Assembly: GCA_963846575.1 (NCBI GenBank)
Contig: CAWJWJ010000002.1
Location: 1,184,001 to 1,248,000 of the forward strand
DNA from: an uncultured Nitrospiraceae bacterium
GTDB taxonomy: Bacteria > Nitrospirota > Nitrospiria > Nitrospirales > Nitrospiraceae
Length of the DNA stretch: 64,000 nt
Direction of reading: 5' to 3'
Shown here: one piece after another, positions 1-64,000 of the stretch
How positions within the stretch are numbered: the stretch's first letter is position 1
How the letters are laid out: every line of letters starts with the position of its first letter
Notes under the pieces: generated by a model
Seen by the model: the letters and a program-made list of their open reading frames with translations, nothing else
The model's database searches: none
Told to the model about the DNA's origin: nothing
Translations under genes and position numbers: made by a program

Positions 1-1872
1 ACCATCACGCTGGCCATCGGAGTGGGCCGCATGGCGCAGCGGCGGGCGATCATCCGGAAGCTCCCCGCGGTGGAAACGCTGGGCAGCACCACGGTCATTT
101 GTTCGGACAAGACCGGGACGCTGACAAAAAATCAGATGACCGTCCAGACCATCCTGGCCGGCGGAGACTGCTTCGAGGTGGAAGGGGCCGGGTACGAGCC
201 GGCCGGCCGCCTCCTGCAGAACGGCCTCGAGGTCGAGGCCACCGTCAGCCCGGCCCTCTGCGAATGTCTGCTCGCCGGGGCGCTCTGCAACGACGCGCAA
301 CTGGTGGAATGCGACGGCCGGTGGGACATCGTCGGGGATCCGACGGAGGGGGCGCTGCTCGTGGCGGCGCGGAAGACCGGCATTGATCCGGTACGCGCAG
401 CGCTCACCCTGCCGCGTCTGGACGCCATTGCCTTCGAATCCGAGCGGCAATACATGGCCACGTTGCATCGTGCGGAGCCGGGCGGGCCCGGCACCCTCTA
501 TATGAAGGGCGCGGTGGAGCAGGTGCTTCGCCGTTGTGCGTGGACGCTGGCCGCCGACGGATCGCTGGGACCCTGCGAGCCCAAGCACGTGCTCGATCAG
601 ACGGAGCGCTGCGCCGCGCGGGGATTGCGCCTGCTGGCTTTCGCGCGCAAGACGCTCCCCGCCGGCACCGCGAACCTGGCGGAGCGGGACGTGGAAGGGG
701 AGCTGACCTTCCTGGGCCTCCAGGCCATGATGGACCCGCCCAGGCCTGAAGCCATCGCGGCGGTGCGTGCCTGCCAGGCCGCGGGCATCGCGGTGAAGAT
801 GATCACCGGCGACCATGCGGTGACGGCCCGGGCGATCGCCCGCCAGATCGGCCTCAACGGGACGACGGACGGAAAGGGTGGAGACCTGGTCGTCATGACG
901 GGCCAGGACCTGGCCGCCTGTCCGAAAGAGCGGCTCTCCGACCTGGCGGAGCGCACAGCGGTTTTCGCGCGGGTCTCGCCGGAACAGAAGCTCCGGTTGG
1001 TCGAGGCGTTTCAAGCCAGAGAGCAGGTCGTGGCCATGACCGGCGACGGAGTCAACGACGCACCGGCGCTCAAGCAGGCCGACATCGGAGTCGCCATGGG
1101 AAAGGGCGGCACCGAGGTGGCCAAGGAAGCCGCCGACATGGTGTTGGCCGATGACAATTTCGCGTCCATCGAAGCGGCGGTCGAGGAGGGGCGGTGCGTC
1201 TTCGATAACCTGGCCAAGTTCATCGTCTGGACCCTGCCGACGAATGCGGGGGAAGGGCTCGTCATCCTGACCGCCATTGCCGCCGGTGCCCTGCTGCCGA
1301 TCCTGCCGGTGCAGATCCTCTGGATCAACATGACGACCGCGGTCACGCTCGGGATGATGCTCGCGTTCGAGCCGCGGGAACCGGGCATCATGCAACGGCC
1401 TCCGCGCGACCCCCGGGAACCGCTGATTACCGGCGCGTTGCTCGGGCGGATCCTGTTGGTCTCCGCGCTCATGCTGGTCGGCGCCTACGGGGTGTTTCTG
1501 TTCGAACAGCGGCGGGCGATGCCGATCGAGGCGGCGCGGACCGCGGCCGTGAATGTCTTCGTGATGGTGGAGCTGTTTTACCTGTTCAATTGCCGGTCGT
1601 TGGAGCAGTCCATGTTCCGCCTCGGCCTGTTCAGCAATCCCTGGATCATCTGGGGGGCGCTGACCATGGTGGGGCTGCAACTGATCCTGACCTATCTGCC
1701 CGTGATGAATCGCCTCTTCCACACCGCCCCGATCGACGGTCTCGCGTGGATGACGATTCTCGCCACCTCCCTCCTGGTCTACCTCCTCGTCGGCCTCGAG
1801 AAATGGATGCGATGGAGGTGGAAGACCAGCCACGCGGGCCCCCGCCAGGTGAGGCAGGGGAGCCTGACGTGA
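1..1872 (+). CDS. P-type cation-transporting ATPase (type IIA/CtpF-PMA1-like), 5'-truncated by the window edge
   Basis: Frame is open from base 1 ([11 protein letters not shown]...). Motifs [16 protein letters not shown] and GDGVND present. M6 reads [10 protein letters not shown]. Confidence 0.95.
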
Positions 1873-4634
1873 CCGCCGTGCCGCGTGAACAGGGGGGCGG
1901 GAAGACCTCCGAACAGCGGCAGGGGCCCTCAGGCGGCGGCACTCGATCGCCGGAGGATGCGCCATCCGGCGCCGTCCCCGGGCCGGCTTCTCCGGGCCCT
2001 CATGGCGATCCGGCTGCCTGGCATCAGCTCGCGCCGGCAGAGGCGGCGGAGAGGCTGACCGTCGATCCTCAGGCCGGCCTGAGCCCGGAGGAAGTCCATC
2101 GGCGCCGGGCCCTCCATGGCACGAACCGCATCGAGGAGCAGCCTGGCCGGAGTCCCTGGCGCATGCTGCTGGCCCAATTCACCGACGTCATGATCCTCGT
2201 CTTGATCGGCGCCGCGGTGCTGTCGGGCCTGATCGGCGACCCGCCTGACGCCATCGCCATCGTGGTCATCGTGCTGCTGAACGGCGCGATCGGGTTCATT
2301 CAGGAATATCGTGCGGAGCGGGCGGTGGCCGCGCTCAGATTGCTGGCCGCGCCGAGCGCCAAGGTCTTGCGCGGGGGCAGGCAGTCCACACTGCCGAGCG
2401 CGCAACTCGTGCCGGGGGATGTGGTCCGGCTGGAGGCCGGTGACGGTGTCCCGGCGGATCTGCGCCTCATCGAGGCTCTGCAACTCACGGTCGAGGAAGC
2501 GGCGCTCACGGGTGAGTCGGTGCCGGTGACCAAGCAGGTGTCCCCGCTCCCGGGGCCGGATCTCCCGCTGGGGGACCGCGTGAACATGGCCTACAAGGGC
2601 ACCGTGGTCACCGTCGGGCGTGGGACCGGTCTGGTGGTGGCGACGGGAATGCGCACGGAGTTGGGCCGGATCGCCGCGCTGCTGCGGGGAGAAGGCGCGG
2701 CGAAAACGCCGCTGCAGAAGAGGCTGGCGGAGTTCGGGCAACGGCTGGCCCTGGCGGCCCTGGGCATCTGCGCGATCGTGTTTGTCATCGGATTGTTGCG
2801 CGGCGAATCGGTCATCCTGATGTTCCTGACCGCCGTCAGCCTGGCGGTCGCCGCCATCCCCGAAGCGCTGCCGGCCGTCGTCACCGTCGCGCTCGCGCTC
2901 GGAGCGCGCAAGATGGTGAAGAAGCAGGCCTTGATCAGGAGATTGCCGGCCGTCGAAACCCTGGGATCGGTCACCTACATCTGTTCGGACAAGACCGGGA
3001 CTCTCACGCAGAACAGGATGCAGGTCGAGCACGTGGCCGTGGGTCGCCGGCATCTTCCGCAGGTGCCCCGCATGGAAGAACCCGGCGAAGCGGGCCGGCT
3101 GCTCGGCCGGGCCCTGGCGCTGAGCAACGACGCGGTGCTTCAGGATGACGGTTCGATGCTGGGGGACCCCACCGAGGTCGCGCTCTGCGTCGCGGCCCGG
3201 AAATCTGGATACGACAAATCGCGGCTTGAGACCGAGGCTCCACGGGTGGCCGAACTCCCGTTCGACAGTGATCGAAAATGCATGACGACCTTCCACCGCG
3301 ATGCCGAGGGCCTCGTCGCCTTCACCAAGGGCGCGCCGGAGCTGGTCGTGCCGCACTGTCACCAGGTCCTGCTCGATTCGGAGCCTGTCCCGCTCAAGCG
3401 GGAGGCCATGCTGGAGGAAGCGGAGCGGATGGCCGTCCGGGGGTTGCGCGTGCTGGCGGTCGCCTTCCGCCGGTGGCCGGACCTGCCTGACGATCCTGCG
3501 CCGGACCGAGTCGAACGCGACCTGACCCTCCTGGGACTGGTCGGCCTGCTCGACCCTCCCAGGCCGGAGGTGCATGAAGCGGTGCAACTCTGCCGGTCCG
3601 CCGGCCTGACGACGGTGATGATCACGGGCGATCACCTGGCCACCGCGCGCGCCATCGCCGAGCGGCTGGCCATTATCACAAGCGACGATGTGGCCGTGAC
3701 CGGCCAGGACCTGGCGCGGATGAGCCGGGAGGACTTCGAGGCGGAGGTCGAGCGGGTGCGCGTCTACGCGCGGGCCACACCCGAGCAGAAGATCACGATC
3801 ATCGAGGCGCTCCAGAAGAAGGGCCAGTTCGTGGCCATGACCGGCGACGGCGTGAACGATGCTCCGGCGCTCAAACGGGCGGACATCGGGATCGCGATGG
3901 GTCTGAGCGGCACGGATGTGGCGCGCGAAGCGTCCCACATGATCCTGCTGGACGATAATTTTGCGACGATCGTGGGCGCGGTCCGGGAGGGGCGGCGGAT
4001 TTTCGATAACATCCGCCGGTTCATCAAATACACCATGACCAGCAACGCCGGGGAAATCTGGACCATCTTCCTCGCGCCGTTTGCCGGGTTGCCGATCCCG
4101 CTGTTGCCCATCCATATCCTCTGGATCAATCTCGTCACCGATGGATTGCCCGGCCTCGCACTCGCCGCCGAGCCGGAAGAACGGGATGTCATGCGGCGGC
4201 CGCCCCGGCCTCCGGACGAAAGCATCTTTGCACAGGGGATGTGGCAGGACATCGTCTGGGTCGGGCTGCTCATGGGCGGGGTGTCCCTGGCGACGGAGGC
4301 CTGGGCCTACCATACCGGCCATGCCCATTGGCAGACCATGGTCTTCACGGTGCTGACCCTCTCACAGATGGGCAACGTGCTGGCCATTCGCTCGGAGCGG
4401 GAGTCTTTTTTCACGCTGGGAGCCTTCACCAATCGTCCTTTGCTGGGCGCCGTGCTGTTGACCTTTGCCCTGCAGATGGCGACCGTCTACGTACCCGTCC
4501 TGAATCCGATCTTCAAGACCGAACCGCTCGATCCCGAAGAACTGCTCGTGAGCCTGGTGCTGTCGTGCGTCGTCTTCATCAGCGTGGAATGTCAAAAGTG
4601 GTGTATCAGGCGGGGATGGCTGAGACGGGCATGA
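1869..4634 (+). CDS. P-type cation-transporting ATPase (Ca2+-type IIA)
   Basis: Motifs TGES, PEAL, DKTGTLT, GDGVND and INLVTDG. GTG start at 1869 overlaps the upstream stop (GTGA) and is more plausible than the ORF-track start at 1590. Confidence 0.95.
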   Translation: MTAVPREQGGGKTSEQRQGPSGGGTRSPEDAPSGAVPGPASPGPHGDPAAWHQLAPAEAAERLTVDPQAGLSPEEVHRRRALHGTNRIEEQPGRSPWRMLLAQFTDVMILVLIGAAVLSGLIGDPPDAIAIVVIVLLNGAIGFIQEYRAERAVAALRLLAAPSAKVLRGGRQSTLPSAQLVPGDVVRLEAGDGVPADLRLIEALQLTVEEAALTGESVPVTKQVSPLPGPDLPLGDRVNMAYKGTVVTVGRGTGLVVATGMRTELGRIAALLRGEGAAKTPLQKRLAEFGQRLALAALGICAIVFVIGLLRGESVILMFLTAVSLAVAAIPEALPAVVTVALALGARKMVKKQALIRRLPAVETLGSVTYICSDKTGTLTQNRMQVEHVAVGRRHLPQVPRMEEPGEAGRLLGRALALSNDAVLQDDGSMLGDPTEVALCVAARKSGYDKSRLETEAPRVAELPFDSDRKCMTTFHRDAEGLVAFTKGAPELVVPHCHQVLLDSEPVPLKREAMLEEAERMAVRGLRVLAVAFRRWPDLPDDPAPDRVERDLTLLGLVGLLDPPRPEVHEAVQLCRSAGLTTVMITGDHLATARAIAERLAIITSDDVAVTGQDLARMSREDFEAEVERVRVYARATPEQKITIIEALQKKGQFVAMTGDGVNDAPALKRADIGIAMGLSGTDVAREASHMILLDDNFATIVGAVREGRRIFDNIRRFIKYTMTSNAGEIWTIFLAPFAGLPIPLLPIHILWINLVTDGLPGLALAAEPEERDVMRRPPRPPDESIFAQGMWQDIVWVGLLMGGVSLATEAWAYHTGHAHWQTMVFTVLTLSQMGNVLAIRSERESFFTLGAFTNRPLLGAVLLTFALQMATVYVPVLNPIFKTEPLDPEELLVSLVLSCVVFISVECQKWCIRRGWLRRA

Positions 4635-5048
4635 GGTCGTGCCGCGAAATGGATATATGGATGGCGCGCGGTCTCCGTAGGTACGCCGGCGTGGACTCAC
4701 CGAGGTTCTTCATCCGGACCGGGGCACAGGTTTTCAAATCGAGCTTCTCCCTCGTCTGAAAGAAGTCAGGGAGAGGCTGCGCTGCGATGCGAACCCCTCC
4801 CTGAGCTTCGACCTCATGTCTACGCTATGACAAGCCTAGCCATGACAGTAGCTGAGTGACTGCTCCCCAGGGGCAGTAACCCAAGGCCTGTTCCAATGGA
4901 CACATCGTTCATCACCTCCTTCCCTCAGCAGCGGCACAATTGCCTGCGCACGCCGGGGCCGTGCCTTGATGGCCAACTCGGATCCGGACATGCCGGTGGG
5001 TCATCGACCAATGGGCGCGAAGTCGCTATGGAGTAGGACGGTGAGTGA

Positions 5049-5399
5049 TCAGATGCGCAGGACTGTGGTGATCGAGAGGATATCCGGTGGAGCAGCACCC
5101 GACGGGCAGTGCGGACCGCATCGGCTGAGGACGACCGAATGGTGAAGCGACGTCGTGAGGTTCGCGGAGAATACATCAAGGCTGTGGGTTGGGAAAGGAT
5201 GGGGGGAATCTGAAACCGATTGCGGCCCGAGGCTTTTGAAGGTGTCGCAGAACTGCCGAGCGGGTTCTTGCCCCGGTTCAGCGCAGCCGTTTCCCATGGT
5301 GGCCGCGCTCTGCACCGGCACGAGGCAGGCGTGGGCGTTGAAGCTGAACCCGAAGAAAAGAACCAGCAGGCAGAGTATGAGAATCTGTTGTGCCTTCAT
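5049..5399 (-). CDS. small exported Cys/His-rich hypothetical protein
   Basis: Signal-like N-terminus (MKAQQILILCLLVLFFGFSFNAHA), several Cys/His residues, C-terminus ...PPDILSITTVLRI, and its own promoter upstream. Confidence 0.6.
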   Translation of the reverse strand: MKAQQILILCLLVLFFGFSFNAHACLVPVQSAATMGNGCAEPGQEPARQFCDTFKSLGPQSVSDSPHPFPTHSLDVFSANLTTSLHHSVVLSRCGPHCPSGAAPPDILSITTVLRI

Positions 5400-5427
5400 G
5401 AAGGTTGCAGGATCCACGAATGAAATC

Positions 5428-5457
5428 ATGCTACCTGCCGTTGAATTTTCCTGTCAA
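5428..5457 (-). promoter_or_regulatory. putative sigma70 promoter TTGACA-N18-TAGCAT
   Basis: Minus strand reads TTGACAggaaaattcaacggcaggTAGCAT, about 30 nt upstream of the ATG at 5399. Confidence 0.5.
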
Positions 5458-5475
5458 TGCAGGACCGCAGGCGAA

Positions 5476-8400
5476 TCATTCCGGAGCGGCTCCGCGATGC
5501 GTCCGATGTGCCGCGAGCAGCTGATACATAGCCGGAACCAGAAACAGCGTCAGCAGAGTGGAGAGGGCGAGCCCGCCGATGACCACCAGGCCGATGTGCC
5601 GGCGTCCCTCCGCGCCCGCGCCGGTGGCGAGCGCCAGCGGGAGCGCGGCCAGAATGGTGGCGATCGTCGTCATGAGGATGGGGCGGAGGCGTAAGATCGA
5701 GGCTTCGACGATGGCCTCTCCCGCCGCCATGCCTTGATGCCGGAGTTGATTCGCAAATTCTACGATGAGAATGGCGTTCTTCGTCACCAACCCGATCAAG
5801 ATCATGAGTCCGATCTGGCTGTAGATGTTGAGCGTGCCTTGCCACAGGGTCAGCGCGAGCAAGGCGCCGGCGATCGCGGGAGGGACGGACAGCAGGATGG
5901 TCAGCGGGTGAATAAAACTTTCAAACTGCGCCGCCAGGACGAGGTAAATGACCAGCAGGGCGAGGAGGAAGGTGACAGCCAGGTGCCCTGAGGATTCCTT
6001 GAATTCCTTGGATTCTCCGGAATAATCGATCCTGGCGCCGGAGGGCAGATGTTTTCTGGCCAGCGCCTCCAACGAGTCGAGCGACTGGCTCAGCGTCGAG
6101 CCGGACTCCACGCTGGCGCTGATGGTCACGGCCCTCAGTTTCTCATAGTGATTGAGCTGTTTCGGCGCGACCGCTTCCCGCAGGGTGACCAGGTTGCTGA
6201 GAGGGATCAGGTCGCCTTGCGTGCCTCGAACGTGGAGCTGCTCGATGTCGGAGCGCGTCCCGCGGTGCCGGGCCTGCGTCTGCACGATCACGGGATATTC
6301 CTTGCCCTCGCGCATGAACATGGTGGCCTTGCGTCCGCCCAGGAATGTCTCCAGCGTTTTGCCGATCGTTTCGACCGGAACGCCCAGGTCCGCCGCCTTG
6401 TCTCGATTCACCTCGATCCGTAACTCGGGTTTGTTCAGGTCCAGGTCACTTTCGAAATTACTTATCGTCGGATGGGCGGCCAGGTCGGCCCTGATTTTGG
6501 ACACGGTTCCGTCCAGCGTCTCATAGGACGGACCGCGAATGACGATCTGCACCGGCGTTTTACTCTCTTCCTGATTGAACGGCGGAGGCGAGAACGCGAA
6601 GGCCGTGGCGCCGGGTATGGCTGACAGCGCCGGCTGGATCTCCGTGATGATCTCCGCCTGCGGCCGGCGGCGATCGGACCAATCTTTCAGCGTGACCCAG
6701 GTGACGGCGTGGTTGACGAGCGTCGGCCTCCATCCTTTGGCGACGACGCTGTAAGAGGAGTCCAACTCGGGAATCTCCGCCAGAATCCGTTCCGACTCCC
6801 TGGTGTAACCATCCGTGTAGTCCAGGGTCGATCCTTCGGGGGCGCTGACATGGGCGGTAAACCATCCCGTGTCCTCCAGCGGAGCGAGTTCGCCCGGCAA
6901 CCGGAGGAGTAGCAGCCCGCTCGCAAGCACCGACGCGACGGCGAGGCCGAACACGGCCGCCCTGGCGCGGAGTGCGAGGTGCAATGCCGTGCGATAACGC
7001 CGGATCGTCCATTGGAGCCAACCAGCCGCATCCAAGCCGGATCCTGCGCCGGAGGAAGCCGCATCCACCGCGGGTCCTAACAGCCGGGCGCACATGGCAG
7101 GGGTCAGAGTCAGGGCAATGAATCCTGACAGCAGGACCGATCCGGCGACCGCGATGCCCAATTCGGTAAAGAGCCGGCCGACGACGCCGGGAAGAAACGC
7201 GATCGGCAGGAAGACCACGGCCAGCGACAGGGTGGTGGAAACGACGGCAAATCCTATCTCCCTGCTTCCCTCGATGGCCGCCTGCGTCGGGCTGAGGCCC
7301 CGTTCGATCCGGCGATAGACATTCTCCACCACAACGATGGCATCGTCGACGACCAGTCCGATGGCCAGGACGAAGCCCAGCAGCGTGATCGTATTGATCG
7401 AGCAGGAGCTCAGATGCATGATCACGAAGGTGCCCAGAATCGAGCCGGGAATGGCGACGGTTGGAATCAGCGTGGCACGGACACTTCGCAGGAAGACCCA
7501 CACCACCAGCACGACCAGCGCGAGCGAAAGCCCTACCGCAAGATAGACTTCATGGAGGGATTGCTCGATATACACCGAGCTGTCGAATGCCGTGATCAGC
7601 TTCATGCCTTCGGGGAGCAGGGCTTCCAGGACCGGCAATTGCTGTTTCACCGCGCGGGCCGCTTCCAACGTGTTGGCTTTCGATTGTTTCATGATGCCCA
7701 ACCCCACGGCGGGCTTGCCGTTGACGCGCACGAGTTTCCGTTCATCTTCCGGTCCGATTTCGGCGGAGCCGACGTCCTGCAGACGGACGGGATAGCCGTC
7801 CCGGTAGGCCAGGATGAGTTGATTGAACTGAGCGGGATTCTCCAGGCCGCCGCCCATCCGGACACTGAATTCCCGCTGGGTACTCTCGATGCGCCCGCTG
7901 GGGATGGACACGTTCTGAGTCGTGAGGGCCTGTTCGACATCCTGGACGGTCAGCAACCGGGAGGCGAGCCGGTCCGGATGGAGCCACACGCGCATGGCAT
8001 ACCGCCGTCCTCCATCGAGCATGACGCTGGAGACACCGGGCAGGGAGGAGAGTCGATCTTTGATCTGGCGTTCCGCGAAGTCGGTGATCTCGAGTTCGGT
8101 ATGGCGGTCGCTGATCAAGGCCAGCCACATGATGCCATCCGCTTCGCTGTCCGATTTCATCACCAGCGGCGGTTCGATGCCCCGGGGAAGGAGGGGCAGC
8201 ACGCGACTCACTCGATCCCGAACGTCATTGGTGGCCGCATCCAGATTGCGCGTGAGCGTGAACTCGATGGCGATGGTCGACAGGCCCTCGCGGCTGCTGG
8301 AACGTAATGTGCGCAGCCCTTCGATCCCGCTGAGCGCATCTTCGAGGATGGCCGTGATATCCGTTTCGACCAACTGCGCATCGGCGCTGGGATAGGCCGT

Positions 8401-8544
8401 TAACACCGACACGACCGGGAAGGTAATGTCCGGATATTCACGGACCGGGAGGCGCGAATAGCTCAGCAGGCCGAAGAGCATCAGCAGGAGGGTCATGACA
8501 GTGGCCAGCACGGGGCGCCGAATGGAGAGTTCAGATAATCGCAT
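5476..8544 (-). CDS. RND efflux transporter permease (AcrB/MdtB family)
   Basis: Starts MRLSELSIRRPV. Contains GLVVDDAIVVVEN, KNAILIVEFA and RLRPILMT motifs. About 1020 aa. Confidence 0.95.
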   Translation of the reverse strand: MRLSELSIRRPVLATVMTLLLMLFGLLSYSRLPVREYPDITFPVVSVLTAYPSADAQLVETDITAILEDALSGIEGLRTLRSSSREGLSTIAIEFTLTRNLDAATNDVRDRVSRVLPLLPRGIEPPLVMKSDSEADGIMWLALISDRHTELEITDFAERQIKDRLSSLPGVSSVMLDGGRRYAMRVWLHPDRLASRLLTVQDVEQALTTQNVSIPSGRIESTQREFSVRMGGGLENPAQFNQLILAYRDGYPVRLQDVGSAEIGPEDERKLVRVNGKPAVGLGIMKQSKANTLEAARAVKQQLPVLEALLPEGMKLITAFDSSVYIEQSLHEVYLAVGLSLALVVLVVWVFLRSVRATLIPTVAIPGSILGTFVIMHLSSCSINTITLLGFVLAIGLVVDDAIVVVENVYRRIERGLSPTQAAIEGSREIGFAVVSTTLSLAVVFLPIAFLPGVVGRLFTELGIAVAGSVLLSGFIALTLTPAMCARLLGPAVDAASSGAGSGLDAAGWLQWTIRRYRTALHLALRARAAVFGLAVASVLASGLLLLRLPGELAPLEDTGWFTAHVSAPEGSTLDYTDGYTRESERILAEIPELDSSYSVVAKGWRPTLVNHAVTWVTLKDWSDRRRPQAEIITEIQPALSAIPGATAFAFSPPPFNQEESKTPVQIVIRGPSYETLDGTVSKIRADLAAHPTISNFESDLDLNKPELRIEVNRDKAADLGVPVETIGKTLETFLGGRKATMFMREGKEYPVIVQTQARHRGTRSDIEQLHVRGTQGDLIPLSNLVTLREAVAPKQLNHYEKLRAVTISASVESGSTLSQSLDSLEALARKHLPSGARIDYSGESKEFKESSGHLAVTFLLALLVIYLVLAAQFESFIHPLTILLSVPPAIAGALLALTLWQGTLNIYSQIGLMILIGLVTKNAILIVEFANQLRHQGMAAGEAIVEASILRLRPILMTTIATILAALPLALATGAGAEGRRHIGLVVIGGLALSTLLTLFLVPAMYQLLAAHRTHRGAAPE

Positions 8545-8567
8545 AGAGCGGTTCCGGACGCGAGGCG

Positions 8568-9650
8568 TCAACGGGAGGTGACGGGCGGGATGACCCGGAT
8601 TTTTCCACCATCCTGAAGTTTGTGATGTCCGACGCGGACGATGACATCCCGGGCGGTGAGTCCGCTCAGGACCTGCACCGATCCTCTGGTGCGCGTGCCC
8701 AGCTGAACGGCGGTTCGATGAGCCGTGTCATCCTGTACCCGGTAGACGAAGGTCTGGTCCCTGGTGGGAATGACGGCTTCCTCGGGAATCAACAGGGCTC
8801 CCTCCTGCTGGGCCAGGTGCAGCGTGACGTGCGCGAACATGCCCGGCCGGAGCCGTTGGTCCGCATTGGGGATACGGGCGCGTACCTGCACGGCCCTGGT
8901 CGTCATGTCCACCGTGGGATCGACGACATAGACCGTGCCGCGAAACGTTTCTCCCGGATAGGCATCCGTGCTGAGGTCCAGCGATTGTCCCGACGCCAGG
9001 TGACGGAGGAGCGTTTCAGGCACCTTGAAGTCGATCTTGAGGGTCCGGACATCCTCGAGGTTCACCAGGTCCTGGCCGGTCGTCACGAAGTCACCGGGCG
9101 ACACCCGACGGATGCCGAGGACGCCGTCGAAGGGAGCACGAACTTTTGTTTTGGCGAGACGGGTGCTGTACAGGGCATGAGTCGCCTGCGCGACCTGGAG
9201 CGAGCCGGCGACTTCATCGAGCTGCTGTTTGGTGACGTACCGTTTCCCCTCGAGGTCCAGGGGCTTCAGGCGCTCATAGGTCAGCCGGGACACCTTGAGT
9301 TGGGCGGTGGCTTGGGACAGTTCCGCCTGGAGTTCGGAGTCATCCAACTCAAGCAGCAGGGCCTCTTTTTCGACGGCCTGGCCCTCCTGGAACAGGATGT
9401 GACGGATCCGGCCGGCAATCTCCGGCCGGATCACGATCGATTCGTTGGCGCGCAGCGTGCCGACGGCCTTGATGCTGTGCTGGATCGAGTGAACCTGTAC
9501 CGGCGCCAGCACGACGGCCGTTTGGCTGCCGGTGTCCTCAGCCGGCTCCGGTCCTCCGCTCGCCGTCAAACCGTTCCACTTGAGCGCCAGGAGCAGACAA
9601 AGCGCCGACAGGCCGAACAACGTCAGATATGTCCTGCGAGGATGGTTCAT
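8568..9650 (-). CDS. RND periplasmic adaptor (membrane fusion protein)
   Basis: N-terminal membrane anchor, lipoyl-like halves (EGQAVEK..LL, APFDGV.G), LRPGMFA motif. Adjacent to the RND permease. Confidence 0.93.
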   Translation of the reverse strand: MNHPRRTYLTLFGLSALCLLLALKWNGLTASGGPEPAEDTGSQTAVVLAPVQVHSIQHSIKAVGTLRANESIVIRPEIAGRIRHILFQEGQAVEKEALLLELDDSELQAELSQATAQLKVSRLTYERLKPLDLEGKRYVTKQQLDEVAGSLQVAQATHALYSTRLAKTKVRAPFDGVLGIRRVSPGDFVTTGQDLVNLEDVRTLKIDFKVPETLLRHLASGQSLDLSTDAYPGETFRGTVYVVDPTVDMTTRAVQVRARIPNADQRLRPGMFAHVTLHLAQQEGALLIPEEAVIPTRDQTFVYRVQDDTAHRTAVQLGTRTRGSVQVLSGLTARDVIVRVGHHKLQDGGKIRVIPPVTSR

Positions 9651-9733
9651 GGGTGATCTCGCTGCGACGTCCTCGCGGCCATGAACAAACAGAGGCGCTG
9701 CCGAACAGGGATGCCGTCGTGCAGGCGCGTGGG

Positions 9734-10189
9734 CTATTGGAACTCAAGTTTCTTCAGGCCCTGTACGGGCATCTCCACCTGTCCGAAATCCGAGTCGCCC
9801 TTGAAGCTGCCCTCGATGGCCAGGGGGAATTCTCCGGTTTTGCCGTTCGTCAGGGTGATATTCAGCGTCGGCGGAGTTTTCTCACCGCCTGCTTTCACGT
9901 CGATATGCTTGATGCCGTCGAACTTGATGTTGACGGTCGCGGTGCCCCGCTTGACGGGCAGGTGTTTCAATTCGTGGGGGATGAAGGCCGTTTCGCTCAC
10001 TTTTTCTTCCCAATAAAACAGGACATTCTTTAAATCGGTCTGCATGTCTCTGGTATCGGTCACCATGGCATGAAAGGCCTTGTCTCCATTGTGCTGGGCC
10101 TGCGCCGGGAGACCCGCCATGCAGAGGAGCGCCCCCGCCGCCGCGAGGGTGGTGAGCCGGTGCCGGATGTGATGTCGTCGATGCGTCAT
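9734..10189 (-). CDS. exported hypothetical protein
   Basis: Signal peptide ending AQA and a GGAGGG RBS. Lies between tonB and the RND adaptor. Confidence 0.75.
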   Translation of the reverse strand: MTHRRHHIRHRLTTLAAAGALLCMAGLPAQAQHNGDKAFHAMVTDTRDMQTDLKNVLFYWEEKVSETAFIPHELKHLPVKRGTATVNIKFDGIKHIDVKAGGEKTPPTLNITLTNGKTGEFPLAIEGSFKGDSDFGQVEMPVQGLKKLEFQ

Positions 10190-10213
10190 GATTCCCTCCG
10201 ATTCCTGAAATGG

Positions 10214-11287
10214 TTATTCCATGCGGTACGAGAACGGCAGATGGAGTTGCACCTGTTGTTGAGCCATGACGTGCGGAACGTCCAGCGGAAAGGCTTTGCG
10301 AACCATGTCCAACGTGTGACGGTCGAGCAGCGTATGGCCTGAACTTTCCTCCAGGGTCACATCGAGCAGGTGGAGTGCGGCCCCCCGCTGCTCGATGGTC
10401 AACCGCAGAATGACTTTGCCCTGCCAATGGTTTCGTCTGGCTTCCTGGGGATACCGCTTGCGCTGTTCGACGGTGGACCAGAGCGCCTGAGACAGCCATC
10501 CATAGTCGGGCTGGGCCGCCGGTCTCGATCGCACCGGCAGATGCTGCACCGCCGCACGCTGCTGAACCTGAGGCGCCGCGCGCGCCGTGACGGTCTGTTC
10601 GACCTGCTGAGCAGTGGCGACGGGGGCCTGTGACTCTTCGACGACCGTACGCTCGGTGACGGGGGAGACCGTCTGCGTCACGGGGGATGCCGTCGGACTG
10701 ACTGCTGCGGTGACGATAGGTTGCGATTGCGACGTCACGCTTTGCTGCTCGACGGCATCGGTTGCCGCAACCGGCGTTCCGGATCGGACGACCGTCTCGG
10801 TCACTTCCGGCGCCGGCTGCACCGTTTCCTTGAGCGGCCGGGTCACGGGTTCGACCTGCTGGGGCACCTGTTGGATCGCCTGTGCAGTCTGGAGCGGTAC
10901 GGCATCCTGGACCGGCTGCGTTTCCACGGGACGGGTTTCCTGGACCGGCTGCAGGGTTTCCACGGGAGGGGTTTCCTGCACCGGTTGCGGTGCCTGTACG
11001 ACCGGCTCGGCCTTGACCGGCCGGGGTTTCTTGGGTGGAGGCGTTCGAACCGGTTGGGGTGCCGGAGGAGGCGGTTGAACGGGAGGAGGCGCGGCTTCGG
11101 GTTCTTCAGGCGGAGCGGGTGACGGCACCATGGCCACATCCCACTTGAAGGTCTCCGGCGAAGGAGGCAGGGTTATCTCCGCCATCAGCGCCAGTGCCGC
11201 GGTCACCAGCAGGCCGTGGGTGGCCAACGAGAAAATCCAGCAGAGGGTCGAGCGCCGGCGGTGCGATTGAGACAGTTCCTGGCTCAC
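10214..11287 (-). CDS. tonB: energy transducer TonB
   Basis: N-terminal TM helix with SLATH, a Pro/Gln-rich spacer, and a C-terminal YP..AR....G.V...SSG..LD domain. Overlaps the exbD stop. Confidence 0.92.
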   Translation of the reverse strand: MSQELSQSHRRRSTLCWIFSLATHGLLVTAALALMAEITLPPSPETFKWDVAMVPSPAPPEEPEAAPPPVQPPPPAPQPVRTPPPKKPRPVKAEPVVQAPQPVQETPPVETLQPVQETRPVETQPVQDAVPLQTAQAIQQVPQQVEPVTRPLKETVQPAPEVTETVVRSGTPVAATDAVEQQSVTSQSQPIVTAAVSPTASPVTQTVSPVTERTVVEESQAPVATAQQVEQTVTARAAPQVQQRAAVQHLPVRSRPAAQPDYGWLSQALWSTVEQRKRYPQEARRNHWQGKVILRLTIEQRGAALHLLDVTLEESSGHTLLDRHTLDMVRKAFPLDVPHVMAQQQVQLHLPFSYRME

Positions 11288-11658
11288 GAGCGGACCACTT
11301 CGAGGTTGACCTGTTGAAATCCCATGCTGCGGACTTCATCCACGACCGAGACGAATCGTTCGAGCACCGTCACTTTGTCGGCCCGCACCAGCACCATCGA
11401 TTCCCGAGGATGTTCTGTGAGGACGATTTTCAAGCCATCCGGTGGCACCGGCCGGTCGTTCATGAAGAGCTGGCCTTCGGCCGTCATCGTGATGACGAGG
11501 GGAACATCCTTCCGATCCCCTGCTTCCTTGGCCTTCGCCAGTTGGACGGGGACCTGGCCGGTCGTGATGAACGTGGCCGTGGTCAGGACGATCACCAGCA
11601 GGACGAGCATGACGTCGACGAGCGGGATGACATTGATCTGATGGATCTCACGTTCCAT
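11284..11658 (-). CDS. exbD: biopolymer transport protein ExbD
   Basis: INVIPLVDVMLVLLVI motif and VRADK. Start placed at MEREIH. Confidence 0.95.
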   Translation of the reverse strand: MEREIHQINVIPLVDVMLVLLVIVLTTATFITTGQVPVQLAKAKEAGDRKDVPLVITMTAEGQLFMNDRPVPPDGLKIVLTEHPRESMVLVRADKVTVLERFVSVVDEVRSMGFQQVNLEVVRS

Positions 11659-12073
11659 GGAGGACCCTGAACGTGGTGAGGAGTTCGGAGACGCGGCGGC
11701 GCAGCACATTGTTGAGGACCACGCAGGGAATCGCGACGAGCAGCCCGACCGCCGTCGCCTTCAGCGCGAGGCTCAGCCCGACCATGATCGACTGGACCGC
11801 CAACGTGCCGGAGGTGCCCATGGAGTGAAACGTCAGCATGATGCCAAGCACCGTGCCCAGCAAGCCGATATAGGGAGCGTTGGCTGCCACGGTGCCGATG
11901 ACGACCAGGCGTTTGGTTAAGGCGATTTCACATTCCTGCTCGCTGCGAAATCCCCGGAGATCCACACGCCGGTAAAAGGTCCACCGTTCCATAGCAATGG
12001 CGATCGCCCACAGACTCAAGGCGATCAGCAGCCCGATGATGCCGTAATCGATGAGGTGCTTGAGTCCTTCCAT
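11648..12073 (-). CDS. exbB: TonB-system energizer ExbB (short type)
   Basis: APYIGLLGTVLGIM and ALKATAVGLLVAIP motifs. Confidence 0.95.
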   Translation of the reverse strand: MEGLKHLIDYGIIGLLIALSLWAIAIAMERWTFYRRVDLRGFRSEQECEIALTKRLVVIGTVAANAPYIGLLGTVLGIMLTFHSMGTSGTLAVQSIMVGLSLALKATAVGLLVAIPCVVLNNVLRRRVSELLTTFRVLHGT

Positions 12074-12168
12074 CGAAGGGATCCTTTCCTCGTTCCGGGC
12101 GAACCGGCCCTGACAGGCCATATCGAGTTATGAAAAAGTGCGGTGGCGCGTAGGACCTCTCTAGTAAT

Positions 12169-12193
12169 GACGTATGGAAAGATGCGTTCCACA
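12169..12193 (-). promoter_or_regulatory. putative ECF-sigma promoter for the exbB operon (TGTGGAAC-N13-CGTC)
   Basis: Shares spacing with six other sites upstream of genes in this locus. Confidence 0.6.
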
Positions 12194-12350
12194 CCCCCGG
12201 AGCATTTAATTTTTCATCTGGCATGGAAGGCCGGTCCCGGTCCGGAGGAAGATCGGACATGACATCCCGTCGAGACGGGCACCGGCTGTGTCAACTCACG
12301 ACAGCGCGGGTCGATGTATGTTTTGAGCACCTGTAGTGACTCATGCCCGG

Positions 12351-12375
12351 TGAGGAACGGGTAGCGTCATTCGTC
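12351..12375 (+). promoter_or_regulatory. putative ECF-sigma promoter for the fur-like gene (TGAGGAAC-N13-CGTC)
   Basis: Same motif and spacing, divergent from the exbB site. Confidence 0.55.
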
Positions 12376-12445
12376 TTATTGTATGAATCGAGCAAGGGAA
12401 ACATCGGAGCCAACGGCCGTTCTGTCACAGGGGATCTCCAGATAT

Positions 12446-12940
12446 ATGAAAGCGACCTCGTGCCCCGTTTCGCTGAGGAAAACCGGTCGTGATGCGCAAG
12501 AGACCATCAGGACCCTGCGATTACGCCTCGTCCGTGCCCGTCTCAAGTGGAGCACTCAGCGCGAACAGATTGTCACGACGTTCCTGACCCACAATCATGT
12601 CACGATCCGCCGGCTCTACGGATTGCTCAATCGAAACGGACGCCGGACACCGTTGGGCACGATTTATCGGACGATGCGGGTGTTATGCGACGTAGGATTT
12701 GCTCAGGCCCGATCGTTCGGAAACGAAACGCAGTACGACAATATGTCGGTGAAGGATGATCACGACCATCTGATTTGCACGCACTGCGGGCACATTGTGG
12801 AATTTGAAGAGCCTACGATGGAAGGCCTACGACAGGAGATCGCGAAGGAAAACGGGTTCAGCCTGACTGCTCGGAACGTCGAGCTCTACGGGATCTGTCT
12901 GAGCTGTCAGGGAAAAGGGTCGGCAGCAGCGGCCATGTAA
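12446..12940 (+). CDS. Fur-family transcriptional regulator (atypical); start uncertain (12383 or 12446)
   Basis: Contains TQRE.I, TIYRT, HDHLICTHCG.IVEF and YGICLSC motifs. Confidence 0.88.
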   Translation: MKATSCPVSLRKTGRDAQETIRTLRLRLVRARLKWSTQREQIVTTFLTHNHVTIRRLYGLLNRNGRRTPLGTIYRTMRVLCDVGFAQARSFGNETQYDNMSVKDDHDHLICTHCGHIVEFEEPTMEGLRQEIAKENGFSLTARNVELYGICLSCQGKGSAAAAM

Positions 12941-12950
12941 AAGCGCGGCC

Positions 12951-14264
12951 TCACTTCGATTGCCGAGGGCCCGGCCGTCTGATCGACTTCACCAGCGCGT
13001 AAGCCAGCGATGAAAGATCGTGATCCTGAGACAGGGACGCGGGGCGCTGACGGCGATGCGCGCGCCGCTTGAGCCACCACATGCGGAGCGCGGTTACATA
13101 CAACAGCGAGGGCACGAAGCCGGTGAGCAACACGATCCATCGTCCGGTCAGTCCGAACGCTTCCCCGCTATGGAGGGGGAAAAGCCAGGTGACAATGGTT
13201 TCACCTACCGTAAACGTTCGCGAATCCCGGACGCGGAGCACCGCGCCGCTATACGGATCGATCCATACCTGACTCTGTCCCTCGGCCTCGCGCACCTCAC
13301 CCGGCTGGCGCAGCCCGACCGAATACACAGCGTCGGGACGGGAAGGGAACCCGATCCACATGAGTTTCGCCTCGGGAAGAGCGCGTTGGGCGATGGCTAC
13401 CACCTCTGTGACGGGAAGCCGGTGAGCGGCGTCATGAGGAATGGCACGAGGCTCGACTTCCGACTGGTCATCACGGACCGGAGAGAAGAGTCTCACCGTG
13501 GAGGTCACGGGTCCGGGAAAAGCAAGATAGAAGCCGGTGATGCTGAGGATGAGGAGCACCAACGCACCGGACATGCCGCCGAGCTTGTGCAGATCGTGAT
13601 GGCGGCGGATCACACTCGATCCTGATGTGAAGGTGAACGCGCGGCGCAGGTTGCCCCGGGCCGGCCACCAGAGATACATCCCGCTTCCCACGGAGATGAA
13701 CAGGACGCAGGCCACCACCCCGACGATCGTTTCGCCGGTTTCCTCGAGCAGCAGCGATTTGTGAAGCTCGTATAGGAACGACATAACATACCGGCCCCAC
13801 TGCCGGTCGCTCACGATCCGCCCTATAGAGGGGTCGATCGTGATCACCTGCCAGTGAGTGGCCCCCGGGGTTGCATCCGGCACCCGGAACCAGGCTTGAA
13901 AGGGGCCGCGGTCGTGAAGGGGATAGGTGAGGTTCTCCAGGGGCGGGAATTCAGGATGGGTGGCCTGTGCCCTCGTGACAATGACTTCGAGTGGAAGCCA
14001 CGATTCGACCGGACGAGTCAGGATCTGTTCCGGATTCAGCCAGTCATCGATGGTTTTATAGAAGACCAGGAGCCCGCCCGTCAGACTGCTCAGCACGAAC
14101 AGCCCGCCCGCACACAAGCCCACATAGAGGTGGAGTGTGATCCAGAATTTTCTCCCGGTCCTGCGGGCAGCCGGAAGCTTGTGCCCGGAACCATCGGTTG
14201 GAGTGATGGCGTCCGTGGGCGGGGAGTCCGTTCTGGTCAACGGTTCAGATTGTTCAACAACCAT
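12951..14264 (-). CDS. PepSY-associated TM helix protein (putative ferrisiderophore reductase)
   Basis: Four His-containing TM motifs (LHLYVG, LHKSL, LHKLGG, LHSGE), typical of genes next to siderophore receptors. Start uncertain. Confidence 0.9.
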   Translation of the reverse strand: MVVEQSEPLTRTDSPPTDAITPTDGSGHKLPAARRTGRKFWITLHLYVGLCAGGLFVLSSLTGGLLVFYKTIDDWLNPEQILTRPVESWLPLEVIVTRAQATHPEFPPLENLTYPLHDRGPFQAWFRVPDATPGATHWQVITIDPSIGRIVSDRQWGRYVMSFLYELHKSLLLEETGETIVGVVACVLFISVGSGMYLWWPARGNLRRAFTFTSGSSVIRRHHDLHKLGGMSGALVLLILSITGFYLAFPGPVTSTVRLFSPVRDDQSEVEPRAIPHDAAHRLPVTEVVAIAQRALPEAKLMWIGFPSRPDAVYSVGLRQPGEVREAEGQSQVWIDPYSGAVLRVRDSRTFTVGETIVTWLFPLHSGEAFGLTGRWIVLLTGFVPSLLYVTALRMWWLKRRAHRRQRPASLSQDHDLSSLAYALVKSIRRPGPRQSK

Positions 14265-14339
14265 ATCGGCACCTGGAAAACCGAACAGGCATCCATATTG
14301 GCCGGATTCCGCTGTGGGCAGAACGGTCCCTCTTAAGGA

Positions 14340-14364
14340 GACGCATGAGAACGCCTGATCCACA
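14340..14364 (-). promoter_or_regulatory. putative ECF-sigma promoter for the PepSY gene (TGTGGATC-N13-CGTC)
   Basis: Nearly identical to the exbB site. Confidence 0.6.
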
Positions 14365-14499
14365 CCGGAGCGAAGGGGCGGAGCTGTCATGACATGGCCG
14401 GATGTACAGGCATCCGTTGATCGTGTGATCTGAGATCTGACTCATCCTGAGACATTCTTGGCGGTGATGTGTCAGCCCGGCTTAAATCGGTCACCGGGG

Positions 14500-14524
14500 T
14501 GAAGTGTCGCCGATCTCACACGTC
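14500..14524 (+). promoter_or_regulatory. putative ECF-sigma promoter for the small zinc-ribbon ORF (TGAAGTGT-N13-CGTC)
   Basis: Same TG...CGTC spacing, 38 nt upstream of the ATG at 14563. Confidence 0.45.
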
Positions 14525-14562
14525 ATAAGAGTGAGGGCACCTGCGTGGAGTGAGCGGATGAG

Positions 14563-14742
14563 ATGGACATGAACAGAACCGACCTACCGGTCTCCGGCGA
14601 AGATGTGCGTTGTATCTGCGGCCGGATGACGGCCCGGCTTGAACCCCATGGGCTGGTCATCAAGTGCCAGCGTTGCGGGAATCTGGTCGTGATCACCTTG
14701 TCAACGATCAAGGGTCTGAACAAAGTGCGCAAACTGCCATAA
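14563..14742 (+). CDS. 59-aa zinc-ribbon protein (Com-like), absent from the ORF track
   Basis: Manual translation: MDMNRTDLPVSGEDVRCICGRMTARLEPHGLVIKCQRCGNLVVITLSTIKGLNKVRKLP*, with an RCxCG...IKCxRC pattern. Confidence 0.7.
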   Translation: MDMNRTDLPVSGEDVRCICGRMTARLEPHGLVIKCQRCGNLVVITLSTIKGLNKVRKLP

Positions 14743-14923
14743 TCGCCCGCCATCGTGGCGCGTTGTCGCTCCGTGTGAGGCCGGCAGCGCCTGTCCTTCC
14801 GTTCCTGTTCACACCGCTTGTCCGTGAGACACGAGCCGCCGGCCTCGAGAGGAGGCCGGCGGCTTGCAGCGGCCGAGGAGACATCCGCCGGGATACCCGA
14901 TTGCAGATTGTCCCGCGCGACGC

Positions 14924-17503
14924 TCAATGGAACTCGAACTTGAGCGAGCCGATGGCCGTGAACGGCGCTCCGGTATACACGATTTCACGAAAATTCTGTG
15001 ATCCGGTGAAATACCGTTGATCGAGCACATTCGTGAAGTTCAACGCGGCGAGCAGATTCGTTTTGTTGAACACTTCCTGTTTCCGGTAGTACAGGGCGGC
15101 ATCCATCCGGACGAAGCCGGGCAAATCGAACGGCGCCTGGCAGTTGGCGGGATCCTGGCATTGGAAGATTCCGTTTCGTTTCCCCTGCGCGTACATGCCG
15201 ACTCCGGCGCCGAATCCCTTGACCACTCCTTCCTGGAAGAAATACGTCGTCCAGACACTTCCCTGATGCAGGGCGCTGTTTGGTACGCGGCTTCCTACCT
15301 CAAATAGAAGGTCTTTGGTCACACGCGCGTCGATATACGCGTAATTAGCGATGATGTCCCACCCCGGCAGGATTCGTCCTGCGACGTCGAACTCCACGCC
15401 TTTGCTGCGCTGTTCCCCGGTCGCCACGGAGAAAAAGAACCCGTTCAAGGGATCGGCGGTCAACACGTGTTTCTTGGTGATGTCGAAAACGGCCACCGTG
15501 GATCGCAATCTCCCTTCGAACGCCTGGTATTTGACGCCTCCTTCATAGGACTTGCCGCGCTCCGGGTTAAACGGCGTGCCGGTGATACTTCTCGCTCCGG
15601 CCGTCTGGGGGGAGAATGATTCGGTATAGTTGGCGTAGATGGCGATCGGCGTCCAGGGCTGATAGGTCAGCCCGACGGAAGGACTGAACGCATTATTGGT
15701 TTGGCTGTTGCCGCTCCCGACCGGCGTGAACCCGTCGGGACGGTTGGTGACATTCTGCTCAAAGAGATCGAAACGTCCGCCGAAGTGCAGGTGCAGGTTC
15801 TCCAGGAGATCGACCTGATCGCCGACGTAGGCCCCGATGATGTTGTTCGTTTGAGTGGCGTCGCTGAATTTCGTGAGGGCCGGGTCCAGGAACAGTCTGT
15901 TGGCGGGATTATAGATGTTGATAAAGCTGAAGGCTCCCGGAGTGGTGGTATCGCCGCCGAAATCGCTGAAGCCTCTCGACGACGAGACCTCTCTTCCGAG
16001 TTCGACGCCGAGGATGGTGCGATGTTTGATAGACCCCGTGAAAAAGGAGCCGTGCAATTCGTTTTGCAGATAGTGGCTTTGAACGATCGTAGGAATTTCG
16101 TATCGCGCGAGGTTGAGGATGCCCGCCGCCTCATCGGTAAAAAAATTGGACTCGAGGCTTGAATACCGGCTGCTCCCTGCGGCCGTCCGGAACGCCGTGC
16201 GCCATCTGAACATGTCGTTGAATTGATGAAGCAGCGTGAGGGTGGCTTTGCCCTGTTGGACCTCCGCCCGCCTCGTCGGATCTCCCAGGAAACGGCTGAC
16301 CGGAATCGGCGCGACGCCGGTACCGAGGGCCACCAGTCCTCGATCGATGGGAGATGTATCATGAAGGTATTCGCCCTCGAACCGGAACGTGGTTCGCGAA
16401 CTGATGTCCCATCCGAAGGTCGGGGCCAGGAAGATGCGCTGGGTCTTCACCCCGTCCCGATAACTCTCGGCCGATTCGTACATGCCGTTGAACCGGTAAG
16501 TCAGGGTCTTGCTCTCGTTCAGCGGTCCGCCGACATCGATGACCGGACGATACAGGCCGTAGCTGCCGACGATCATCTCGGCGGAATAGTACCGGCTCTT
16601 CAGCGGAGCTTTCGTGATCTGATTGATGACGCCGCCCGGGTCGGATCGACCATACAGATAGGAGGGAGGGCCCTTCACGACCTCGACGCTCTCGAGGTTG
16701 ATGATATCGCGCTGCGTGCGCGCGCTAAACGTGCTGTCGTCACGAAAGCCGTTTTTGAAGACGTTGAACTCCGAGGCGAAGCCACGGATCATGAAGGTGC
16801 CGCCTTGGCCGCCCTGTGTCGTCGCCTGCGATAGTCCGCTGACATTTCGAAGCGCCTCGCTGAATCGAATGACTTTCTGATCATCGAGGACCTGTCGGGT
16901 CACGACTTCGACGGAGCGTGGCGTATCGTGAATGGGAACGGGGATTCTCGACGCTGTGGAAGAATCCTCGACGGCGTATCCCCGTTCCTCGACTTCCTTG
17001 ACCACGATCTCGGGAACTTTCACCGGCTTGGCGGAGGCCTTGAGCCTGCTGTTCGTCGGAGGCCCCGGTGGGAGAGGATCCGGTTGCTGGTTCATCGGTG
17101 CCGGAAGGGGTGCGATCGGGGCCTGTTCCAATGTCACGGTCCTGGAGTCGGTCAGCCGATAGGTCAGTCCGGTGCCGGCCAGGAGCAAACCGAGCGCTTC
17201 TTCGGGCATGTGACGGCCGATCAGGTCGTTGCTCTTCCTGTCTGCTGTCACCTCCGATGGCACGAGCAGGCGGTAGTTCGCTTGATCGGCGAACGAGGTG
17301 ATCGCAGAGCCCAGCGACTGCGATGGAATATTGAAGTCAACCTGTTCCGTCTGATCTGTGGCCGGGGAGGCCTGTGCGATGCGAAGCGTGCCGGCGGCGG
17401 CCGCATTCGAATACGGCCTGTCGCTCCCGGCCCATGTGCATTCCGCATAGGCCAACAATGCCCACGCGGAAATCGTCATATACAGAAACCCTGATCGTTG
17501 CAT
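14924..17503 (-). CDS. TonB-dependent siderophore receptor/transducer with N-terminal signalling (STN) domain
   Basis: Signal peptide, FNIPSQSL..A...F STN domain, plug motif VEVVKGP.S.LYG...PGG.IN, and C-terminal barrel strand ..LKFEFH. Confidence 0.95.
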   Translation of the reverse strand: MQRSGFLYMTISAWALLAYAECTWAGSDRPYSNAAAAGTLRIAQASPATDQTEQVDFNIPSQSLGSAITSFADQANYRLLVPSEVTADRKSNDLIGRHMPEEALGLLLAGTGLTYRLTDSRTVTLEQAPIAPLPAPMNQQPDPLPPGPPTNSRLKASAKPVKVPEIVVKEVEERGYAVEDSSTASRIPVPIHDTPRSVEVVTRQVLDDQKVIRFSEALRNVSGLSQATTQGGQGGTFMIRGFASEFNVFKNGFRDDSTFSARTQRDIINLESVEVVKGPPSYLYGRSDPGGVINQITKAPLKSRYYSAEMIVGSYGLYRPVIDVGGPLNESKTLTYRFNGMYESAESYRDGVKTQRIFLAPTFGWDISSRTTFRFEGEYLHDTSPIDRGLVALGTGVAPIPVSRFLGDPTRRAEVQQGKATLTLLHQFNDMFRWRTAFRTAAGSSRYSSLESNFFTDEAAGILNLARYEIPTIVQSHYLQNELHGSFFTGSIKHRTILGVELGREVSSSRGFSDFGGDTTTPGAFSFINIYNPANRLFLDPALTKFSDATQTNNIIGAYVGDQVDLLENLHLHFGGRFDLFEQNVTNRPDGFTPVGSGNSQTNNAFSPSVGLTYQPWTPIAIYANYTESFSPQTAGARSITGTPFNPERGKSYEGGVKYQAFEGRLRSTVAVFDITKKHVLTADPLNGFFFSVATGEQRSKGVEFDVAGRILPGWDIIANYAYIDARVTKDLLFEVGSRVPNSALHQGSVWTTYFFQEGVVKGFGAGVGMYAQGKRNGIFQCQDPANCQAPFDLPGFVRMDAALYYRKQEVFNKTNLLAALNFTNVLDQRYFTGSQNFREIVYTGAPFTAIGSLKFEFH

Positions 17504-17580
17504 TATTCCCCCTGAGGTCTTGTCGCCCGGATCATTTCTTTCACTCGCACGTCATTCGGAGCCGGTTCACATCAGGTATA

Positions 17581-17605
17581 GACGGACAGGGCCAAAAAAC
17601 TTGCA
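17581..17605 (-). promoter_or_regulatory. putative ECF-sigma promoter for the receptor (TGCAAGTT-N13-CGTC)
   Basis: TGCAAG-N15-CGTCT matches the site upstream of the NRPS operon in hexamer and spacing. Confidence 0.65.
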
Positions 17606-17702
17606 GTGAGAAAGCGGCGCAATCGGAGAAAATGCAGCAAAAAAAGAGCATGCAGCAGGGCCGGAGAAACGACGGGGAGCAAGCGGGTGTTTCGGTCGCG
17701 GA

Positions 17703-18680
17703 TCAGTGCAGCAGGACGAGGTAGGGCGACAGAGCCGTTTCATGAATGGCGAGGGTCCGATGAATCGTCCGCAGAGCGGCATCCGGATCAGCCAGATCAA
17801 ATACGCCGGTGACCTTGAGCGGGCGGAGGGCCGGATTCAAAATGACGATGCGTCCATGACGATAGCGATTGAGCTCGTCGACGACCTCCGCCAATGGCCG
17901 GGCTTCGAAGATCAACTTGCCTCGTTGCCATGAGGTTTCCGTTTGCATGTCGATGTGGTGAGCCTCGCCCATGCCCTGCCGGTCGGAGAAGAACACCTGT
18001 TCGCCTTCGTTCAATGTCAGGGAGGCCGTGGTGGTGGTCTCCGGCGCATCGACCCGGACGTTGTGCTCCAGGACCGTCACCGAGATGCGATCCGGATGGA
18101 GGCGGACCGAAAAGACGGTGCCAAGCGCGCGGGTGTGGAGTGACTGGCTATGGACGGTAAACGGGCGATCCGGATCATCTATGACTGTAAAGGACGCCTC
18201 TCCCCGGATGAGCACGATGTCTCGTTGTTCCTCCGAGAAGGCGACGTTGACGGCCGTATTGGTATTCAGTTGGATTCTGCTGCCATCCTCCAGGGTCACC
18301 GTGCGTAGCTCGCCCACCCCGGTCTGATGATCGGCCGTCACCGCTCTGAGCCAGACCCCGACGGATTCCATGAGGAGCGCGCCGGTGATCAGGGCGAGAC
18401 AGGCTGCCAGGGTCCAGGCGGTTCTCCGTGATCGCCGGTGCGACCCTTTCGGTGATGGAGTGGAGTCGGGAGAGGGTACGCGTCCGATGTCCATCCACAG
18501 CGATTCAGCCGTGCGATAGGCCCGGTCATGAGCGGGGCTCCGACGTCGCCACGCGTCACAATCCGCCCGGATACCGTCTGAAGCATGGCCCGAGTGAATC
18601 CGGACCAACCACTCGAGCGCTTCATCCAGGAGGTCATCCGGCGATTCCGGAGTGGTTCGAGGGGAGAAATCTTCGGGCAT
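17703..18680 (-). CDS. fecR: FecR-family anti-sigma/sensor
   Basis: EALEWLVR...W...SPAH N-terminal domain, TM helix, and LEDGSRIQLNTNT, GEASF and ALGT.F motifs. Confidence 0.93.
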   Translation of the reverse strand: MPEDFSPRTTPESPDDLLDEALEWLVRIHSGHASDGIRADCDAWRRRSPAHDRAYRTAESLWMDIGRVPSPDSTPSPKGSHRRSRRTAWTLAACLALITGALLMESVGVWLRAVTADHQTGVGELRTVTLEDGSRIQLNTNTAVNVAFSEEQRDIVLIRGEASFTVIDDPDRPFTVHSQSLHTRALGTVFSVRLHPDRISVTVLEHNVRVDAPETTTTASLTLNEGEQVFFSDRQGMGEAHHIDMQTETSWQRGKLIFEARPLAEVVDELNRYRHGRIVILNPALRPLKVTGVFDLADPDAALRTIHRTLAIHETALSPYLVLLH

Positions 18681-18746
18681 CCGTTGTTCCGTCTTATCGG
18701 TTGGCGAACTCGATCGCCTACCCACTAGGGTCGTTCTACCCTATAA

Positions 18747-18771
18747 GACGGATCAACGGGATCTTTCAACA
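18747..18771 (-). promoter_or_regulatory. possible ECF-sigma promoter for fecR (TGTTGAAA-N13-CGTC)
   Basis: Same spacing, located in the fecI-fecR gap. Confidence 0.4.
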
Positions 18772-18785
18772 ATGAACGGCTTTGA

Positions 18786-19298
18786 TCATGCCGGATCCTG
18801 CATCCTCGATCGACAATGCTTCAAGGCCTGGATGATGTATTTCGCCACCATACTTTCCGACACACCGAGAGTGCGAGCGATTTCCTTATGGGTTTTGCCG
18901 TCCAGCCGGTTGAGTAGTAATGCGCTCCTGCACTTGACCGACAGCTCTTGCATGGCCGCCTCCAACAGGACGACCCGTTGCTTCGCGTCGAGCGTGTCCT
19001 CGGCGTTGGGGGCGAAACTGGCAGTCTCCTCCTGCAGCGGTTCGACACTCAAGACGCCTCTGCGAGTCCTGGCCTTTCGCAGATAGTCGATGGAGAGATT
19101 GGCTGCCACGCGGAAAAGAAATGCGCGGGGATTCCGGACCGCGATGGTCTCGCCCATGCGCACCAGATGCACATAGGTTTCCTGCGCACAATCAGCCGCC
19201 AGGTCACGGCATCCCAATTTGCGCGTAAAAAAACGGAGCAGGTCCTGGTGATACTCCTGAAATGCGGAGAGACAGGGGAGTGCGTGATCGGTTTCCAT
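18786..19298 (-). CDS. fecI: FecI-like ECF sigma-70 factor
   Basis: Region 2 (A.D..QETY...RAFLFRVA.NL.ID..R) and region 4 (G..HKEIA..LGVSESMV.KY). Adjacent to fecR. Confidence 0.93.
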   Translation of the reverse strand: METDHALPCLSAFQEYHQDLLRFFTRKLGCRDLAADCAQETYVHLVRMGETIAVRNPRAFLFRVAANLSIDYLRKARTRRGVLSVEPLQEETASFAPNAEDTLDAKQRVVLLEAAMQELSVKCRSALLLNRLDGKTHKEIARTLGVSESMVAKYIIQALKHCRSRMQDPA

Positions 19299-19310
19299 AA
19301 TGTATAGGTC

Positions 19311-20246
19311 CTATTCCAGGCGATAGCCGATGGGCAGTTGTACAACGATGTCTGGTTGGCCGAGCGGATGCTTCAACGGGATCGGAGAGGTACGCTTGAG
19401 GAGTGCGATGGCGTCGTGATCCAGGGTCGGATGTCCCGAGCTTTCGATCACGGTGACCTCCCCCACATGGCCATCTTCTCTCACGACCGCCTGCAGCAGC
19501 ACGTGGCCTTCCAATCCGTCGGTTTTGGCTGTCTGAGGGTATCGCTTGAGTTGTTCCACCCTCGTGAACAGAACCTGTGCGAGCCACGAATAATCGGCGT
19601 GAATTGTCTGCGTCACGGACGGATCGCGATCCTGTGGAAGGGGGCGGCGGGCGATCCGGACCCTCTCCTCAATCGAAGGTTCGGATGCCAACCGTGATGG
19701 CTCTGCTACGTCCACCGCAGGAGGGGGAATGTCTGCGGAGACCGGCTCATCTGCCGGAACAATCGCGGTCGATTCCGGTGCGCTGTGGCTGGAGTCGGTC
19801 CGGGGACTCGACGGCTCGGTCATGGCCATGTCCCGGGAAGGCGGTGCGTGGTGAGTCGGCTTGCGTGGAAGCAAGGGAGTTCGTTTGGAGGACTCCGCGC
19901 GGGGAGGTTCATCGATCGGCAGGTTGGAAGGTGCCGCCCCCTGTAAGGAACTCGCGAGGATCGGTTCATGAGGCGCCGTTTCAGAAAGCCCGGATGCGGA
20001 TGCGCTCCCTTGAGTGGTCACCAGGCGGCGGGTGGAGGCGGCAGGGACCGGCGTCGGCAGATCGGAACTGATCGGTTCCGGATGGGGGGCGGAGATCAGC
20101 GACACGTCCCATTGAAAGGACCGTTCGCGAGGGAGAACCGTAAAGTCCGCCGCCAGCACCACTGCAGTGCCGACGCCAAGGGCATGCAGCAAGAGGGATA
20201 ACATCCAGCCCCCGATCCTGGGCAGGGCGTCACGATTGACGCTCAT
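19311..20246 (-). CDS. tonB: second TonB-family energy transducer
   Basis: SLLLH TM motif, Pro/Ser-rich linker, and YP..A...G.EG.V...SSG...LD C-terminal domain. Confidence 0.9.
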   Translation of the reverse strand: MSVNRDALPRIGGWMLSLLLHALGVGTAVVLAADFTVLPRERSFQWDVSLISAPHPEPISSDLPTPVPAASTRRLVTTQGSASASGLSETAPHEPILASSLQGAAPSNLPIDEPPRAESSKRTPLLPRKPTHHAPPSRDMAMTEPSSPRTDSSHSAPESTAIVPADEPVSADIPPPAVDVAEPSRLASEPSIEERVRIARRPLPQDRDPSVTQTIHADYSWLAQVLFTRVEQLKRYPQTAKTDGLEGHVLLQAVVREDGHVGEVTVIESSGHPTLDHDAIALLKRTSPIPLKHPLGQPDIVVQLPIGYRLE

Positions 20247-20758
20247 CGGAGTCCTACCTGCACAACCTGTTGCCTTCGAAATTCGGAAGGCGAGCAGCCC
20301 ATGACACGTTTGAAGAAGTGACTGAATGCGAAGGAGTCACTGAATCCAAGCCGCTCCGCTATATGAGCAAGCGGGAGGTCATGATCCCGTAACAGGCCGG
20401 TTGCCCTGGTGATCCGGAGAGTTTTGACATAATGCGAGAAACACACACCCATCCGAACGCGGAAGAACTCAGAACAATACTTCTGGGAATAGCCGAGAAA
20501 GTTTGACAGGTCTTTGAGGGTGACTCGTTCTTTCAGATGCTCGGAGAGAAAAGTTTGCAAGCGCTGTTGCATGCTGTCGGAAGAGGTCGCCGGTCCCCCG
20601 GCTTGTGTGCGGGCAAGGGGAGTCGGAATCCTGACCTCATGAATCGGGAGTGGTTCATGCGGTTCGGCCGCACGTGCCGGGCACAATCGCGGGCTGACCT
20701 GCTGTCGGGTATCCGGACGGTCGGTGTGAAGATCCCGGGATAACGCTTGTATCATCAT
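20243..20758 (-). CDS. AraC-family regulator (HTH domain only)
   Basis: C-terminal IAERLGFSDSFAFSHFFKRVMGCSPSEFR signature, AAGGA RBS, and ATGA overlap with tonB2. Confidence 0.85.
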   Translation of the reverse strand: MMIQALSRDLHTDRPDTRQQVSPRLCPARAAEPHEPLPIHEVRIPTPLARTQAGGPATSSDSMQQRLQTFLSEHLKERVTLKDLSNFLGYSQKYCSEFFRVRMGVCFSHYVKTLRITRATGLLRDHDLPLAHIAERLGFSDSFAFSHFFKRVMGCSPSEFRRQQVVQVGLR

Positions 20759-20788
20759 CTATTTCATTCCTTTTTATTCGTCATGAAC

Positions 20789-20819
20789 AAAAAAGCCCAC
20801 GATCGTAAGACCGTGGGCT
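20789..20819 (-). terminator. intrinsic terminator
   Basis: Minus strand reads AGCCCACGGUC-UUAC-GAUCGUGGGCU followed by a U-run: an 11-bp stem with one G-U pair. Confidence 0.8.
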
Positions 20820-20885
20820 CTGGGAATTGGATTCCTCGGGCCTCTGCTGGCTGTCGGTGCAGAGACGAACTTCGTATTGAGTATG
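20789..20885 (-). ncRNA. candidate Fur-regulated small RNA or attenuator leader (~97 nt)
   Basis: Bounded by a sigma70 promoter with a Fur box and by an intrinsic terminator. Internal stem GUCUCUGC/GCAGAGGC. Confidence 0.5.
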
Positions 20886-20895
20886 GTTCTCAATA
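20875..20895. promoter_or_regulatory. Fur-box-like palindrome TATTGAG-N7-CTCAATA
   Basis: Perfect 7-bp inverted repeat overlapping the -10/+1 region of the leftward promoter, inside an iron-uptake locus. Confidence 0.7.
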
Positions 20896-20919
20896 TCACA
20901 AAGAATCTGATCCTGTCAA
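20892..20919 (-). promoter_or_regulatory. sigma70 promoter TTGACA-N16-GATATT (preceded by TG)
   Basis: Minus strand reads TTGACAggatcagattcttTGtGATATT. Confidence 0.65.
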
Positions 20920-21287
20920 GCCGGACGGGATAGGAACTCTTCACGGAAAGATGTGCGGCCGCTCGTAGAGGGGGGTGGGGCTGATCTCGATCGCGCCCGC
21001 TTCGCTCACGGATCCTCGGGCTGGATCTCTCCCATCAGCAGTGGAGGCTTCCCACGCGAGGCAAAGTTTTCCCTGCAGGGTACCCGCCAATCACGGACCG
21101 CCCGATTTGCCGGTCAGATTGCCTTTCACACCCTGTTGCGAAGTCCCGGCGTTCACTCCAGCTTCCCGGGAGTTCCATTGACCCGGTTGTTCCTTCGGTC
21201 ATGGATCGAGGTCCTTCACCCGGTAATAAGTATTTCCCGAATGAACCGATTCAGGAAATTGAACATGCCAATCGGAGAAAACGGCTG

Positions 21288-21312
21288 TGCAAGATTTCCA
21301 TTCGTCTGCGTC
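21288..21312 (+). promoter_or_regulatory. putative ECF-sigma promoter for the NRPS operon (TGCAAGAT-N13-CGTC)
   Basis: Matches the receptor promoter and lies about 40 nt upstream of the first NRPS start. Confidence 0.65.
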
Positions 21313-21350
21313 TTCTAAGTTAGGTCGTCACACGCAACGAGCTCGGAAAC

Positions 21351-24300
21351 ATGTGCACAATGTTGAGACAACCACCTTCCGGCAAGCGTCACACCGTGAT
21401 CGATATTCTTCGCGCGCGGGACTCCTCGACCCCCGCGCGCAGAGCCTATACGTATTTGCGTGATGGAGAGACCGACGAACAATGGCTTGACTATCACGAA
21501 CTGGACCGCCGCGCCCGGGGGATCGCGGCCTGGTTGCAATCCTATGGGGCCGCCGGCGAACGCGCCCTCCTGTTGTATCCTCCCGGTCTGGACTACCTTG
21601 CGGCCTTTTTCGGCTGCCTCTATGCCGGAGTGATTGCAGTGCCGGCCTATCCCCCCCAACGGGAACGGGGCATGCCTCGCGTGCTGTCCATACTCCAGGA
21701 TTCACGGGCTGCCTATGCGTTGACCACCCACTCCATCCATCAGGCCATCGGAAGGCTCTCGCCGCGCGACGGTGGACTCGAGCAGCTTGCCGGGCTGCGG
21801 TGGCTGACTACCGATACCGGCGAACCCGGCGCCGAAGACTCCTGGCAGCACCCCGACATCGACGCGGATACCCTGGCATTCCTCCAATACACATCCGGCT
21901 CGACCGGCCAGCCGAAGGGCGTCATGGTCAGCCATGCCAACCTGTTGCATAACCAGCGAATGATTCAGGACGCTTTCGGCCATACGGAACGGGACTGCAT
22001 CGTGGGGTGGTTGCCCCTCTACCATGATATGGGGCTGATCGGGAATGTGCTGCAGCCGCTGTTCCTCGGTGTCCCTTGCGTGCTCATGTCGCCGATACAT
22101 GTCCTGCAAAAGCCGGTGCGTTGGCTGTCCGCGATTTCGCGGTACCGTGCGACCACCAGCGGGGGGCCCAATTTCGCCTTCGATCTCTGCGTGCGCCAGA
22201 TCACGCCCTCACAGCGGGCTTCGTTGGATTTGAGTAGCTGGACGGTGGCGTTTAACGGAGCAGAGCCTGTTCGAGCCGGCACCATCGAACAATTCGCTCG
22301 AACGTTTGCCGGGTGTGGATTCAGGCGGGAGGCGTTTTATCCCTGTTACGGACTGGCCGAGGCAACCCTCCTGGTCGCTGGTGGGACCGCCAACGCTCCA
22401 CCCGTGACGCGAGAGTTCGATCAGTCAGGTCTCAATCTCCATGCCGGGACACAACCGATGGGGACGGGTCATCCCACGCCGGTGCTCGTAGGTTCCGGTG
22501 TCGCCCGGCTCGAACAACTGATTCGCATTGTCCGTCCGGAATCAAGCACCTCCTGCCCGGATGGTCAGGTCGGAGAGATCTGGGTCAGCGGGCCGAGTGT
22601 CGCGCAGGGGTATTGGGGACAGGAACTGGAAACGTGCGCAACCTTTATGGCCAGGCTTGCCGATACCGGAGAGGGCCCGTTTTTACGCACGGGGGATCTG
22701 GGGTTCGTGCACGAAGGCGAACTGTTCGTCACCGGCCGGTTGAAAGATCTCATCATCATTCGTGGGCGCAACCACTATCCGCAGGACATCGAACGTACCG
22801 TGGAGGACAGCCATCCGGCGCTCAGGCCCGGCGGGGGAGCGGCCTTTTCCGTCGTGGAAAGGGACGAGGAACAGTTGGTTGTAGTCCAGGAGATCGAACT
22901 CCGTGCCCGGAACATCAACCATGACGCGATCATGGCTGACATTCGCCGGGCCGTGACGAGACAGCATGAAGTGCCGGTCTTTGCCGTCGTCCTCATCAAG
23001 GCGGGGCATCTGCCCAAGACGTCCAGTGGAAAGGTCCAGCGAAGCCTCTGCCGCACCAGATTCCTCGAACAGGCCTTCGAGGTGATCGGGCAGGCCCTTG
23101 CCCCCGCACCATTACAGGCCGGCGACCTCAGCACATCATTCGAGGCGGTCAGGCGAGGCGGGGTGGCATCGGAAAGGAATCTTGACCAGCTCGTCACGGA
23201 GATCTGGGCGGGGGTATTGAATCAACCGAACATCGGACCACAAGACGATTTCTTCGCGCTGGGCGGCGATTCGCTACGCGGCACGCAGGTGCTGGCCCGC
23301 CTGCGTGAGGAGGGCCGGATCGAGGTGCCCTTGGAGACGCTGTTCGATTTTCCGACTCTGGCGGACTTCGTCAGCCACATCGGGACCAGGACGCCCGCTG
23401 CTCCTGCCGAGGACGGCGTCGCGATGCGGCCCGCTCGGCCGGAGGATCCACAGCCGCTCTCGCGGACTCAGGAGCGCTTCTGGTTTCTCGAGCAACTCTC
23501 ACCTGGCACTCCCGTCAACAATGTTCCCGTCGCGCTGAGGCTGCAGGGGCGACTCGATGTCGAGACCCTTCGCCGTTCCCTGCAGGAAATTTTACGGCGC
23601 CATGACATCCTCCGGGCCCGGTGCATACTCCGTGACGGTCGACCGGCACAGATCATCGCGCCGACTCTCGACCTTTCTCTGGCCGTCGAGGAGTTGATCC
23701 CGATAGGCGAAACGGATCCGGAGCGCCAGCTCCGGCAGGCACTCGATCAAGAGGCGGTCCAGCCGTTCGATCTGATGACGGGGCCTTTGCTCCGGCTCCG
23801 TCTATTCCGGATGGCGGACTGGGATCATGTCTTGTCGCTGACGCTGCATCACATCGTGACAGACGGCTGGTCGATGGGAATCGTCAGTCGCGAGTTGGCC
23901 GCGCTGTACGAGGCCTTTGTGAACCGCCGTGTATCTCCGCTTCCCCCTCTTCCCATCCAGTATCTCGACGTGGTGGCGGGTGAGCGCGAGGATCACCGGG
24001 AAGCGCTCTACAGAAGGCAGATCGAATATTGGCGACAGCGTCTGGAGGATGTTCCCGCCCTATTGAGGCTGCCATACGATCGGGCGCGGCCGGAGGTGCA
24101 GAACTATCGTGGGGCGCGTCACCGCTGGACGGTGGAGGCGGCGCTCGTGCGCAGGCTGCAGAACATCGGGCATCAGCAGCGGGCGACGTTGTTCATGACG
24201 CTGTTGGCGGCCTTCGACGTGCTCTTATCCCGCTACAGCGGCCAGGCGGACTTCTGCGTGGGCACGCCGGTGGCCAATCGAAACCGGATGGACTGGGAGC

Positions 24301-27110
24301 CGCTGGTCGGCTGCTTCGTCAACACCGTCGCTCTTCGTGCCGATCTGTCGGGCAATCCTTCCTTCACCGCCTTCCTCGCGCAAGTCCGGGCGACCGTACT
24401 GGGCGCACAGGCCCATCAGGAGGTTCCGTTTGAACGGGTCGTCGATGACCTACGGGTCGCGCGAGACCTGGGGCATACGCCGCTTTTTCAAGTGATGTTC
24501 CTGTTGGAGGACCGTCTCTCGGACCTGCCATCGTTCGGATCTCTATCGACCGGCAGGATGGAGGTGAACACCCGGACCTCGGTGTTCGATCTCACCGTGG
24601 AAATGGTCCTCGGTGCCGACGGCGGCCTGACCGCGGTGTTTGAATACAGTATCGAGTTGTTCGATCGCGACAGGATCGTGCGCCTCGCCGGACACTTTCA
24701 TACGCTGCTGAATGAAATCGCCACCGCCCCGGAGTCGCGGATTGGCGATCTGACGCTGCTCACGGCGCATGAAACCCGTCAGGTTCTCGTTGAGTGCAAC
24801 AACACCCGCGCGTCCTATCCGGAAGAGTCATGCCTGCATCAATTGATGGAGGACAGGGTGTCCCGGACCCCGGACGCCGTGGCCCTGTCCTGCGAGGGGC
24901 GGTCCTATACCTACGCCGAGCTCAATCGCAGGTCGAATCAACTCGCGCGCTATCTCCGTGCGCACAAGGCCGGTCCGGAAACTCCGGTCGCCCTCTGCGT
25001 CGAACGATCGCTCGAGATGGTGGTCGGCCTATGGGCCACTCTCAAGGCCGGTGCGGCCTATGTGCCCATCGATCCTGCCTATCCACGATCCCGACAGGTC
25101 GCGATTCTCGAGGACGTGCAACCGAAATTGGTCCTGACGCAACAGCAGTTCGCGAATGATCTGTCACGAAGCGGCGCTCCCGTTTGTGCGATGGACTCCG
25201 GATGGGCCGCGGCAGCCGGGTATCCTGACGGCAATCTGCCCAACCTTTCCCGTCCCGATAATCTGGCCTACCTCCTGTACACCTCGGGAACGACCGGGCA
25301 ACCCAAGGGGACCGGCATTTCGCACCGCGCACTGGTCAACCACAGCATTGCCATCGCGGCACGGTATGGTCTTGTCCCGACCGATCGGGTGCTCCAATTC
25401 GCTTCGGTCAGTTTCGACGTCGCGGCGGAGGAATGTTTTCCGTCATGGCTCGCGGGGGCGACGGTGGTGGTGCGGCCCAATGCGCCTCTGCCGGCATTTT
25501 CTGATTTTCACGCCTTTCTCCGCGAGCAGCGGCTCACGGTCCTGAACCTGCCGACGCCTTACTGGGCCGGATGGGTGGACGAGATCGACAGGACCGGCCT
25601 GGCGATCCCGGCGGAGCTCAGGCTGATCGTGGTGGGGAGCGAAAAGGCCTTGCCTGAGAGCGTCATGAGGTGGCAGCGGGTTGCGGGGCCCCAGATCGGG
25701 TGGTGCAATTCGTATGGACCGACGGAAGCCACCATCACCGCGAGTTGTTATGTCCCGGAGCCGGACATGGATTGGACTCGCGCCCTCACTGTCCCGATCG
25801 GCCGGCCGATCGCGAATGTTGAACTCTACCTGCTGGATTCCCATCTCCGGCCCGTTCCCCTGGGAGTGCCGGGAGAACTCTATATCGGCGGAGCCGGCCT
25901 CGCTCGCGGGTACCATCGGTTGCCGGCGTTGACCGCCGGGAGATTCGTTCCCCATCCGTTCAGTTCACGTCCGGGAGAGCGCTTGTATCGAACCGGGGAC
26001 CGCGCCCGCCGACGGCCGGAGGGTGAGGTCGAGTTTCTGGGCCGCGTCGACGAGCAGGTGAAGGTTCGCGGCCATCGTATTGAACTCGGGGACATCGAGT
26101 GCCATGCGCGCCAACATCCGGACGTGAAGGAGTGCCGGGTGTTCCTGGAAGAGGGCGCTCTCCCGGAGTGGGCTGCACTCCTCAGCGGCGTGAGCCTGCA
26201 GGACCAGGAACGGATGCTCCGGGACGTCGAAAGCGTGACGGCGGCGGAGGCCCAATGGCTTCACCGAGTGGAATCGGATGCGGAGGAACGGAGGAAGACG
26301 GTGATTCAGAGAAAACCGGAGTTCGATGTGTACCTGAAAATTCATCACGGGGAGTTTGTGACTCCGCCGAAACAGAATCAGCGCAATTGGCTGCTGCGGC
26401 GGGCCCTCGACGAATTTTCAGATGATCTCGTGGCGCTCGACGCGATCTCAAAACGGTTGGTTTCCGGCTCCGAGCGGGTGGGCATCGAACAGGGGTGGAC
26501 GGGGAGCAGGGCCGATTATACACCGACCGAGCTCATCATCGAAGGACAGCAGGTGATGCAGGATTGGGAAGCGCCGTTGATGAAGGCGATGGCTGACATC
26601 GCCACCGAATCCCAGGGCGACGTGCTCGAGGTCGGATTCGGAATGGGCATCTCGGCCTCCTACATTCAGGCTGGACGACCGCGTTCCCACACCATCATTG
26701 AGTGCAACCAGGATGTCATGCAGGCGTTCGTCGCATGGTCCGCCGGATACCCCGATCGCGACATCCGGCTCGTCCAGGGCCGTTGGCAGGATGTGGTCGA
26801 TGGACTGGGCCGGTTCGACAGCGTGTTTTTCGATACCTACCCGGCCAGTGAAGCTGAATTCGAAGAATCGGTCATCAACAGTATCAACTTTGCCGAAGCG
26901 TTTGTGCCTGCTGCCGCCGGATTGCTGCGTCCGGGCGGGGTGTTTACGTATTACACGAATGAAATCGACTCCTTCAGCAGGCGGCATCAACGATTCCTGT
27001 TCCAACACTTCAGCTCCTTCACCCTCAGCATCGTGCGATCACTGCTACCGCCGGATGATTGCCACTATTGGTGGGCCGATTCGATGGCGGTGGTCAAGGC
27101 GGTGAAATGA
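21351..27110 (+). CDS. NRPS 1: FAAL-ACP-C-A(core, Arg-like)-insert-methyltransferase (GAMT/Rmt2-like)
   Basis: FAAL motifs (LQYTSGSTG.PKGV, WLPLYHDMGLIG), GGDSL ACP and HHIVTDG C domain. A motifs run up to a8 (GRVDEQVKVRGHRIELG), then VLEVGFGMG...HTIIECN...FDTYP. Confidence 0.93.
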   Translation: MCTMLRQPPSGKRHTVIDILRARDSSTPARRAYTYLRDGETDEQWLDYHELDRRARGIAAWLQSYGAAGERALLLYPPGLDYLAAFFGCLYAGVIAVPAYPPQRERGMPRVLSILQDSRAAYALTTHSIHQAIGRLSPRDGGLEQLAGLRWLTTDTGEPGAEDSWQHPDIDADTLAFLQYTSGSTGQPKGVMVSHANLLHNQRMIQDAFGHTERDCIVGWLPLYHDMGLIGNVLQPLFLGVPCVLMSPIHVLQKPVRWLSAISRYRATTSGGPNFAFDLCVRQITPSQRASLDLSSWTVAFNGAEPVRAGTIEQFARTFAGCGFRREAFYPCYGLAEATLLVAGGTANAPPVTREFDQSGLNLHAGTQPMGTGHPTPVLVGSGVARLEQLIRIVRPESSTSCPDGQVGEIWVSGPSVAQGYWGQELETCATFMARLADTGEGPFLRTGDLGFVHEGELFVTGRLKDLIIIRGRNHYPQDIERTVEDSHPALRPGGGAAFSVVERDEEQLVVVQEIELRARNINHDAIMADIRRAVTRQHEVPVFAVVLIKAGHLPKTSSGKVQRSLCRTRFLEQAFEVIGQALAPAPLQAGDLSTSFEAVRRGGVASERNLDQLVTEIWAGVLNQPNIGPQDDFFALGGDSLRGTQVLARLREEGRIEVPLETLFDFPTLADFVSHIGTRTPAAPAEDGVAMRPARPEDPQPLSRTQERFWFLEQLSPGTPVNNVPVALRLQGRLDVETLRRSLQEILRRHDILRARCILRDGRPAQIIAPTLDLSLAVEELIPIGETDPERQLRQALDQEAVQPFDLMTGPLLRLRLFRMADWDHVLSLTLHHIVTDGWSMGIVSRELAALYEAFVNRRVSPLPPLPIQYLDVVAGEREDHREALYRRQIEYWRQRLEDVPALLRLPYDRARPEVQNYRGARHRWTVEAALVRRLQNIGHQQRATLFMTLLAAFDVLLSRYSGQADFCVGTPVANRNRMDWEPLVGCFVNTVALRADLSGNPSFTAFLAQVRATVLGAQAHQEVPFERVVDDLRVARDLGHTPLFQVMFLLEDRLSDLPSFGSLSTGRMEVNTRTSVFDLTVEMVLGADGGLTAVFEYSIELFDRDRIVRLAGHFHTLLNEIATAPESRIGDLTLLTAHETRQVLVECNNTRASYPEESCLHQLMEDRVSRTPDAVALSCEGRSYTYAELNRRSNQLARYLRAHKAGPETPVALCVERSLEMVVGLWATLKAGAAYVPIDPAYPRSRQVAILEDVQPKLVLTQQQFANDLSRSGAPVCAMDSGWAAAAGYPDGNLPNLSRPDNLAYLLYTSGTTGQPKGTGISHRALVNHSIAIAARYGLVPTDRVLQFASVSFDVAAEECFPSWLAGATVVVRPNAPLPAFSDFHAFLREQRLTVLNLPTPYWAGWVDEIDRTGLAIPAELRLIVVGSEKALPESVMRWQRVAGPQIGWCNSYGPTEATITASCYVPEPDMDWTRALTVPIGRPIANVELYLLDSHLRPVPLGVPGELYIGGAGLARGYHRLPALTAGRFVPHPFSSRPGERLYRTGDRARRRPEGEVEFLGRVDEQVKVRGHRIELGDIECHARQHPDVKECRVFLEEGALPEWAALLSGVSLQDQERMLRDVESVTAAEAQWLHRVESDAEERRKTVIQRKPEFDVYLKIHHGEFVTPPKQNQRNWLLRRALDEFSDDLVALDAISKRLVSGSERVGIEQGWTGSRADYTPTELIIEGQQVMQDWEAPLMKAMADIATESQGDVLEVGFGMGISASYIQAGRPRSHTIIECNQDVMQAFVAWSAGYPDRDIRLVQGRWQDVVDGLGRFDSVFFDTYPASEAEFEESVINSINFAEAFVPAAAGLLRPGGVFTYYTNEIDSFSRRHQRFLFQHFSSFTLSIVRSLLPPDDCHYWWADSMAVVKAVK

Positions 27111-27111
27111 C

Positions 27112-27762
27112 ATGGCGACCATTCTTGAACGCATCGACCGGCTTTCCGAGGCCCAACGCGCCTTGCTCCGGCTCCGGCTGGGAGGGACAGAACGGGCGAC
27201 GGCGGGCGAATCGCGCCTGGTCGGGTACATCGTCCCGCGCGGGGAGCGGAGGGACCTCGCTCCTGACCTGCGTGAATTTCTCCGCGAGCGTCTTCCGGAT
27301 TACATGGTGCCCGGTGCCTGGATCGTCATCGACTCGTTCCCCATGACCTCCCGGGGGAAGGTGGATCGAGCCGCCTTGCAGGGGATGGCCCGGTCGGCCT
27401 GGCCCGCGGAGTCCCGCGGAGGAGTCCCTCGAAACGATTGCGAGCGGGCCATTGCGGACATCTGGAAAGAGGTGCTCGGCCTGCCCGTCATGGGGCTGCA
27501 AGACAACTTTTTCGATTTGGGGGGCCACTCCCTGCTGCTGCCGAAAGTCCTCGCCAGGGTGCGCGAGCTGGCGCAGCGGGAGGTTTCGATGGTGGATCTG
27601 TTCCGCTATCCGACGGTGCAGGCACTTGCCGCCTATGTGGCGGGTGAATCGCGACCCGTCGAGGAGGGCGACAGCGGTGATCACGCGAAGGGCAAGCGGG
27701 AGGCCGGGATCCGCCGGATGACACAACGGCGGCGGAGACAGGCGGCGTTGAGGAGCGAATGA
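27112..27762 (+). CDS. stand-alone A-subdomain (a9-a10) plus PCP protein completing module 1
   Basis: RLVGYIVP, LPDYMVP and P(M)TSRGKVDR with the a10 Lys, then DNFFDLGGHSL. Docking-like N-terminus. Confidence 0.9.
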   Translation: MATILERIDRLSEAQRALLRLRLGGTERATAGESRLVGYIVPRGERRDLAPDLREFLRERLPDYMVPGAWIVIDSFPMTSRGKVDRAALQGMARSAWPAESRGGVPRNDCERAIADIWKEVLGLPVMGLQDNFFDLGGHSLLLPKVLARVRELAQREVSMVDLFRYPTVQALAAYVAGESRPVEEGDSGDHAKGKREAGIRRMTQRRRRQAALRSE

Positions 27763-30700
27763 CGAACACAGCGGAACAGGGTGACGGGAGTCAGGCCGGT
27801 GGAGGGTTGGACATCGCCGTAGTCGGGATGGCCGGGCGGTTTCCCGGCGCGCGGAATCTGGAGTCGTTCTGGCAGAACCTCCGGGACGGCATCGAGTCGG
27901 TCTCCACGCTCAGCCGGGAAGACCTGCTGGAGTCCGGGGTGGATGAGCAGGTCCTCGATCGGCCGAATTATGTGAGGGCCCGGGCGTTGCTCGATGACGT
28001 GGATCTTTTTGACGCCAGGTTGTTCAACATGACCCCGAACGAAGCCGCCAGCATGGATCCGCAGCAACGTCTGTTGCTTGAGTGTGCCTGGGAGACGCTC
28101 GAGCAGGCGGGTTATGACCCGGAGCAGTACGGCGGGACGATCGGCGTTTATGCGGGATCGAGCAGTAGCGGCTATCTATTCAACCTGTTTCCCCGCCGGA
28201 CGCTTCTCCAGTCGGCAGCCGACATGTCGGCGATGCTGGGGGTGGAAAAGGATGCCCTCTCGACGCGCGTCTCGTACAAATTGAATCTGGAAGGGCCGAG
28301 TCTGGCCGTGCAAACGGCCTGCTCGACGTCCCTGGTCGCAGTCCATCTGGCCTGCCAGGGCCTCTTGAGCGGTGAGTGCGACATGGCCTTGGCAGGCGGC
28401 GTGTCGGTCACGGTGCCGCAGAAAGTCGGCTATCTCTACCAGGAGGGCGGCATCGTCTCGCCGGATGGTCATTGCCGCGCCTTTGATGCCGACGCTCAAG
28501 GAACCGTCGGAGGAAGCGGCGTCGGACTCGTCCTGCTGAAGCGACGGCAGGAAGCGGAAGCCGACGGCGATCAGGTGCTGGCCATCATCAAGGGCTCCGC
28601 CATCAATAACGACGGCGCGGCAAAGGTCGGCTATACGGCTCCCCGGATCGAAGGGCAGGCCAAGGTCATCAAGGCCGCGCATCTGGCGGCCGGTGTGACG
28701 CCGGAATCGATCTCCTATGTGGAGGCCCATGGGACAGGGACTCCGATGGGCGATCCCATTGAAGTCGCGGCCTTGACGCAGGCCTTTCGGGCCTCCACGG
28801 ACCGCAGCGGTTTTTGTGCGCTCGGCTCCGTGAAGACGAATATCGGTCATCTGGATGCCGCCGCCGGAATTGCCGGACTCATCAAGACCATCCTGGCACT
28901 CTCCCACCGGCAGATCCCGGCCAGTTTGCATTACGTGCGATCGAATCCCGCGATCGATTTTGCACAGACTCCGTTTTATGTGAATGCGGCACTGAAGGCA
29001 TGGCCACGCGGTGATAACCTGCGACGGGCCGGCGTCAGTTCGTTCGGATTGGGCGGAACGAACGCGCATGTGGTGCTCGAAGAAGCCTCTCCTGCCGGCA
29101 GGGCTCAGTCCCCGGCGCGGGATTCCGGCTCTCAGCTCCTGGTGTTGTCTGCAGGGTCGGAGAGGGCCTTGAGCCAAGCGACGGACCGTCTCGCCGCGCA
29201 TCTTGGCAACCATCCGGATCTTTCCCTGGCCGACGTCGCGCACACGCTTCAGGCGGGCCGCAAAGCACTTCCCTACAGGCGGTGGGTGGTGGCAACCCGG
29301 ACGGCTCAGGCCGCGGAGTTGCTTGCCCGGCCGGGGCTTGCGGGTGCCACGTCCGGCCCTGTCGGCGGCGGGCGGCGGGCGGCGTTCATGTTTTCCGGAC
29401 AGGGCGCGCAATATCCGGGCATGGGGCAGGCGCTGTATGCGGAGCAGTCGGTGTTCCGCGAGCAGGTGGATCTGTGCGCCTCTCTGTTGCAGCGACAACT
29501 GGGGCGTGACATCCGGTCGATTCTCTTCGCGAACCGCCCGGAGGACCAGGACCTCATTCACCAAACGGTGCTGACTCAGCCGGCGTTGTTCGTCTTTGAG
29601 TATGCTCTTGCCCGGCTGTGGATGAGCTGGGGAGTTATCCCCTGCGCCATGATCGGACATAGCCTGGGGGAATACGTAGCCGCTTGTTTGTCAGGAGTCT
29701 TTTCCCTGGAAGACGCGTTGGCGGTCGTGGCTCGGCGGGGGCGGCTCATGCAGGACACGGTTCCGGGAACCATGCTGGCCGTTCCACTCGCCGAGTCGGA
29801 AGTAGCGCCGTTCCTTCGCGCGGGAGTCGACCTCGCGGCAGTGAATGCTCCCGCCCAATGCGTGTTGTCCGGCCATGAGGAGTCCCTCGCCGCGCTGGAT
29901 CAGGAGTTGACGGCCCGGGGCATCAAGAGCCGTCGGCTGCGGACATCGCACGCGTTTCATTCCTCCACGATGGATTCCGTGTTGAAACCGTTTGAATCGT
30001 TTCTTGCCGGCCTCACGATGCATCCCCCTCGAATCCCCTGGGTTTCAAATGTGACCGCCGGGTGGATTCACCGTGATCAGGCGGTGGACCCGCGCTACTG
30101 GGCACGTCATCTGCGCTCGACGGTCCGGTTTTCGGATGGCATCAAGACCCTGCTGGAGCAGGGCGGGCCGATCCTGCTCGAAGTCGGACCAGGCCGCACG
30201 TTGCAGCACCTGGCCCGGCGGCACGCGGGGCAGACCGGACTGTCCGCGGTGGCCTCCTTGAATGGAGCCGGACCGGCCAGCTCCGGGCAGCCTGAGATGT
30301 CCGCCCTGCTGACGACGCTCGGATCACTCTGGGGAGCCGGTGTCTGCCCCGATTGGAACGGTTTGTACGCGGGAGAACCGCGCCGCCGGGTGCCGCTTCC
30401 GACCTATCCGTTCGAACGGCAGCGTTATTGGGTGGAACCTGATTCATCTCATGCAGGCCGGAAGACGGAGCGGTCCGACAGACGCCTCGACATGTCGAGA
30501 TGGGCCTATCAGCCCTCATGGAAGCGATCAGTGTTAGGGGGAGGCAGCCACGCCCGTCCGCAGGAACAGTGGCTTGTCTTCGTGGAGGAACCGCGCGTCG
30601 GGATGGCCTTGGTGAATCACCTGAATACGCTGGGGCACCAGGTCACGACCGTGCTGGCGGGACAGGCCTTCGAACGGCGCGACGGCGATACCTACCTCGT

Positions 30701-32327
30701 TCGCGCCGATTCTCGGGAAGACCATGATCGGCTCCTGCGGGATCTGAAGACGCGGGGACGGCTACCCTCCAACATCGTGCAGGCCTGGACGATCGGCGAA
30801 GAAACTCCAGCCGCCCCTGCGACGGTGCAATTCAACGGGGCTCAAGAAAAAGGATTTTTTCATCTGCTGCTTCTTGCACAGGTGTTCGGACGGCGGCGCG
30901 GAGAAGGGTGTTCGATCCTGGTGCTGTCTCAGGGCCTTCACGATGTCACCGGTCGTGAGCGGTTGCGCCCGGAACAGGCGACTCTGCTGGCGGCCTGCCG
31001 TGTGATTCCCCAGGAATACCCCCGCCTGACCTGCCGCCTGCTCGACCTCGACGACCACGACGTCGCGCACACCCTCTCGGAGGCATCCTGCCACCGGCTG
31101 ACGGCTGAGGTCGGTGCTCCGGCAGGCGAGGCAATCGTCGCCTATCGGGGACCGCACCGCTGGGTGCAGACATTCGAACCACTGCCTCTGCCGGAAGGGA
31201 AACCCATGTCCGGCCTGTTGCGAGAAGGAGGCGTTTATCTGATCACGGGAGGGCTTGGCGGGGTCGGACTCGCCCTGGCGGACTACCTGATCCGCACCCT
31301 GCAGGCCCGCGTCATTCTGACCAGCCGGTCGCTGCCGAATGGTGAGCAACAAGAGGTGCTAGCCGGGCTCGAACGACTGGGCGGGAAGGTCTTGCCGCTT
31401 CAAGCCGATGTCGCCGATCTCCCTCAGATGCGTGCGGCGATTGCGGAAGCCGGGCAACGATTCGGGTCCATCCATGGGGTATTCCATGCCGCTGCGGTTG
31501 CCGGCGGCGGCCTCATTGATCGAACCACTCCGGAATCCGTCCGGGATGAATTCCGTCCGAAGGTCGCGGGGGCCTTGGTGCTGGAAGAGGCGCTACGGGA
31601 GGCCCCTCCGGAGTTCGTGCTGTTCTGTTCCTCGTTGACGGCCGTGGTGGGTGGGATCGGGCAGGTCGCCTCTTGCGCGGCCAATGCTTTCCTGGACGCC
31701 ATGGCGCATGCCAGCACGAGCGCACGCATGCCTGTCCTGTCGGTGAATTTCGACCGTTGGTCTCAGGTCGGCATGGCGGTGCAGGCCGAGGCTCGCATGA
31801 AGGCCCTGGGATTGAGCGACGAGGCGTTGGATGGGATGAGCCGTCGGGAGGGACAGGACGTTGTCCATCGGATCCTTCAGGGAGCGGCCCTGCCGCAGGT
31901 CGTGGTCTCCATTCGAGAGTTGTCGACCGTTGCGACCTCGGTCACTCAACTGGCCTTGGCTCAATTTCACGGGCCTGATCAGACGGCGGGACACGATGTG
32001 GCTCCGTCAGCGACCATCGCGGAGGGACAGGACGTGTCGGAGCAGGAAGTGGCCCGGCTCTGGCAACAGTTGTTGGGCATCGATCGGGTGGGGGTGGACG
32101 AGGATTTTTTCCGATTGGGTGGGGAGTCCTTGAGCGCGCTGCAGATCTTGAATCGCGTCCAGGAACGCTTCGGGGTCGAACTGTCGCTGAGGGATTTTTA
32201 CGCCGCGCCGACCGTGCAGGGCTTGACGCAGCAGATTCGCGGGGCACGCAGCGCCGGGGAACAGCCTGAAGTGAAACTCCTGCCGCTCCCGCGAGAGGCC
32301 CGGCGTCTACGGGGAGCCTCCGTATGA
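27759..32327 (+). CDS. type I PKS module KS-AT(malonyl)-KR-ACP
   Basis: KS: TACSTS, HGTGT, NIGH. AT: GHSLG and HAFH. KR: GGLGGVG. ACP: GGESL. Confidence 0.95.
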   Translation: MTNTAEQGDGSQAGGGLDIAVVGMAGRFPGARNLESFWQNLRDGIESVSTLSREDLLESGVDEQVLDRPNYVRARALLDDVDLFDARLFNMTPNEAASMDPQQRLLLECAWETLEQAGYDPEQYGGTIGVYAGSSSSGYLFNLFPRRTLLQSAADMSAMLGVEKDALSTRVSYKLNLEGPSLAVQTACSTSLVAVHLACQGLLSGECDMALAGGVSVTVPQKVGYLYQEGGIVSPDGHCRAFDADAQGTVGGSGVGLVLLKRRQEAEADGDQVLAIIKGSAINNDGAAKVGYTAPRIEGQAKVIKAAHLAAGVTPESISYVEAHGTGTPMGDPIEVAALTQAFRASTDRSGFCALGSVKTNIGHLDAAAGIAGLIKTILALSHRQIPASLHYVRSNPAIDFAQTPFYVNAALKAWPRGDNLRRAGVSSFGLGGTNAHVVLEEASPAGRAQSPARDSGSQLLVLSAGSERALSQATDRLAAHLGNHPDLSLADVAHTLQAGRKALPYRRWVVATRTAQAAELLARPGLAGATSGPVGGGRRAAFMFSGQGAQYPGMGQALYAEQSVFREQVDLCASLLQRQLGRDIRSILFANRPEDQDLIHQTVLTQPALFVFEYALARLWMSWGVIPCAMIGHSLGEYVAACLSGVFSLEDALAVVARRGRLMQDTVPGTMLAVPLAESEVAPFLRAGVDLAAVNAPAQCVLSGHEESLAALDQELTARGIKSRRLRTSHAFHSSTMDSVLKPFESFLAGLTMHPPRIPWVSNVTAGWIHRDQAVDPRYWARHLRSTVRFSDGIKTLLEQGGPILLEVGPGRTLQHLARRHAGQTGLSAVASLNGAGPASSGQPEMSALLTTLGSLWGAGVCPDWNGLYAGEPRRRVPLPTYPFERQRYWVEPDSSHAGRKTERSDRRLDMSRWAYQPSWKRSVLGGGSHARPQEQWLVFVEEPRVGMALVNHLNTLGHQVTTVLAGQAFERRDGDTYLVRADSREDHDRLLRDLKTRGRLPSNIVQAWTIGEETPAAPATVQFNGAQEKGFFHLLLLAQVFGRRRGEGCSILVLSQGLHDVTGRERLRPEQATLLAACRVIPQEYPRLTCRLLDLDDHDVAHTLSEASCHRLTAEVGAPAGEAIVAYRGPHRWVQTFEPLPLPEGKPMSGLLREGGVYLITGGLGGVGLALADYLIRTLQARVILTSRSLPNGEQQEVLAGLERLGGKVLPLQADVADLPQMRAAIAEAGQRFGSIHGVFHAAAVAGGGLIDRTTPESVRDEFRPKVAGALVLEEALREAPPEFVLFCSSLTAVVGGIGQVASCAANAFLDAMAHASTSARMPVLSVNFDRWSQVGMAVQAEARMKALGLSDEALDGMSRREGQDVVHRILQGAALPQVVVSIRELSTVATSVTQLALAQFHGPDQTAGHDVAPSATIAEGQDVSEQEVARLWQQLLGIDRVGVDEDFFRLGGESLSALQILNRVQERFGVELSLRDFYAAPTVQGLTQQIRGARSAGEQPEVKLLPLPREARRLRGASV

Positions 32328-32367
32328 CGCAGTGCATGAACGAATGTGCAGCGGGAGACGGGATGCG

Positions 32368-34104
32368 ATGAGCCTTTTCCGGTTTCTGATTCGGATTTCC
32401 TGGCGGCTGCTGCTCTGTTCCATGGCGGCTGGCGTGGTCAGCGGTCTGGCGGGCGCCGCCATCATCGCGGTCATCCATAAGACCATGAACGGAAGCGACG
32501 TCTCGTCCTCGCTGGCGTGGGGGTTTGTCGCACTGGCCCTCCTGGTGGCTGCGTCGAAAGCGCTCTCTGAAATCCTGCTGACCAGACTCGGCCAAAGCAC
32601 CATTGCGCACGTACGGATGCAACTCAGCCGCGGCATCCTGGAGGCGCCACTTCGCCAGGTCGAGGAGCTGGGCCATCCTCGATTGCTGGCTGCCCTGACC
32701 GACGACACGGATGTCATCGCGCAGGCCTATGTGCAACTGCCGCTGATCTGCGTCAACGTGGCGACGACGGTCGGCTGCCTCGCCTATCTGGGGTGGCTCT
32801 CGTGGCCGATGCTCCTGCTCGTCCTGGCCTGTATGCTGCTCGGCACCGTCACCTTTCAGCTGCAGGAACGACGCGCCTTACGGTTCTTCACCAGCGCGCG
32901 CGACACCAACGACAGCCTCTTCCGGCATTTCAGGTCCATCATGGCGGGGATCAAGGAACTCAAGCTGCACCGGTCACGGCGGCGCGAATTTCTCGACCTG
33001 GCGCTCCAGCGGACGGTCGACTCCTACCAGCGCGACTTCACGCGCGGGATGACCGTCTATTCCATCGCGTCAAGCTGGGGCGCGTTGCTCTTCTATGCCG
33101 TCATCGCAGTCGTCCTCTTCATCTGGCCATCCTGGCAGCCACTGCCCCTGGAGACCGTCGTCGGTGCCGCCCTGGTGCTCCTGTACATGATGGGTCCGTT
33201 TTCGCAGATCGTCGAATTGCTGCCGGGCGTCGGACGGGCCAACGTCGCGCTGCGGAAAATCGAAACGCTCGGATTGTCGCTGGCCGCCTCCAGTGTGGCC
33301 GGAGGTGACGGGGAGCGGCAGCGCCGCGCGCCGGGGATCGATCCGGTCGGATGGCGGAGGCTCCAATTGTCCGGCATCACGCACCGGTATGCCCGTGAAG
33401 CGGAGGACTCCAGCTTTTCCATGGGACCGGTCGACCTCGATTTTGCTCCCGGTGAAGTGACGTTTCTCATCGGAGGAAACGGCAGCGGCAAGACCACGCT
33501 GGCCATGGTGCTGCTGGGACTCTATTCACCCGAGTCGGGGACGATCCGCCTCGACGGTGTCGAGATCGATGAGTCCAACCGGGACGAGTACCGGCAGTTG
33601 TTTTCGACGGTGCTCTCGGATTTTTACCTGTTCGAGAGTCTGCTGGGAATCCGGAAAGCCGCACTCGATGCGGAAGCCCTCGCCTATTTGGAGCGATTGC
33701 AGCTGCGATCCAGGGTGCGGATTGAACGGGGTGTGTTCTCGACCCAGGCGCTTTCCCAGGGACAGCGGAAACGGCTCGCCCTGTTGACGGCCTATGTCGA
33801 AGACCGGCCCTTCTACGTCTTTGATGAATGGGCGGCTGATCAGGATCCATTGTTTCGCAGGGTCTTTTATACGGAACTGCTGCCTGACCTGAAAGCACGA
33901 GGCAAGACGGTGCTCGTGATTACGCACGACGATCAATATTTTTCGGTCGCCGACCGGTGCGTGCGGATGGATTACGGCCGGATCGTGACGGTGTCCAGGC
34001 CCGGCGGCACGTTTGACGAGCCGGACTGTGTCCTGTCGCATCCCGGTCATGCGGGCCCCGATCCGGTGCGCCGGGATTCATTGTCAAAGGAGAAGCAGTT
34101 ATGA
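32368..34104 (+). CDS. cyclic-peptide/siderophore export ABC transporter (PvdE/SyrD family)
   Basis: TM domain plus GGNGSGKTT, LSQGQRKRLAL and DEWAADQDP motifs. Confidence 0.93.
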   Translation: MSLFRFLIRISWRLLLCSMAAGVVSGLAGAAIIAVIHKTMNGSDVSSSLAWGFVALALLVAASKALSEILLTRLGQSTIAHVRMQLSRGILEAPLRQVEELGHPRLLAALTDDTDVIAQAYVQLPLICVNVATTVGCLAYLGWLSWPMLLLVLACMLLGTVTFQLQERRALRFFTSARDTNDSLFRHFRSIMAGIKELKLHRSRRREFLDLALQRTVDSYQRDFTRGMTVYSIASSWGALLFYAVIAVVLFIWPSWQPLPLETVVGAALVLLYMMGPFSQIVELLPGVGRANVALRKIETLGLSLAASSVAGGDGERQRRAPGIDPVGWRRLQLSGITHRYAREAEDSSFSMGPVDLDFAPGEVTFLIGGNGSGKTTLAMVLLGLYSPESGTIRLDGVEIDESNRDEYRQLFSTVLSDFYLFESLLGIRKAALDAEALAYLERLQLRSRVRIERGVFSTQALSQGQRKRLALLTAYVEDRPFYVFDEWAADQDPLFRRVFYTELLPDLKARGKTVLVITHDDQYFSVADRCVRMDYGRIVTVSRPGGTFDEPDCVLSHPGHAGPDPVRRDSLSKEKQL

Positions 34105-35507
34105 CGGCTCATGTCGACGAGATGTGGCAGGCAATTCCGACCGGCGTCACGCCTCCCATCGAACAGCCCGGGACCAATCCCTATTTGGAGCGGCAGGCCC
34201 TGAGAGAATCGAATGCGCGCAGTTATCCCCGGCGGCTGCCGTTGGCGCTCAGCAAGGGCAAAGGCATTTACGTTCAGGATGTCGAGGGCCGGACCTATAT
34301 CGATTGCCTGGCTTGCGCCGGAGCCCTGGCCCTCGGGCACAACCATCCCGTCGTGGTGGAGGCGATCAATCGAATGCTGCGGGACGGCCTGCCGTTCCAA
34401 ACGTTGGATTTGACGACTCCCGCCAAGGATCGCTTCGTCGAGCGGCTGTTCGGCTCCCTGCCGGAGAAATTCGCCGACGGCGCGAAAATCCAGTTCTGTG
34501 GTCCGTCCGGTGCGGACGCCGTCGAGGCCGCGATCAAGCTGGTCAAGATCGCGCGTGAACGGCGGTCCATCCTCGCCTTCCAGGGCGCCTATCACGGGAT
34601 GACGCATGGCACGTTGGGACTGACGGGTCATCTGGCTCCGAAACATGCCGTGAGCGGGCTCATGCCCGATGTTCATTTCCTGCCCTATCCCTATGCCTAT
34701 CGTTGCCCGTTCGGCGTCGGCGGCGAAGAAGGGTCTCGTCTTTCCAGTGCCTATATCGAACGATTGCTGGACGACCCCAACAGCGGAATCGTCGAACCGG
34801 CCGGCATGATCCTGGAGGTCATCCAGGGCGAAGGAGGTGTCGTGCCCGCGTCACTGAGCTGGCTGCGGGACATCCGCCGTATCACAGGGGAACGGGGGAT
34901 TCCGCTGATCGTGGATGAAGTGCAAACCGGCTTGGGCCGCACGGGCTCGCTCTACGCATTCGAGCAGGCCGACATCGTGCCGGATGTCGTCGTGTTGTCG
35001 AAGGCGATCGGCGGCGGCCTGCCGTTGAGCGTGGTGGTGTACCGGCCGGAACTGGATCGGTGGACGGCGGGGGCCCATGCGGGCACCTTCCGGGGAAACC
35101 AACTGGCCATGGCCACCGGAGAGGCCACCATCGAATTCGTCTGCCGCGAGCGGTTGGACGTTCATGCGGCCAGGATGGGTGAACGCTTGATGAGCCACCT
35201 GCATCGCATCCAGGCAGAGGCGCGAAGCCTCGGTGATGTGCGGGGCCGCGGCCTGATGATCGGGGTGGAGATCGTCAATACCGGCGAGTCGCCGGATCGA
35301 TCGGGGGCGTTCGCCGCTGCGCCGGCAGTGGCGAGCCGCATCCAGCAGGAAGCGTTGCGCCGCGGGCTGATTCTCGAACTCGGCGGCCGGAACAACAGCG
35401 TGGTGCGATTCCTGTCGCCGTTAATCGTGACGGCGGATGACATCGACAGGATCTCGACGATCTTTTCCGAAGCCGTGAGAGCGGCGGAGCGGGAGTGCGC
35501 TGCATGA
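34101..35507 (+). CDS. diaminobutyrate--2-oxoglutarate transaminase (PvdH/Dat family)
   Basis: ESNARSYPRRLP, DEVQTG.GRTG, SKAIGG and HAGTFRGNQ motifs. Fits the Dab-specific modules. Confidence 0.93.
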   Translation: MTAHVDEMWQAIPTGVTPPIEQPGTNPYLERQALRESNARSYPRRLPLALSKGKGIYVQDVEGRTYIDCLACAGALALGHNHPVVVEAINRMLRDGLPFQTLDLTTPAKDRFVERLFGSLPEKFADGAKIQFCGPSGADAVEAAIKLVKIARERRSILAFQGAYHGMTHGTLGLTGHLAPKHAVSGLMPDVHFLPYPYAYRCPFGVGGEEGSRLSSAYIERLLDDPNSGIVEPAGMILEVIQGEGGVVPASLSWLRDIRRITGERGIPLIVDEVQTGLGRTGSLYAFEQADIVPDVVVLSKAIGGGLPLSVVVYRPELDRWTAGAHAGTFRGNQLAMATGEATIEFVCRERLDVHAARMGERLMSHLHRIQAEARSLGDVRGRGLMIGVEIVNTGESPDRSGAFAAAPAVASRIQQEALRRGLILELGGRNNSVVRFLSPLIVTADDIDRISTIFSEAVRAAERECAA

Positions 35508-37897
35508 CGATCGTTCGTCTCCTGTGCATGGCCATTGCGGTGATCCTGACCGGCGGGATCGGGTGGGGCGTGATGGTGCTATGCGGCTCACTGCCGGCTC
35601 TGGACGGCCGGATCACGGTGGCGGAACTGCAGGCGGCGGTGACGGTGACGTCCGACGACCGGGGCATTCCCGTGATTGCGGCCGGCTCCCGGAGCGATGC
35701 CCTGAGGGCGCTGGGATTCGTGACCGCGCGCGATCGACTGTTTCAGATGGACCTGTTGCGTCGAAGCAGCGCCGGACGGCTGGCGGAGATATTCGGACAG
35801 CCGGCCCTCGACATGGATGTGAAGCAGCGCACGATCGGGTTCGCGCAGGTGGCGGAGGGCATCATGCGTCGCCTCCCGGGCGAGCAGCAAGCGGCATTGG
35901 AGGCCTATGCAGAGGGCGTCAACGCATTCCTCACGGGGATGAACAGGCCTCCGTTCGAGTGTGTGATGCTCGGGTATCGGCCTGCAATGTGGCGGCCGGA
36001 AGACAGTTTGCTGGTGGTGCTGGGCATGTTTCAAATGCTGAACGGCTCGGACGACGACGAACGCATGCGCACCATCATGCACGCGACCCTTCCAGCCGAC
36101 GTCTCGACCTTTCTGATCCCCACCATTGATCCATACACGGACCGCCTCCTGCATGGAACGGATACGCCACTCGTGCAGCGCCCGGTGCCGGTGCAGAGTC
36201 TGGCAGGGCTGCGGCGGCCCGCCGATCAGATTCGTTCGTCTCAGATATCGGTGGTCCGGCTGGATACACCCGTCGCGGGATCGAATGCCTGGGCGGTCGG
36301 GGGAGGCCGGACGACTGACGGGCGCGCGATTCTCGCCAACGACATGCATCTGGATGTCGCCGTGCCCAATATCTGGTACCGCGTGCAGCTTCGTTATCAG
36401 GATGTCGAGATGGCCGGGATGGTCGTGCCGGGCATTCCCGTGATGATTGCGGGCTCGAATGGTCACGTGGCCTGGGGATTGACCAATGTGGAAGGGGATT
36501 TTCTGGACTTGGTGCGGCTGGAACTCAATCCCCACCAGGACCAGGAATACGCGACGCCGGACGGGTGGCGGCCCTTCGCGATCCGGCGGGAGACGATTAC
36601 CGTTAAGGGCGGTGAGACCCGGGCTCTGGAGGTGAAGGAGACGATCTGGGGTCCCCTGTCAGCCGAACCGCTGCTCGGCCGGCCGGTGGCGATGCACTGG
36701 ACCGCCCTCGATCCGGAGGCGGTGGATGTGGGGTTGGTACATATGGATCGCGCCCGCTCGCTGTCGGAAGCGCTCTCCGTCCTCAACCGCGCCGCGGGGC
36801 CCGGCAATAACGTGTTGCTGGCGGACGCCGATGGTCACATCGCATGGACCTATACCGGTCGCATCCCCATCCGCCGGGGATTCGACGGTTCCGTCAGTGT
36901 GTCCTGGGCGGATGGCCGAGCCGGTTGGTCCGGATTCATCGCGCCGCATCAGATGCCGCGCATCGTGGATCCTCCCGCCGGCTTCCTCGTCAGCGCGAAC
37001 CAACGCATGCTGGCGGAGGACTCTCCCTATCTCATCGGCCATGCATTCGCCGGTGGCTACCGGGCCTATCGTATTACGGAGCGGTTGCGCATGCTGCGGC
37101 CGGCCCGCGAACCGGATCTTCTGGCCCTTCAATTGGACACGACCACGGAGGTCTATGAATTTTACCGGGCGCTGGTGGAGCGGTTGCTGAGCCCGGACGT
37201 GCTGCGGGAGAAACCCCATCTGGCGGACGTCCATCGCGTTGTCCGTGCATGGAGTGGAAGGGCTGATGCGGACAGCACGGGGTTCGGGCTGTTGGTGGCC
37301 TTCAGAAAATCATTGGCGCAGTCGGTCTTCACGCCCTTTTTGGCTGTGTGCCGCGAGCAGGACGAGCGATTCGTCTACGACGGTGATCTGGACACCCCCT
37401 TGCGAGCCATTCTGGCGGCGCAGGCGCCGCCGCTCCTGCCTGATCCTGAACAGTACCGGGACTGGAATGCATTTCTTCTGCACGTCCTGGAACGACGAGT
37501 CGAGGAGTTGATGGCGGAACATGGCGCCCCGACCGTGGATGCATTGACCTGGGGATCCATGAACCGCGTGCAGATCACGCACCCGTTGGCCGAGGCGCTC
37601 CCGGGGCTGGGCCTGCTGTTGAACATGCCGCAGGAGGACGCTCCGGGCTGCAGTCAATGCGTGCGGGTCGTGAGCGGAAGCCTGGTGGCCAGCCAACGCA
37701 TGGTCGTGTCTCCCGGTCGTCACGGAGATGGAATCCTCCATATGCCGGGCGGGCAGTCCGGGCACCCCTTGTCGCCGCACTATCGTGACCAGCATCCCTA
37801 TTGGAGCCAAGGCCTTTCTTCACCGTTATTGGCGGGACCGGCGGTCCATCACCTCGTGCTGACTCCCGCCTCCGCGCAGGCCCTGCAATCGATGTAA
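35504..37897 (+). CDS. penicillin acylase-family Ntn hydrolase (PvdQ-like)
   Basis: N-terminal anchor, [16 protein letters not shown] catalytic Ser, ANDMHL and GGQSGHP motifs. Confidence 0.92.
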
Positions 37898-37920
37898 CCC
37901 TAACCCGAGGAGGAGACGCC

Positions 37921-38160
37921 ATGGTACAGGACGAACGCGAAGACACGACGATCTACAAGGTAGTGGTGAATCATGAAGAGCAATATTCCATCTGGCCCTC
38001 CTATCGGGACAATCCCCTCGGGTGGACGGACGCGGGGAAAACCGGGCTCAAGGATGAGTGTCTGGAATACATCAAGGAGGTCTGGACGGACATGCGGCCG
38101 TTGAGTTTGCGGAAGTGGATGGCGGAGCAGGCGGACGATAAGACGGCCTCCTCATGCTGA
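37921..38160 (+). CDS. mbtH: MbtH-like protein
   Basis: [13 protein letters not shown]...GW...[16 protein letters not shown], with a GAGGAG RBS. Confidence 0.97.
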
Positions 38161-38978
38161 GCGCCGCGCGAGCACAACCCTGGATCGTCACCTGCCGCGA
38201 AGCGGCGGGGCCTCGATTGGTCTGCATCCCGTACGCCGGCGGGGGACCGTCGGTGTTCCGTGGGTGGCCGCAGCATCTTCCGGAGGACATCGAACTCTGC
38301 GCCGTGCATTTGCCCGGCCGGGAGGCGCGCATGGGCGAGGCGCCGATCAGAGATCTCACACGGCTGGTCGGGGACCTCGCGGAGGTGATCGAGCCCTGTC
38401 TCGACAGGCCGCTCGCGTTCTTCGGGCACAGCATCGGCGCGCTGATTGCGTTCGAACTCGCGCGCGAAATCCGCCGCCGTTACGGAGCGACGCCGGTGCA
38501 TCTCTTCGTGTCGGGCTGCCCCGCGCCGCACCTGCCCGATCCGGACCCGCTTCATGATCTACCGGAGGACGACTTTCTGGAGCGCATGCGCCGATTCAAC
38601 GGAACTCCACGGGAGGTGCTGGAACATCCGGAAATGATGCAACTCATGCTCCCGGCGCTGCGAGCGGATTTTTCCTTGCGCGACACCTATGCGCATGCCG
38701 CGGAACATCCCTTGAGCTGTCCGATTTCCGCCCTGGGCGGAATGCGTGACGACTGCGTCGGCACGGAACAGATGGACCCATGGAGGGAGCATACCTCCGG
38801 AACATTTCAGTTGTGGTTGTTCCAAGGCGACCACTTCTTTCTGCGGACCGCTCAGGCCGCCGTGGTCGAATGCCTGGCTGCGGCATTGCGCCATCAAGGG
38901 AAGGAGGAGGGGATCGTCCTGCAGACAGGGACTCTGCCGCAGGCGGCGAACAGCGAAGGAGTGCGTCAACCGGGCTGA
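38154..38978 (+). CDS. type II thioesterase
   Basis: PYAGG, GHSIG and GDHFFL motifs. Confidence 0.93.
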
Positions 38979-39009
38979 GGAGTATGAACGATGATCGGGA
39001 GGTGTGGAC

Positions 39010-40047
39010 ATGCACGATGAATCTCGCGCGGCCTTTGCCGCGACCGCGTCCTCTGATGCCGACAGCCAGGTGGAATCGCGTTTCTCGACGAGTTTCCTGG
39101 ATTCAGGGCGCCGGCTGCCGTTGGTCCTGACGGCGACCGCGGGGCGTGAGATCGGTGCGTTTCTGCCGGCGGCTCATCGCGCCGCGGAGCGGTCCCTCCA
39201 TATCCATGGCGGGCTGTTGTTCCGAGGGCTGCCGCTGGCGACCGCCTCCGATTTCGAGTTGTTCGTGAAGGCGTTCACCCCATCGATGATTGCCTATGAG
39301 TTCGGATCGACCCCGCGCTCTCAGGTACAGAACCAGGTCTATACGTCCACGGAGTATCCTCCCCATCAACATATCCCGTTGCACAATGAGCAAGCCTATA
39401 CGACCGAATGGCCGATGAAGATCTGGTTCTACTGCGGACAGCCTGCCGCGGAGGGCGGCTGTACGCCCATTGCGGACAGCCGCGAGGTGTTCGCGAGGAT
39501 TCCGGCCGCCATTCGGGAGCGGTTCATCCGGAAGCGGGTGATGTACGTGCGGAACTACGGCAACGGTCTCGATGTGCCCTGGCAGAAGGTGTTCAACACC
39601 GGGGATCCTGGTGCGGTGGAACGGTTCTGCCGGAAGAATCAGATTCTCTTCGAGTGGAAGGCGGATGGGGAACTCAGGACGAGGCAGATTGCGCAGGCGG
39701 CGGCCGTACATCCTCATACCCGTGAGCAGGTGTGGTTCAACCAGGCGCATTTGTTTCACGTGTCGAATCTGGAGCCAGCCGTTCGAGAGGCGCTGCTGGG
39801 CGCCGTAAGCGAGGAGGATCTTCCTCGCCATGCCTATTATGGAGACGGGACCGCGATCGAGACCGGCCTGTTGGATGAAATTCGGGAGGTCTATCGCGGC
39901 GCATGCGTCCAGTTCGCCTGGCGGCGAGGCGATGTCCTGATGCTGGACAACATGCTGGCGGCGCATGGTCGGACGTCCTTCACGGGCAAGCGGCAGATCC
40001 TGGTGGCGATGGCGGAATCGTCGGAGGCGTCGCAGGCATGCCGATGA
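39010..40047 (+). CDS. TauD/SyrP-like Fe(II)/2-OG dioxygenase (stand-alone Asp beta-hydroxylase type)
   Basis: YTSTEYP, PLHNEQAY, WFNQAHLFH and DNMLAAHGR motifs. Confidence 0.92.
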   Translation: MHDESRAAFAATASSDADSQVESRFSTSFLDSGRRLPLVLTATAGREIGAFLPAAHRAAERSLHIHGGLLFRGLPLATASDFELFVKAFTPSMIAYEFGSTPRSQVQNQVYTSTEYPPHQHIPLHNEQAYTTEWPMKIWFYCGQPAAEGGCTPIADSREVFARIPAAIRERFIRKRVMYVRNYGNGLDVPWQKVFNTGDPGAVERFCRKNQILFEWKADGELRTRQIAQAAAVHPHTREQVWFNQAHLFHVSNLEPAVREALLGAVSEEDLPRHAYYGDGTAIETGLLDEIREVYRGACVQFAWRRGDVLMLDNMLAAHGRTSFTGKRQILVAMAESSEASQACR

Positions 40048-43000
40048 ATGACGAGAGCGCCGTCAACGAGACGCCATGCACCGGCGCGACGGAAGTCGAC
40101 CAGTACGTCTTTCCGATGAGCTGTGCCCAACGCCGTTTGTGGTTTCTCTCGCAGCTGGAGCCTGAGAGCGCCGCCTACAACACGGCGATCGCCGTGCGGA
40201 TGCGGGGATGTCTCGACCGGGAGGCTGTGGCGAGTGCGTTCAATGCCATGGTGCGCCGCCACGAAGTCCTGAGGACGACCTTTGCCACGCATGAGGGCGA
40301 GCCCGTCCAGATTATCGCCGCGGAGGGTGCGGTGGATCTCGACGTGGTGAGCCGGTCCGGCGATCGAGGCGGAATCGAGCAGGCTGTTACCGAAGAAGCG
40401 CGACGTCCGTTCGATCTGTCGCGTGGTCCGTTGATTCGCTTGTGCCTGCTCCCACTGCATGAAGACGATCATGTCCTGGTGGTCACGCTCCATCATATCG
40501 TCTGTGACGGATGGTCGGCGCAGATCCTGGCGCGGGAATTCGTCTCGTTGTATGGAGCCGCGATCACGGGGTCGACGTCGCCCTTGCCGCCGTTGCCGAT
40601 CCAATATGCGGACTATGGAGAATGGCAGCGTCAGTGGCTGCAAGGGGCGGTGCGGGAACGCCAACTGGCCTATTGGAAGCGACAGTTGAGCGGCGAGCTG
40701 CCGGTGCTGGAACTGCCCACGGACCGCCCGCGAGCGGCAGTCCAGGACTCGTCCGGCGGCCGGTCAGTCTTTACCGTCCCTCCCGGGCTTGCGAGGGAAC
40801 TGTCGGCGCTGAGCCGACGGGAAGGCGTGACGTTGTTCATGACGCTGCTGGCGGCCTTCCAGGTATTCCTGCTCCGGTATACGGGTATCCACGATATCTG
40901 CGTCGGCACGCCGGTGGCATGCCGGACAAAGCGTGAGACGGAAGACCTGATCGGGTTTTTTGCCAATACGCTCGTCCTGCGCACCGACCTCTCGGAGAAT
41001 CCGTCATTCCGGGAACTGCTCGCGCGGGTCCGGGAGGTGGTCCTTGGCGCTCAAGCGCATCAGGACCTTCCGTTCGAAGAACTGGTGGAGTTGTTGAAGC
41101 CCGCCCGCGCCTTGAGCCACCACCCGCTCTTTCAAGTCCTGTTCGTCCTACAGACGGCCTTGACTCAGGCCGTTCGGCTTCCACAGCTGTCCGTCGACGT
41201 GCAGGAGGTGGATGTCGCGGCAGCGAAGTTTGATCTCTCGCTCGACATGGCGGAATCGGAACAGGGGTTGGAAGGAGCGTTCGAATACAGCCGCGATCTG
41301 TTTGCGCCGTCCACTATCGAACGCATGACGGACCAGTGGCTGCGGCTGCTTGAAGGAGTCGTCGATGATCCGGAGACACGGCTGAATGAACTGCCGTTGA
41401 TGTCAGAGGCGGACTACGACCGGAGCGTGGGGGAAATGGACGAGTGCGATTCCTCCGTCCCCGGCAGGGCCGGATTCGCAGAACTGTTCGAGGCGCAGGT
41501 CGAACAGAGTCCCGATGCCGTTGCGGTCGTCCGGCAGACTCACTCCATGACCTACCGTGAATTGAACGCCGCCGCCAATCAGGTGGCCCACGCCCTGACC
41601 GAAGCCGGAATAGGGGCAGATTCGATCGTGGCGGTGCTGGAGCCGCGCGGCATTCCCTTACTGACGATGATAGTGGGAATTCTCAAGGCGGGAGGCGTCT
41701 ATCTGCCACTTGATCCAGCCCACCCTCCGGCCCGCTGGAGTCACCTCATCGAGCTGAGTCAGGCGAGAGTCGTCCTGACGGCGGAATCATACCGGGGAGA
41801 GCTGCTCGGTGCATGCACCGGGCTGTCGGAATCGGGCGGCACGCCGGTGCTGACGATGGACCGGATCCTCGCCGTGCGCCCCGCTCATGGCAACCCGCGT
41901 CGGCCGTCATCGCCGGATCAACTGGCCTACGTCATCTATACCTCGGGTTCCACCGGCCTGCCGAAAGGCGCCATGGTGACGCAGAGTGGGCTCATCAATC
42001 ATCTGATGAGCAAGGTTGAGATCTTGGGATTGAACGCCGACACGGTGATCGCACAAACCGCCTCCTGCTGTTTCGACATTTCGGTCTGGCAATTTCTTGC
42101 CGCGCTGGTGAGCGGCGGCCGGACGTTGATCGTTCCCGATGACATTGCGCGCGATCCTGCGGCCCTGTTGTCCTGTCTCGAGCAAGGCGGGGTGACGGTG
42201 GCCGAAACCGTTCCCGTGCTGCTGCAGGGGATGCTGGATGCGCTGTCGAATTCCACCGTGCCCGGGTTGCATAGACTCGGATGGATGCTGCCGACGGGAG
42301 AGGCGCTTCCGCCGCAGCTCTGCCGTGCCTGGTTACAGCGGCTTCCGGATGTCCCCCTGATGAATGCCTATGGGCCGGCCGAATGCGCGGATGACGTGGC
42401 CATGGCTCCCATCATTTCGTCGCCCGCCCCCGAACAATTGTGGATGCCGATCGGCAGGCCTATCCGGAACGTCCGGCTCTATGTCGTCGACCAGTGGCTG
42501 GCGCCGGTGCCCGCGGGTGTTCCCGGAGAGCTCTGCGTCGGGGGCATCGCGGTGGGACGGGGGTATTTGCAGGATCCCGCGCGGACCGCCGTCTCGTTTG
42601 TGCCGGATCCGTTCGGCACCGTGGCCGGGGCTCGCCTCTATCGAACGGGTGATCGGGTCCGCCGGCGCGCCGACGGAAACCTGGAATTTCTCGGACGGTT
42701 CGATCACCAGGTCAAACTGCGGGGCGTGCGCATCGAGTTGGGCGAAATCGAGTCCCGCCTGCGCGACCTCCCGGACATTCGGGATGCCGTCGCGGTCCTG
42801 CGCGAGGATAGCCCGGGCCACAAACGGTTGACTGCCTATGTGGTGACGTCCGCGGCACAGGAGCATCAGACTGACCTCTGGCGGGCCGCCCTGTGCAAAC
42901 ATCTGCCCGATGCGATGGTGCCGGTTTGTTTCGTCATTCTGGAGGCGCTGCCCCGTACGGCCAACGGCAAGGTCGATCGTTCGGCCTTACCTGTCCCCGA

Positions 43001-46000
43001 ACGGGAGAGCAGGCGCGGGTATGTCGCGCCGCGGACGGCCGAAGAACAGACCCTGGCCGGGATCTGGGCCGACCTGTTGGGCATCGACCGGGTCGGAGTC
43101 GAGGATAATTTTTTTGAACTCGGCGGAGATTCCATTCTCAGTCTGCAGGTAGTCCACCGGGCCAGACAGCAACAGATTCATCTGACTCCACGAGATCTTT
43201 TCCAATATCAAACGGTGGCGGAGCTGGCTGCCTGTGGATCCTCACGGCAGGACCGGGAGGAGGCGTCTCGAAAACCTGCCATGGTCGGCGAACTGGTTCA
43301 GGAGGACACCCTCGCCATAGCCCGGCGTACCTGTCCCGATCTGGAGGATCTGTATCCGCTGAGTCCATTGCAGCAGGGGCTTTTGTTTCACAGCCTCTAC
43401 GCGCCGCAATCCGGCGTCTACATCGAACAGATGCATTGCCGATTGCGGGGAGCCCTGGATGGCTCCTCGTTCGCGCTGGCCTGGCGGCGTCTTCTGGACA
43501 GGCATGCGGTGCTTCGTACGAGATTCATGTGGCAGAACGTGACCTCGCCGGTGCAAATCGTACTGCCGTCGGCGGACCTCCCCTGGCTGGAACTGGATTG
43601 GCAGGACTGCCCCCGTCACGAGCAGGAGGTTCGCCTGCGAGAGTTGATCGAACATGACCGGCGGCTCGACTTCGATTGTGAACGTGCTCCGCTGATGCGT
43701 CTGGCACTGATCCACGTCGCAACGGACAAATATGAGGTCGTCTGGACCCACCATCACATCCTCATGGACGGTTGGTGTCTCCCGATCCTGTTGAAGGAGG
43801 TTCTGAACGACTATCACATGATCCGGTCCGGCGGACATCCGGCGCCGGTTCGTCCCTCGCCCTATCGGGATTATATCGCCTGGCTCCAGCGACCGGATCA
43901 CAGCGGTTCGGAAACGTTCTGGCGGGCCACCCTCAAAGGATTTACCACTCCCAGCCGGTTGGCTGATGACACGCCTGCCGATGCCTCCCATGAACCACAG
44001 GACCAGGGGCTGTTCACCCTGACGATCACGCCGTCGGTCGCTGCCGCGATCCGTACCAGTGCCCGGCGATGCCATGTCACGGAAAACACCCTGGTGCAGG
44101 GAGCATGGGCGCTTCTGCTCAGCCGGTACAGGGGTGAGACGGACATCCTCTTCGGCACGACGACCTCCGGACGATCGGCCGATATCCCCGGCATCGAATC
44201 GATGGTCGGTCTCTTCATCAACACGCTGCCGCTTCGCCTGTCCGTGCCGCCGGATGCGGTCGTCGATCAATGGCTGAGAGGGATCCTGAAACGGAATAGC
44301 GAGTTGCGAGAGCATGAACAGAGTGCTCTCGCACAGGTTCAAGGATGGAGCGAGGTAGCTCGCGGACAAGCGCTGTTCGAGAGTCTGATCGTGTTCGACA
44401 ATCACCCGACCGATGGCACGTTGGAAGAAGGTTCCTCCGGACTGGTCGTCGAGCAGACCACGCTGCGTGGACAAACGAACTATCCGTTGACGCTCAACGT
44501 ATGGCCTGGAGCTGAACTGACCGTGGCCTTCTCGTATCAACGGCCACGGTTCCGGGCTGAGGTCATCACCAATATCGCACGTCACTTCGAGACGTTGTTG
44601 ACGGCCCTGGTCGAAACGCCGCAGGCACGCCTGGCGGACCTTCCGTTGCTGGGGGCGGCCGAGCGGGCGCAGGTGGTGAAGGAGTGGAACCGCTCGGCGC
44701 GGGCCTATCCCACGGCGCGCCCGGTGCCGGCCCTGATCGCGGCGCAGGCGGAGGCGACCCCGACGGCCGTCGCCCTGCGGGCCGATGCCGGCGCGCTCAC
44801 CTATGGCGAGTTGCTGGCGCGCTCGAACCAGGTCGCGCAGCTGCTGCGCCGGCAGGGGGTAGGGCCGGAGACCCTGGTCGGGATCGCGATGGAGCGTTCG
44901 CTGGATCTGGTGGTGGGGCTGCTGGGCATCCTGCAGGCGGGGGCCGCCTACGTGCCGCTCGATCCGGGTTATCCGCCCGAGCGGCTGGCCTACATGCTGG
45001 CCGACAGCCAGGTCAAGACCGTGCTGACGCACGAAGCCCTCCTGCCGCAGCTCGGCTTTGCCGGGCCGACCCTCTGCCTCGACCGCGACGCGGCACTCCT
45101 GGGCCGGCAGCCGACGACCGCGCCGTCGGGCCATCTCACTGACCGGCACCTGGCCTATACCATCTATACCTCCGGTTCGACCGGCCGGCCCAAAGGCGCC
45201 GGGAACACCCACGGCGGCCTGCGCAATCGGCTCCAGTGGATGCAGGAGGCCTATCCCCTGACCGCCGCCGACCGGGTGCTGCAAAAGACCCCGATCAGTT
45301 TCGACGTCTCCGTGTGGGAATTTTTCTGGCCGCTCATGGTGGGCGCAGAACTCGTGCTGGCCGCACCCGGCGAACACAAGGACCCCGCCGCCCTGATCAC
45401 CCGCATCGTAAACCAGGGAGTGACCACACTGCATTTCGTGCCGCCGATGCTGCAGGCCTTCGTGGAGACGCCGGGCGTCGAGCGCTGCCGCTCGCTGCGG
45501 CGGATCATCTGTAGCGGCGAAGCCCTGCCGGCGTCCCTGCCGCCGCAGGTGGCCGGGCGGTTACCGGCCGCACGGCTGGAGAATCTCTACGGGCCGACGG
45601 AAGCGGCCATCGACGTGACCGCCTGGAGTTGTCCGCCGACGGAAGCCGTCCTGCCCGTGCCCATCGGACGGCCGATCGCTAACACGCAGATCTACGTACT
45701 CGACCACCAGGGCCATCCGTTGCCCGGTTGGGGTGCCGGGCGAACTCTACATCGGCGGGGCCGGGGTGGCGCGCGGGTACCACCGCCGGCCGGAGCTCAC
45801 GGCCGCGCGGTTCGTGCCGGACCCGTTTGCGGAGACCCCCGGGCAGCGGCTCTACCGGACCGGCGATCGCGTGCGGTACCGGGCGGATGGCGCGATCGAG
45901 TATCTGGGGCGGCTGGATCACCAGGTGAAGATCCGGGGGTTCCGGATCGAGCTGGGGGAGATCGAGCAGACGCTCCGGCAGCAGGCGGGGATTCGCGAAG

Positions 46001-46575
46001 CCGTGGTGGTGGCGCGAAACGAGGGAGCGGGGACGAGCCGGCTCGTCGCCTATGTGACGCTGGAGTCCGGGGCGACCTGTGAGGCGGCCGCCTTGCGGCA
46101 GGCGCTGGGTCGCCGGTTGCCGGACTATATGGTGCCGGCAGTCATCGTGCCGCTCGCGCAGCTGCCGTTGAGCCCGAACGGCAAGGTGGACCGGCGGGCC
46201 TTGCCGGAGCCGGAGGCGGAGCGCCAGGCGCGGACGGTCTATGTCCCGCCGCAGACGGAAGTGGAAGAAACCCTGGCGGCCATCTGGGCGGCGGTGCTCG
46301 GGCTGCCGGAGGTCGGCCGCGACGACAACTTCTTCGAACTCGGCGGGGATTCGATCAACAGCCTGCAGATTCTGGCCAGGGCCCATCGAGCCGGCGTGAC
46401 GCTGACGCCGAAACAGCTCTTCGACCATCCGACGATTGCGGCTGCCGCGGCTGTGGCGGTGGTCGCCGATGGCGATGCGCAGGGGGCGTCGACGGACGCG
46501 GCCGAAGCGTCCCGTCTGGCTGATGTCGAGTTGACGGACGAGGACATGGAGAACTTACTCGAAGAAATCGGATAG
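40044..46575 (+). CDS. NRPS 2: C-A(Dab)-T-C-A(Ser)-T, with a +1 frameshift at ~45723-45725
   Basis: ORFs 39903..46082 and 45733..46575 join if one C is removed. A-domain codes read by eye as DIWELTADDK and DVWHISLIDK. Confidence 0.9.
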
Positions 46576-46584
46576 GGGAGACAC

Positions 46585-53070
<6,486 letters not shown>

Positions 53071-53071
53071 C

Positions 53072-56000
53072 GTGGGTGGATTGTCTCGACGTAGCGCACC
53101 GCCTGACATGATCCATATCGCCAAGCGGCTGGCGGCTCTGCCGCCGGACAAGAAGATCACCTTTGAGGCCGCCTTGCGTGAGAAGGGGATAGACCGCTGG
53201 GATCTCCCGATCGTGTCTCAACCGAAGACGCTACGGCCGGTTCCGCTGTCCTATGCGCAGCAGAGACTGTGGTTTCTGGAACAGCTCGAGCCAGGGAAAT
53301 CCCTCTATAACCTGTTTTTCGCACTCCGGCTCACGGGCCCCCTGGATCTCCGGGTATTGGAGCAGGCGATCAACGCGATCATTCATCGGCACGACATTTT
53401 GCGCACCAACGTTGTGAGCGCGGACGGTGAGGGCGCACAGGTGGTGCAGCCGTTCGAGCCTGTTCCTGTGCCGTTCGAGGACCTGACGTCTGCGGACCCG
53501 GCAACAAGACCATCGCGGCTTCGTGATCTGGCCAAAGAGGAAGCCGAAACGGCGTTTGATCTGGCCCGGGACCGTCTTTTCAGAGTCCGAATCGTGGCAT
53601 GCAGTCCATCGGAACACGTGCTCATGTTGACCGTGCACCATCTTATTTTTGATGCCTGGTCGCAGGCGCTGATCACAGACGAATTGGGATATTTCTACGA
53701 GGTCCTTCGTGCCGGATCAGCAACTGCACTGGACCCGCTTCCGATTCAATATGCCGACTTCGCCTTATGGCAACGCGAGTGGATGGAAAGTGAACATGTT
53801 GAGGTCGAACGTGCCTATTGGATGCAGCAGTTGCAAGATCCGCCGGTCCTCATGCTCCCGTGTGATCACCCACGGCCTGCGAAACCCACGTTTGAAGGCG
53901 GCCATGCGACACTCACCCTATCCCCAACCCTCACACGAAAGATTTATGCGCTCTGTCGCCAGCGCGGGGCCACGCTGTACATGGTCATGCTGGCAACGTT
54001 CAAGGTCCTGCTCGCCCGGTACAGCGGGCAAGACGACATTTGCGTTGGAACGTCCATCGCGAACCGGCCGCGGCCGGAGACAGCCCACCTGATCGGGTTT
54101 CTCGTCAACACGCTTGTCATGCGCACCAGATTGACGGGGGATCCGGCCTTTCTGGATTGTGTGGACCGTGTGAAAGAGGTGGCGTCGCAAGCCTATGTGC
54201 ACCAGAACATGCCCTTCGAAATGCTGGTCGATCTCTTGGGTCTGAAACGGAATCCGGTCTACTCGCCGTTATTTCAAGTGTTCTTTGTGCTGGAACACGT
54301 GCCGGACCGGGGACACATGAACCTGGCCGGCGTGACGGTGGAGCCACTGGATGTCGAGCAGGGCATGGCCCGATTCGATGTGACCTTACGCATTGCCGAA
54401 ACCGAGGCGCACGACACATTGCACTGCGACCTTGAGTACAGCACGGATCTTTTCACGCGGTCGACGATCGTCCGCATGCTGCAGCGGTATGAGATCCTGC
54501 TGGAGGCGTTCACTGAAGATCCTCAGGCCCGCCTCTCGGAAGTGTCCCTCCTCAGCGAGGTCGAGAGGCAACAGCTGTTGCCCGGGGGGATACTGTCCGA
54601 CGACCTCGGATCCTCGCGTCATTGCATCCATCAGTTGGTCGAGGCACAGGCTCTGCGAAACCCCGATGGTGCCGCCGTGATCTCTGACGATCTGGTGCTG
54701 ACGTACGGTGAACTGGACCGGCGTGCGGCTCACTTGGCGGGTTATCTGCAGACGTTGGGAGTAGGTCCCGAGGCGCGGGTCGCTCTCTGCCTCGAACGAT
54801 CGGCTGACATGATCATCGGGCTCCTGGGTGTGTTGAAGGCCGGCGGTGTCTATGTGCCGTGCGATCCGGCATTTCCCGATGCGCGCATCGCGTACATGCT
54901 GGCGGATAGCGGGGCTCGAGTGGTGCTCACTCGCGAGCAATGGACGGATCGTTTTAGCAGGCTGGAAGCTCAGGCTATCGCTCTCGATCGTGAATGGCCG
55001 GCGATCGAAGCGCAGGCATCTGAATCCGTCGCCCGCATGGTTCGTCCGCAGAACCTTGCCTATATCATCTATACCTCCGGTTCGACCGGCCGCCCGAAGG
55101 GCGTCGCGGTCGAACACCGACAATTGGCCTGCTATGTTGCCGCGCTATTGGAACGGGTGCCGTTGAGCGCCGACGCCAGTTTTGCCGCGATTTCAACGGT
55201 TGCCGCTGATCTCGGCCATACCTCGATCTTCGGAGCGCTCTGTTCAGGACGTCCCCTCCACATCATTTCAGAGGAGAGGGGGTTCGATCCGCACGCGGTG
55301 GCCGACTATCTCTCGACCCATCAAGTCGAAGTGCTGAAGATTGTTCCGGGCCACTTGTCCGCGCTCCTGGAGGTCATGAGGCCAGAACGGGTGCTGCCAC
55401 GCCATTGCCTCATCCTCGGCGGCGAAGCCCTGAGGCCGGCTTTGGCCGGGAGGATTCGAGCCCTGGCCCCCGCCTGCACCATCGTCAATCACTACGGGCC
55501 GACCGAGGCGACCGTGGGAGCCCTGACGCACCGGGTGACCGATAATGATGCGATGGGGACGACCATTCCCGTAGGACGGCCGCTGTCGAACGTCGAGGCC
55601 TATATTCTCGACCCATGGCACCAGCCGGCGCCGGTTGGTGTCCCGGGCGAACTCTACCTGGGCGGAAGCGGGCTGGCGAGAGGGTATCTGGGACGTCCGG
55701 ATCTGACTGCCGAGCGCTTTATTCCCAACTCCTTCAGTGAGCAGCCGGGGAGCCGATTGTACCGAACGGGTGATCGGGCACGGTACCGGTTGGACGGAAC
55801 GATCGAATTCCTGGGACGGCTCGACAATCAAGTCAAGGTGCGCGGGTATCGCATCGAGCCGGGAGAAATCGAAGCCCAGCTGCGGCGCGACATCAGTATC
55901 AAGGATGCGGTGGTGGTCGTGCGTGACCGGGCCGATGAGGCGAAGGAACTGATTGCCTATGTGGTAGGGATGGACGGGGTGGACCCCGCAGCCCTGCGGT

Positions 56001-59000
56001 CCCGATTGGCCGGTCAATTGCCGGACTACATGATCCCCCATGCGTTCGTGACTCTCCCGGCGTTCCCACTGACGACGAATGGAAAGGTCGATCGGGCGGC
56101 GCTTCCGGATCATACGGGACAGCACGTCCTGCGAAAGTCGGAGCATGGTGCGCCCCGTAATCCGACTGAGGAGCGCTTGGCCGAGATCTGGCGAGAGGTG
56201 CTCCATGCGGACGAAGTCGGAAGAGACGATAATTTTTTTGACCTTGGCGGCGATTCCATCTTGAGCCTGCAGATCATTGCGCGGGCACGCAAACGAGACA
56301 TCCTGCTGACGCCGAAACAGCTCTTCGAGCACCAGACCATTGCCTTGCTGGCCGCTCTGCCGGGAATACACACACTTGATTCGCAACCGTCCCTGGCCTC
56401 AGCCGATCACGGGCGGCGAGCGCCCCTCTCCTATGCCCAGCAGCGACTGTGGTTTCTCTGGGAGATGGACCCGACGAATGCCGCCTACAATGTGTGGCAT
56501 GCGGTGCGGTTGAAGGGAACCCTCAAGGTGGAGCGACTGCGGCGCACCTTCGATGCGATCGTGTCCCGCCATGCAACCTTACGAACGACCTTCGGCACGG
56601 ACGGCGGGCAGCCGTATCAAGTCATCCATCCCGCGGAGCCCGTCGATATGGTCGTGACGGATCTCACCGATGGTCCCCCGGCCGAGCGAGAACAGCAGGC
56701 CAGGGCGATGGTCGAGGATGAAGGGCGGAAACCGTTCGATCTCAAACGCGGCCCCCTGCTCCGGGTCACCGTCCTGAAACTCGATGAGGGCGATCATCTT
56801 CTCACGGTCGCGATGCACCACATCGTCTCGGACGGTTGGTCGATGAATATCATCATGGAGGAGTTTGCCTCTCTCTACGAAGCCTACGGCTCCGGTCGTG
56901 AGCCGGCCTTGCCTCCCCTGCGTATTCACTATGTGGATTTTGCGGTCTGGCAGCGACGGTGGCTGGAAGCAGGGGAATTGGACCGGCAGCTGCAATATTG
57001 GAAAGGTCGGCTTGGAACGGAACATCCTCCGATGCCGTTGCCCGCCGATCGTCCGAGGCCGGCGGTGCAGCGCTATGAGGGCGCAAGTTCCCAGTTTGAA
57101 ATCGAACCAGACCTCACGAGCCGGCTGAAGGCATTGGCCAAATCACAGGAGGCCACCCTGTCCATGCTGTTGCTCACGGCCTTCAACATTCTCTTGTACC
57201 GTTACACGGGCGAGGTCGACGTACGCATAGGGATGCCGGTGACCAACCGGACTCGGGTCGAGTCGGAGGGATTGATCGGCTGCTTCGTGAATACGCTGGT
57301 GATACGGACCAATCTATCGGGCAATCTGACTGTCGCCGAATTCCTGCAGCGGGTCAAAGCGGAGGTTCTGGAGGCGCAATCCCACCAGGATCTGCCGTTC
57401 GAGCGATTGGTCGAGGCGCTGAACCCGCAGAGAAGTCTCGCCAGTCATCCGCTCGTTCAGGTGGTCTACAACCATCAATGGCGGAAGTACGACGTGCTGC
57501 AGACGTTGACCGATCTGAGCATCGAGAGCCTTCCCTATGAGGGCGACCGCACTCAGTTTGATCTCGTGCTGGATACGGAAGAGACGGCGGGACAGGTGTT
57601 CGCGTCGCTGACATACAGTACGGCCCTCTTCGAGCGCAACACCATAGAGCGTGTGGCAAGACACTGGATCACCTTGCTGGAGGGAATGGCGGAGAACCCG
57701 TGCGAGCGGATTGATCGGGTGTCGATCCTCACGAGAGAAGAGTCCGCTCATGTGATGCAGGAGTGGTCCGCACCATCCTGTGACCTGTCCGGTGCGCCAT
57801 GTCACCAATTGATCGAGGCGCAAGCCGCTTCTCAGCCCGATCGCCCGGCGGTGGTCTTTGAGGAGACGGTGCTCACGTACGGTGAGCTCAATGCCCGGGC
57901 CAATCAACTCGCGCACCTCTTGCTCCGTCACGCTGTCGGTCCGGATGTGCTGGTGGGCATCTGCCTGGAGCGTTCGCAGGATCTGCCGGTGGCCATGCTG
58001 GCGGTCTGGAAGGCGGGCGGGGCATACGTGCCACTCGATCCCTCGTATCCAAGAGAACGACTGGCCTACATGCTCGACGATGCACGCATGCCGGTGGTGC
58101 TGACCCAAGAGAAACTACGCGACGCCGTGGCCAGACCGGGCGTGCACCCGGTCTGCCTGGACGATCCGGAGCAATGGGCGTCGGAATCACGGAGCAACCC
58201 TGCCGCCCGGCGAAGTTCTAACGCCCTGGCCTATGTCATCTACACCTCGGGATCGACCGGCCGGCCCAAGGGGGTCATGATCCGGCACTCGAGCCTGGTG
58301 AATTTCCTGCTGAGCATGCAGGCGACGTTACGTCTGACTGCCGACGAGGTGGTGGCGGCCACGACGTCGGTCTCCTTCGACATCGCCGTGCTGGAACTCT
58401 TCCTGCCTCTATTGGCCGGGGCCAGGACGGTCGTGCTCAGTCGAGAGGTGATCGTCGATGGAGAGCGGCTGTCTCAAGAACTGGTCCGGGCCGGTGCGAC
58501 GCTCATGCAGGCGACCCCGTCGGGTTGGCGCATGTTGCTCAACGCGGGGAGCAGCCCCCGGCTGCGCGTGCTCTGCGGCGGGGAGGCATTCCCGCGGGAG
58601 TTGGCCCGGGAGTTCCTGGCGAATGATCTCGAGACGTGGAATCTCTACGGCCCGACGGAAACGACCGTGTGGTCGATGATGACCCCTGTGACCGGGGCGG
58701 GGGAGGCGGTACCCCTCGGCCGCCCGATCGCCAACACCCAAATCTATCTCCTCGATGCTGCCTTGAACGTGGTTCCGGTCGGGGTGCCCGGGGAGCTCTA
58801 TATCGGCGGGGACGGGTTGGCGCGAGGCTATTGGCAGCGGCCGGACCTGACCGCGGAGAGATTCGTGCCCGACCCCTTCGGGCGCGAACCGGGCGGCCGG
58901 CTCTATCGAACGGGCGATCAGGCACGGTATCGATCGGATGGGACGGTGGACTTTCTCGGGCGTGTGGATCACCAGGTCAAACTCCGTGGCCATCGCATTG

Positions 59001-61063
59001 AATTGGGAGAGATCGAGTCCTGTCTGAACAGCCATCCGCAGGTGGAGCAGAGTATCGTCCTGGCGCGGCGGGACGATGAGGACACTCGCCTGGTCGCCTA
59101 TGTGCAACCGGCGCCGGGCTCACCTGTGTCGGAACAGCATCTGAGGACGCTGCTGCAGGCCCATCTGCCCGGGTACATGGTTCCCTCGATCTTCGTGTTC
59201 CTGGAGGCATTCCCCCTTACCCCGAACGGGAAAGTCGATCGGAAGGCCCTGCCGCCTCCCGGTCGTGCCCGAGCCGTCGATCGACAGGCCGCACCGCAGG
59301 GCGCGGTGGAAGACATGTTGGCGGGGATCTGGGAGGAGGCCCTCGGGGTGACGCCGATCGGTCGCCATGACAACTTCTTCGACCTCGGCGGCCATTCGAT
59401 GGTTGCCACGCAGGTCATCTCCCGGATCAGGACGGCATTGCAGGTCGAACTCCCCTTGCGTCGCTTGTTCGATGCTCCGACGCTCGCGGGGTTGGCGGCC
59501 GCCGTGGAGAGCGCTCAGGCAGCCGCCTCGGGAACACACCTCCCGCCGCTCGTCCGGTGCGATCGCGGAAGCCCTGCCCCATTGTCGTTTGCCCAACAGC
59601 GCCTGTGGTTTCTCTGGCAAATGGAACCGGCGAGCCCCCTCTATAACATGGCCATGGCCCTCCGGTTGACCGGTACCCTCGATGTGCCGGCCCTGCAACA
59701 GAGCCTCGATCAGCTGGTGCGCCGTCACGAGTCGTTGCGCACGATCTTCGTCATGGTCGGGAGCGAGCCACGGCAACTCATCATGCCTGAACTCGCGCTC
59801 CCGATTCAGACGGTCGATCTCCGCCACGTTCCGATCGACGATCGAGCCGGCCGGGTTCAATGCCTGGCTGAGGAGGCGACCAGACAACCCTTCGACCTGA
59901 CGACCGGTCCGCTGCTCCGGTTGTCGCTGTTACGGGTCGGCGAAGAGGAGCATGTGCTGCTGTTCACCCTGCATCACATCGTCTCGGACGGCTGGTCGAT
60001 GAACATCCTCATTCGAGAGATCACCCGCTCTTATCGCGGGTTCTTTGCCGGCGACCGGCCGTCGCTACCGCCGTTACCGATTCAATATGCGGATTATGCG
60101 TTGTGGCAGCGGCAGTGGCTTCAGGGCGCCATTCTGGAGAACCAACTCGGCTACTGGACGCAGCAATTGAAAAACAGCCCAGTGCTGTCCCTGCCCACGG
60201 ATCGCCCGCGTCCGGCGGTGCAAACTTATTCCGGCGCGACCTGTGGCGTCGCGCTATCGTCAGCAGTGACAGAACCGTTGAAGGCATTCAGCCGTCGGCA
60301 TGGGGTCACGCTGTTCATGACCCTGCTGGCCGGGTTGAAGGTCCTGCTCAAGTATGAAACGGGCCAGCATGACATCGTGGTCGGGACGGATGTCGCCAAT
60401 CGTCATATCGGGGAGACAGAGAATATCGTCGGTTTTTTTGTCAACCAACTCGTGCTGCGCACGTCGGTCGATGAGGAGTTGACGTTTCCTGCATTGGTTG
60501 ACCGCGTTCGAGACGTCACCTTGGCGGGGCATGCTCACCAGGACGTGCCGTTCGACCTTGTGGTGGCGGCAGTGCAGCCCAAGCGCGATCTGTCGTACCC
60601 GCCGTTATTCCAGGTCAAGCTCGTCTTGCAAAACATGGCGCCACCACCGGTCGACCCGGCCGGGCTGCAGCTGAGTCAGCTTGAGGTCGAGAAGCAAACC
60701 TCGGAACTGGATCTGGTGCTCACGCTCGAGGAGTCTTCCGACGGACTCAGCGGATGGTGGGAGTACAACACCGATCTGTTCGACCGCGCGCGCATCGAGC
60801 GGCTGGCCGGACATTTCACGCTCCTTGCGGAGCGGATCGCCGCCGGATCCGACCTCTCCCTGAAAGCGCTTGAGGAGAGGTTGGCTGAATCAGACAGCCG
60901 GGAGCAGAGCCGGAAACACGAACAGCGTCATGAGGCGAATCACCTGAGATTGAAACACATCAAACGCAAAGCCGTCGATCCATCTCCCTATGACAGAGCG
61001 AGGTTCACCGATGACAGACGTGACGCGACAGAGCCACGACATCAGAACGTTCACAAGAGCTGA
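53072..61063 (+). CDS. NRPS 4: C-A(Asp)-T-C-A(Gly)-T-C
   Basis: Codes DLTKIGHVGK (Asp) and DILQLGLVWK (Gly), and a terminal C domain (HHIVSDG). Start is GTG 53072 or ATG 53108. Confidence 0.93.
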   Translation: MGGLSRRSAPPDMIHIAKRLAALPPDKKITFEAALREKGIDRWDLPIVSQPKTLRPVPLSYAQQRLWFLEQLEPGKSLYNLFFALRLTGPLDLRVLEQAINAIIHRHDILRTNVVSADGEGAQVVQPFEPVPVPFEDLTSADPATRPSRLRDLAKEEAETAFDLARDRLFRVRIVACSPSEHVLMLTVHHLIFDAWSQALITDELGYFYEVLRAGSATALDPLPIQYADFALWQREWMESEHVEVERAYWMQQLQDPPVLMLPCDHPRPAKPTFEGGHATLTLSPTLTRKIYALCRQRGATLYMVMLATFKVLLARYSGQDDICVGTSIANRPRPETAHLIGFLVNTLVMRTRLTGDPAFLDCVDRVKEVASQAYVHQNMPFEMLVDLLGLKRNPVYSPLFQVFFVLEHVPDRGHMNLAGVTVEPLDVEQGMARFDVTLRIAETEAHDTLHCDLEYSTDLFTRSTIVRMLQRYEILLEAFTEDPQARLSEVSLLSEVERQQLLPGGILSDDLGSSRHCIHQLVEAQALRNPDGAAVISDDLVLTYGELDRRAAHLAGYLQTLGVGPEARVALCLERSADMIIGLLGVLKAGGVYVPCDPAFPDARIAYMLADSGARVVLTREQWTDRFSRLEAQAIALDREWPAIEAQASESVARMVRPQNLAYIIYTSGSTGRPKGVAVEHRQLACYVAALLERVPLSADASFAAISTVAADLGHTSIFGALCSGRPLHIISEERGFDPHAVADYLSTHQVEVLKIVPGHLSALLEVMRPERVLPRHCLILGGEALRPALAGRIRALAPACTIVNHYGPTEATVGALTHRVTDNDAMGTTIPVGRPLSNVEAYILDPWHQPAPVGVPGELYLGGSGLARGYLGRPDLTAERFIPNSFSEQPGSRLYRTGDRARYRLDGTIEFLGRLDNQVKVRGYRIEPGEIEAQLRRDISIKDAVVVVRDRADEAKELIAYVVGMDGVDPAALRSRLAGQLPDYMIPHAFVTLPAFPLTTNGKVDRAALPDHTGQHVLRKSEHGAPRNPTEERLAEIWREVLHADEVGRDDNFFDLGGDSILSLQIIARARKRDILLTPKQLFEHQTIALLAALPGIHTLDSQPSLASADHGRRAPLSYAQQRLWFLWEMDPTNAAYNVWHAVRLKGTLKVERLRRTFDAIVSRHATLRTTFGTDGGQPYQVIHPAEPVDMVVTDLTDGPPAEREQQARAMVEDEGRKPFDLKRGPLLRVTVLKLDEGDHLLTVAMHHIVSDGWSMNIIMEEFASLYEAYGSGREPALPPLRIHYVDFAVWQRRWLEAGELDRQLQYWKGRLGTEHPPMPLPADRPRPAVQRYEGASSQFEIEPDLTSRLKALAKSQEATLSMLLLTAFNILLYRYTGEVDVRIGMPVTNRTRVESEGLIGCFVNTLVIRTNLSGNLTVAEFLQRVKAEVLEAQSHQDLPFERLVEALNPQRSLASHPLVQVVYNHQWRKYDVLQTLTDLSIESLPYEGDRTQFDLVLDTEETAGQVFASLTYSTALFERNTIERVARHWITLLEGMAENPCERIDRVSILTREESAHVMQEWSAPSCDLSGAPCHQLIEAQAASQPDRPAVVFEETVLTYGELNARANQLAHLLLRHAVGPDVLVGICLERSQDLPVAMLAVWKAGGAYVPLDPSYPRERLAYMLDDARMPVVLTQEKLRDAVARPGVHPVCLDDPEQWASESRSNPAARRSSNALAYVIYTSGSTGRPKGVMIRHSSLVNFLLSMQATLRLTADEVVAATTSVSFDIAVLELFLPLLAGARTVVLSREVIVDGERLSQELVRAGATLMQATPSGWRMLLNAGSSPRLRVLCGGEAFPRELAREFLANDLETWNLYGPTETTVWSMMTPVTGAGEAVPLGRPIANTQIYLLDAALNVVPVGVPGELYIGGDGLARGYWQRPDLTAERFVPDPFGREPGGRLYRTGDQARYRSDGTVDFLGRVDHQVKLRGHRIELGEIESCLNSHPQVEQSIVLARRDDEDTRLVAYVQPAPGSPVSEQHLRTLLQAHLPGYMVPSIFVFLEAFPLTPNGKVDRKALPPPGRARAVDRQAAPQGAVEDMLAGIWEEALGVTPIGRHDNFFDLGGHSMVATQVISRIRTALQVELPLRRLFDAPTLAGLAAAVESAQAAASGTHLPPLVRCDRGSPAPLSFAQQRLWFLWQMEPASPLYNMAMALRLTGTLDVPALQQSLDQLVRRHESLRTIFVMVGSEPRQLIMPELALPIQTVDLRHVPIDDRAGRVQCLAEEATRQPFDLTTGPLLRLSLLRVGEEEHVLLFTLHHIVSDGWSMNILIREITRSYRGFFAGDRPSLPPLPIQYADYALWQRQWLQGAILENQLGYWTQQLKNSPVLSLPTDRPRPAVQTYSGATCGVALSSAVTEPLKAFSRRHGVTLFMTLLAGLKVLLKYETGQHDIVVGTDVANRHIGETENIVGFFVNQLVLRTSVDEELTFPALVDRVRDVTLAGHAHQDVPFDLVVAAVQPKRDLSYPPLFQVKLVLQNMAPPPVDPAGLQLSQLEVEKQTSELDLVLTLEESSDGLSGWWEYNTDLFDRARIERLAGHFTLLAERIAAGSDLSLKALEERLAESDSREQSRKHEQRHEANHLRLKHIKRKAVDPSPYDRARFTDDRRDATEPRHQNVHKS

Positions 61064-62105
61064 TCGGAAGGCGATCAGCCTCTCTCAGGAAGATCTTGTC
61101 ACGGCCACACCTCTCATGCCCGGACAGGTGGTGCCGCTGCTGATCCAACCATCGGTGAAGGGGGTCAGTCTGCTGGCCTGGGCCGGGCAGAACCGGGATC
61201 GGATCCAGGAACTGGTGCTTCGGCATGGCGCAATATTATTCCGGAACTTCAACCTCGCGGGCGTCGCTGAGTTCGAGCAATGCGTCAAGGCGGTCTCCGG
61301 CGGGGCCCTCGAATATAAGTTCCGCGCCTCGCCGCGGACGCAGGTGGGGAAGAATATTTATACGGCTACCGACTATCCGGCCGACCAGAGCATCTTCCCT
61401 CACAATGAACATGCCTTTTCCGCGATGTTTCCCCTGCAGCTGTACTTCTACTGCGCCGTGGCGGCGCCGGAGGGCGGGGAGACACCGATAGGCGACACGC
61501 GCGCGCTGCTCCGCGGACTGGATCCCCGCATCAAGGAGCGATTCCTGCGAAGGAAGATCATGTACGTACGAAATTATGGCGACGGGTTTGGGCTCCCCTG
61601 GCAAACCGTCTTCCAGACGGAGGACAGAGGGGATGTCGAAACCTACTGTCGCAATATCGGCATCGAGGTGGAGTGGAAGTCCGGGAATCGACTGCGGACC
61701 CGCCAGGTCGGCCCGGCGATCATGCGCCATCCGCGCACGCAGGAGCCGCTGTGGTTCAACCACGGCACGTTCTTCCATGTCTCGACATTGGAACCGGCAA
61801 TCCGCGAGGCGCTGCTGAAAGAATTTGCCGAGGAGGATCTTCCGCAGAATACCTATTACGGAGATGGCACTTCGATCGAGCCGGACGTGCTCGAGCATCT
61901 GCGTGCCCTCTATCAGCAGGCCATGGTCCTGTTTCCCTGGCAGCAGGGGGACGTGGTGTTTCTCGACAACATGCTGGCCCTCCATGCCCGCAGGCCTTTT
62001 GCCGGACCCCGGAAGGTCCTGGTGGCCATGGCCGAAGCCTGCCGGAGTGCCGATCTTGAAGTAAGTCTAAAGGAGGAACTGTCATGTCCGGATCCGAAAC
62101 CGTGA
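61011..62105 (+). CDS. second TauD-like Fe(II)/2-OG dioxygenase (interface-associated beta-hydroxylase)
   Basis: YTATDYP, HNEHAF, WFNHGTFFH and DNMLALHAR motifs. GAGG RBS before the ATG at 61011. Confidence 0.9.
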   Translation: MTDVTRQSHDIRTFTRADRKAISLSQEDLVTATPLMPGQVVPLLIQPSVKGVSLLAWAGQNRDRIQELVLRHGAILFRNFNLAGVAEFEQCVKAVSGGALEYKFRASPRTQVGKNIYTATDYPADQSIFPHNEHAFSAMFPLQLYFYCAVAAPEGGETPIGDTRALLRGLDPRIKERFLRRKIMYVRNYGDGFGLPWQTVFQTEDRGDVETYCRNIGIEVEWKSGNRLRTRQVGPAIMRHPRTQEPLWFNHGTFFHVSTLEPAIREALLKEFAEEDLPQNTYYGDGTSIEPDVLEHLRALYQQAMVLFPWQQGDVVFLDNMLALHARRPFAGPRKVLVAMAEACRSADLEVSLKEELSCPDPKP

Positions 62106-64000
62106 AGCATACAGTCCAGGGCTATCGCCTGTCGCCCACACAGGAACGGCTATGGCTTCTGGAACGGAGCAGCCCACAGGCGCGCCTTGAGGGCCATTGC
62201 ATCGTCGCGGTCACGGGGCCCCTGGATCCGGGGGTGTTGAGAACCGCTGTCCGGCAGGTCGTTCAACGCCATGAGATTCTCCGGACGACCCTCCGGAGCA
62301 TTCCCGGCATGATGTTTCCCGTGCAGGTCATTGCCGACGAAAATGTCCTCGCCTATGAGGAGCAGGACCTGACCGCGAACCGGACGCGAGAGCGGGACGC
62401 CGTGATCGGCCCGCTCCGGCCGGCCACCTGCGACGACCGGCCGGATGCGGCGGGTACGCCGGTGGTGCGCATCATCGTCAAGAGAATCGAGGCGGCCAGG
62501 CATGAAGTGCAGATCAGCCTGCCGGCATGTTGTGCCGACGGAATCACCTTGAAGAACCTGGTGCGCGAAATCAGTTCAGCGTACCGGTCTCGTCTCCGGG
62601 CTGAAGCGGTAGAGATGGACGAGCCGCTGCAGTATGCCGATGTGGCCGAGTGGCAGCAGGCGCTACTGGAGGATGAGGCCGGGGCTGCCGGACGGGACTA
62701 TTGGCGCAAGCAGGCCGGGCCGATTGCTGCCTGGCTCGAAACCCGGCTGCCTGGCGAGCATCCGGCGGCCGAGAGGACGGTATTTACTCCACGAGAGGTC
62801 CCTGTTCCCGTCTCCCGGGAGTCGGTTGAACGCCTGGATGATCTGGCCGCACGGCAGGGCATCTCCGGTTCGAGCTGTTTGCTGGCCTGCTGGGGCATCC
62901 TGCTCCAGCGTCACATCGGACAGGCGGACGTTCTCATCGGTGTGGCGAGTGACGGCCGACCGCACGGGGAGATGCAGGACGCTTGCGGCGCCTTCGCGAA
63001 GTACCTGCCGCTCCATCACGCTTCCGAACCAGGCACGCAATTTGATGCGTATGCGCAGACTCTGCAACGACGGTGGCTCGAGCTTGACGAATGGCAGGAG
63101 TATTTCAGCTGGAAGGATGTCCAGGACCTGGTGGATCCCGCTCACGATCCCTTCTTCCCCTTCTGTTTCGACTACGGCGACCTGGCGTCGTCCTGCTCCG
63201 GCGACGAGGGTCTCTCGTTCAGGGTCGAGCAGAGCCATGCCTATATCGATCGCTTCAAAATACGTTTCCGGTGCGCGCGAAAGGGCGACGTGATCGAGGC
63301 AGCTTTGCATTATGATGCCGGGCTTTATCAGGAGCCCATGATCGCCTGCCTGGCAGGACAGTTGGCCACGTTGCTGGATCATGCCGCGCGGCACCCGGAA
63401 AAGGCCGTCGACGATCTGGAGATGGTGAGCGAGGCGGAGCGTCATCGCGTGCTCGAGATTTTCAGCCGGGAAGGCGTCGGGGCGGGCGGCGACGACCGTT
63501 GCCTGCATCACCTGTTCGAGGCGCAGGTTGAGCGGACACCGGAGCGCATCGCCCTTCTCCATGAGGGCCGGTCAGTGACCTATCGCGACCTGGATCGGCG
63601 GGCCAATCAAGTTGCGCGCTATCTGACCAGCCGGGGAGTCGGCGCGGGAACCATGGTCGGACTCTGCATGGAACGCTCGCCCGACCTGATCGTGGGGATC
63701 GTGGGTATTCTGAAGGCGGGCGGCGCCTATGTCCCGATCGATTCGGCCTATCCCAAGGAGCGCATCGTCTATCTCCTCCAGGATTCCCGGGCAGCTCTGG
63801 TTCTGACTCAGGCAAGGTTTCAGGAAGGGCTGACCGAACTCGGCGCTGTCGTCCTGAGCCTGGATGGAGAACGCGAGACCATCGAGGAACACAGCGGGAC
63901 GACTCCCTCGATTCCTTTCACTGCGGCCGGCGCGGCCTACATGATCTATACGTCCGGTTCGACGGGGAAACCGAAAGGCGTGCCGGTGAGCCACCGGAAC
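62084..64000 (+). CDS. NRPS 5 (3'-truncated): interface (non-catalytic C-like) domain plus start of an A domain
   Basis: AAGGAGG RBS, then MSGSETVKHTVQGYRLSPTQERLW. LPACCADG replaces HHxxxDG. Runs to YMIYTSGSTGKPKGV at the edge. Missing from the ORF track because there is no stop. Confidence 0.9.
   Translation, partial: MSGSETVKHTVQGYRLSPTQERLWLLERSSPQARLEGHCIVAVTGPLDPGVLRTAVRQVVQRHEILRTTLRSIPGMMFPVQVIADENVLAYEEQDLTANRTRERDAVIGPLRPATCDDRPDAAGTPVVRIIVKRIEAARHEVQISLPACCADGITLKNLVREISSAYRSRLRAEAVEMDEPLQYADVAEWQQALLEDEAGAAGRDYWRKQAGPIAAWLETRLPGEHPAAERTVFTPREVPVPVSRESVERLDDLAARQGISGSSCLLACWGILLQRHIGQADVLIGVASDGRPHGEMQDACGAFAKYLPLHHASEPGTQFDAYAQTLQRRWLELDEWQEYFSWKDVQDLVDPAHDPFFPFCFDYGDLASSCSGDEGLSFRVEQSHAYIDRFKIRFRCARKGDVIEAALHYDAGLYQEPMIACLAGQLATLLDHAARHPEKAVDDLEMVSEAERHRVLEIFSREGVGAGGDDRCLHHLFEAQVERTPERIALLHEGRSVTYRDLDRRANQVARYLTSRGVGAGTMVGLCMERSPDLIVGIVGILKAGGAYVPIDSAYPKERIVYLLQDSRAALVLTQARFQEGLTELGAVVLSLDGERETIEEHSGTTPSIPFTAAGAAYMIYTSGSTGKPKGVPVSHRN

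Follow-up and report, generated by a model that had tools for sequence, protein, structure and literature searches.

The window analysed here, a 64,000-nt stretch of DNA, contains an NRPS adenylation (A) domain that is divided between two genes. The features are as follows:

21351..27110, + strand: NRPS1 (1919 aa), FAAL-ACP-C-A core-(acidic helices)-GAMT-like methyltransferase (MT), then stop
24849..26084, + strand: A-domain core up to motif a8 (KVRGHRIE, aa 1571-1578), on NRPS1
26085..26150, + strand: start of the A subdomain, a helix and the first strand, retained by NRPS1
26169..26264, + strand: acidic amphipathic helices at aa 1607-1638, which may serve as the leader's internal docking partner
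26289..27107, + strand: GAMT-family MT with an N-terminal extension, on NRPS1
27108..27114, + strand: junction TGA-C-ATG (stop, 1 nt, start in the +1 frame)
27112..27762, + strand: small protein (216 aa) with leader, remaining A subdomain (LVGY strand, a9, a10 Lys83), PCP and basic C-terminal tail
27112..27183, + strand: basic two-helix leader (aa 1-24 of the small protein), candidate N-terminal docking element
27214..27369, + strand: RLVGY strand, a9 (LPDYMVP) and a10 (K83, 27358-27360), small protein
27448..27639, + strand: PCP, with the GGHS serine at aa 140, small protein
27759..32327, + strand: downstream PKS module (KS-AT-KR-ACP), to which the PCP probably passes its acyl-aminoacyl group (a role suggested by the variochelin pathway)
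37927..38160, + strand: MbtH-like protein of the cluster, the sole PF03621 match in the genome

The C-terminus of NRPS1 reads ...CHYWWADSMAVVKAVK-TGA, with the stop codon at 27108-27110, and a single C at 27111 separates it from the ATG of the 216-aa ORF at 27112. The MT of this split A domain thus lies after a8 and is terminated by a stop codon, while the next ORF opens with a9, a10 and the T domain, the a10 Lys being K83 of the small protein. Pfam assigns AMP-binding_C (aa 31-83) and PP-binding (aa 113-176) to the small ORF, and finds neither AMP-binding_C nor a PCP downstream of the second A core of NRPS1. These coordinates and matches confirm what a sequence-only reading of this DNA had described: an NRPS1 that ends directly after its MT, with the a10 Lys and PCP on a separate 216-aa ORF that has its own ATG 1 nt further on in a different frame.

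A break of this kind could arise if the assembly were wrong by 1 nt in the AAA run. There is an apparent frameshift in an A domain of NRPS2 near 45735, within the same 64-kb window, and the assembly therefore probably does contain indel errors. At the junction itself, however, stop, 1 nt and ATG are kept in 15 of 15 congeneric loci that bear the MT, at ~70% nucleotide identity (19 other loci were compared, and the four without an MT match were left out of the 15). In the sequencing data, where the junction was checked in the contigs of 4 of 12 runs, a 251-nt soil-metagenome contig from run X2 (contig depth 2) covers 27065-27315 with one mismatch and no gaps. The junction was not bridged in runs X1, X3 and X4 under a 31-base rule, and none of the sequencing runs compared shared half of the window's words. 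In addition, a protein of ~215 aa is present at near-full coverage in ~50 database clusters. The split is real and not an indel, because all 15 congeners share the junction and the run X2 contig crosses it without a gap; on these grounds an indel artefact was ruled out, and the probability of an assembly error at this site is practically nil. Of the checks proposed with the earlier reading, the comparison of homologous clusters bears out the split, and around 27105-27115 the assembled contig of run X2 does so as well.

Alternatively, ribosomes might pass AAA-TGA-C, by a programmed +1 frameshift or by read-through, and yield one fused protein. The spacing is constant at 1 nt within Nitrospira, and a TGA followed by C makes a weak stop, as in prfB. 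Against this, the codon before the stop is AAG in 12 of the 15 congeners, which makes +1 re-pairing impossible, the spacer base is G in two of them, and the ATG of the small protein is conserved; outside Nitrospira, the distance to the first possible start ranges from -4 to 157 nt. We rejected a programmed frameshift on this variation in codon and spacing, and regard it as highly improbable.

Across 71 GTDB loci, the full two-protein split was found in 36, from five phyla, and a three-gene split in 10, all actinomycete; the MT occurred without a split A domain in 19, and the continuous form in none. Among 120 long database homologues two proteins are continuous (P0121 and P0122), so the split is not obligatory, and in 118 of the 120 the MT ends at most 14 residues from the C-terminus. 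Variants were also seen: locus L042 has the split but neither leader nor acidic helices, in the re-fused L017 leader and acidic helices have been lost together, and L041 has the break followed by a second MT after RLVAY. In an MT tree, the continuous forms adjoin a split form with two MTs, in a neighbourhood of split and stand-alone forms, although this tree (FastTree, no outgroup, a chosen subset of 65 rows) does not fix the order of events. A search of five genomes for splits without a GAMT-like MT returned only known small proteins among the matches in frames below 300 aa. The earlier proposal of an evolved fission is supported, and the fission is conserved. Three things went unmentioned in that reading: the three-gene form, the GAMT type of the MT and, after a8, the probable acidic partner helices.

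The reading had also proposed that catalysis requires trans-complementation, and this is very probably the case: K83 occurs without exception among the aligned small proteins (28 of 28), loss of this Lys goes hand in hand with decay of the A core, and the corallorazine system behaves in this way in vitro. In five three-gene actinomycete loci the a10 Lys is absent and the A core has no recognisable a3, a5, a7 or a8, whereas the five three-gene loci that retain the a10 Lys keep a3, a5 and a7 in the A core; the five Lys-less loci are close relatives and may represent one or two events. The published corallorazine proteins Crz1 and Crz2 are active in vitro only when both are mixed (PMC11342130). 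By sequence and by this analogy, it is very probable that one functional A domain forms from the two proteins here and that neither adenylation nor PCP loading would proceed without both. If the small protein were instead a carrier only, with a vestigial subdomain and a PCP that the core by itself, or a different A domain, loads, one could explain why the five Lys-less small proteins keep their PCP. Yet the A cores of those same five loci are dead, K83 as well as G82, P62, P67 and P77 are invariant outside them, and Crz1.2 is inactive by itself (PMC11342130), all of which makes a carrier-only role very unlikely.

The inserted MT is ~270 aa long and resembles GAMT (E 8.8e-27 by sequence). GAMT entries were the top Foldseek matches (TM 0.77 over the target), and a PDB search with the insert returned four GAMT sequences and nothing else; TioS (5wmm) was absent from these matches, and by this test the insert does not belong with the type I backbone N-MTs. 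Its Glu (aa 1740) and Asp (aa 1828) align with E45 and D134 of rat GAMT, of which E45 is an acidic guanidino-site residue and D134 the catalytic base. The acidic guanidino-site residues of the MT (E178 and D266) are invariant in 28 of 28. The GFGM SAM motif is likewise common to this MT and GAMT (PDB 1xcj, 3orh). In contrast to GAMT, with which it shares ~31% identity, the MT here has an extra N-terminal extension of ~60 aa and is fused to, or lies beside, NRPS genes. A second likeness, drawn from description rather than from an alignment, is to yeast Rmt2, whose product is delta-N-methylarginine. No NCBIfam family scored above cut-off for the MT. The local Pfam copy left it unmarked on NRPS1, which means that the methyl group would be overlooked in product predictions; PF27704, in the database's precomputed annotation, does mark these proteins. 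The portions of the literature available held nothing relevant on GAMT-type NRPS MTs or N-delta-methylarginine natural products, and PMC13505331, in the part available, deals with beta-methylarginine.

How might the two halves find one another? The leader is predicted to form two helices (aa 4-9 and 13-22) followed by a flexible stretch and has a positive net charge in 28 of 28 proteins. The acidic segment, helical in the model and located internally, 280 aa before the C-terminus of NRPS1, is net negative in 25 of 28; a strict helix profile matched 71 of 120 long homologues. All six off-target matches of the leader profile (two of which may be one protein) fell within the first 31 residues, or ahead of the first domain, of NRPS subunits, while three of the five distinct off-target matches of the acidic-helix profile lay at C-termini. 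We therefore consider it reasonably probable that the leader pairs with the acidic helices for docking, as is found at subunit ends, with both placed inside the A subdomain so that the halves rejoin around the MT. The sequence-only reading had likened the leader to NRPS docking helices. A docking role for the leader is plausible but weakly supported: the profile finds NRPS N-termini, but against the PDB it matched no solved docking domain, 6TRP included, only repeats and chance matches. The likeness it saw to the start of NRPS4 is weak (5.1 bits against the leader profile, and no match at 8 bits in a genome scan).

Complex modelling, a further check suggested at the outset, gave a weak pass: the prediction scored 0.58 against 0.00 for the best control, and returned no contacts. 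Runs shared at least 96% of contacts, with a partner pLDDT of at least 75. The score mark was passed by 116 of 157 solved pairs and 2 of 215 mismatched pairs, and those passing at 0.60 or below comprised just 18 solved pairs plus both mismatches. The score of 0.58 may reflect likeness to solved A domains.

It is also conceivable, if rather unlikely, that the halves rejoin mainly via the subdomain's own beta-sheet, the helices serving as spacers or a structural clasp rather than as transplanted docking domains. L042 is split without either element, the PDB holds no docking-domain match, the continuous P0121 shows only a faint internal leader (1.4 bits), and the A-domain share of Crz2 fits aa 1-65, leaving little room for a leader, judging from the Fig. 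S3 legend of PMC11342130. However, both elements are kept with opposite charge over five phyla, L042 and the re-fused L017 have lost both together, and the leader profile selects NRPS N-termini, which favours the docking pair.

The A core has an Arg-like pocket code, DVENVGSIT, and its best single-module PDB match is ApnA A1 (401 bits; 325 for the next single-module entry). ApnA A1 is specific for Arg/Tyr and has the code DVESIGVIA, a comparison at D235/E239 that amounts to a likeness; outside Nitrospira, the pocket codes vary. The variochelin pathway, as described in the accessible part of PMC10999976, likewise combines a fatty acyl group, Arg, a PKS (KS-AT-KR) and NRPS modules with TauD hydroxylases in a siderophore cluster; that part describes no guanidino methylation or split A domain. 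The literature available in part contained no specific paper on a Nitrospira siderophore.

The best explanation overall, which we hold to be probable, is that two different proteins make up module 1 of an assembly line for a lipopeptide siderophore, as a heterodimer. On the sequence, NRPS1 carries the A core and first subdomain strand, then the acidic helices and lastly a GAMT-type MT with its natural C-terminus, and the small protein carries the LVGY strand, a9, the a10 Lys and the PCP behind its basic leader. With the leader paired to the acidic helices and the halves rejoined around the MT, the two would join into one working A domain, as for Crz1/Crz2. This A domain would load arginine; the MT would methylate its guanidino delta nitrogen, as GAMT and yeast Rmt2 act on their substrates; the C domain would acylate the loaded residue with the FAAL-ACP fatty acid; and PKS extension would give a methylated 4-amino-7-guanidino-3-hydroxyheptanoate, as in variochelins. 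We slightly favour this course of loading, methylation, acylation and extension. The likely product would be N-delta-methylarginine in a variochelin-like Nitrospira siderophore, predicted in ~17 of 39 genomes of this Nitrospira genus. In Nitrospira defluvii (L024) the cluster begins in the same way. As to origin, a free-standing MT gene, its own stop codon included, may well have entered the a8-a9 region.

Only tentatively would we go further and propose a widespread, undescribed NRPS design, in which a portable helical docking pair inside the A subdomain, directly ahead of the LVAY strand, lets two or three proteins assemble one A domain, and the gap hosts a new MT type that forms N-delta-methylarginine on the carrier. 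If true, A domains would offer a natural cut site for plugging in parts, and NRPSs an M type that N-methylates side chains and falls outside types I-VI. Split A domains have so far been represented by one published case, with no interface described. The dozens of natural examples from five phyla, together with the actinomycete three-gene form and re-fused and decayed relatives, make assembly and origin directly testable, and cut site and helix pair are possible tools for NRPS engineering.

Interrupted A domains are known from families 1-7 with M types I-VI (Lundy 2020; PMC8341866), which likewise have a class I SAM-dependent MT between a8 and a9. Those MTs methylate backbone N or side-chain O/S and are inserted after the L(V/A/I)(A/G)(Y/F) strand (PMC8341866), whereas here the break precedes this strand, which lies on the small protein. 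Families 1, 2a, 2b and 5 (A8-M-A9) are single polypeptides, unlike nearly all of the homologues described above, and the words 'guanidino' and 'arginine' are absent from the main text of PMC8341866. Helical docking domains (class 2 PKS, double-helix pair, PAX three-helix), as covered in the available part of PMC9113145, likewise consist of short amphipathic helices that meet where two proteins join and carry opposite charges. There, the helices sit at chain ends and link carrier with KS/C domains, or whole domains with each other, whereas the junction here falls within the A subdomain and the acidic partner is internal. In the PAX type, a single-helix N-terminal element sits in a two-helix C-terminal element, while the leader here is predicted to have two helices.

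The closest precedent is corallorazine Crz1/Crz2 from Corallococcus coralloides B035, an A domain split after a8 and an MT that was published in 2024 (PMC11342130). The implied novelty of a split, trans-complemented A domain is thereby lost, as is that of the split as an engineering site, a suggestion its authors also make (PMC11342130). In both systems the genes are adjacent, the MT after a8 ends in a stop, and a9, a10 and T lie on the next gene. However, where this system has a GAMT-like MT and an Arg-like pocket, the MT of Crz is a backbone N-MT of type I and its A domain is one for Gly; Crz2 ends in a reductase, while the small protein here hands on to a PKS. The small protein also differs in carrying a leader and the LVGY strand, the difference in cut site being judged from the Fig. 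S3 legend and Lundy's boundary rule. The split concept itself is thus known; what differs here is the GAMT-like MT, the Arg-like pocket, the cut before the LVAY strand and the candidate helix pair.

The adenylation (A) domain of NRPS1 is divided between two genes, as the sequence-only reading had claimed, and this split is real and conserved. The features concerned are:

21351-27110: NRPS1 (1919 aa), FAAL-ACP-C-A core, then about 330 aa up to the TGA; acidic helices at aa 1607-1638
26289-27107: the methyltransferase (MT) insert of NRPS1
27112-27762: 216-aa ORF in the +1 frame, matching AMP-binding_C and PP-binding; leader at aa 1-24, a10 Lys at K83
39903-46082, then 45733-46575: NRPS2, with a frame change inside its second A domain

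The ATG of the small ORF lies one base past the NRPS1 TGA. A sequence error at this junction was fairly suspected, because the window shows an apparent frameshift in the NRPS2 A domain (45700-45760, near 45735), which is itself probably an assembly error. A search of 61 genomes returned 16 full or near-full homologous stretches, the window's own among them, and all 15 others keep the stop, the single nucleotide and the ATG, including one that carries frameshifts elsewhere (L016). When contigs from 4 of 12 sequencing runs were compared, one of 251 nt, from soil run X2, proved to span 27065-27315 ungapped and with a single mismatch. The homologues and this contig rule out an error at the NRPS1 junction.

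Against PDB sequences, the MT matched guanidinoacetate N-methyltransferase (GAMT; E 8.8e-27), four GAMT entries being its only matches, and its predicted fold resembles that of GAMT. Yeast Rmt2 is kin to the same enzyme. The positions of rat GAMT E45 and D134, acidic residues of the guanidino site, are invariant across 28 aligned rows. The available text of one report gives D134 as the catalytic base of GAMT (PMC12471008), and that of another gives delta-N-methylarginine as the product of Rmt2 (PMC10265986). Among single-module PDB entries, the A core is nearest to ApnA A1 (code DVENVGSIT, versus DVESIGVIA in ApnA A1), and we infer that the A domain uses Arg, with methylation at the delta-N.

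Within the genus, 16 of 39 genomes hold a strong match to the small protein, a count that includes a fused form (G029) and misses a frameshifted one (G023). With the MT insert as query, 71 GTDB loci were found and sorted using profiles made from the window's own domains; many Nitrospira loci among them overlap the homologues from the 61 genomes and are kin.

Table. Forms of the module among 71 GTDB loci.
Full two-protein split: 36 (Nitrospirota, Acidobacteriota, Nostoc, Kofleriaceae, Thermodesulfobacteriota, Massilia)
Small ORF present, contig edge upstream: 3
Frameshifted assembly, junction kept: 1
Cut inside MT: 2
Three genes (A core, MT, subdomain-PCP), actinomycetes: 10 (L071, L074, L076, L077, L079, L080, L082-L084, L088)
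Free-standing MT: 19 (L048, L053-L055, L057, L061, L065-L069, L072, L073, L075, L078, L081, L085, L087, L091)

None of the 71 is continuous. Longer proteins (474-2000 aa only) numbered 258, and the 120 best of them were examined. In 118 the last MT lies at most 14 residues from the C-terminus; the remaining two, P0121 and P0122, run on without a break (A core-MT-MT-subdomain-PCP-C). The split is therefore usual but not indispensable. Tandem duplicated GAMT-like MTs follow a8 in these two and in P0156 and P0157, which stop after the MTs; double methylation by all four is possible. The module in G029 (L017, G029:C34:257788-261380; genome 84% complete) has A and PCP fused, without MT, acidic helices or leader. 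Because its A core nests in a clade of split forms (SH-aLRT 100, quick tree of 24 of the A cores), its sequence suggests a secondary re-fusion. At L026:9001-14247 the small protein is joined in frame to a downstream PKS, either truly or through assembly error. The free-standing GAMT-like MTs occur without a split A domain, most of them adjoining NRPS/PKS genes.

K83 is invariant in all 28 aligned two-protein cases. Half of the ten three-gene loci keep this Lys together with a3, a5 and a7; the other five, which are related and may represent one or two events, lack it, and their A cores yielded none of the motifs a3, a5, a7 and a8. This joint loss fits a coupled function of small protein and core. 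The five decayed loci retain MT and PCP, and their module may be loaded from elsewhere.

The acidic helices, which come after a8 and one strand, are net negative in 25 of 28 cases, while the leader, predicted as two helices, is basic in 28 of 28; together they form a candidate docking pair. Across 282 long ORFs and proteins, six off-target sequences scored at least 6 bits against the leader profile, two of which may be the same protein, and all six matches fall at NRPS subunit N-termini. Off-target matches to the acidic-helix profile were C-terminal in three cases and internal in two, and a strict version matched 71 of the 120 long homologues examined above. Locus L042 lacks both elements. Where the module is spread over three genes, the protein with the A core stops just past a helical tail, and the MT begins at the same point as the free-standing MTs. 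Against the PDB, the leader profile matched no solved docking domain, and the proposed resemblance to the NRPS4 start is weak (5.1 bits). Complex prediction scored 0.58, against 0.00 for the best control, as a score alone; contacts agreed to at least 96%, and the partner pLDDT was 75 or higher. Of 157 solved pairs, 116 reach the pass mark, as do 2 of 215 mismatched ones; both of these mismatches, but just 18 of the solved pairs, reach it at 0.60 or under. Halves of one split gene can reach it through likeness to solved A domains. The prediction weakly backs pairing of the two proteins.

From 12383 to 64000 the window holds a large NRPS/PKS cluster that also contains genes for iron uptake and regulation; about 17 of the 39 genomes share its start. 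Its genes encode FecI/FecR, a TonB receptor, PepSY, Fur, an ABC exporter, a class III aminotransferase, a penicillin-amidase-family protein, a thioesterase, two TauD enzymes and one MbtH protein, and by gene content it is of siderophore type. The available account of variochelin, in which a PKS extends Arg (PMC10999976), gives an agreeing gene order of fatty acyl, amino acid and KS-AT-KR.

The central idea of the sequence-only reading was already known, since a split A domain has been published for corallorazine. According to the available text, Crz1 ends with an MT after a8, a9-a10-T is encoded on crz2, and activation of Gly required mixing of the two proteins; the authors claim the first such report and propose the split for engineering (PMC11342130). 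NRPS1 and the small protein share with it an MT that follows a8 and ends in a stop, and the placing of a9, a10 and the carrier domain on the next gene. Our literature search returned no further split A domain and no NRPS MT of GAMT type, with subscription papers mostly outside its scope and supplements and figures that may bear on it; the MT is apparently undescribed, and the split is not. Helical docking domains are known (described in the available part of PMC9113145). In classical a8-a9 interrupted A domains the insert is placed after the L(V/A/I)(A/G)(Y/F) strand, whereas here that strand is carried by the small protein. At L041:9042-10910, the second protein comprises leader, RLVAY, a second MT, a9, a10 and PCP, so that this one module is both split and interrupted and shows both sites. 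What distinguishes the present system from the published split is its GAMT-like MT, apparently its cut site, and its candidate docking pair.

Follow-up and report, generated by a model that had tools for sequence, protein, structure and literature searches.

The 64,000-nucleotide stretch of Nitrospiraceae DNA analysed here (the window) carries a nonribosomal peptide synthetase gene, NRPS1, in which an adenylation (A) domain gives way after motif a8 to a methyltransferase (MT). This raises the question of how such a module could activate an amino acid, and on which atom a methyl group would be placed. The initial annotation described an A domain that breaks off after a8, an unrecognised insert of about 125 aa and a C-terminal MT resembling guanidinoacetate N-methyltransferase (GAMT). 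The motifs that it cited are all found in their place in the ORF 21351-27110: a8 at residue 1564 (26040), QVMQDWEAPLM at 1734, GDVLEVGFGMGISA at 1756, HTIIECN at 1780, GRWQDV at 1810 and FDSVFFDTYP at 1822. The features of the locus are listed in Table 1.

Table 1. Features of the NRPS1 locus and its surroundings, in window positions.
Feature	Position	Strand	Remarks
NRPS1	21351..27110	+	FAAL-ACP-C-A(core, a1-a8)-docking helices-GAMT-like MT; 1919 aa, stop-terminated
A domain core and N-half of small subdomain	24849..26147	+	code DVENVGSIT(K), Arg-type
Docking-like helical segment	26166..26285	+	residues ~1606-1645
GAMT-family MT	26289..27107	+	~270 aa; GAMT core preceded by an N-terminal hairpin and helix
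Ribosome-binding-like stretch	27096..27104	+	within the last MT codons
Small protein	27112..27762	+	216 aa; docking-like helix at the N-terminus, then C-half of A subdomain (a9, a10 with catalytic Lys) and T domain
PKS	27759..32327	+	KS-AT-KR-ACP
Cyclic-peptide ABC exporter, diaminobutyrate transaminase, penicillin-amidase/PvdQ-like acylase, type II thioesterase	32332..38978	+	
Two TauD-family hydroxylases, then downstream NRPS genes	39004..64000	+	
Iron-uptake block	12383..20758	-	Fur (+ strand), PepSY, TonB-dependent receptor, FecR, ECF sigma, TonB, AraC

Two genes share the A domain, which is split and not merely interrupted. That it breaks off after a8, with an MT following, holds for NRPS1, but motifs a9 (27292) and a10 (27355) and the T domain resume on the ORF 27112-27762. 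The MT lies between a8 and a9, as it does where A domains are interrupted; here the domain does not resume in the same polypeptide, which stops at 27110, and none of 80 loci is continuous. An A subdomain follows the MT in 4 of 286 proteins, two of which look frameshifted. A sequencing artefact at 27110 is ruled out, since the arrangement of stop, one base and start recurs in all 13 Nitrospira-type loci listed and the split recurs across phyla. The idea that a programmed +1 frameshift links the ORFs was put aside, given that neither the stop codon nor the base after it is constant; it is also disfavoured by the larger spacing in other phyla and by the ribosome-binding-like stretch, in which two fourfold codons are invariant in 13/13 of the Nitrospira-type loci. 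The supposed insert of about 125 aa falls apart into some 40 aa of docking-like helices and ~85 aa from the N-terminus of the MT, assigned to the latter because free MT genes start at the equivalent of residue ~1647. The docking-like helices form the C-terminus of the A-core proteins in three-gene loci and are absent from intact orthologues. Complex prediction weakly supports pairing of the A core with the small protein, at 0.58 against 0.00 for the best control: without a prior likelihood of pairing, scores of 0.60 or below are more often wrong than right, and two halves of a single domain can score through likeness. At least 90% of contacts are shared between runs, and the partner pLDDT is at least 74.

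The split architecture has a published precedent in the corallorazine proteins Crz1 and Crz2, where an MT directly after a8 ends in a stop, a9, a10 and T lie on the next gene, and the A domain was reported to be active only once both proteins were mixed (PMC11342130). The MT of that system is a conventional type I backbone N-MT acting on Gly, and no mention of docking helices was found for it (PMC11342130). Interrupted A domains have been catalogued as families 1-7 with M types I-VI (Lundy 2020, PMC8341866), and share with the present locus an MT of class I SAM fold in the a8-a9 loop. They differ in that the A domain here consists of two polypeptides, and the MT fits none of the six M types described there: of 28 regular-expression motifs only 1 matches, type IV's generic SAM motif (PMC8341866). 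The words arginine, guanidino and split do not occur in the main text of that catalogue.

Comparison of sequences confirms the MT as a member of the GAMT family, closer to GAMT than to other class I MTs, and the likeness noted initially is far beyond chance in both sequence and fold searches. With phmmer against the PDB the best match was GAMT 1xcj (E 7.5e-27), the next entries, PRMT1 included, having E values of about 0.1. Foldseek returned GAMT 3orh at E 1.8e-18, and VIA-align gave a Z of 25.9 for GAMT (rmsd 2.1 Å, 35% identity over 204 residues), the next Z being 16.1. The MT was assigned to the Pfam 38.1 family PF27704 (GuanidinoAc_N-MeTrfase), and no significant family was found in NCBIfam or in a Pfam set without PF27704. 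An ordinary backbone N-MT or O-MT, from which the MT had already been set apart, is ruled out by phmmer, the fold alignment and the motif tests. Fold, SAM motif and an acidic pair are shared with GAMT (1xcj, 3orh, PF27704), E1740 (26568) and D1828 (26832) aligning to E45 and D134 of rat GAMT, which we take to be the guanidino-site acids. GAMT itself is a free eukaryotic enzyme with a small-molecule substrate, whereas the MT of NRPS1 is fused to a synthetase and has about 60 additional N-terminal residues forming a hairpin and a helix. A bacterial counterpart is BlsL of blasticidin S biosynthesis, reported to be 33% identical to GAMT and to methylate the delta-N of the guanidine in an Arg-derived side chain (PMC5572114). 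BlsL, likened here by its description, is a stand-alone enzyme acting on a released nucleoside and not tethered to an NRPS (PMC5572114).

The Arg side chain is the most likely place for the methyl group, and on-line methylation of the delta-N of Arg is probably, though by no means surely, the task of the MT, the choice of nitrogen being drawn by analogy from GAMT and BlsL. Methylation of a terminal (omega) guanidino nitrogen, or at another stage (on free Arg, or on the chain carried by the PKS ACP after ketide extension), is unlikely, even if it is the strongest of the alternatives. Tandem MTs in two relatives (P0002, P0003) fit multiple methylation and count against a single delta-N site, since one site needs no second MT; the N-terminal extension that GAMT lacks is barely covered by the structure comparison, and BlsL needs its substrate to be acylated first, so that late timing would be possible (PMC5572114). 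Against this stand the E value of about 0.1 for PRMT1, compared with 1e-27 for GAMT, and the description of GAMT and BlsL as choosing a different nitrogen from that of the PRMTs. Orthologues lacking the MT keep the same A code, which argues against methylated free Arg as the substrate of the A domain; the residue loaded is probably unmodified Arg.

The sequence evidence supports Arg as this substrate. Motif-anchored extraction reproduced the code DVENVGSIT, with K517 on the next gene, and in keeping with the proposed closeness to Arg codes it matches Arg(26) (DVENVGAINK) by hand count in 8/10 positions; variants in orthologues match Arg codes in 9/10 (PMC12283262 Table S12). The code is thus closest to Arg codes by a small margin, Lys(26) and Orn(26) matching in 7/10 positions, one below Arg (PMC12283262 Table S12). 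These matches speak for loading of Lys, Orn or citrulline, with methylation of an amine or ureido nitrogen, as do the MT family's shift of substrate on at least one occasion (to His) and its presence on Gln-like codes. Such loading is still less likely, because the Arg codes match better, the pocket segment has its best PDB match in ApnA A1 (Arg/Tyr, 93 bits), followed by CmnG (69 bits) and ahead of the Lys enzyme Pls (48 bits), and an Arg code is listed for VarF, which occupies the same place in a FAAL-led siderophore line (PMC12283262 Table S12). His is ruled out as substrate here by the A code and by retention of the E/D pair.

The GAMT-like MT family is widespread and sits on Arg-like and on His A domains. 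Among 84 MTs on Arg-like A domains the equivalent of E1740 is kept in 73 and replaced by Q in 11, and that of D1828 is kept in all 84. The His-linked MTs form one clade, in which E is replaced by Q in 80/85 and D by H in 81/85; this switch is one evolutionary event and not 85. Both acids are also kept by 37 MTs on non-E239 codes of the DVLDTGxIG/DVWDxGxIG type, which resemble DSWDIGLIGK, a code listed as Gln, and their retention is therefore no proof of a guanidino substrate. Relatives of the MT adjoin arginine-processing enzymes: one, of A-T-MT type in Streptomyces, lies next to a GntD/VioC-type hydroxylase, and another lies beside a flavin amine oxidase in a cluster of the type of ECO-0501, a compound that presumably bears an N-methylguanidine. 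For the His clade, module 3 of corramycin offers a possible parallel, as an NRPS-embedded MT is proposed there to methylate a side-chain nitrogen of the His ring (PMC10099666). The acceptor of that module is His and not Arg. An E domain follows its MT (PMC10099666), and several His-clade loci here similarly have an A subdomain and T with a C/E-like domain next. No corramycin-like locus was found among 401 sampled genomes of the phylum of genome G202 (3 matches) or among the 103 proteins of the protein search, neither of which is evidence of absence.

The 22 orthologous clusters in Nitrospiraceae, all with the same A code, occur in three states: the MT is present in 15, the A domain is intact in 6, and in 1 the MT alone has been lost. 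The losses amount to at least two events nested among MT-bearing genomes. In the present assembly a +1 frameshift occurs near 45723 in the downstream NRPS genes, and the codon of the catalytic Tyr of the PKS KR reads TCT (Ser) at 31671-31673, although this Tyr is kept in 13/13 Nitrospira-type KRs listed with the motif. The frameshift consists of a single added base within a stretch of C, absent from relatives, as is typical of assembly errors, and is probably one. That the MT is an inactive passenger or the cluster is decaying, with unmethylated Arg in the product or no product at all, would fit the 7 of 22 clusters without the MT and these two defects, but is the least likely of the alternatives given a frameshift that looks like, if it is not proven to be, an assembly error, and an MT region 75-79% identical in 14 other Nitrospiraceae genomes with SAM and active-site motifs intact. 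The "statine-like" beta-hydroxy unit proposed earlier agrees with the KR Tyr of the relatives and less well with the Ser of this genome, and is safer for the relatives than for this copy.

In the preferred reading, delta-N methylation of T-bound Arg, the FAAL would load a fatty acid, and the small downstream protein would supply a9/a10 and T in trans to complete the A core, a pair of helical docking elements holding it in place. The completed A domain would activate L-Arg and load it onto the T domain, where the tethered MT would methylate its internal (delta) guanidino nitrogen with SAM as donor, either ahead of N-acylation by the C domain or following it. The PKS, whose AT carries the motifs GHSLG/HAFH that we take to mark a malonyl-type domain, would then add a malonyl unit, and a lipopeptide siderophore with beta-hydroxy-Asp and beta-hydroxy-His would be built by the downstream line. 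In the a8-a9 loop, the MT and the docking helices on either side of it would form an optional cassette. A GAMT-type NRPS domain was not found described in the open-access literature, nor was N-methyl-Arg installed by an NRPS, in searches of which one likewise missed the corallorazine precedent.

A wider reading, put forward tentatively and at somewhat less than even chances, joins these points. The MT would represent a seventh class of NRPS methylation domain, so far uncatalogued: a side-chain N-MT derived from GAMT and travelling as a cassette (docking helices, MT, stop, docking helix). On entering the a8-a9 loop the cassette would split the A domain, whose parts docking would bring together again. 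A switch of two active-site residues would turn the acceptor from guanidino (Arg) into imidazole (His), and perhaps into amide or ureido groups, and Nitrospira would make delta-N-methyl-Arg siderophores with the methyl as a strain-level switch, possibly for receptor privacy. If so, engineered NRPSs could be given side-chain N-methylation by means of this portable cassette, and the two-residue rule (E/D versus Q/H) could predict the MT acceptor. A domains split between a8 and a9 are common across phyla and no one-off. For Nitrospira that oxidise nitrite, Ca. N. defluvii (L024) among them, a siderophore structure open to testing is predicted, the MT-less strains being natural controls.

The assembly line product is probably an iron-scavenging lipopeptide. 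Like the loci of variochelin-type acyl-Arg-PKS siderophores, this one opens with FAAL-ACP-C-A(Arg)-T, continues with a single PKS module and lies in an iron-uptake context. Variochelin-type systems are not known to have a split A domain or a methylated guanidine, and they differ in their downstream residues, which in the Nitrospira line are predicted to be Dab, Ser, Asp, Gly and His. A Fur consensus had no matches at up to three mismatches. The downstream NRPS genes are predicted to encode Dab-Ser-Dab-Ser-Asp-Gly-His-Ser-TE, and the last of them crosses the end of the window, reaching the equivalent of window position 69280.

The region following the adenylation (A) domain of NRPS1 gave no significant family in the local Pfam and NCBIfam libraries, and the best match of the last 320 residues is guanidinoacetate N-methyltransferase (GAMT; E 7.5e-27), PRMT1 and further entries reaching only about E 0.1. 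An AlphaFold model of this methyltransferase (MT), from a 28-row alignment (mean pLDDT 92.5), retrieved human GAMT as top match with Foldseek (E 1.8e-18) and VIA-align (Z 25.9, rmsd 2.1 Å, 204 residues; next best Z 16.1). The GAMT likeness claimed in the initial annotation, whose quoted motifs were all found in the ORF, is thus borne out by the sequence match and by the predicted fold. In the ESM Atlas the MT falls into clusters bearing PF27704 (GuanidinoAc_N-MeTrfase); its nearest matches include clusters of mostly viral (Uroviricota) PF27704 proteins.

Features of the NRPS-PKS cluster (window coordinates)
Feature	Position	Strand	Remark
NRPS1 ORF, FAAL-ACP-C-A with C-terminal MT	21351-27110	+	1919 aa
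a9-a10-T gene	27112-27762	+	starts one base past the stop of the upstream ORF
KR catalytic Tyr codon	31671-31673		reads TCT (Ser)
Additional base (+1) in C run	~45723		NRPS2 moves from 39903 frame to 45733 frame

The A domain had been described as breaking off after motif a8. The MT does follow a8, but the domain resumes on the next gene, which encodes a9, a10 (the C-terminal half of Asub) and a carrier domain (T), so that it is divided over two genes. Among the best 80 of 423 confirmed MT-aligned genome loci, none has a continuous A domain across the MT: the MT is fused after the A core and the next gene opens with the Asub C-half in 43, three genes (A core, MT, Asub-T) are present in nine, Asub comes next with no visible A core upstream of the MT in four, and the remainder are A-T-MT (four), free MT (19) or frameshifted (one). 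Asub lies downstream of the MT in one protein in 4 of 286 cases; two look frameshifted, and the two true fusions both carry tandem MTs and still keep the junction helix. Tandem copies within one module occur in P0002, P0003, P0036 and P0037 (first copy degenerate in P0037). At loci L004 and L026 (10959-16208) Asub-T runs on in frame into the PKS and the split after the MT persists; in the Nitrospira variants L019, L028 and L033 the PKS has no KR and forms one fusion with the NRPS modules downstream, whose residue order differs.

At loci with three genes, the protein with the A core terminates in a helical tail that is acidic and rich in leucine and matches NRPS1 residues ~1606-1645; the free MT begins at the position corresponding to residue ~1647, and a basic helix opens the Asub-T protein. 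We read tail and basic helix as a predicted docking pair, and infer a likeness of both to known docking domains (review, PMC9113145). Complex prediction of the two A-domain halves scored 0.58 against 0.00 for the best control, graded weak by the tool: 0.60 or less was the score of 18 of the 157 solved pairs and of both mismatches that passed, and two halves of a single domain can pass through likeness. At least 90% of contacts are shared between runs, and partner pLDDT is at least 74. A published precedent for a split of the 27110/27112 type is corallorazine Crz1, in which an N-MT after a8 is followed by a stop, a9/a10 lie on Crz2, and activity is seen only when both are mixed (PMC11342130).

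The extracted code, DVENVGSIT(K), matches Arg(26) at 8/10 positions and Lys(26) and Orn(26) at 7/10 in the accessible entries of Table S12 of PMC12283262 (counted by hand), and orthologue variants match Arg entries there at 9/10. The best PDB match of the pocket segment is ApnA A1 (93 bits; described as Arg/Tyr-specific in PMC11253843), then CmnG (69) and Pls (48). The substrate is therefore likely Arg, as annotated from the code, by a small margin over the alternatives.

The MT region is matched in 18 of 201 Nitrospiraceae genomes, 15 of them (the window's included) with full-length orthologues at ≥75% identity; the window PKS is matched in 26, 22 of these at ≥73%. Of the latter, 15 carry the MT (split seen directly in 12), in six (G040, G126, G198, G196, G154, G046) A-T is intact and a short linker occupies the MT spot, and G077 retains split and helices but has lost the MT in frame, its genome having no family member at another site. 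Because G196 and G077 nest among MT-bearing genomes with strong support in the KS-AT and Asub-T trees, at least two MT losses are secondary; the five-genome clade with an intact A domain may be ancestral (root support 66-71). The code DVEN[IV]G[SA][IV]T is kept in all 22 clusters, with or without MT, and therefore the MT is optional in these assembly lines and the residue loaded is probably unmodified.

Rat GAMT E45 and D134, which we take to be the guanidino-binding residues, are both retained in the window MT (E1740, D1828). At these positions MTs on Arg-like codes have E in 73/84 and D in 84/84, and the E/D pair is present on DxW/LD-type codes (37/37), on DA[AS]D codes (14/14) and in actinobacterial free or A-T-MT copies (8/8). 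The 37 MTs, whose codes are non-E239, may act on residues other than Arg, because Gln is the listed residue for a similar code. Of 200 A segments that precede family MTs, 53 read the His code DSALIAEVW, and the His-linked MTs group in a single clade (FastTree of 270 MT segments, support 0.999; 85 sequences, 66 His-labelled), recovered in a 63-sequence subset (SH-aLRT 99.7). Here E45 is replaced by Q in 80/85 and D134 by H in 81/85, a switch counted as a single evolutionary event. His-clade MTs occur in cyanobacteria and planctomycetes (L072, L076, L094; Stieleria and Rhodopirellula proteins), several adjoining TauD genes, which predicts N-methyl-(hydroxy)histidine peptides; in P0207, P0219 and P0222, NRPSs with unreadable codes, an MT of this type follows the terminal thioesterase.

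Genomic context adds independent support for an arginine-type acceptor. In Amycolatopsis keratiniphila (L085, L102) a flavin amine oxidase lies two genes from a free MT, followed by a thioesterase, UDP-glucose dehydrogenase, AMP ligases, an aminolevulinate-synthase-like enzyme and a large PKS, the gene order of the cluster for ECO-0501, which is reportedly N-methylated at its guanidine. The starter of ECO-0501 is given as Arg-derived 4-guanidinobutyryl-CoA in PMC8037709. Streptomyces A-T-MT proteins are found at L069-L071 and L073; at L069 a GntD/VioC-type hydroxylase gene follows (383 bits, passing the GntD cut-off of 345; 316 bits, below 418.6 for VioC). With ATP-grasp-like and thioesterase genes this Arg-hydroxylase-like gene forms a small cluster, the product of which may be a methylated, hydroxylated Arg peptide. 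At L080, L084 and L101 large type I PKSs follow a free MT immediately or lie close to it; with the amidase, acyl-CoA ligase and oxidase-like gene of L101, this suggests polyketides with an N-methylguanidino starter.

In the published survey of interrupted A domains (M-domain types I-VI, PMC8341866), the terms arginine, guanidino and split do not occur in the main text, and the comparison agrees with the annotated distinctness of the MT, which carries 1 of 28 published motifs, the generic SAM motif. Delta-N methylation is described for bacterial BlsL (33% identity to GAMT) in PMC5572114. The A-domain split and delta-N chemistry each have their own precedent; no earlier description appears to exist of the two together, of so broad a spread across phyla or of the Arg/His switch. 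A search of the open-access literature found no GAMT-type domain described in NRPSs.

The extracted codes predict acyl-Arg*-ketide-Dab-Ser-Dab-Ser-Asp-Gly-His-Ser-TE (Arg*, presumed methylated Arg), where we assume the assignments to Dab, Ser, Asp and Gly. The product is likely a siderophore, as inferred from the two TauD hydroxylases, Dab transaminase, acylase and peptide exporter of the cluster and the adjacent TonB receptor, FecR, ECF sigma and Fur block. The KR catalytic position is Tyr in all 13 Nitrospira-type KR rows printing the motif (TAT in L042); if the Ser is real, a beta-keto instead of a beta-hydroxy unit would result. The extra base in NRPS2 is absent from relatives and from the paralogous module and is probably an assembly error; such errors behind both anomalies are plausible, though unproven. 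The window opens with two adjoining P-type cation ATPase genes (22-4634) in a stretch of higher GC (0.68).
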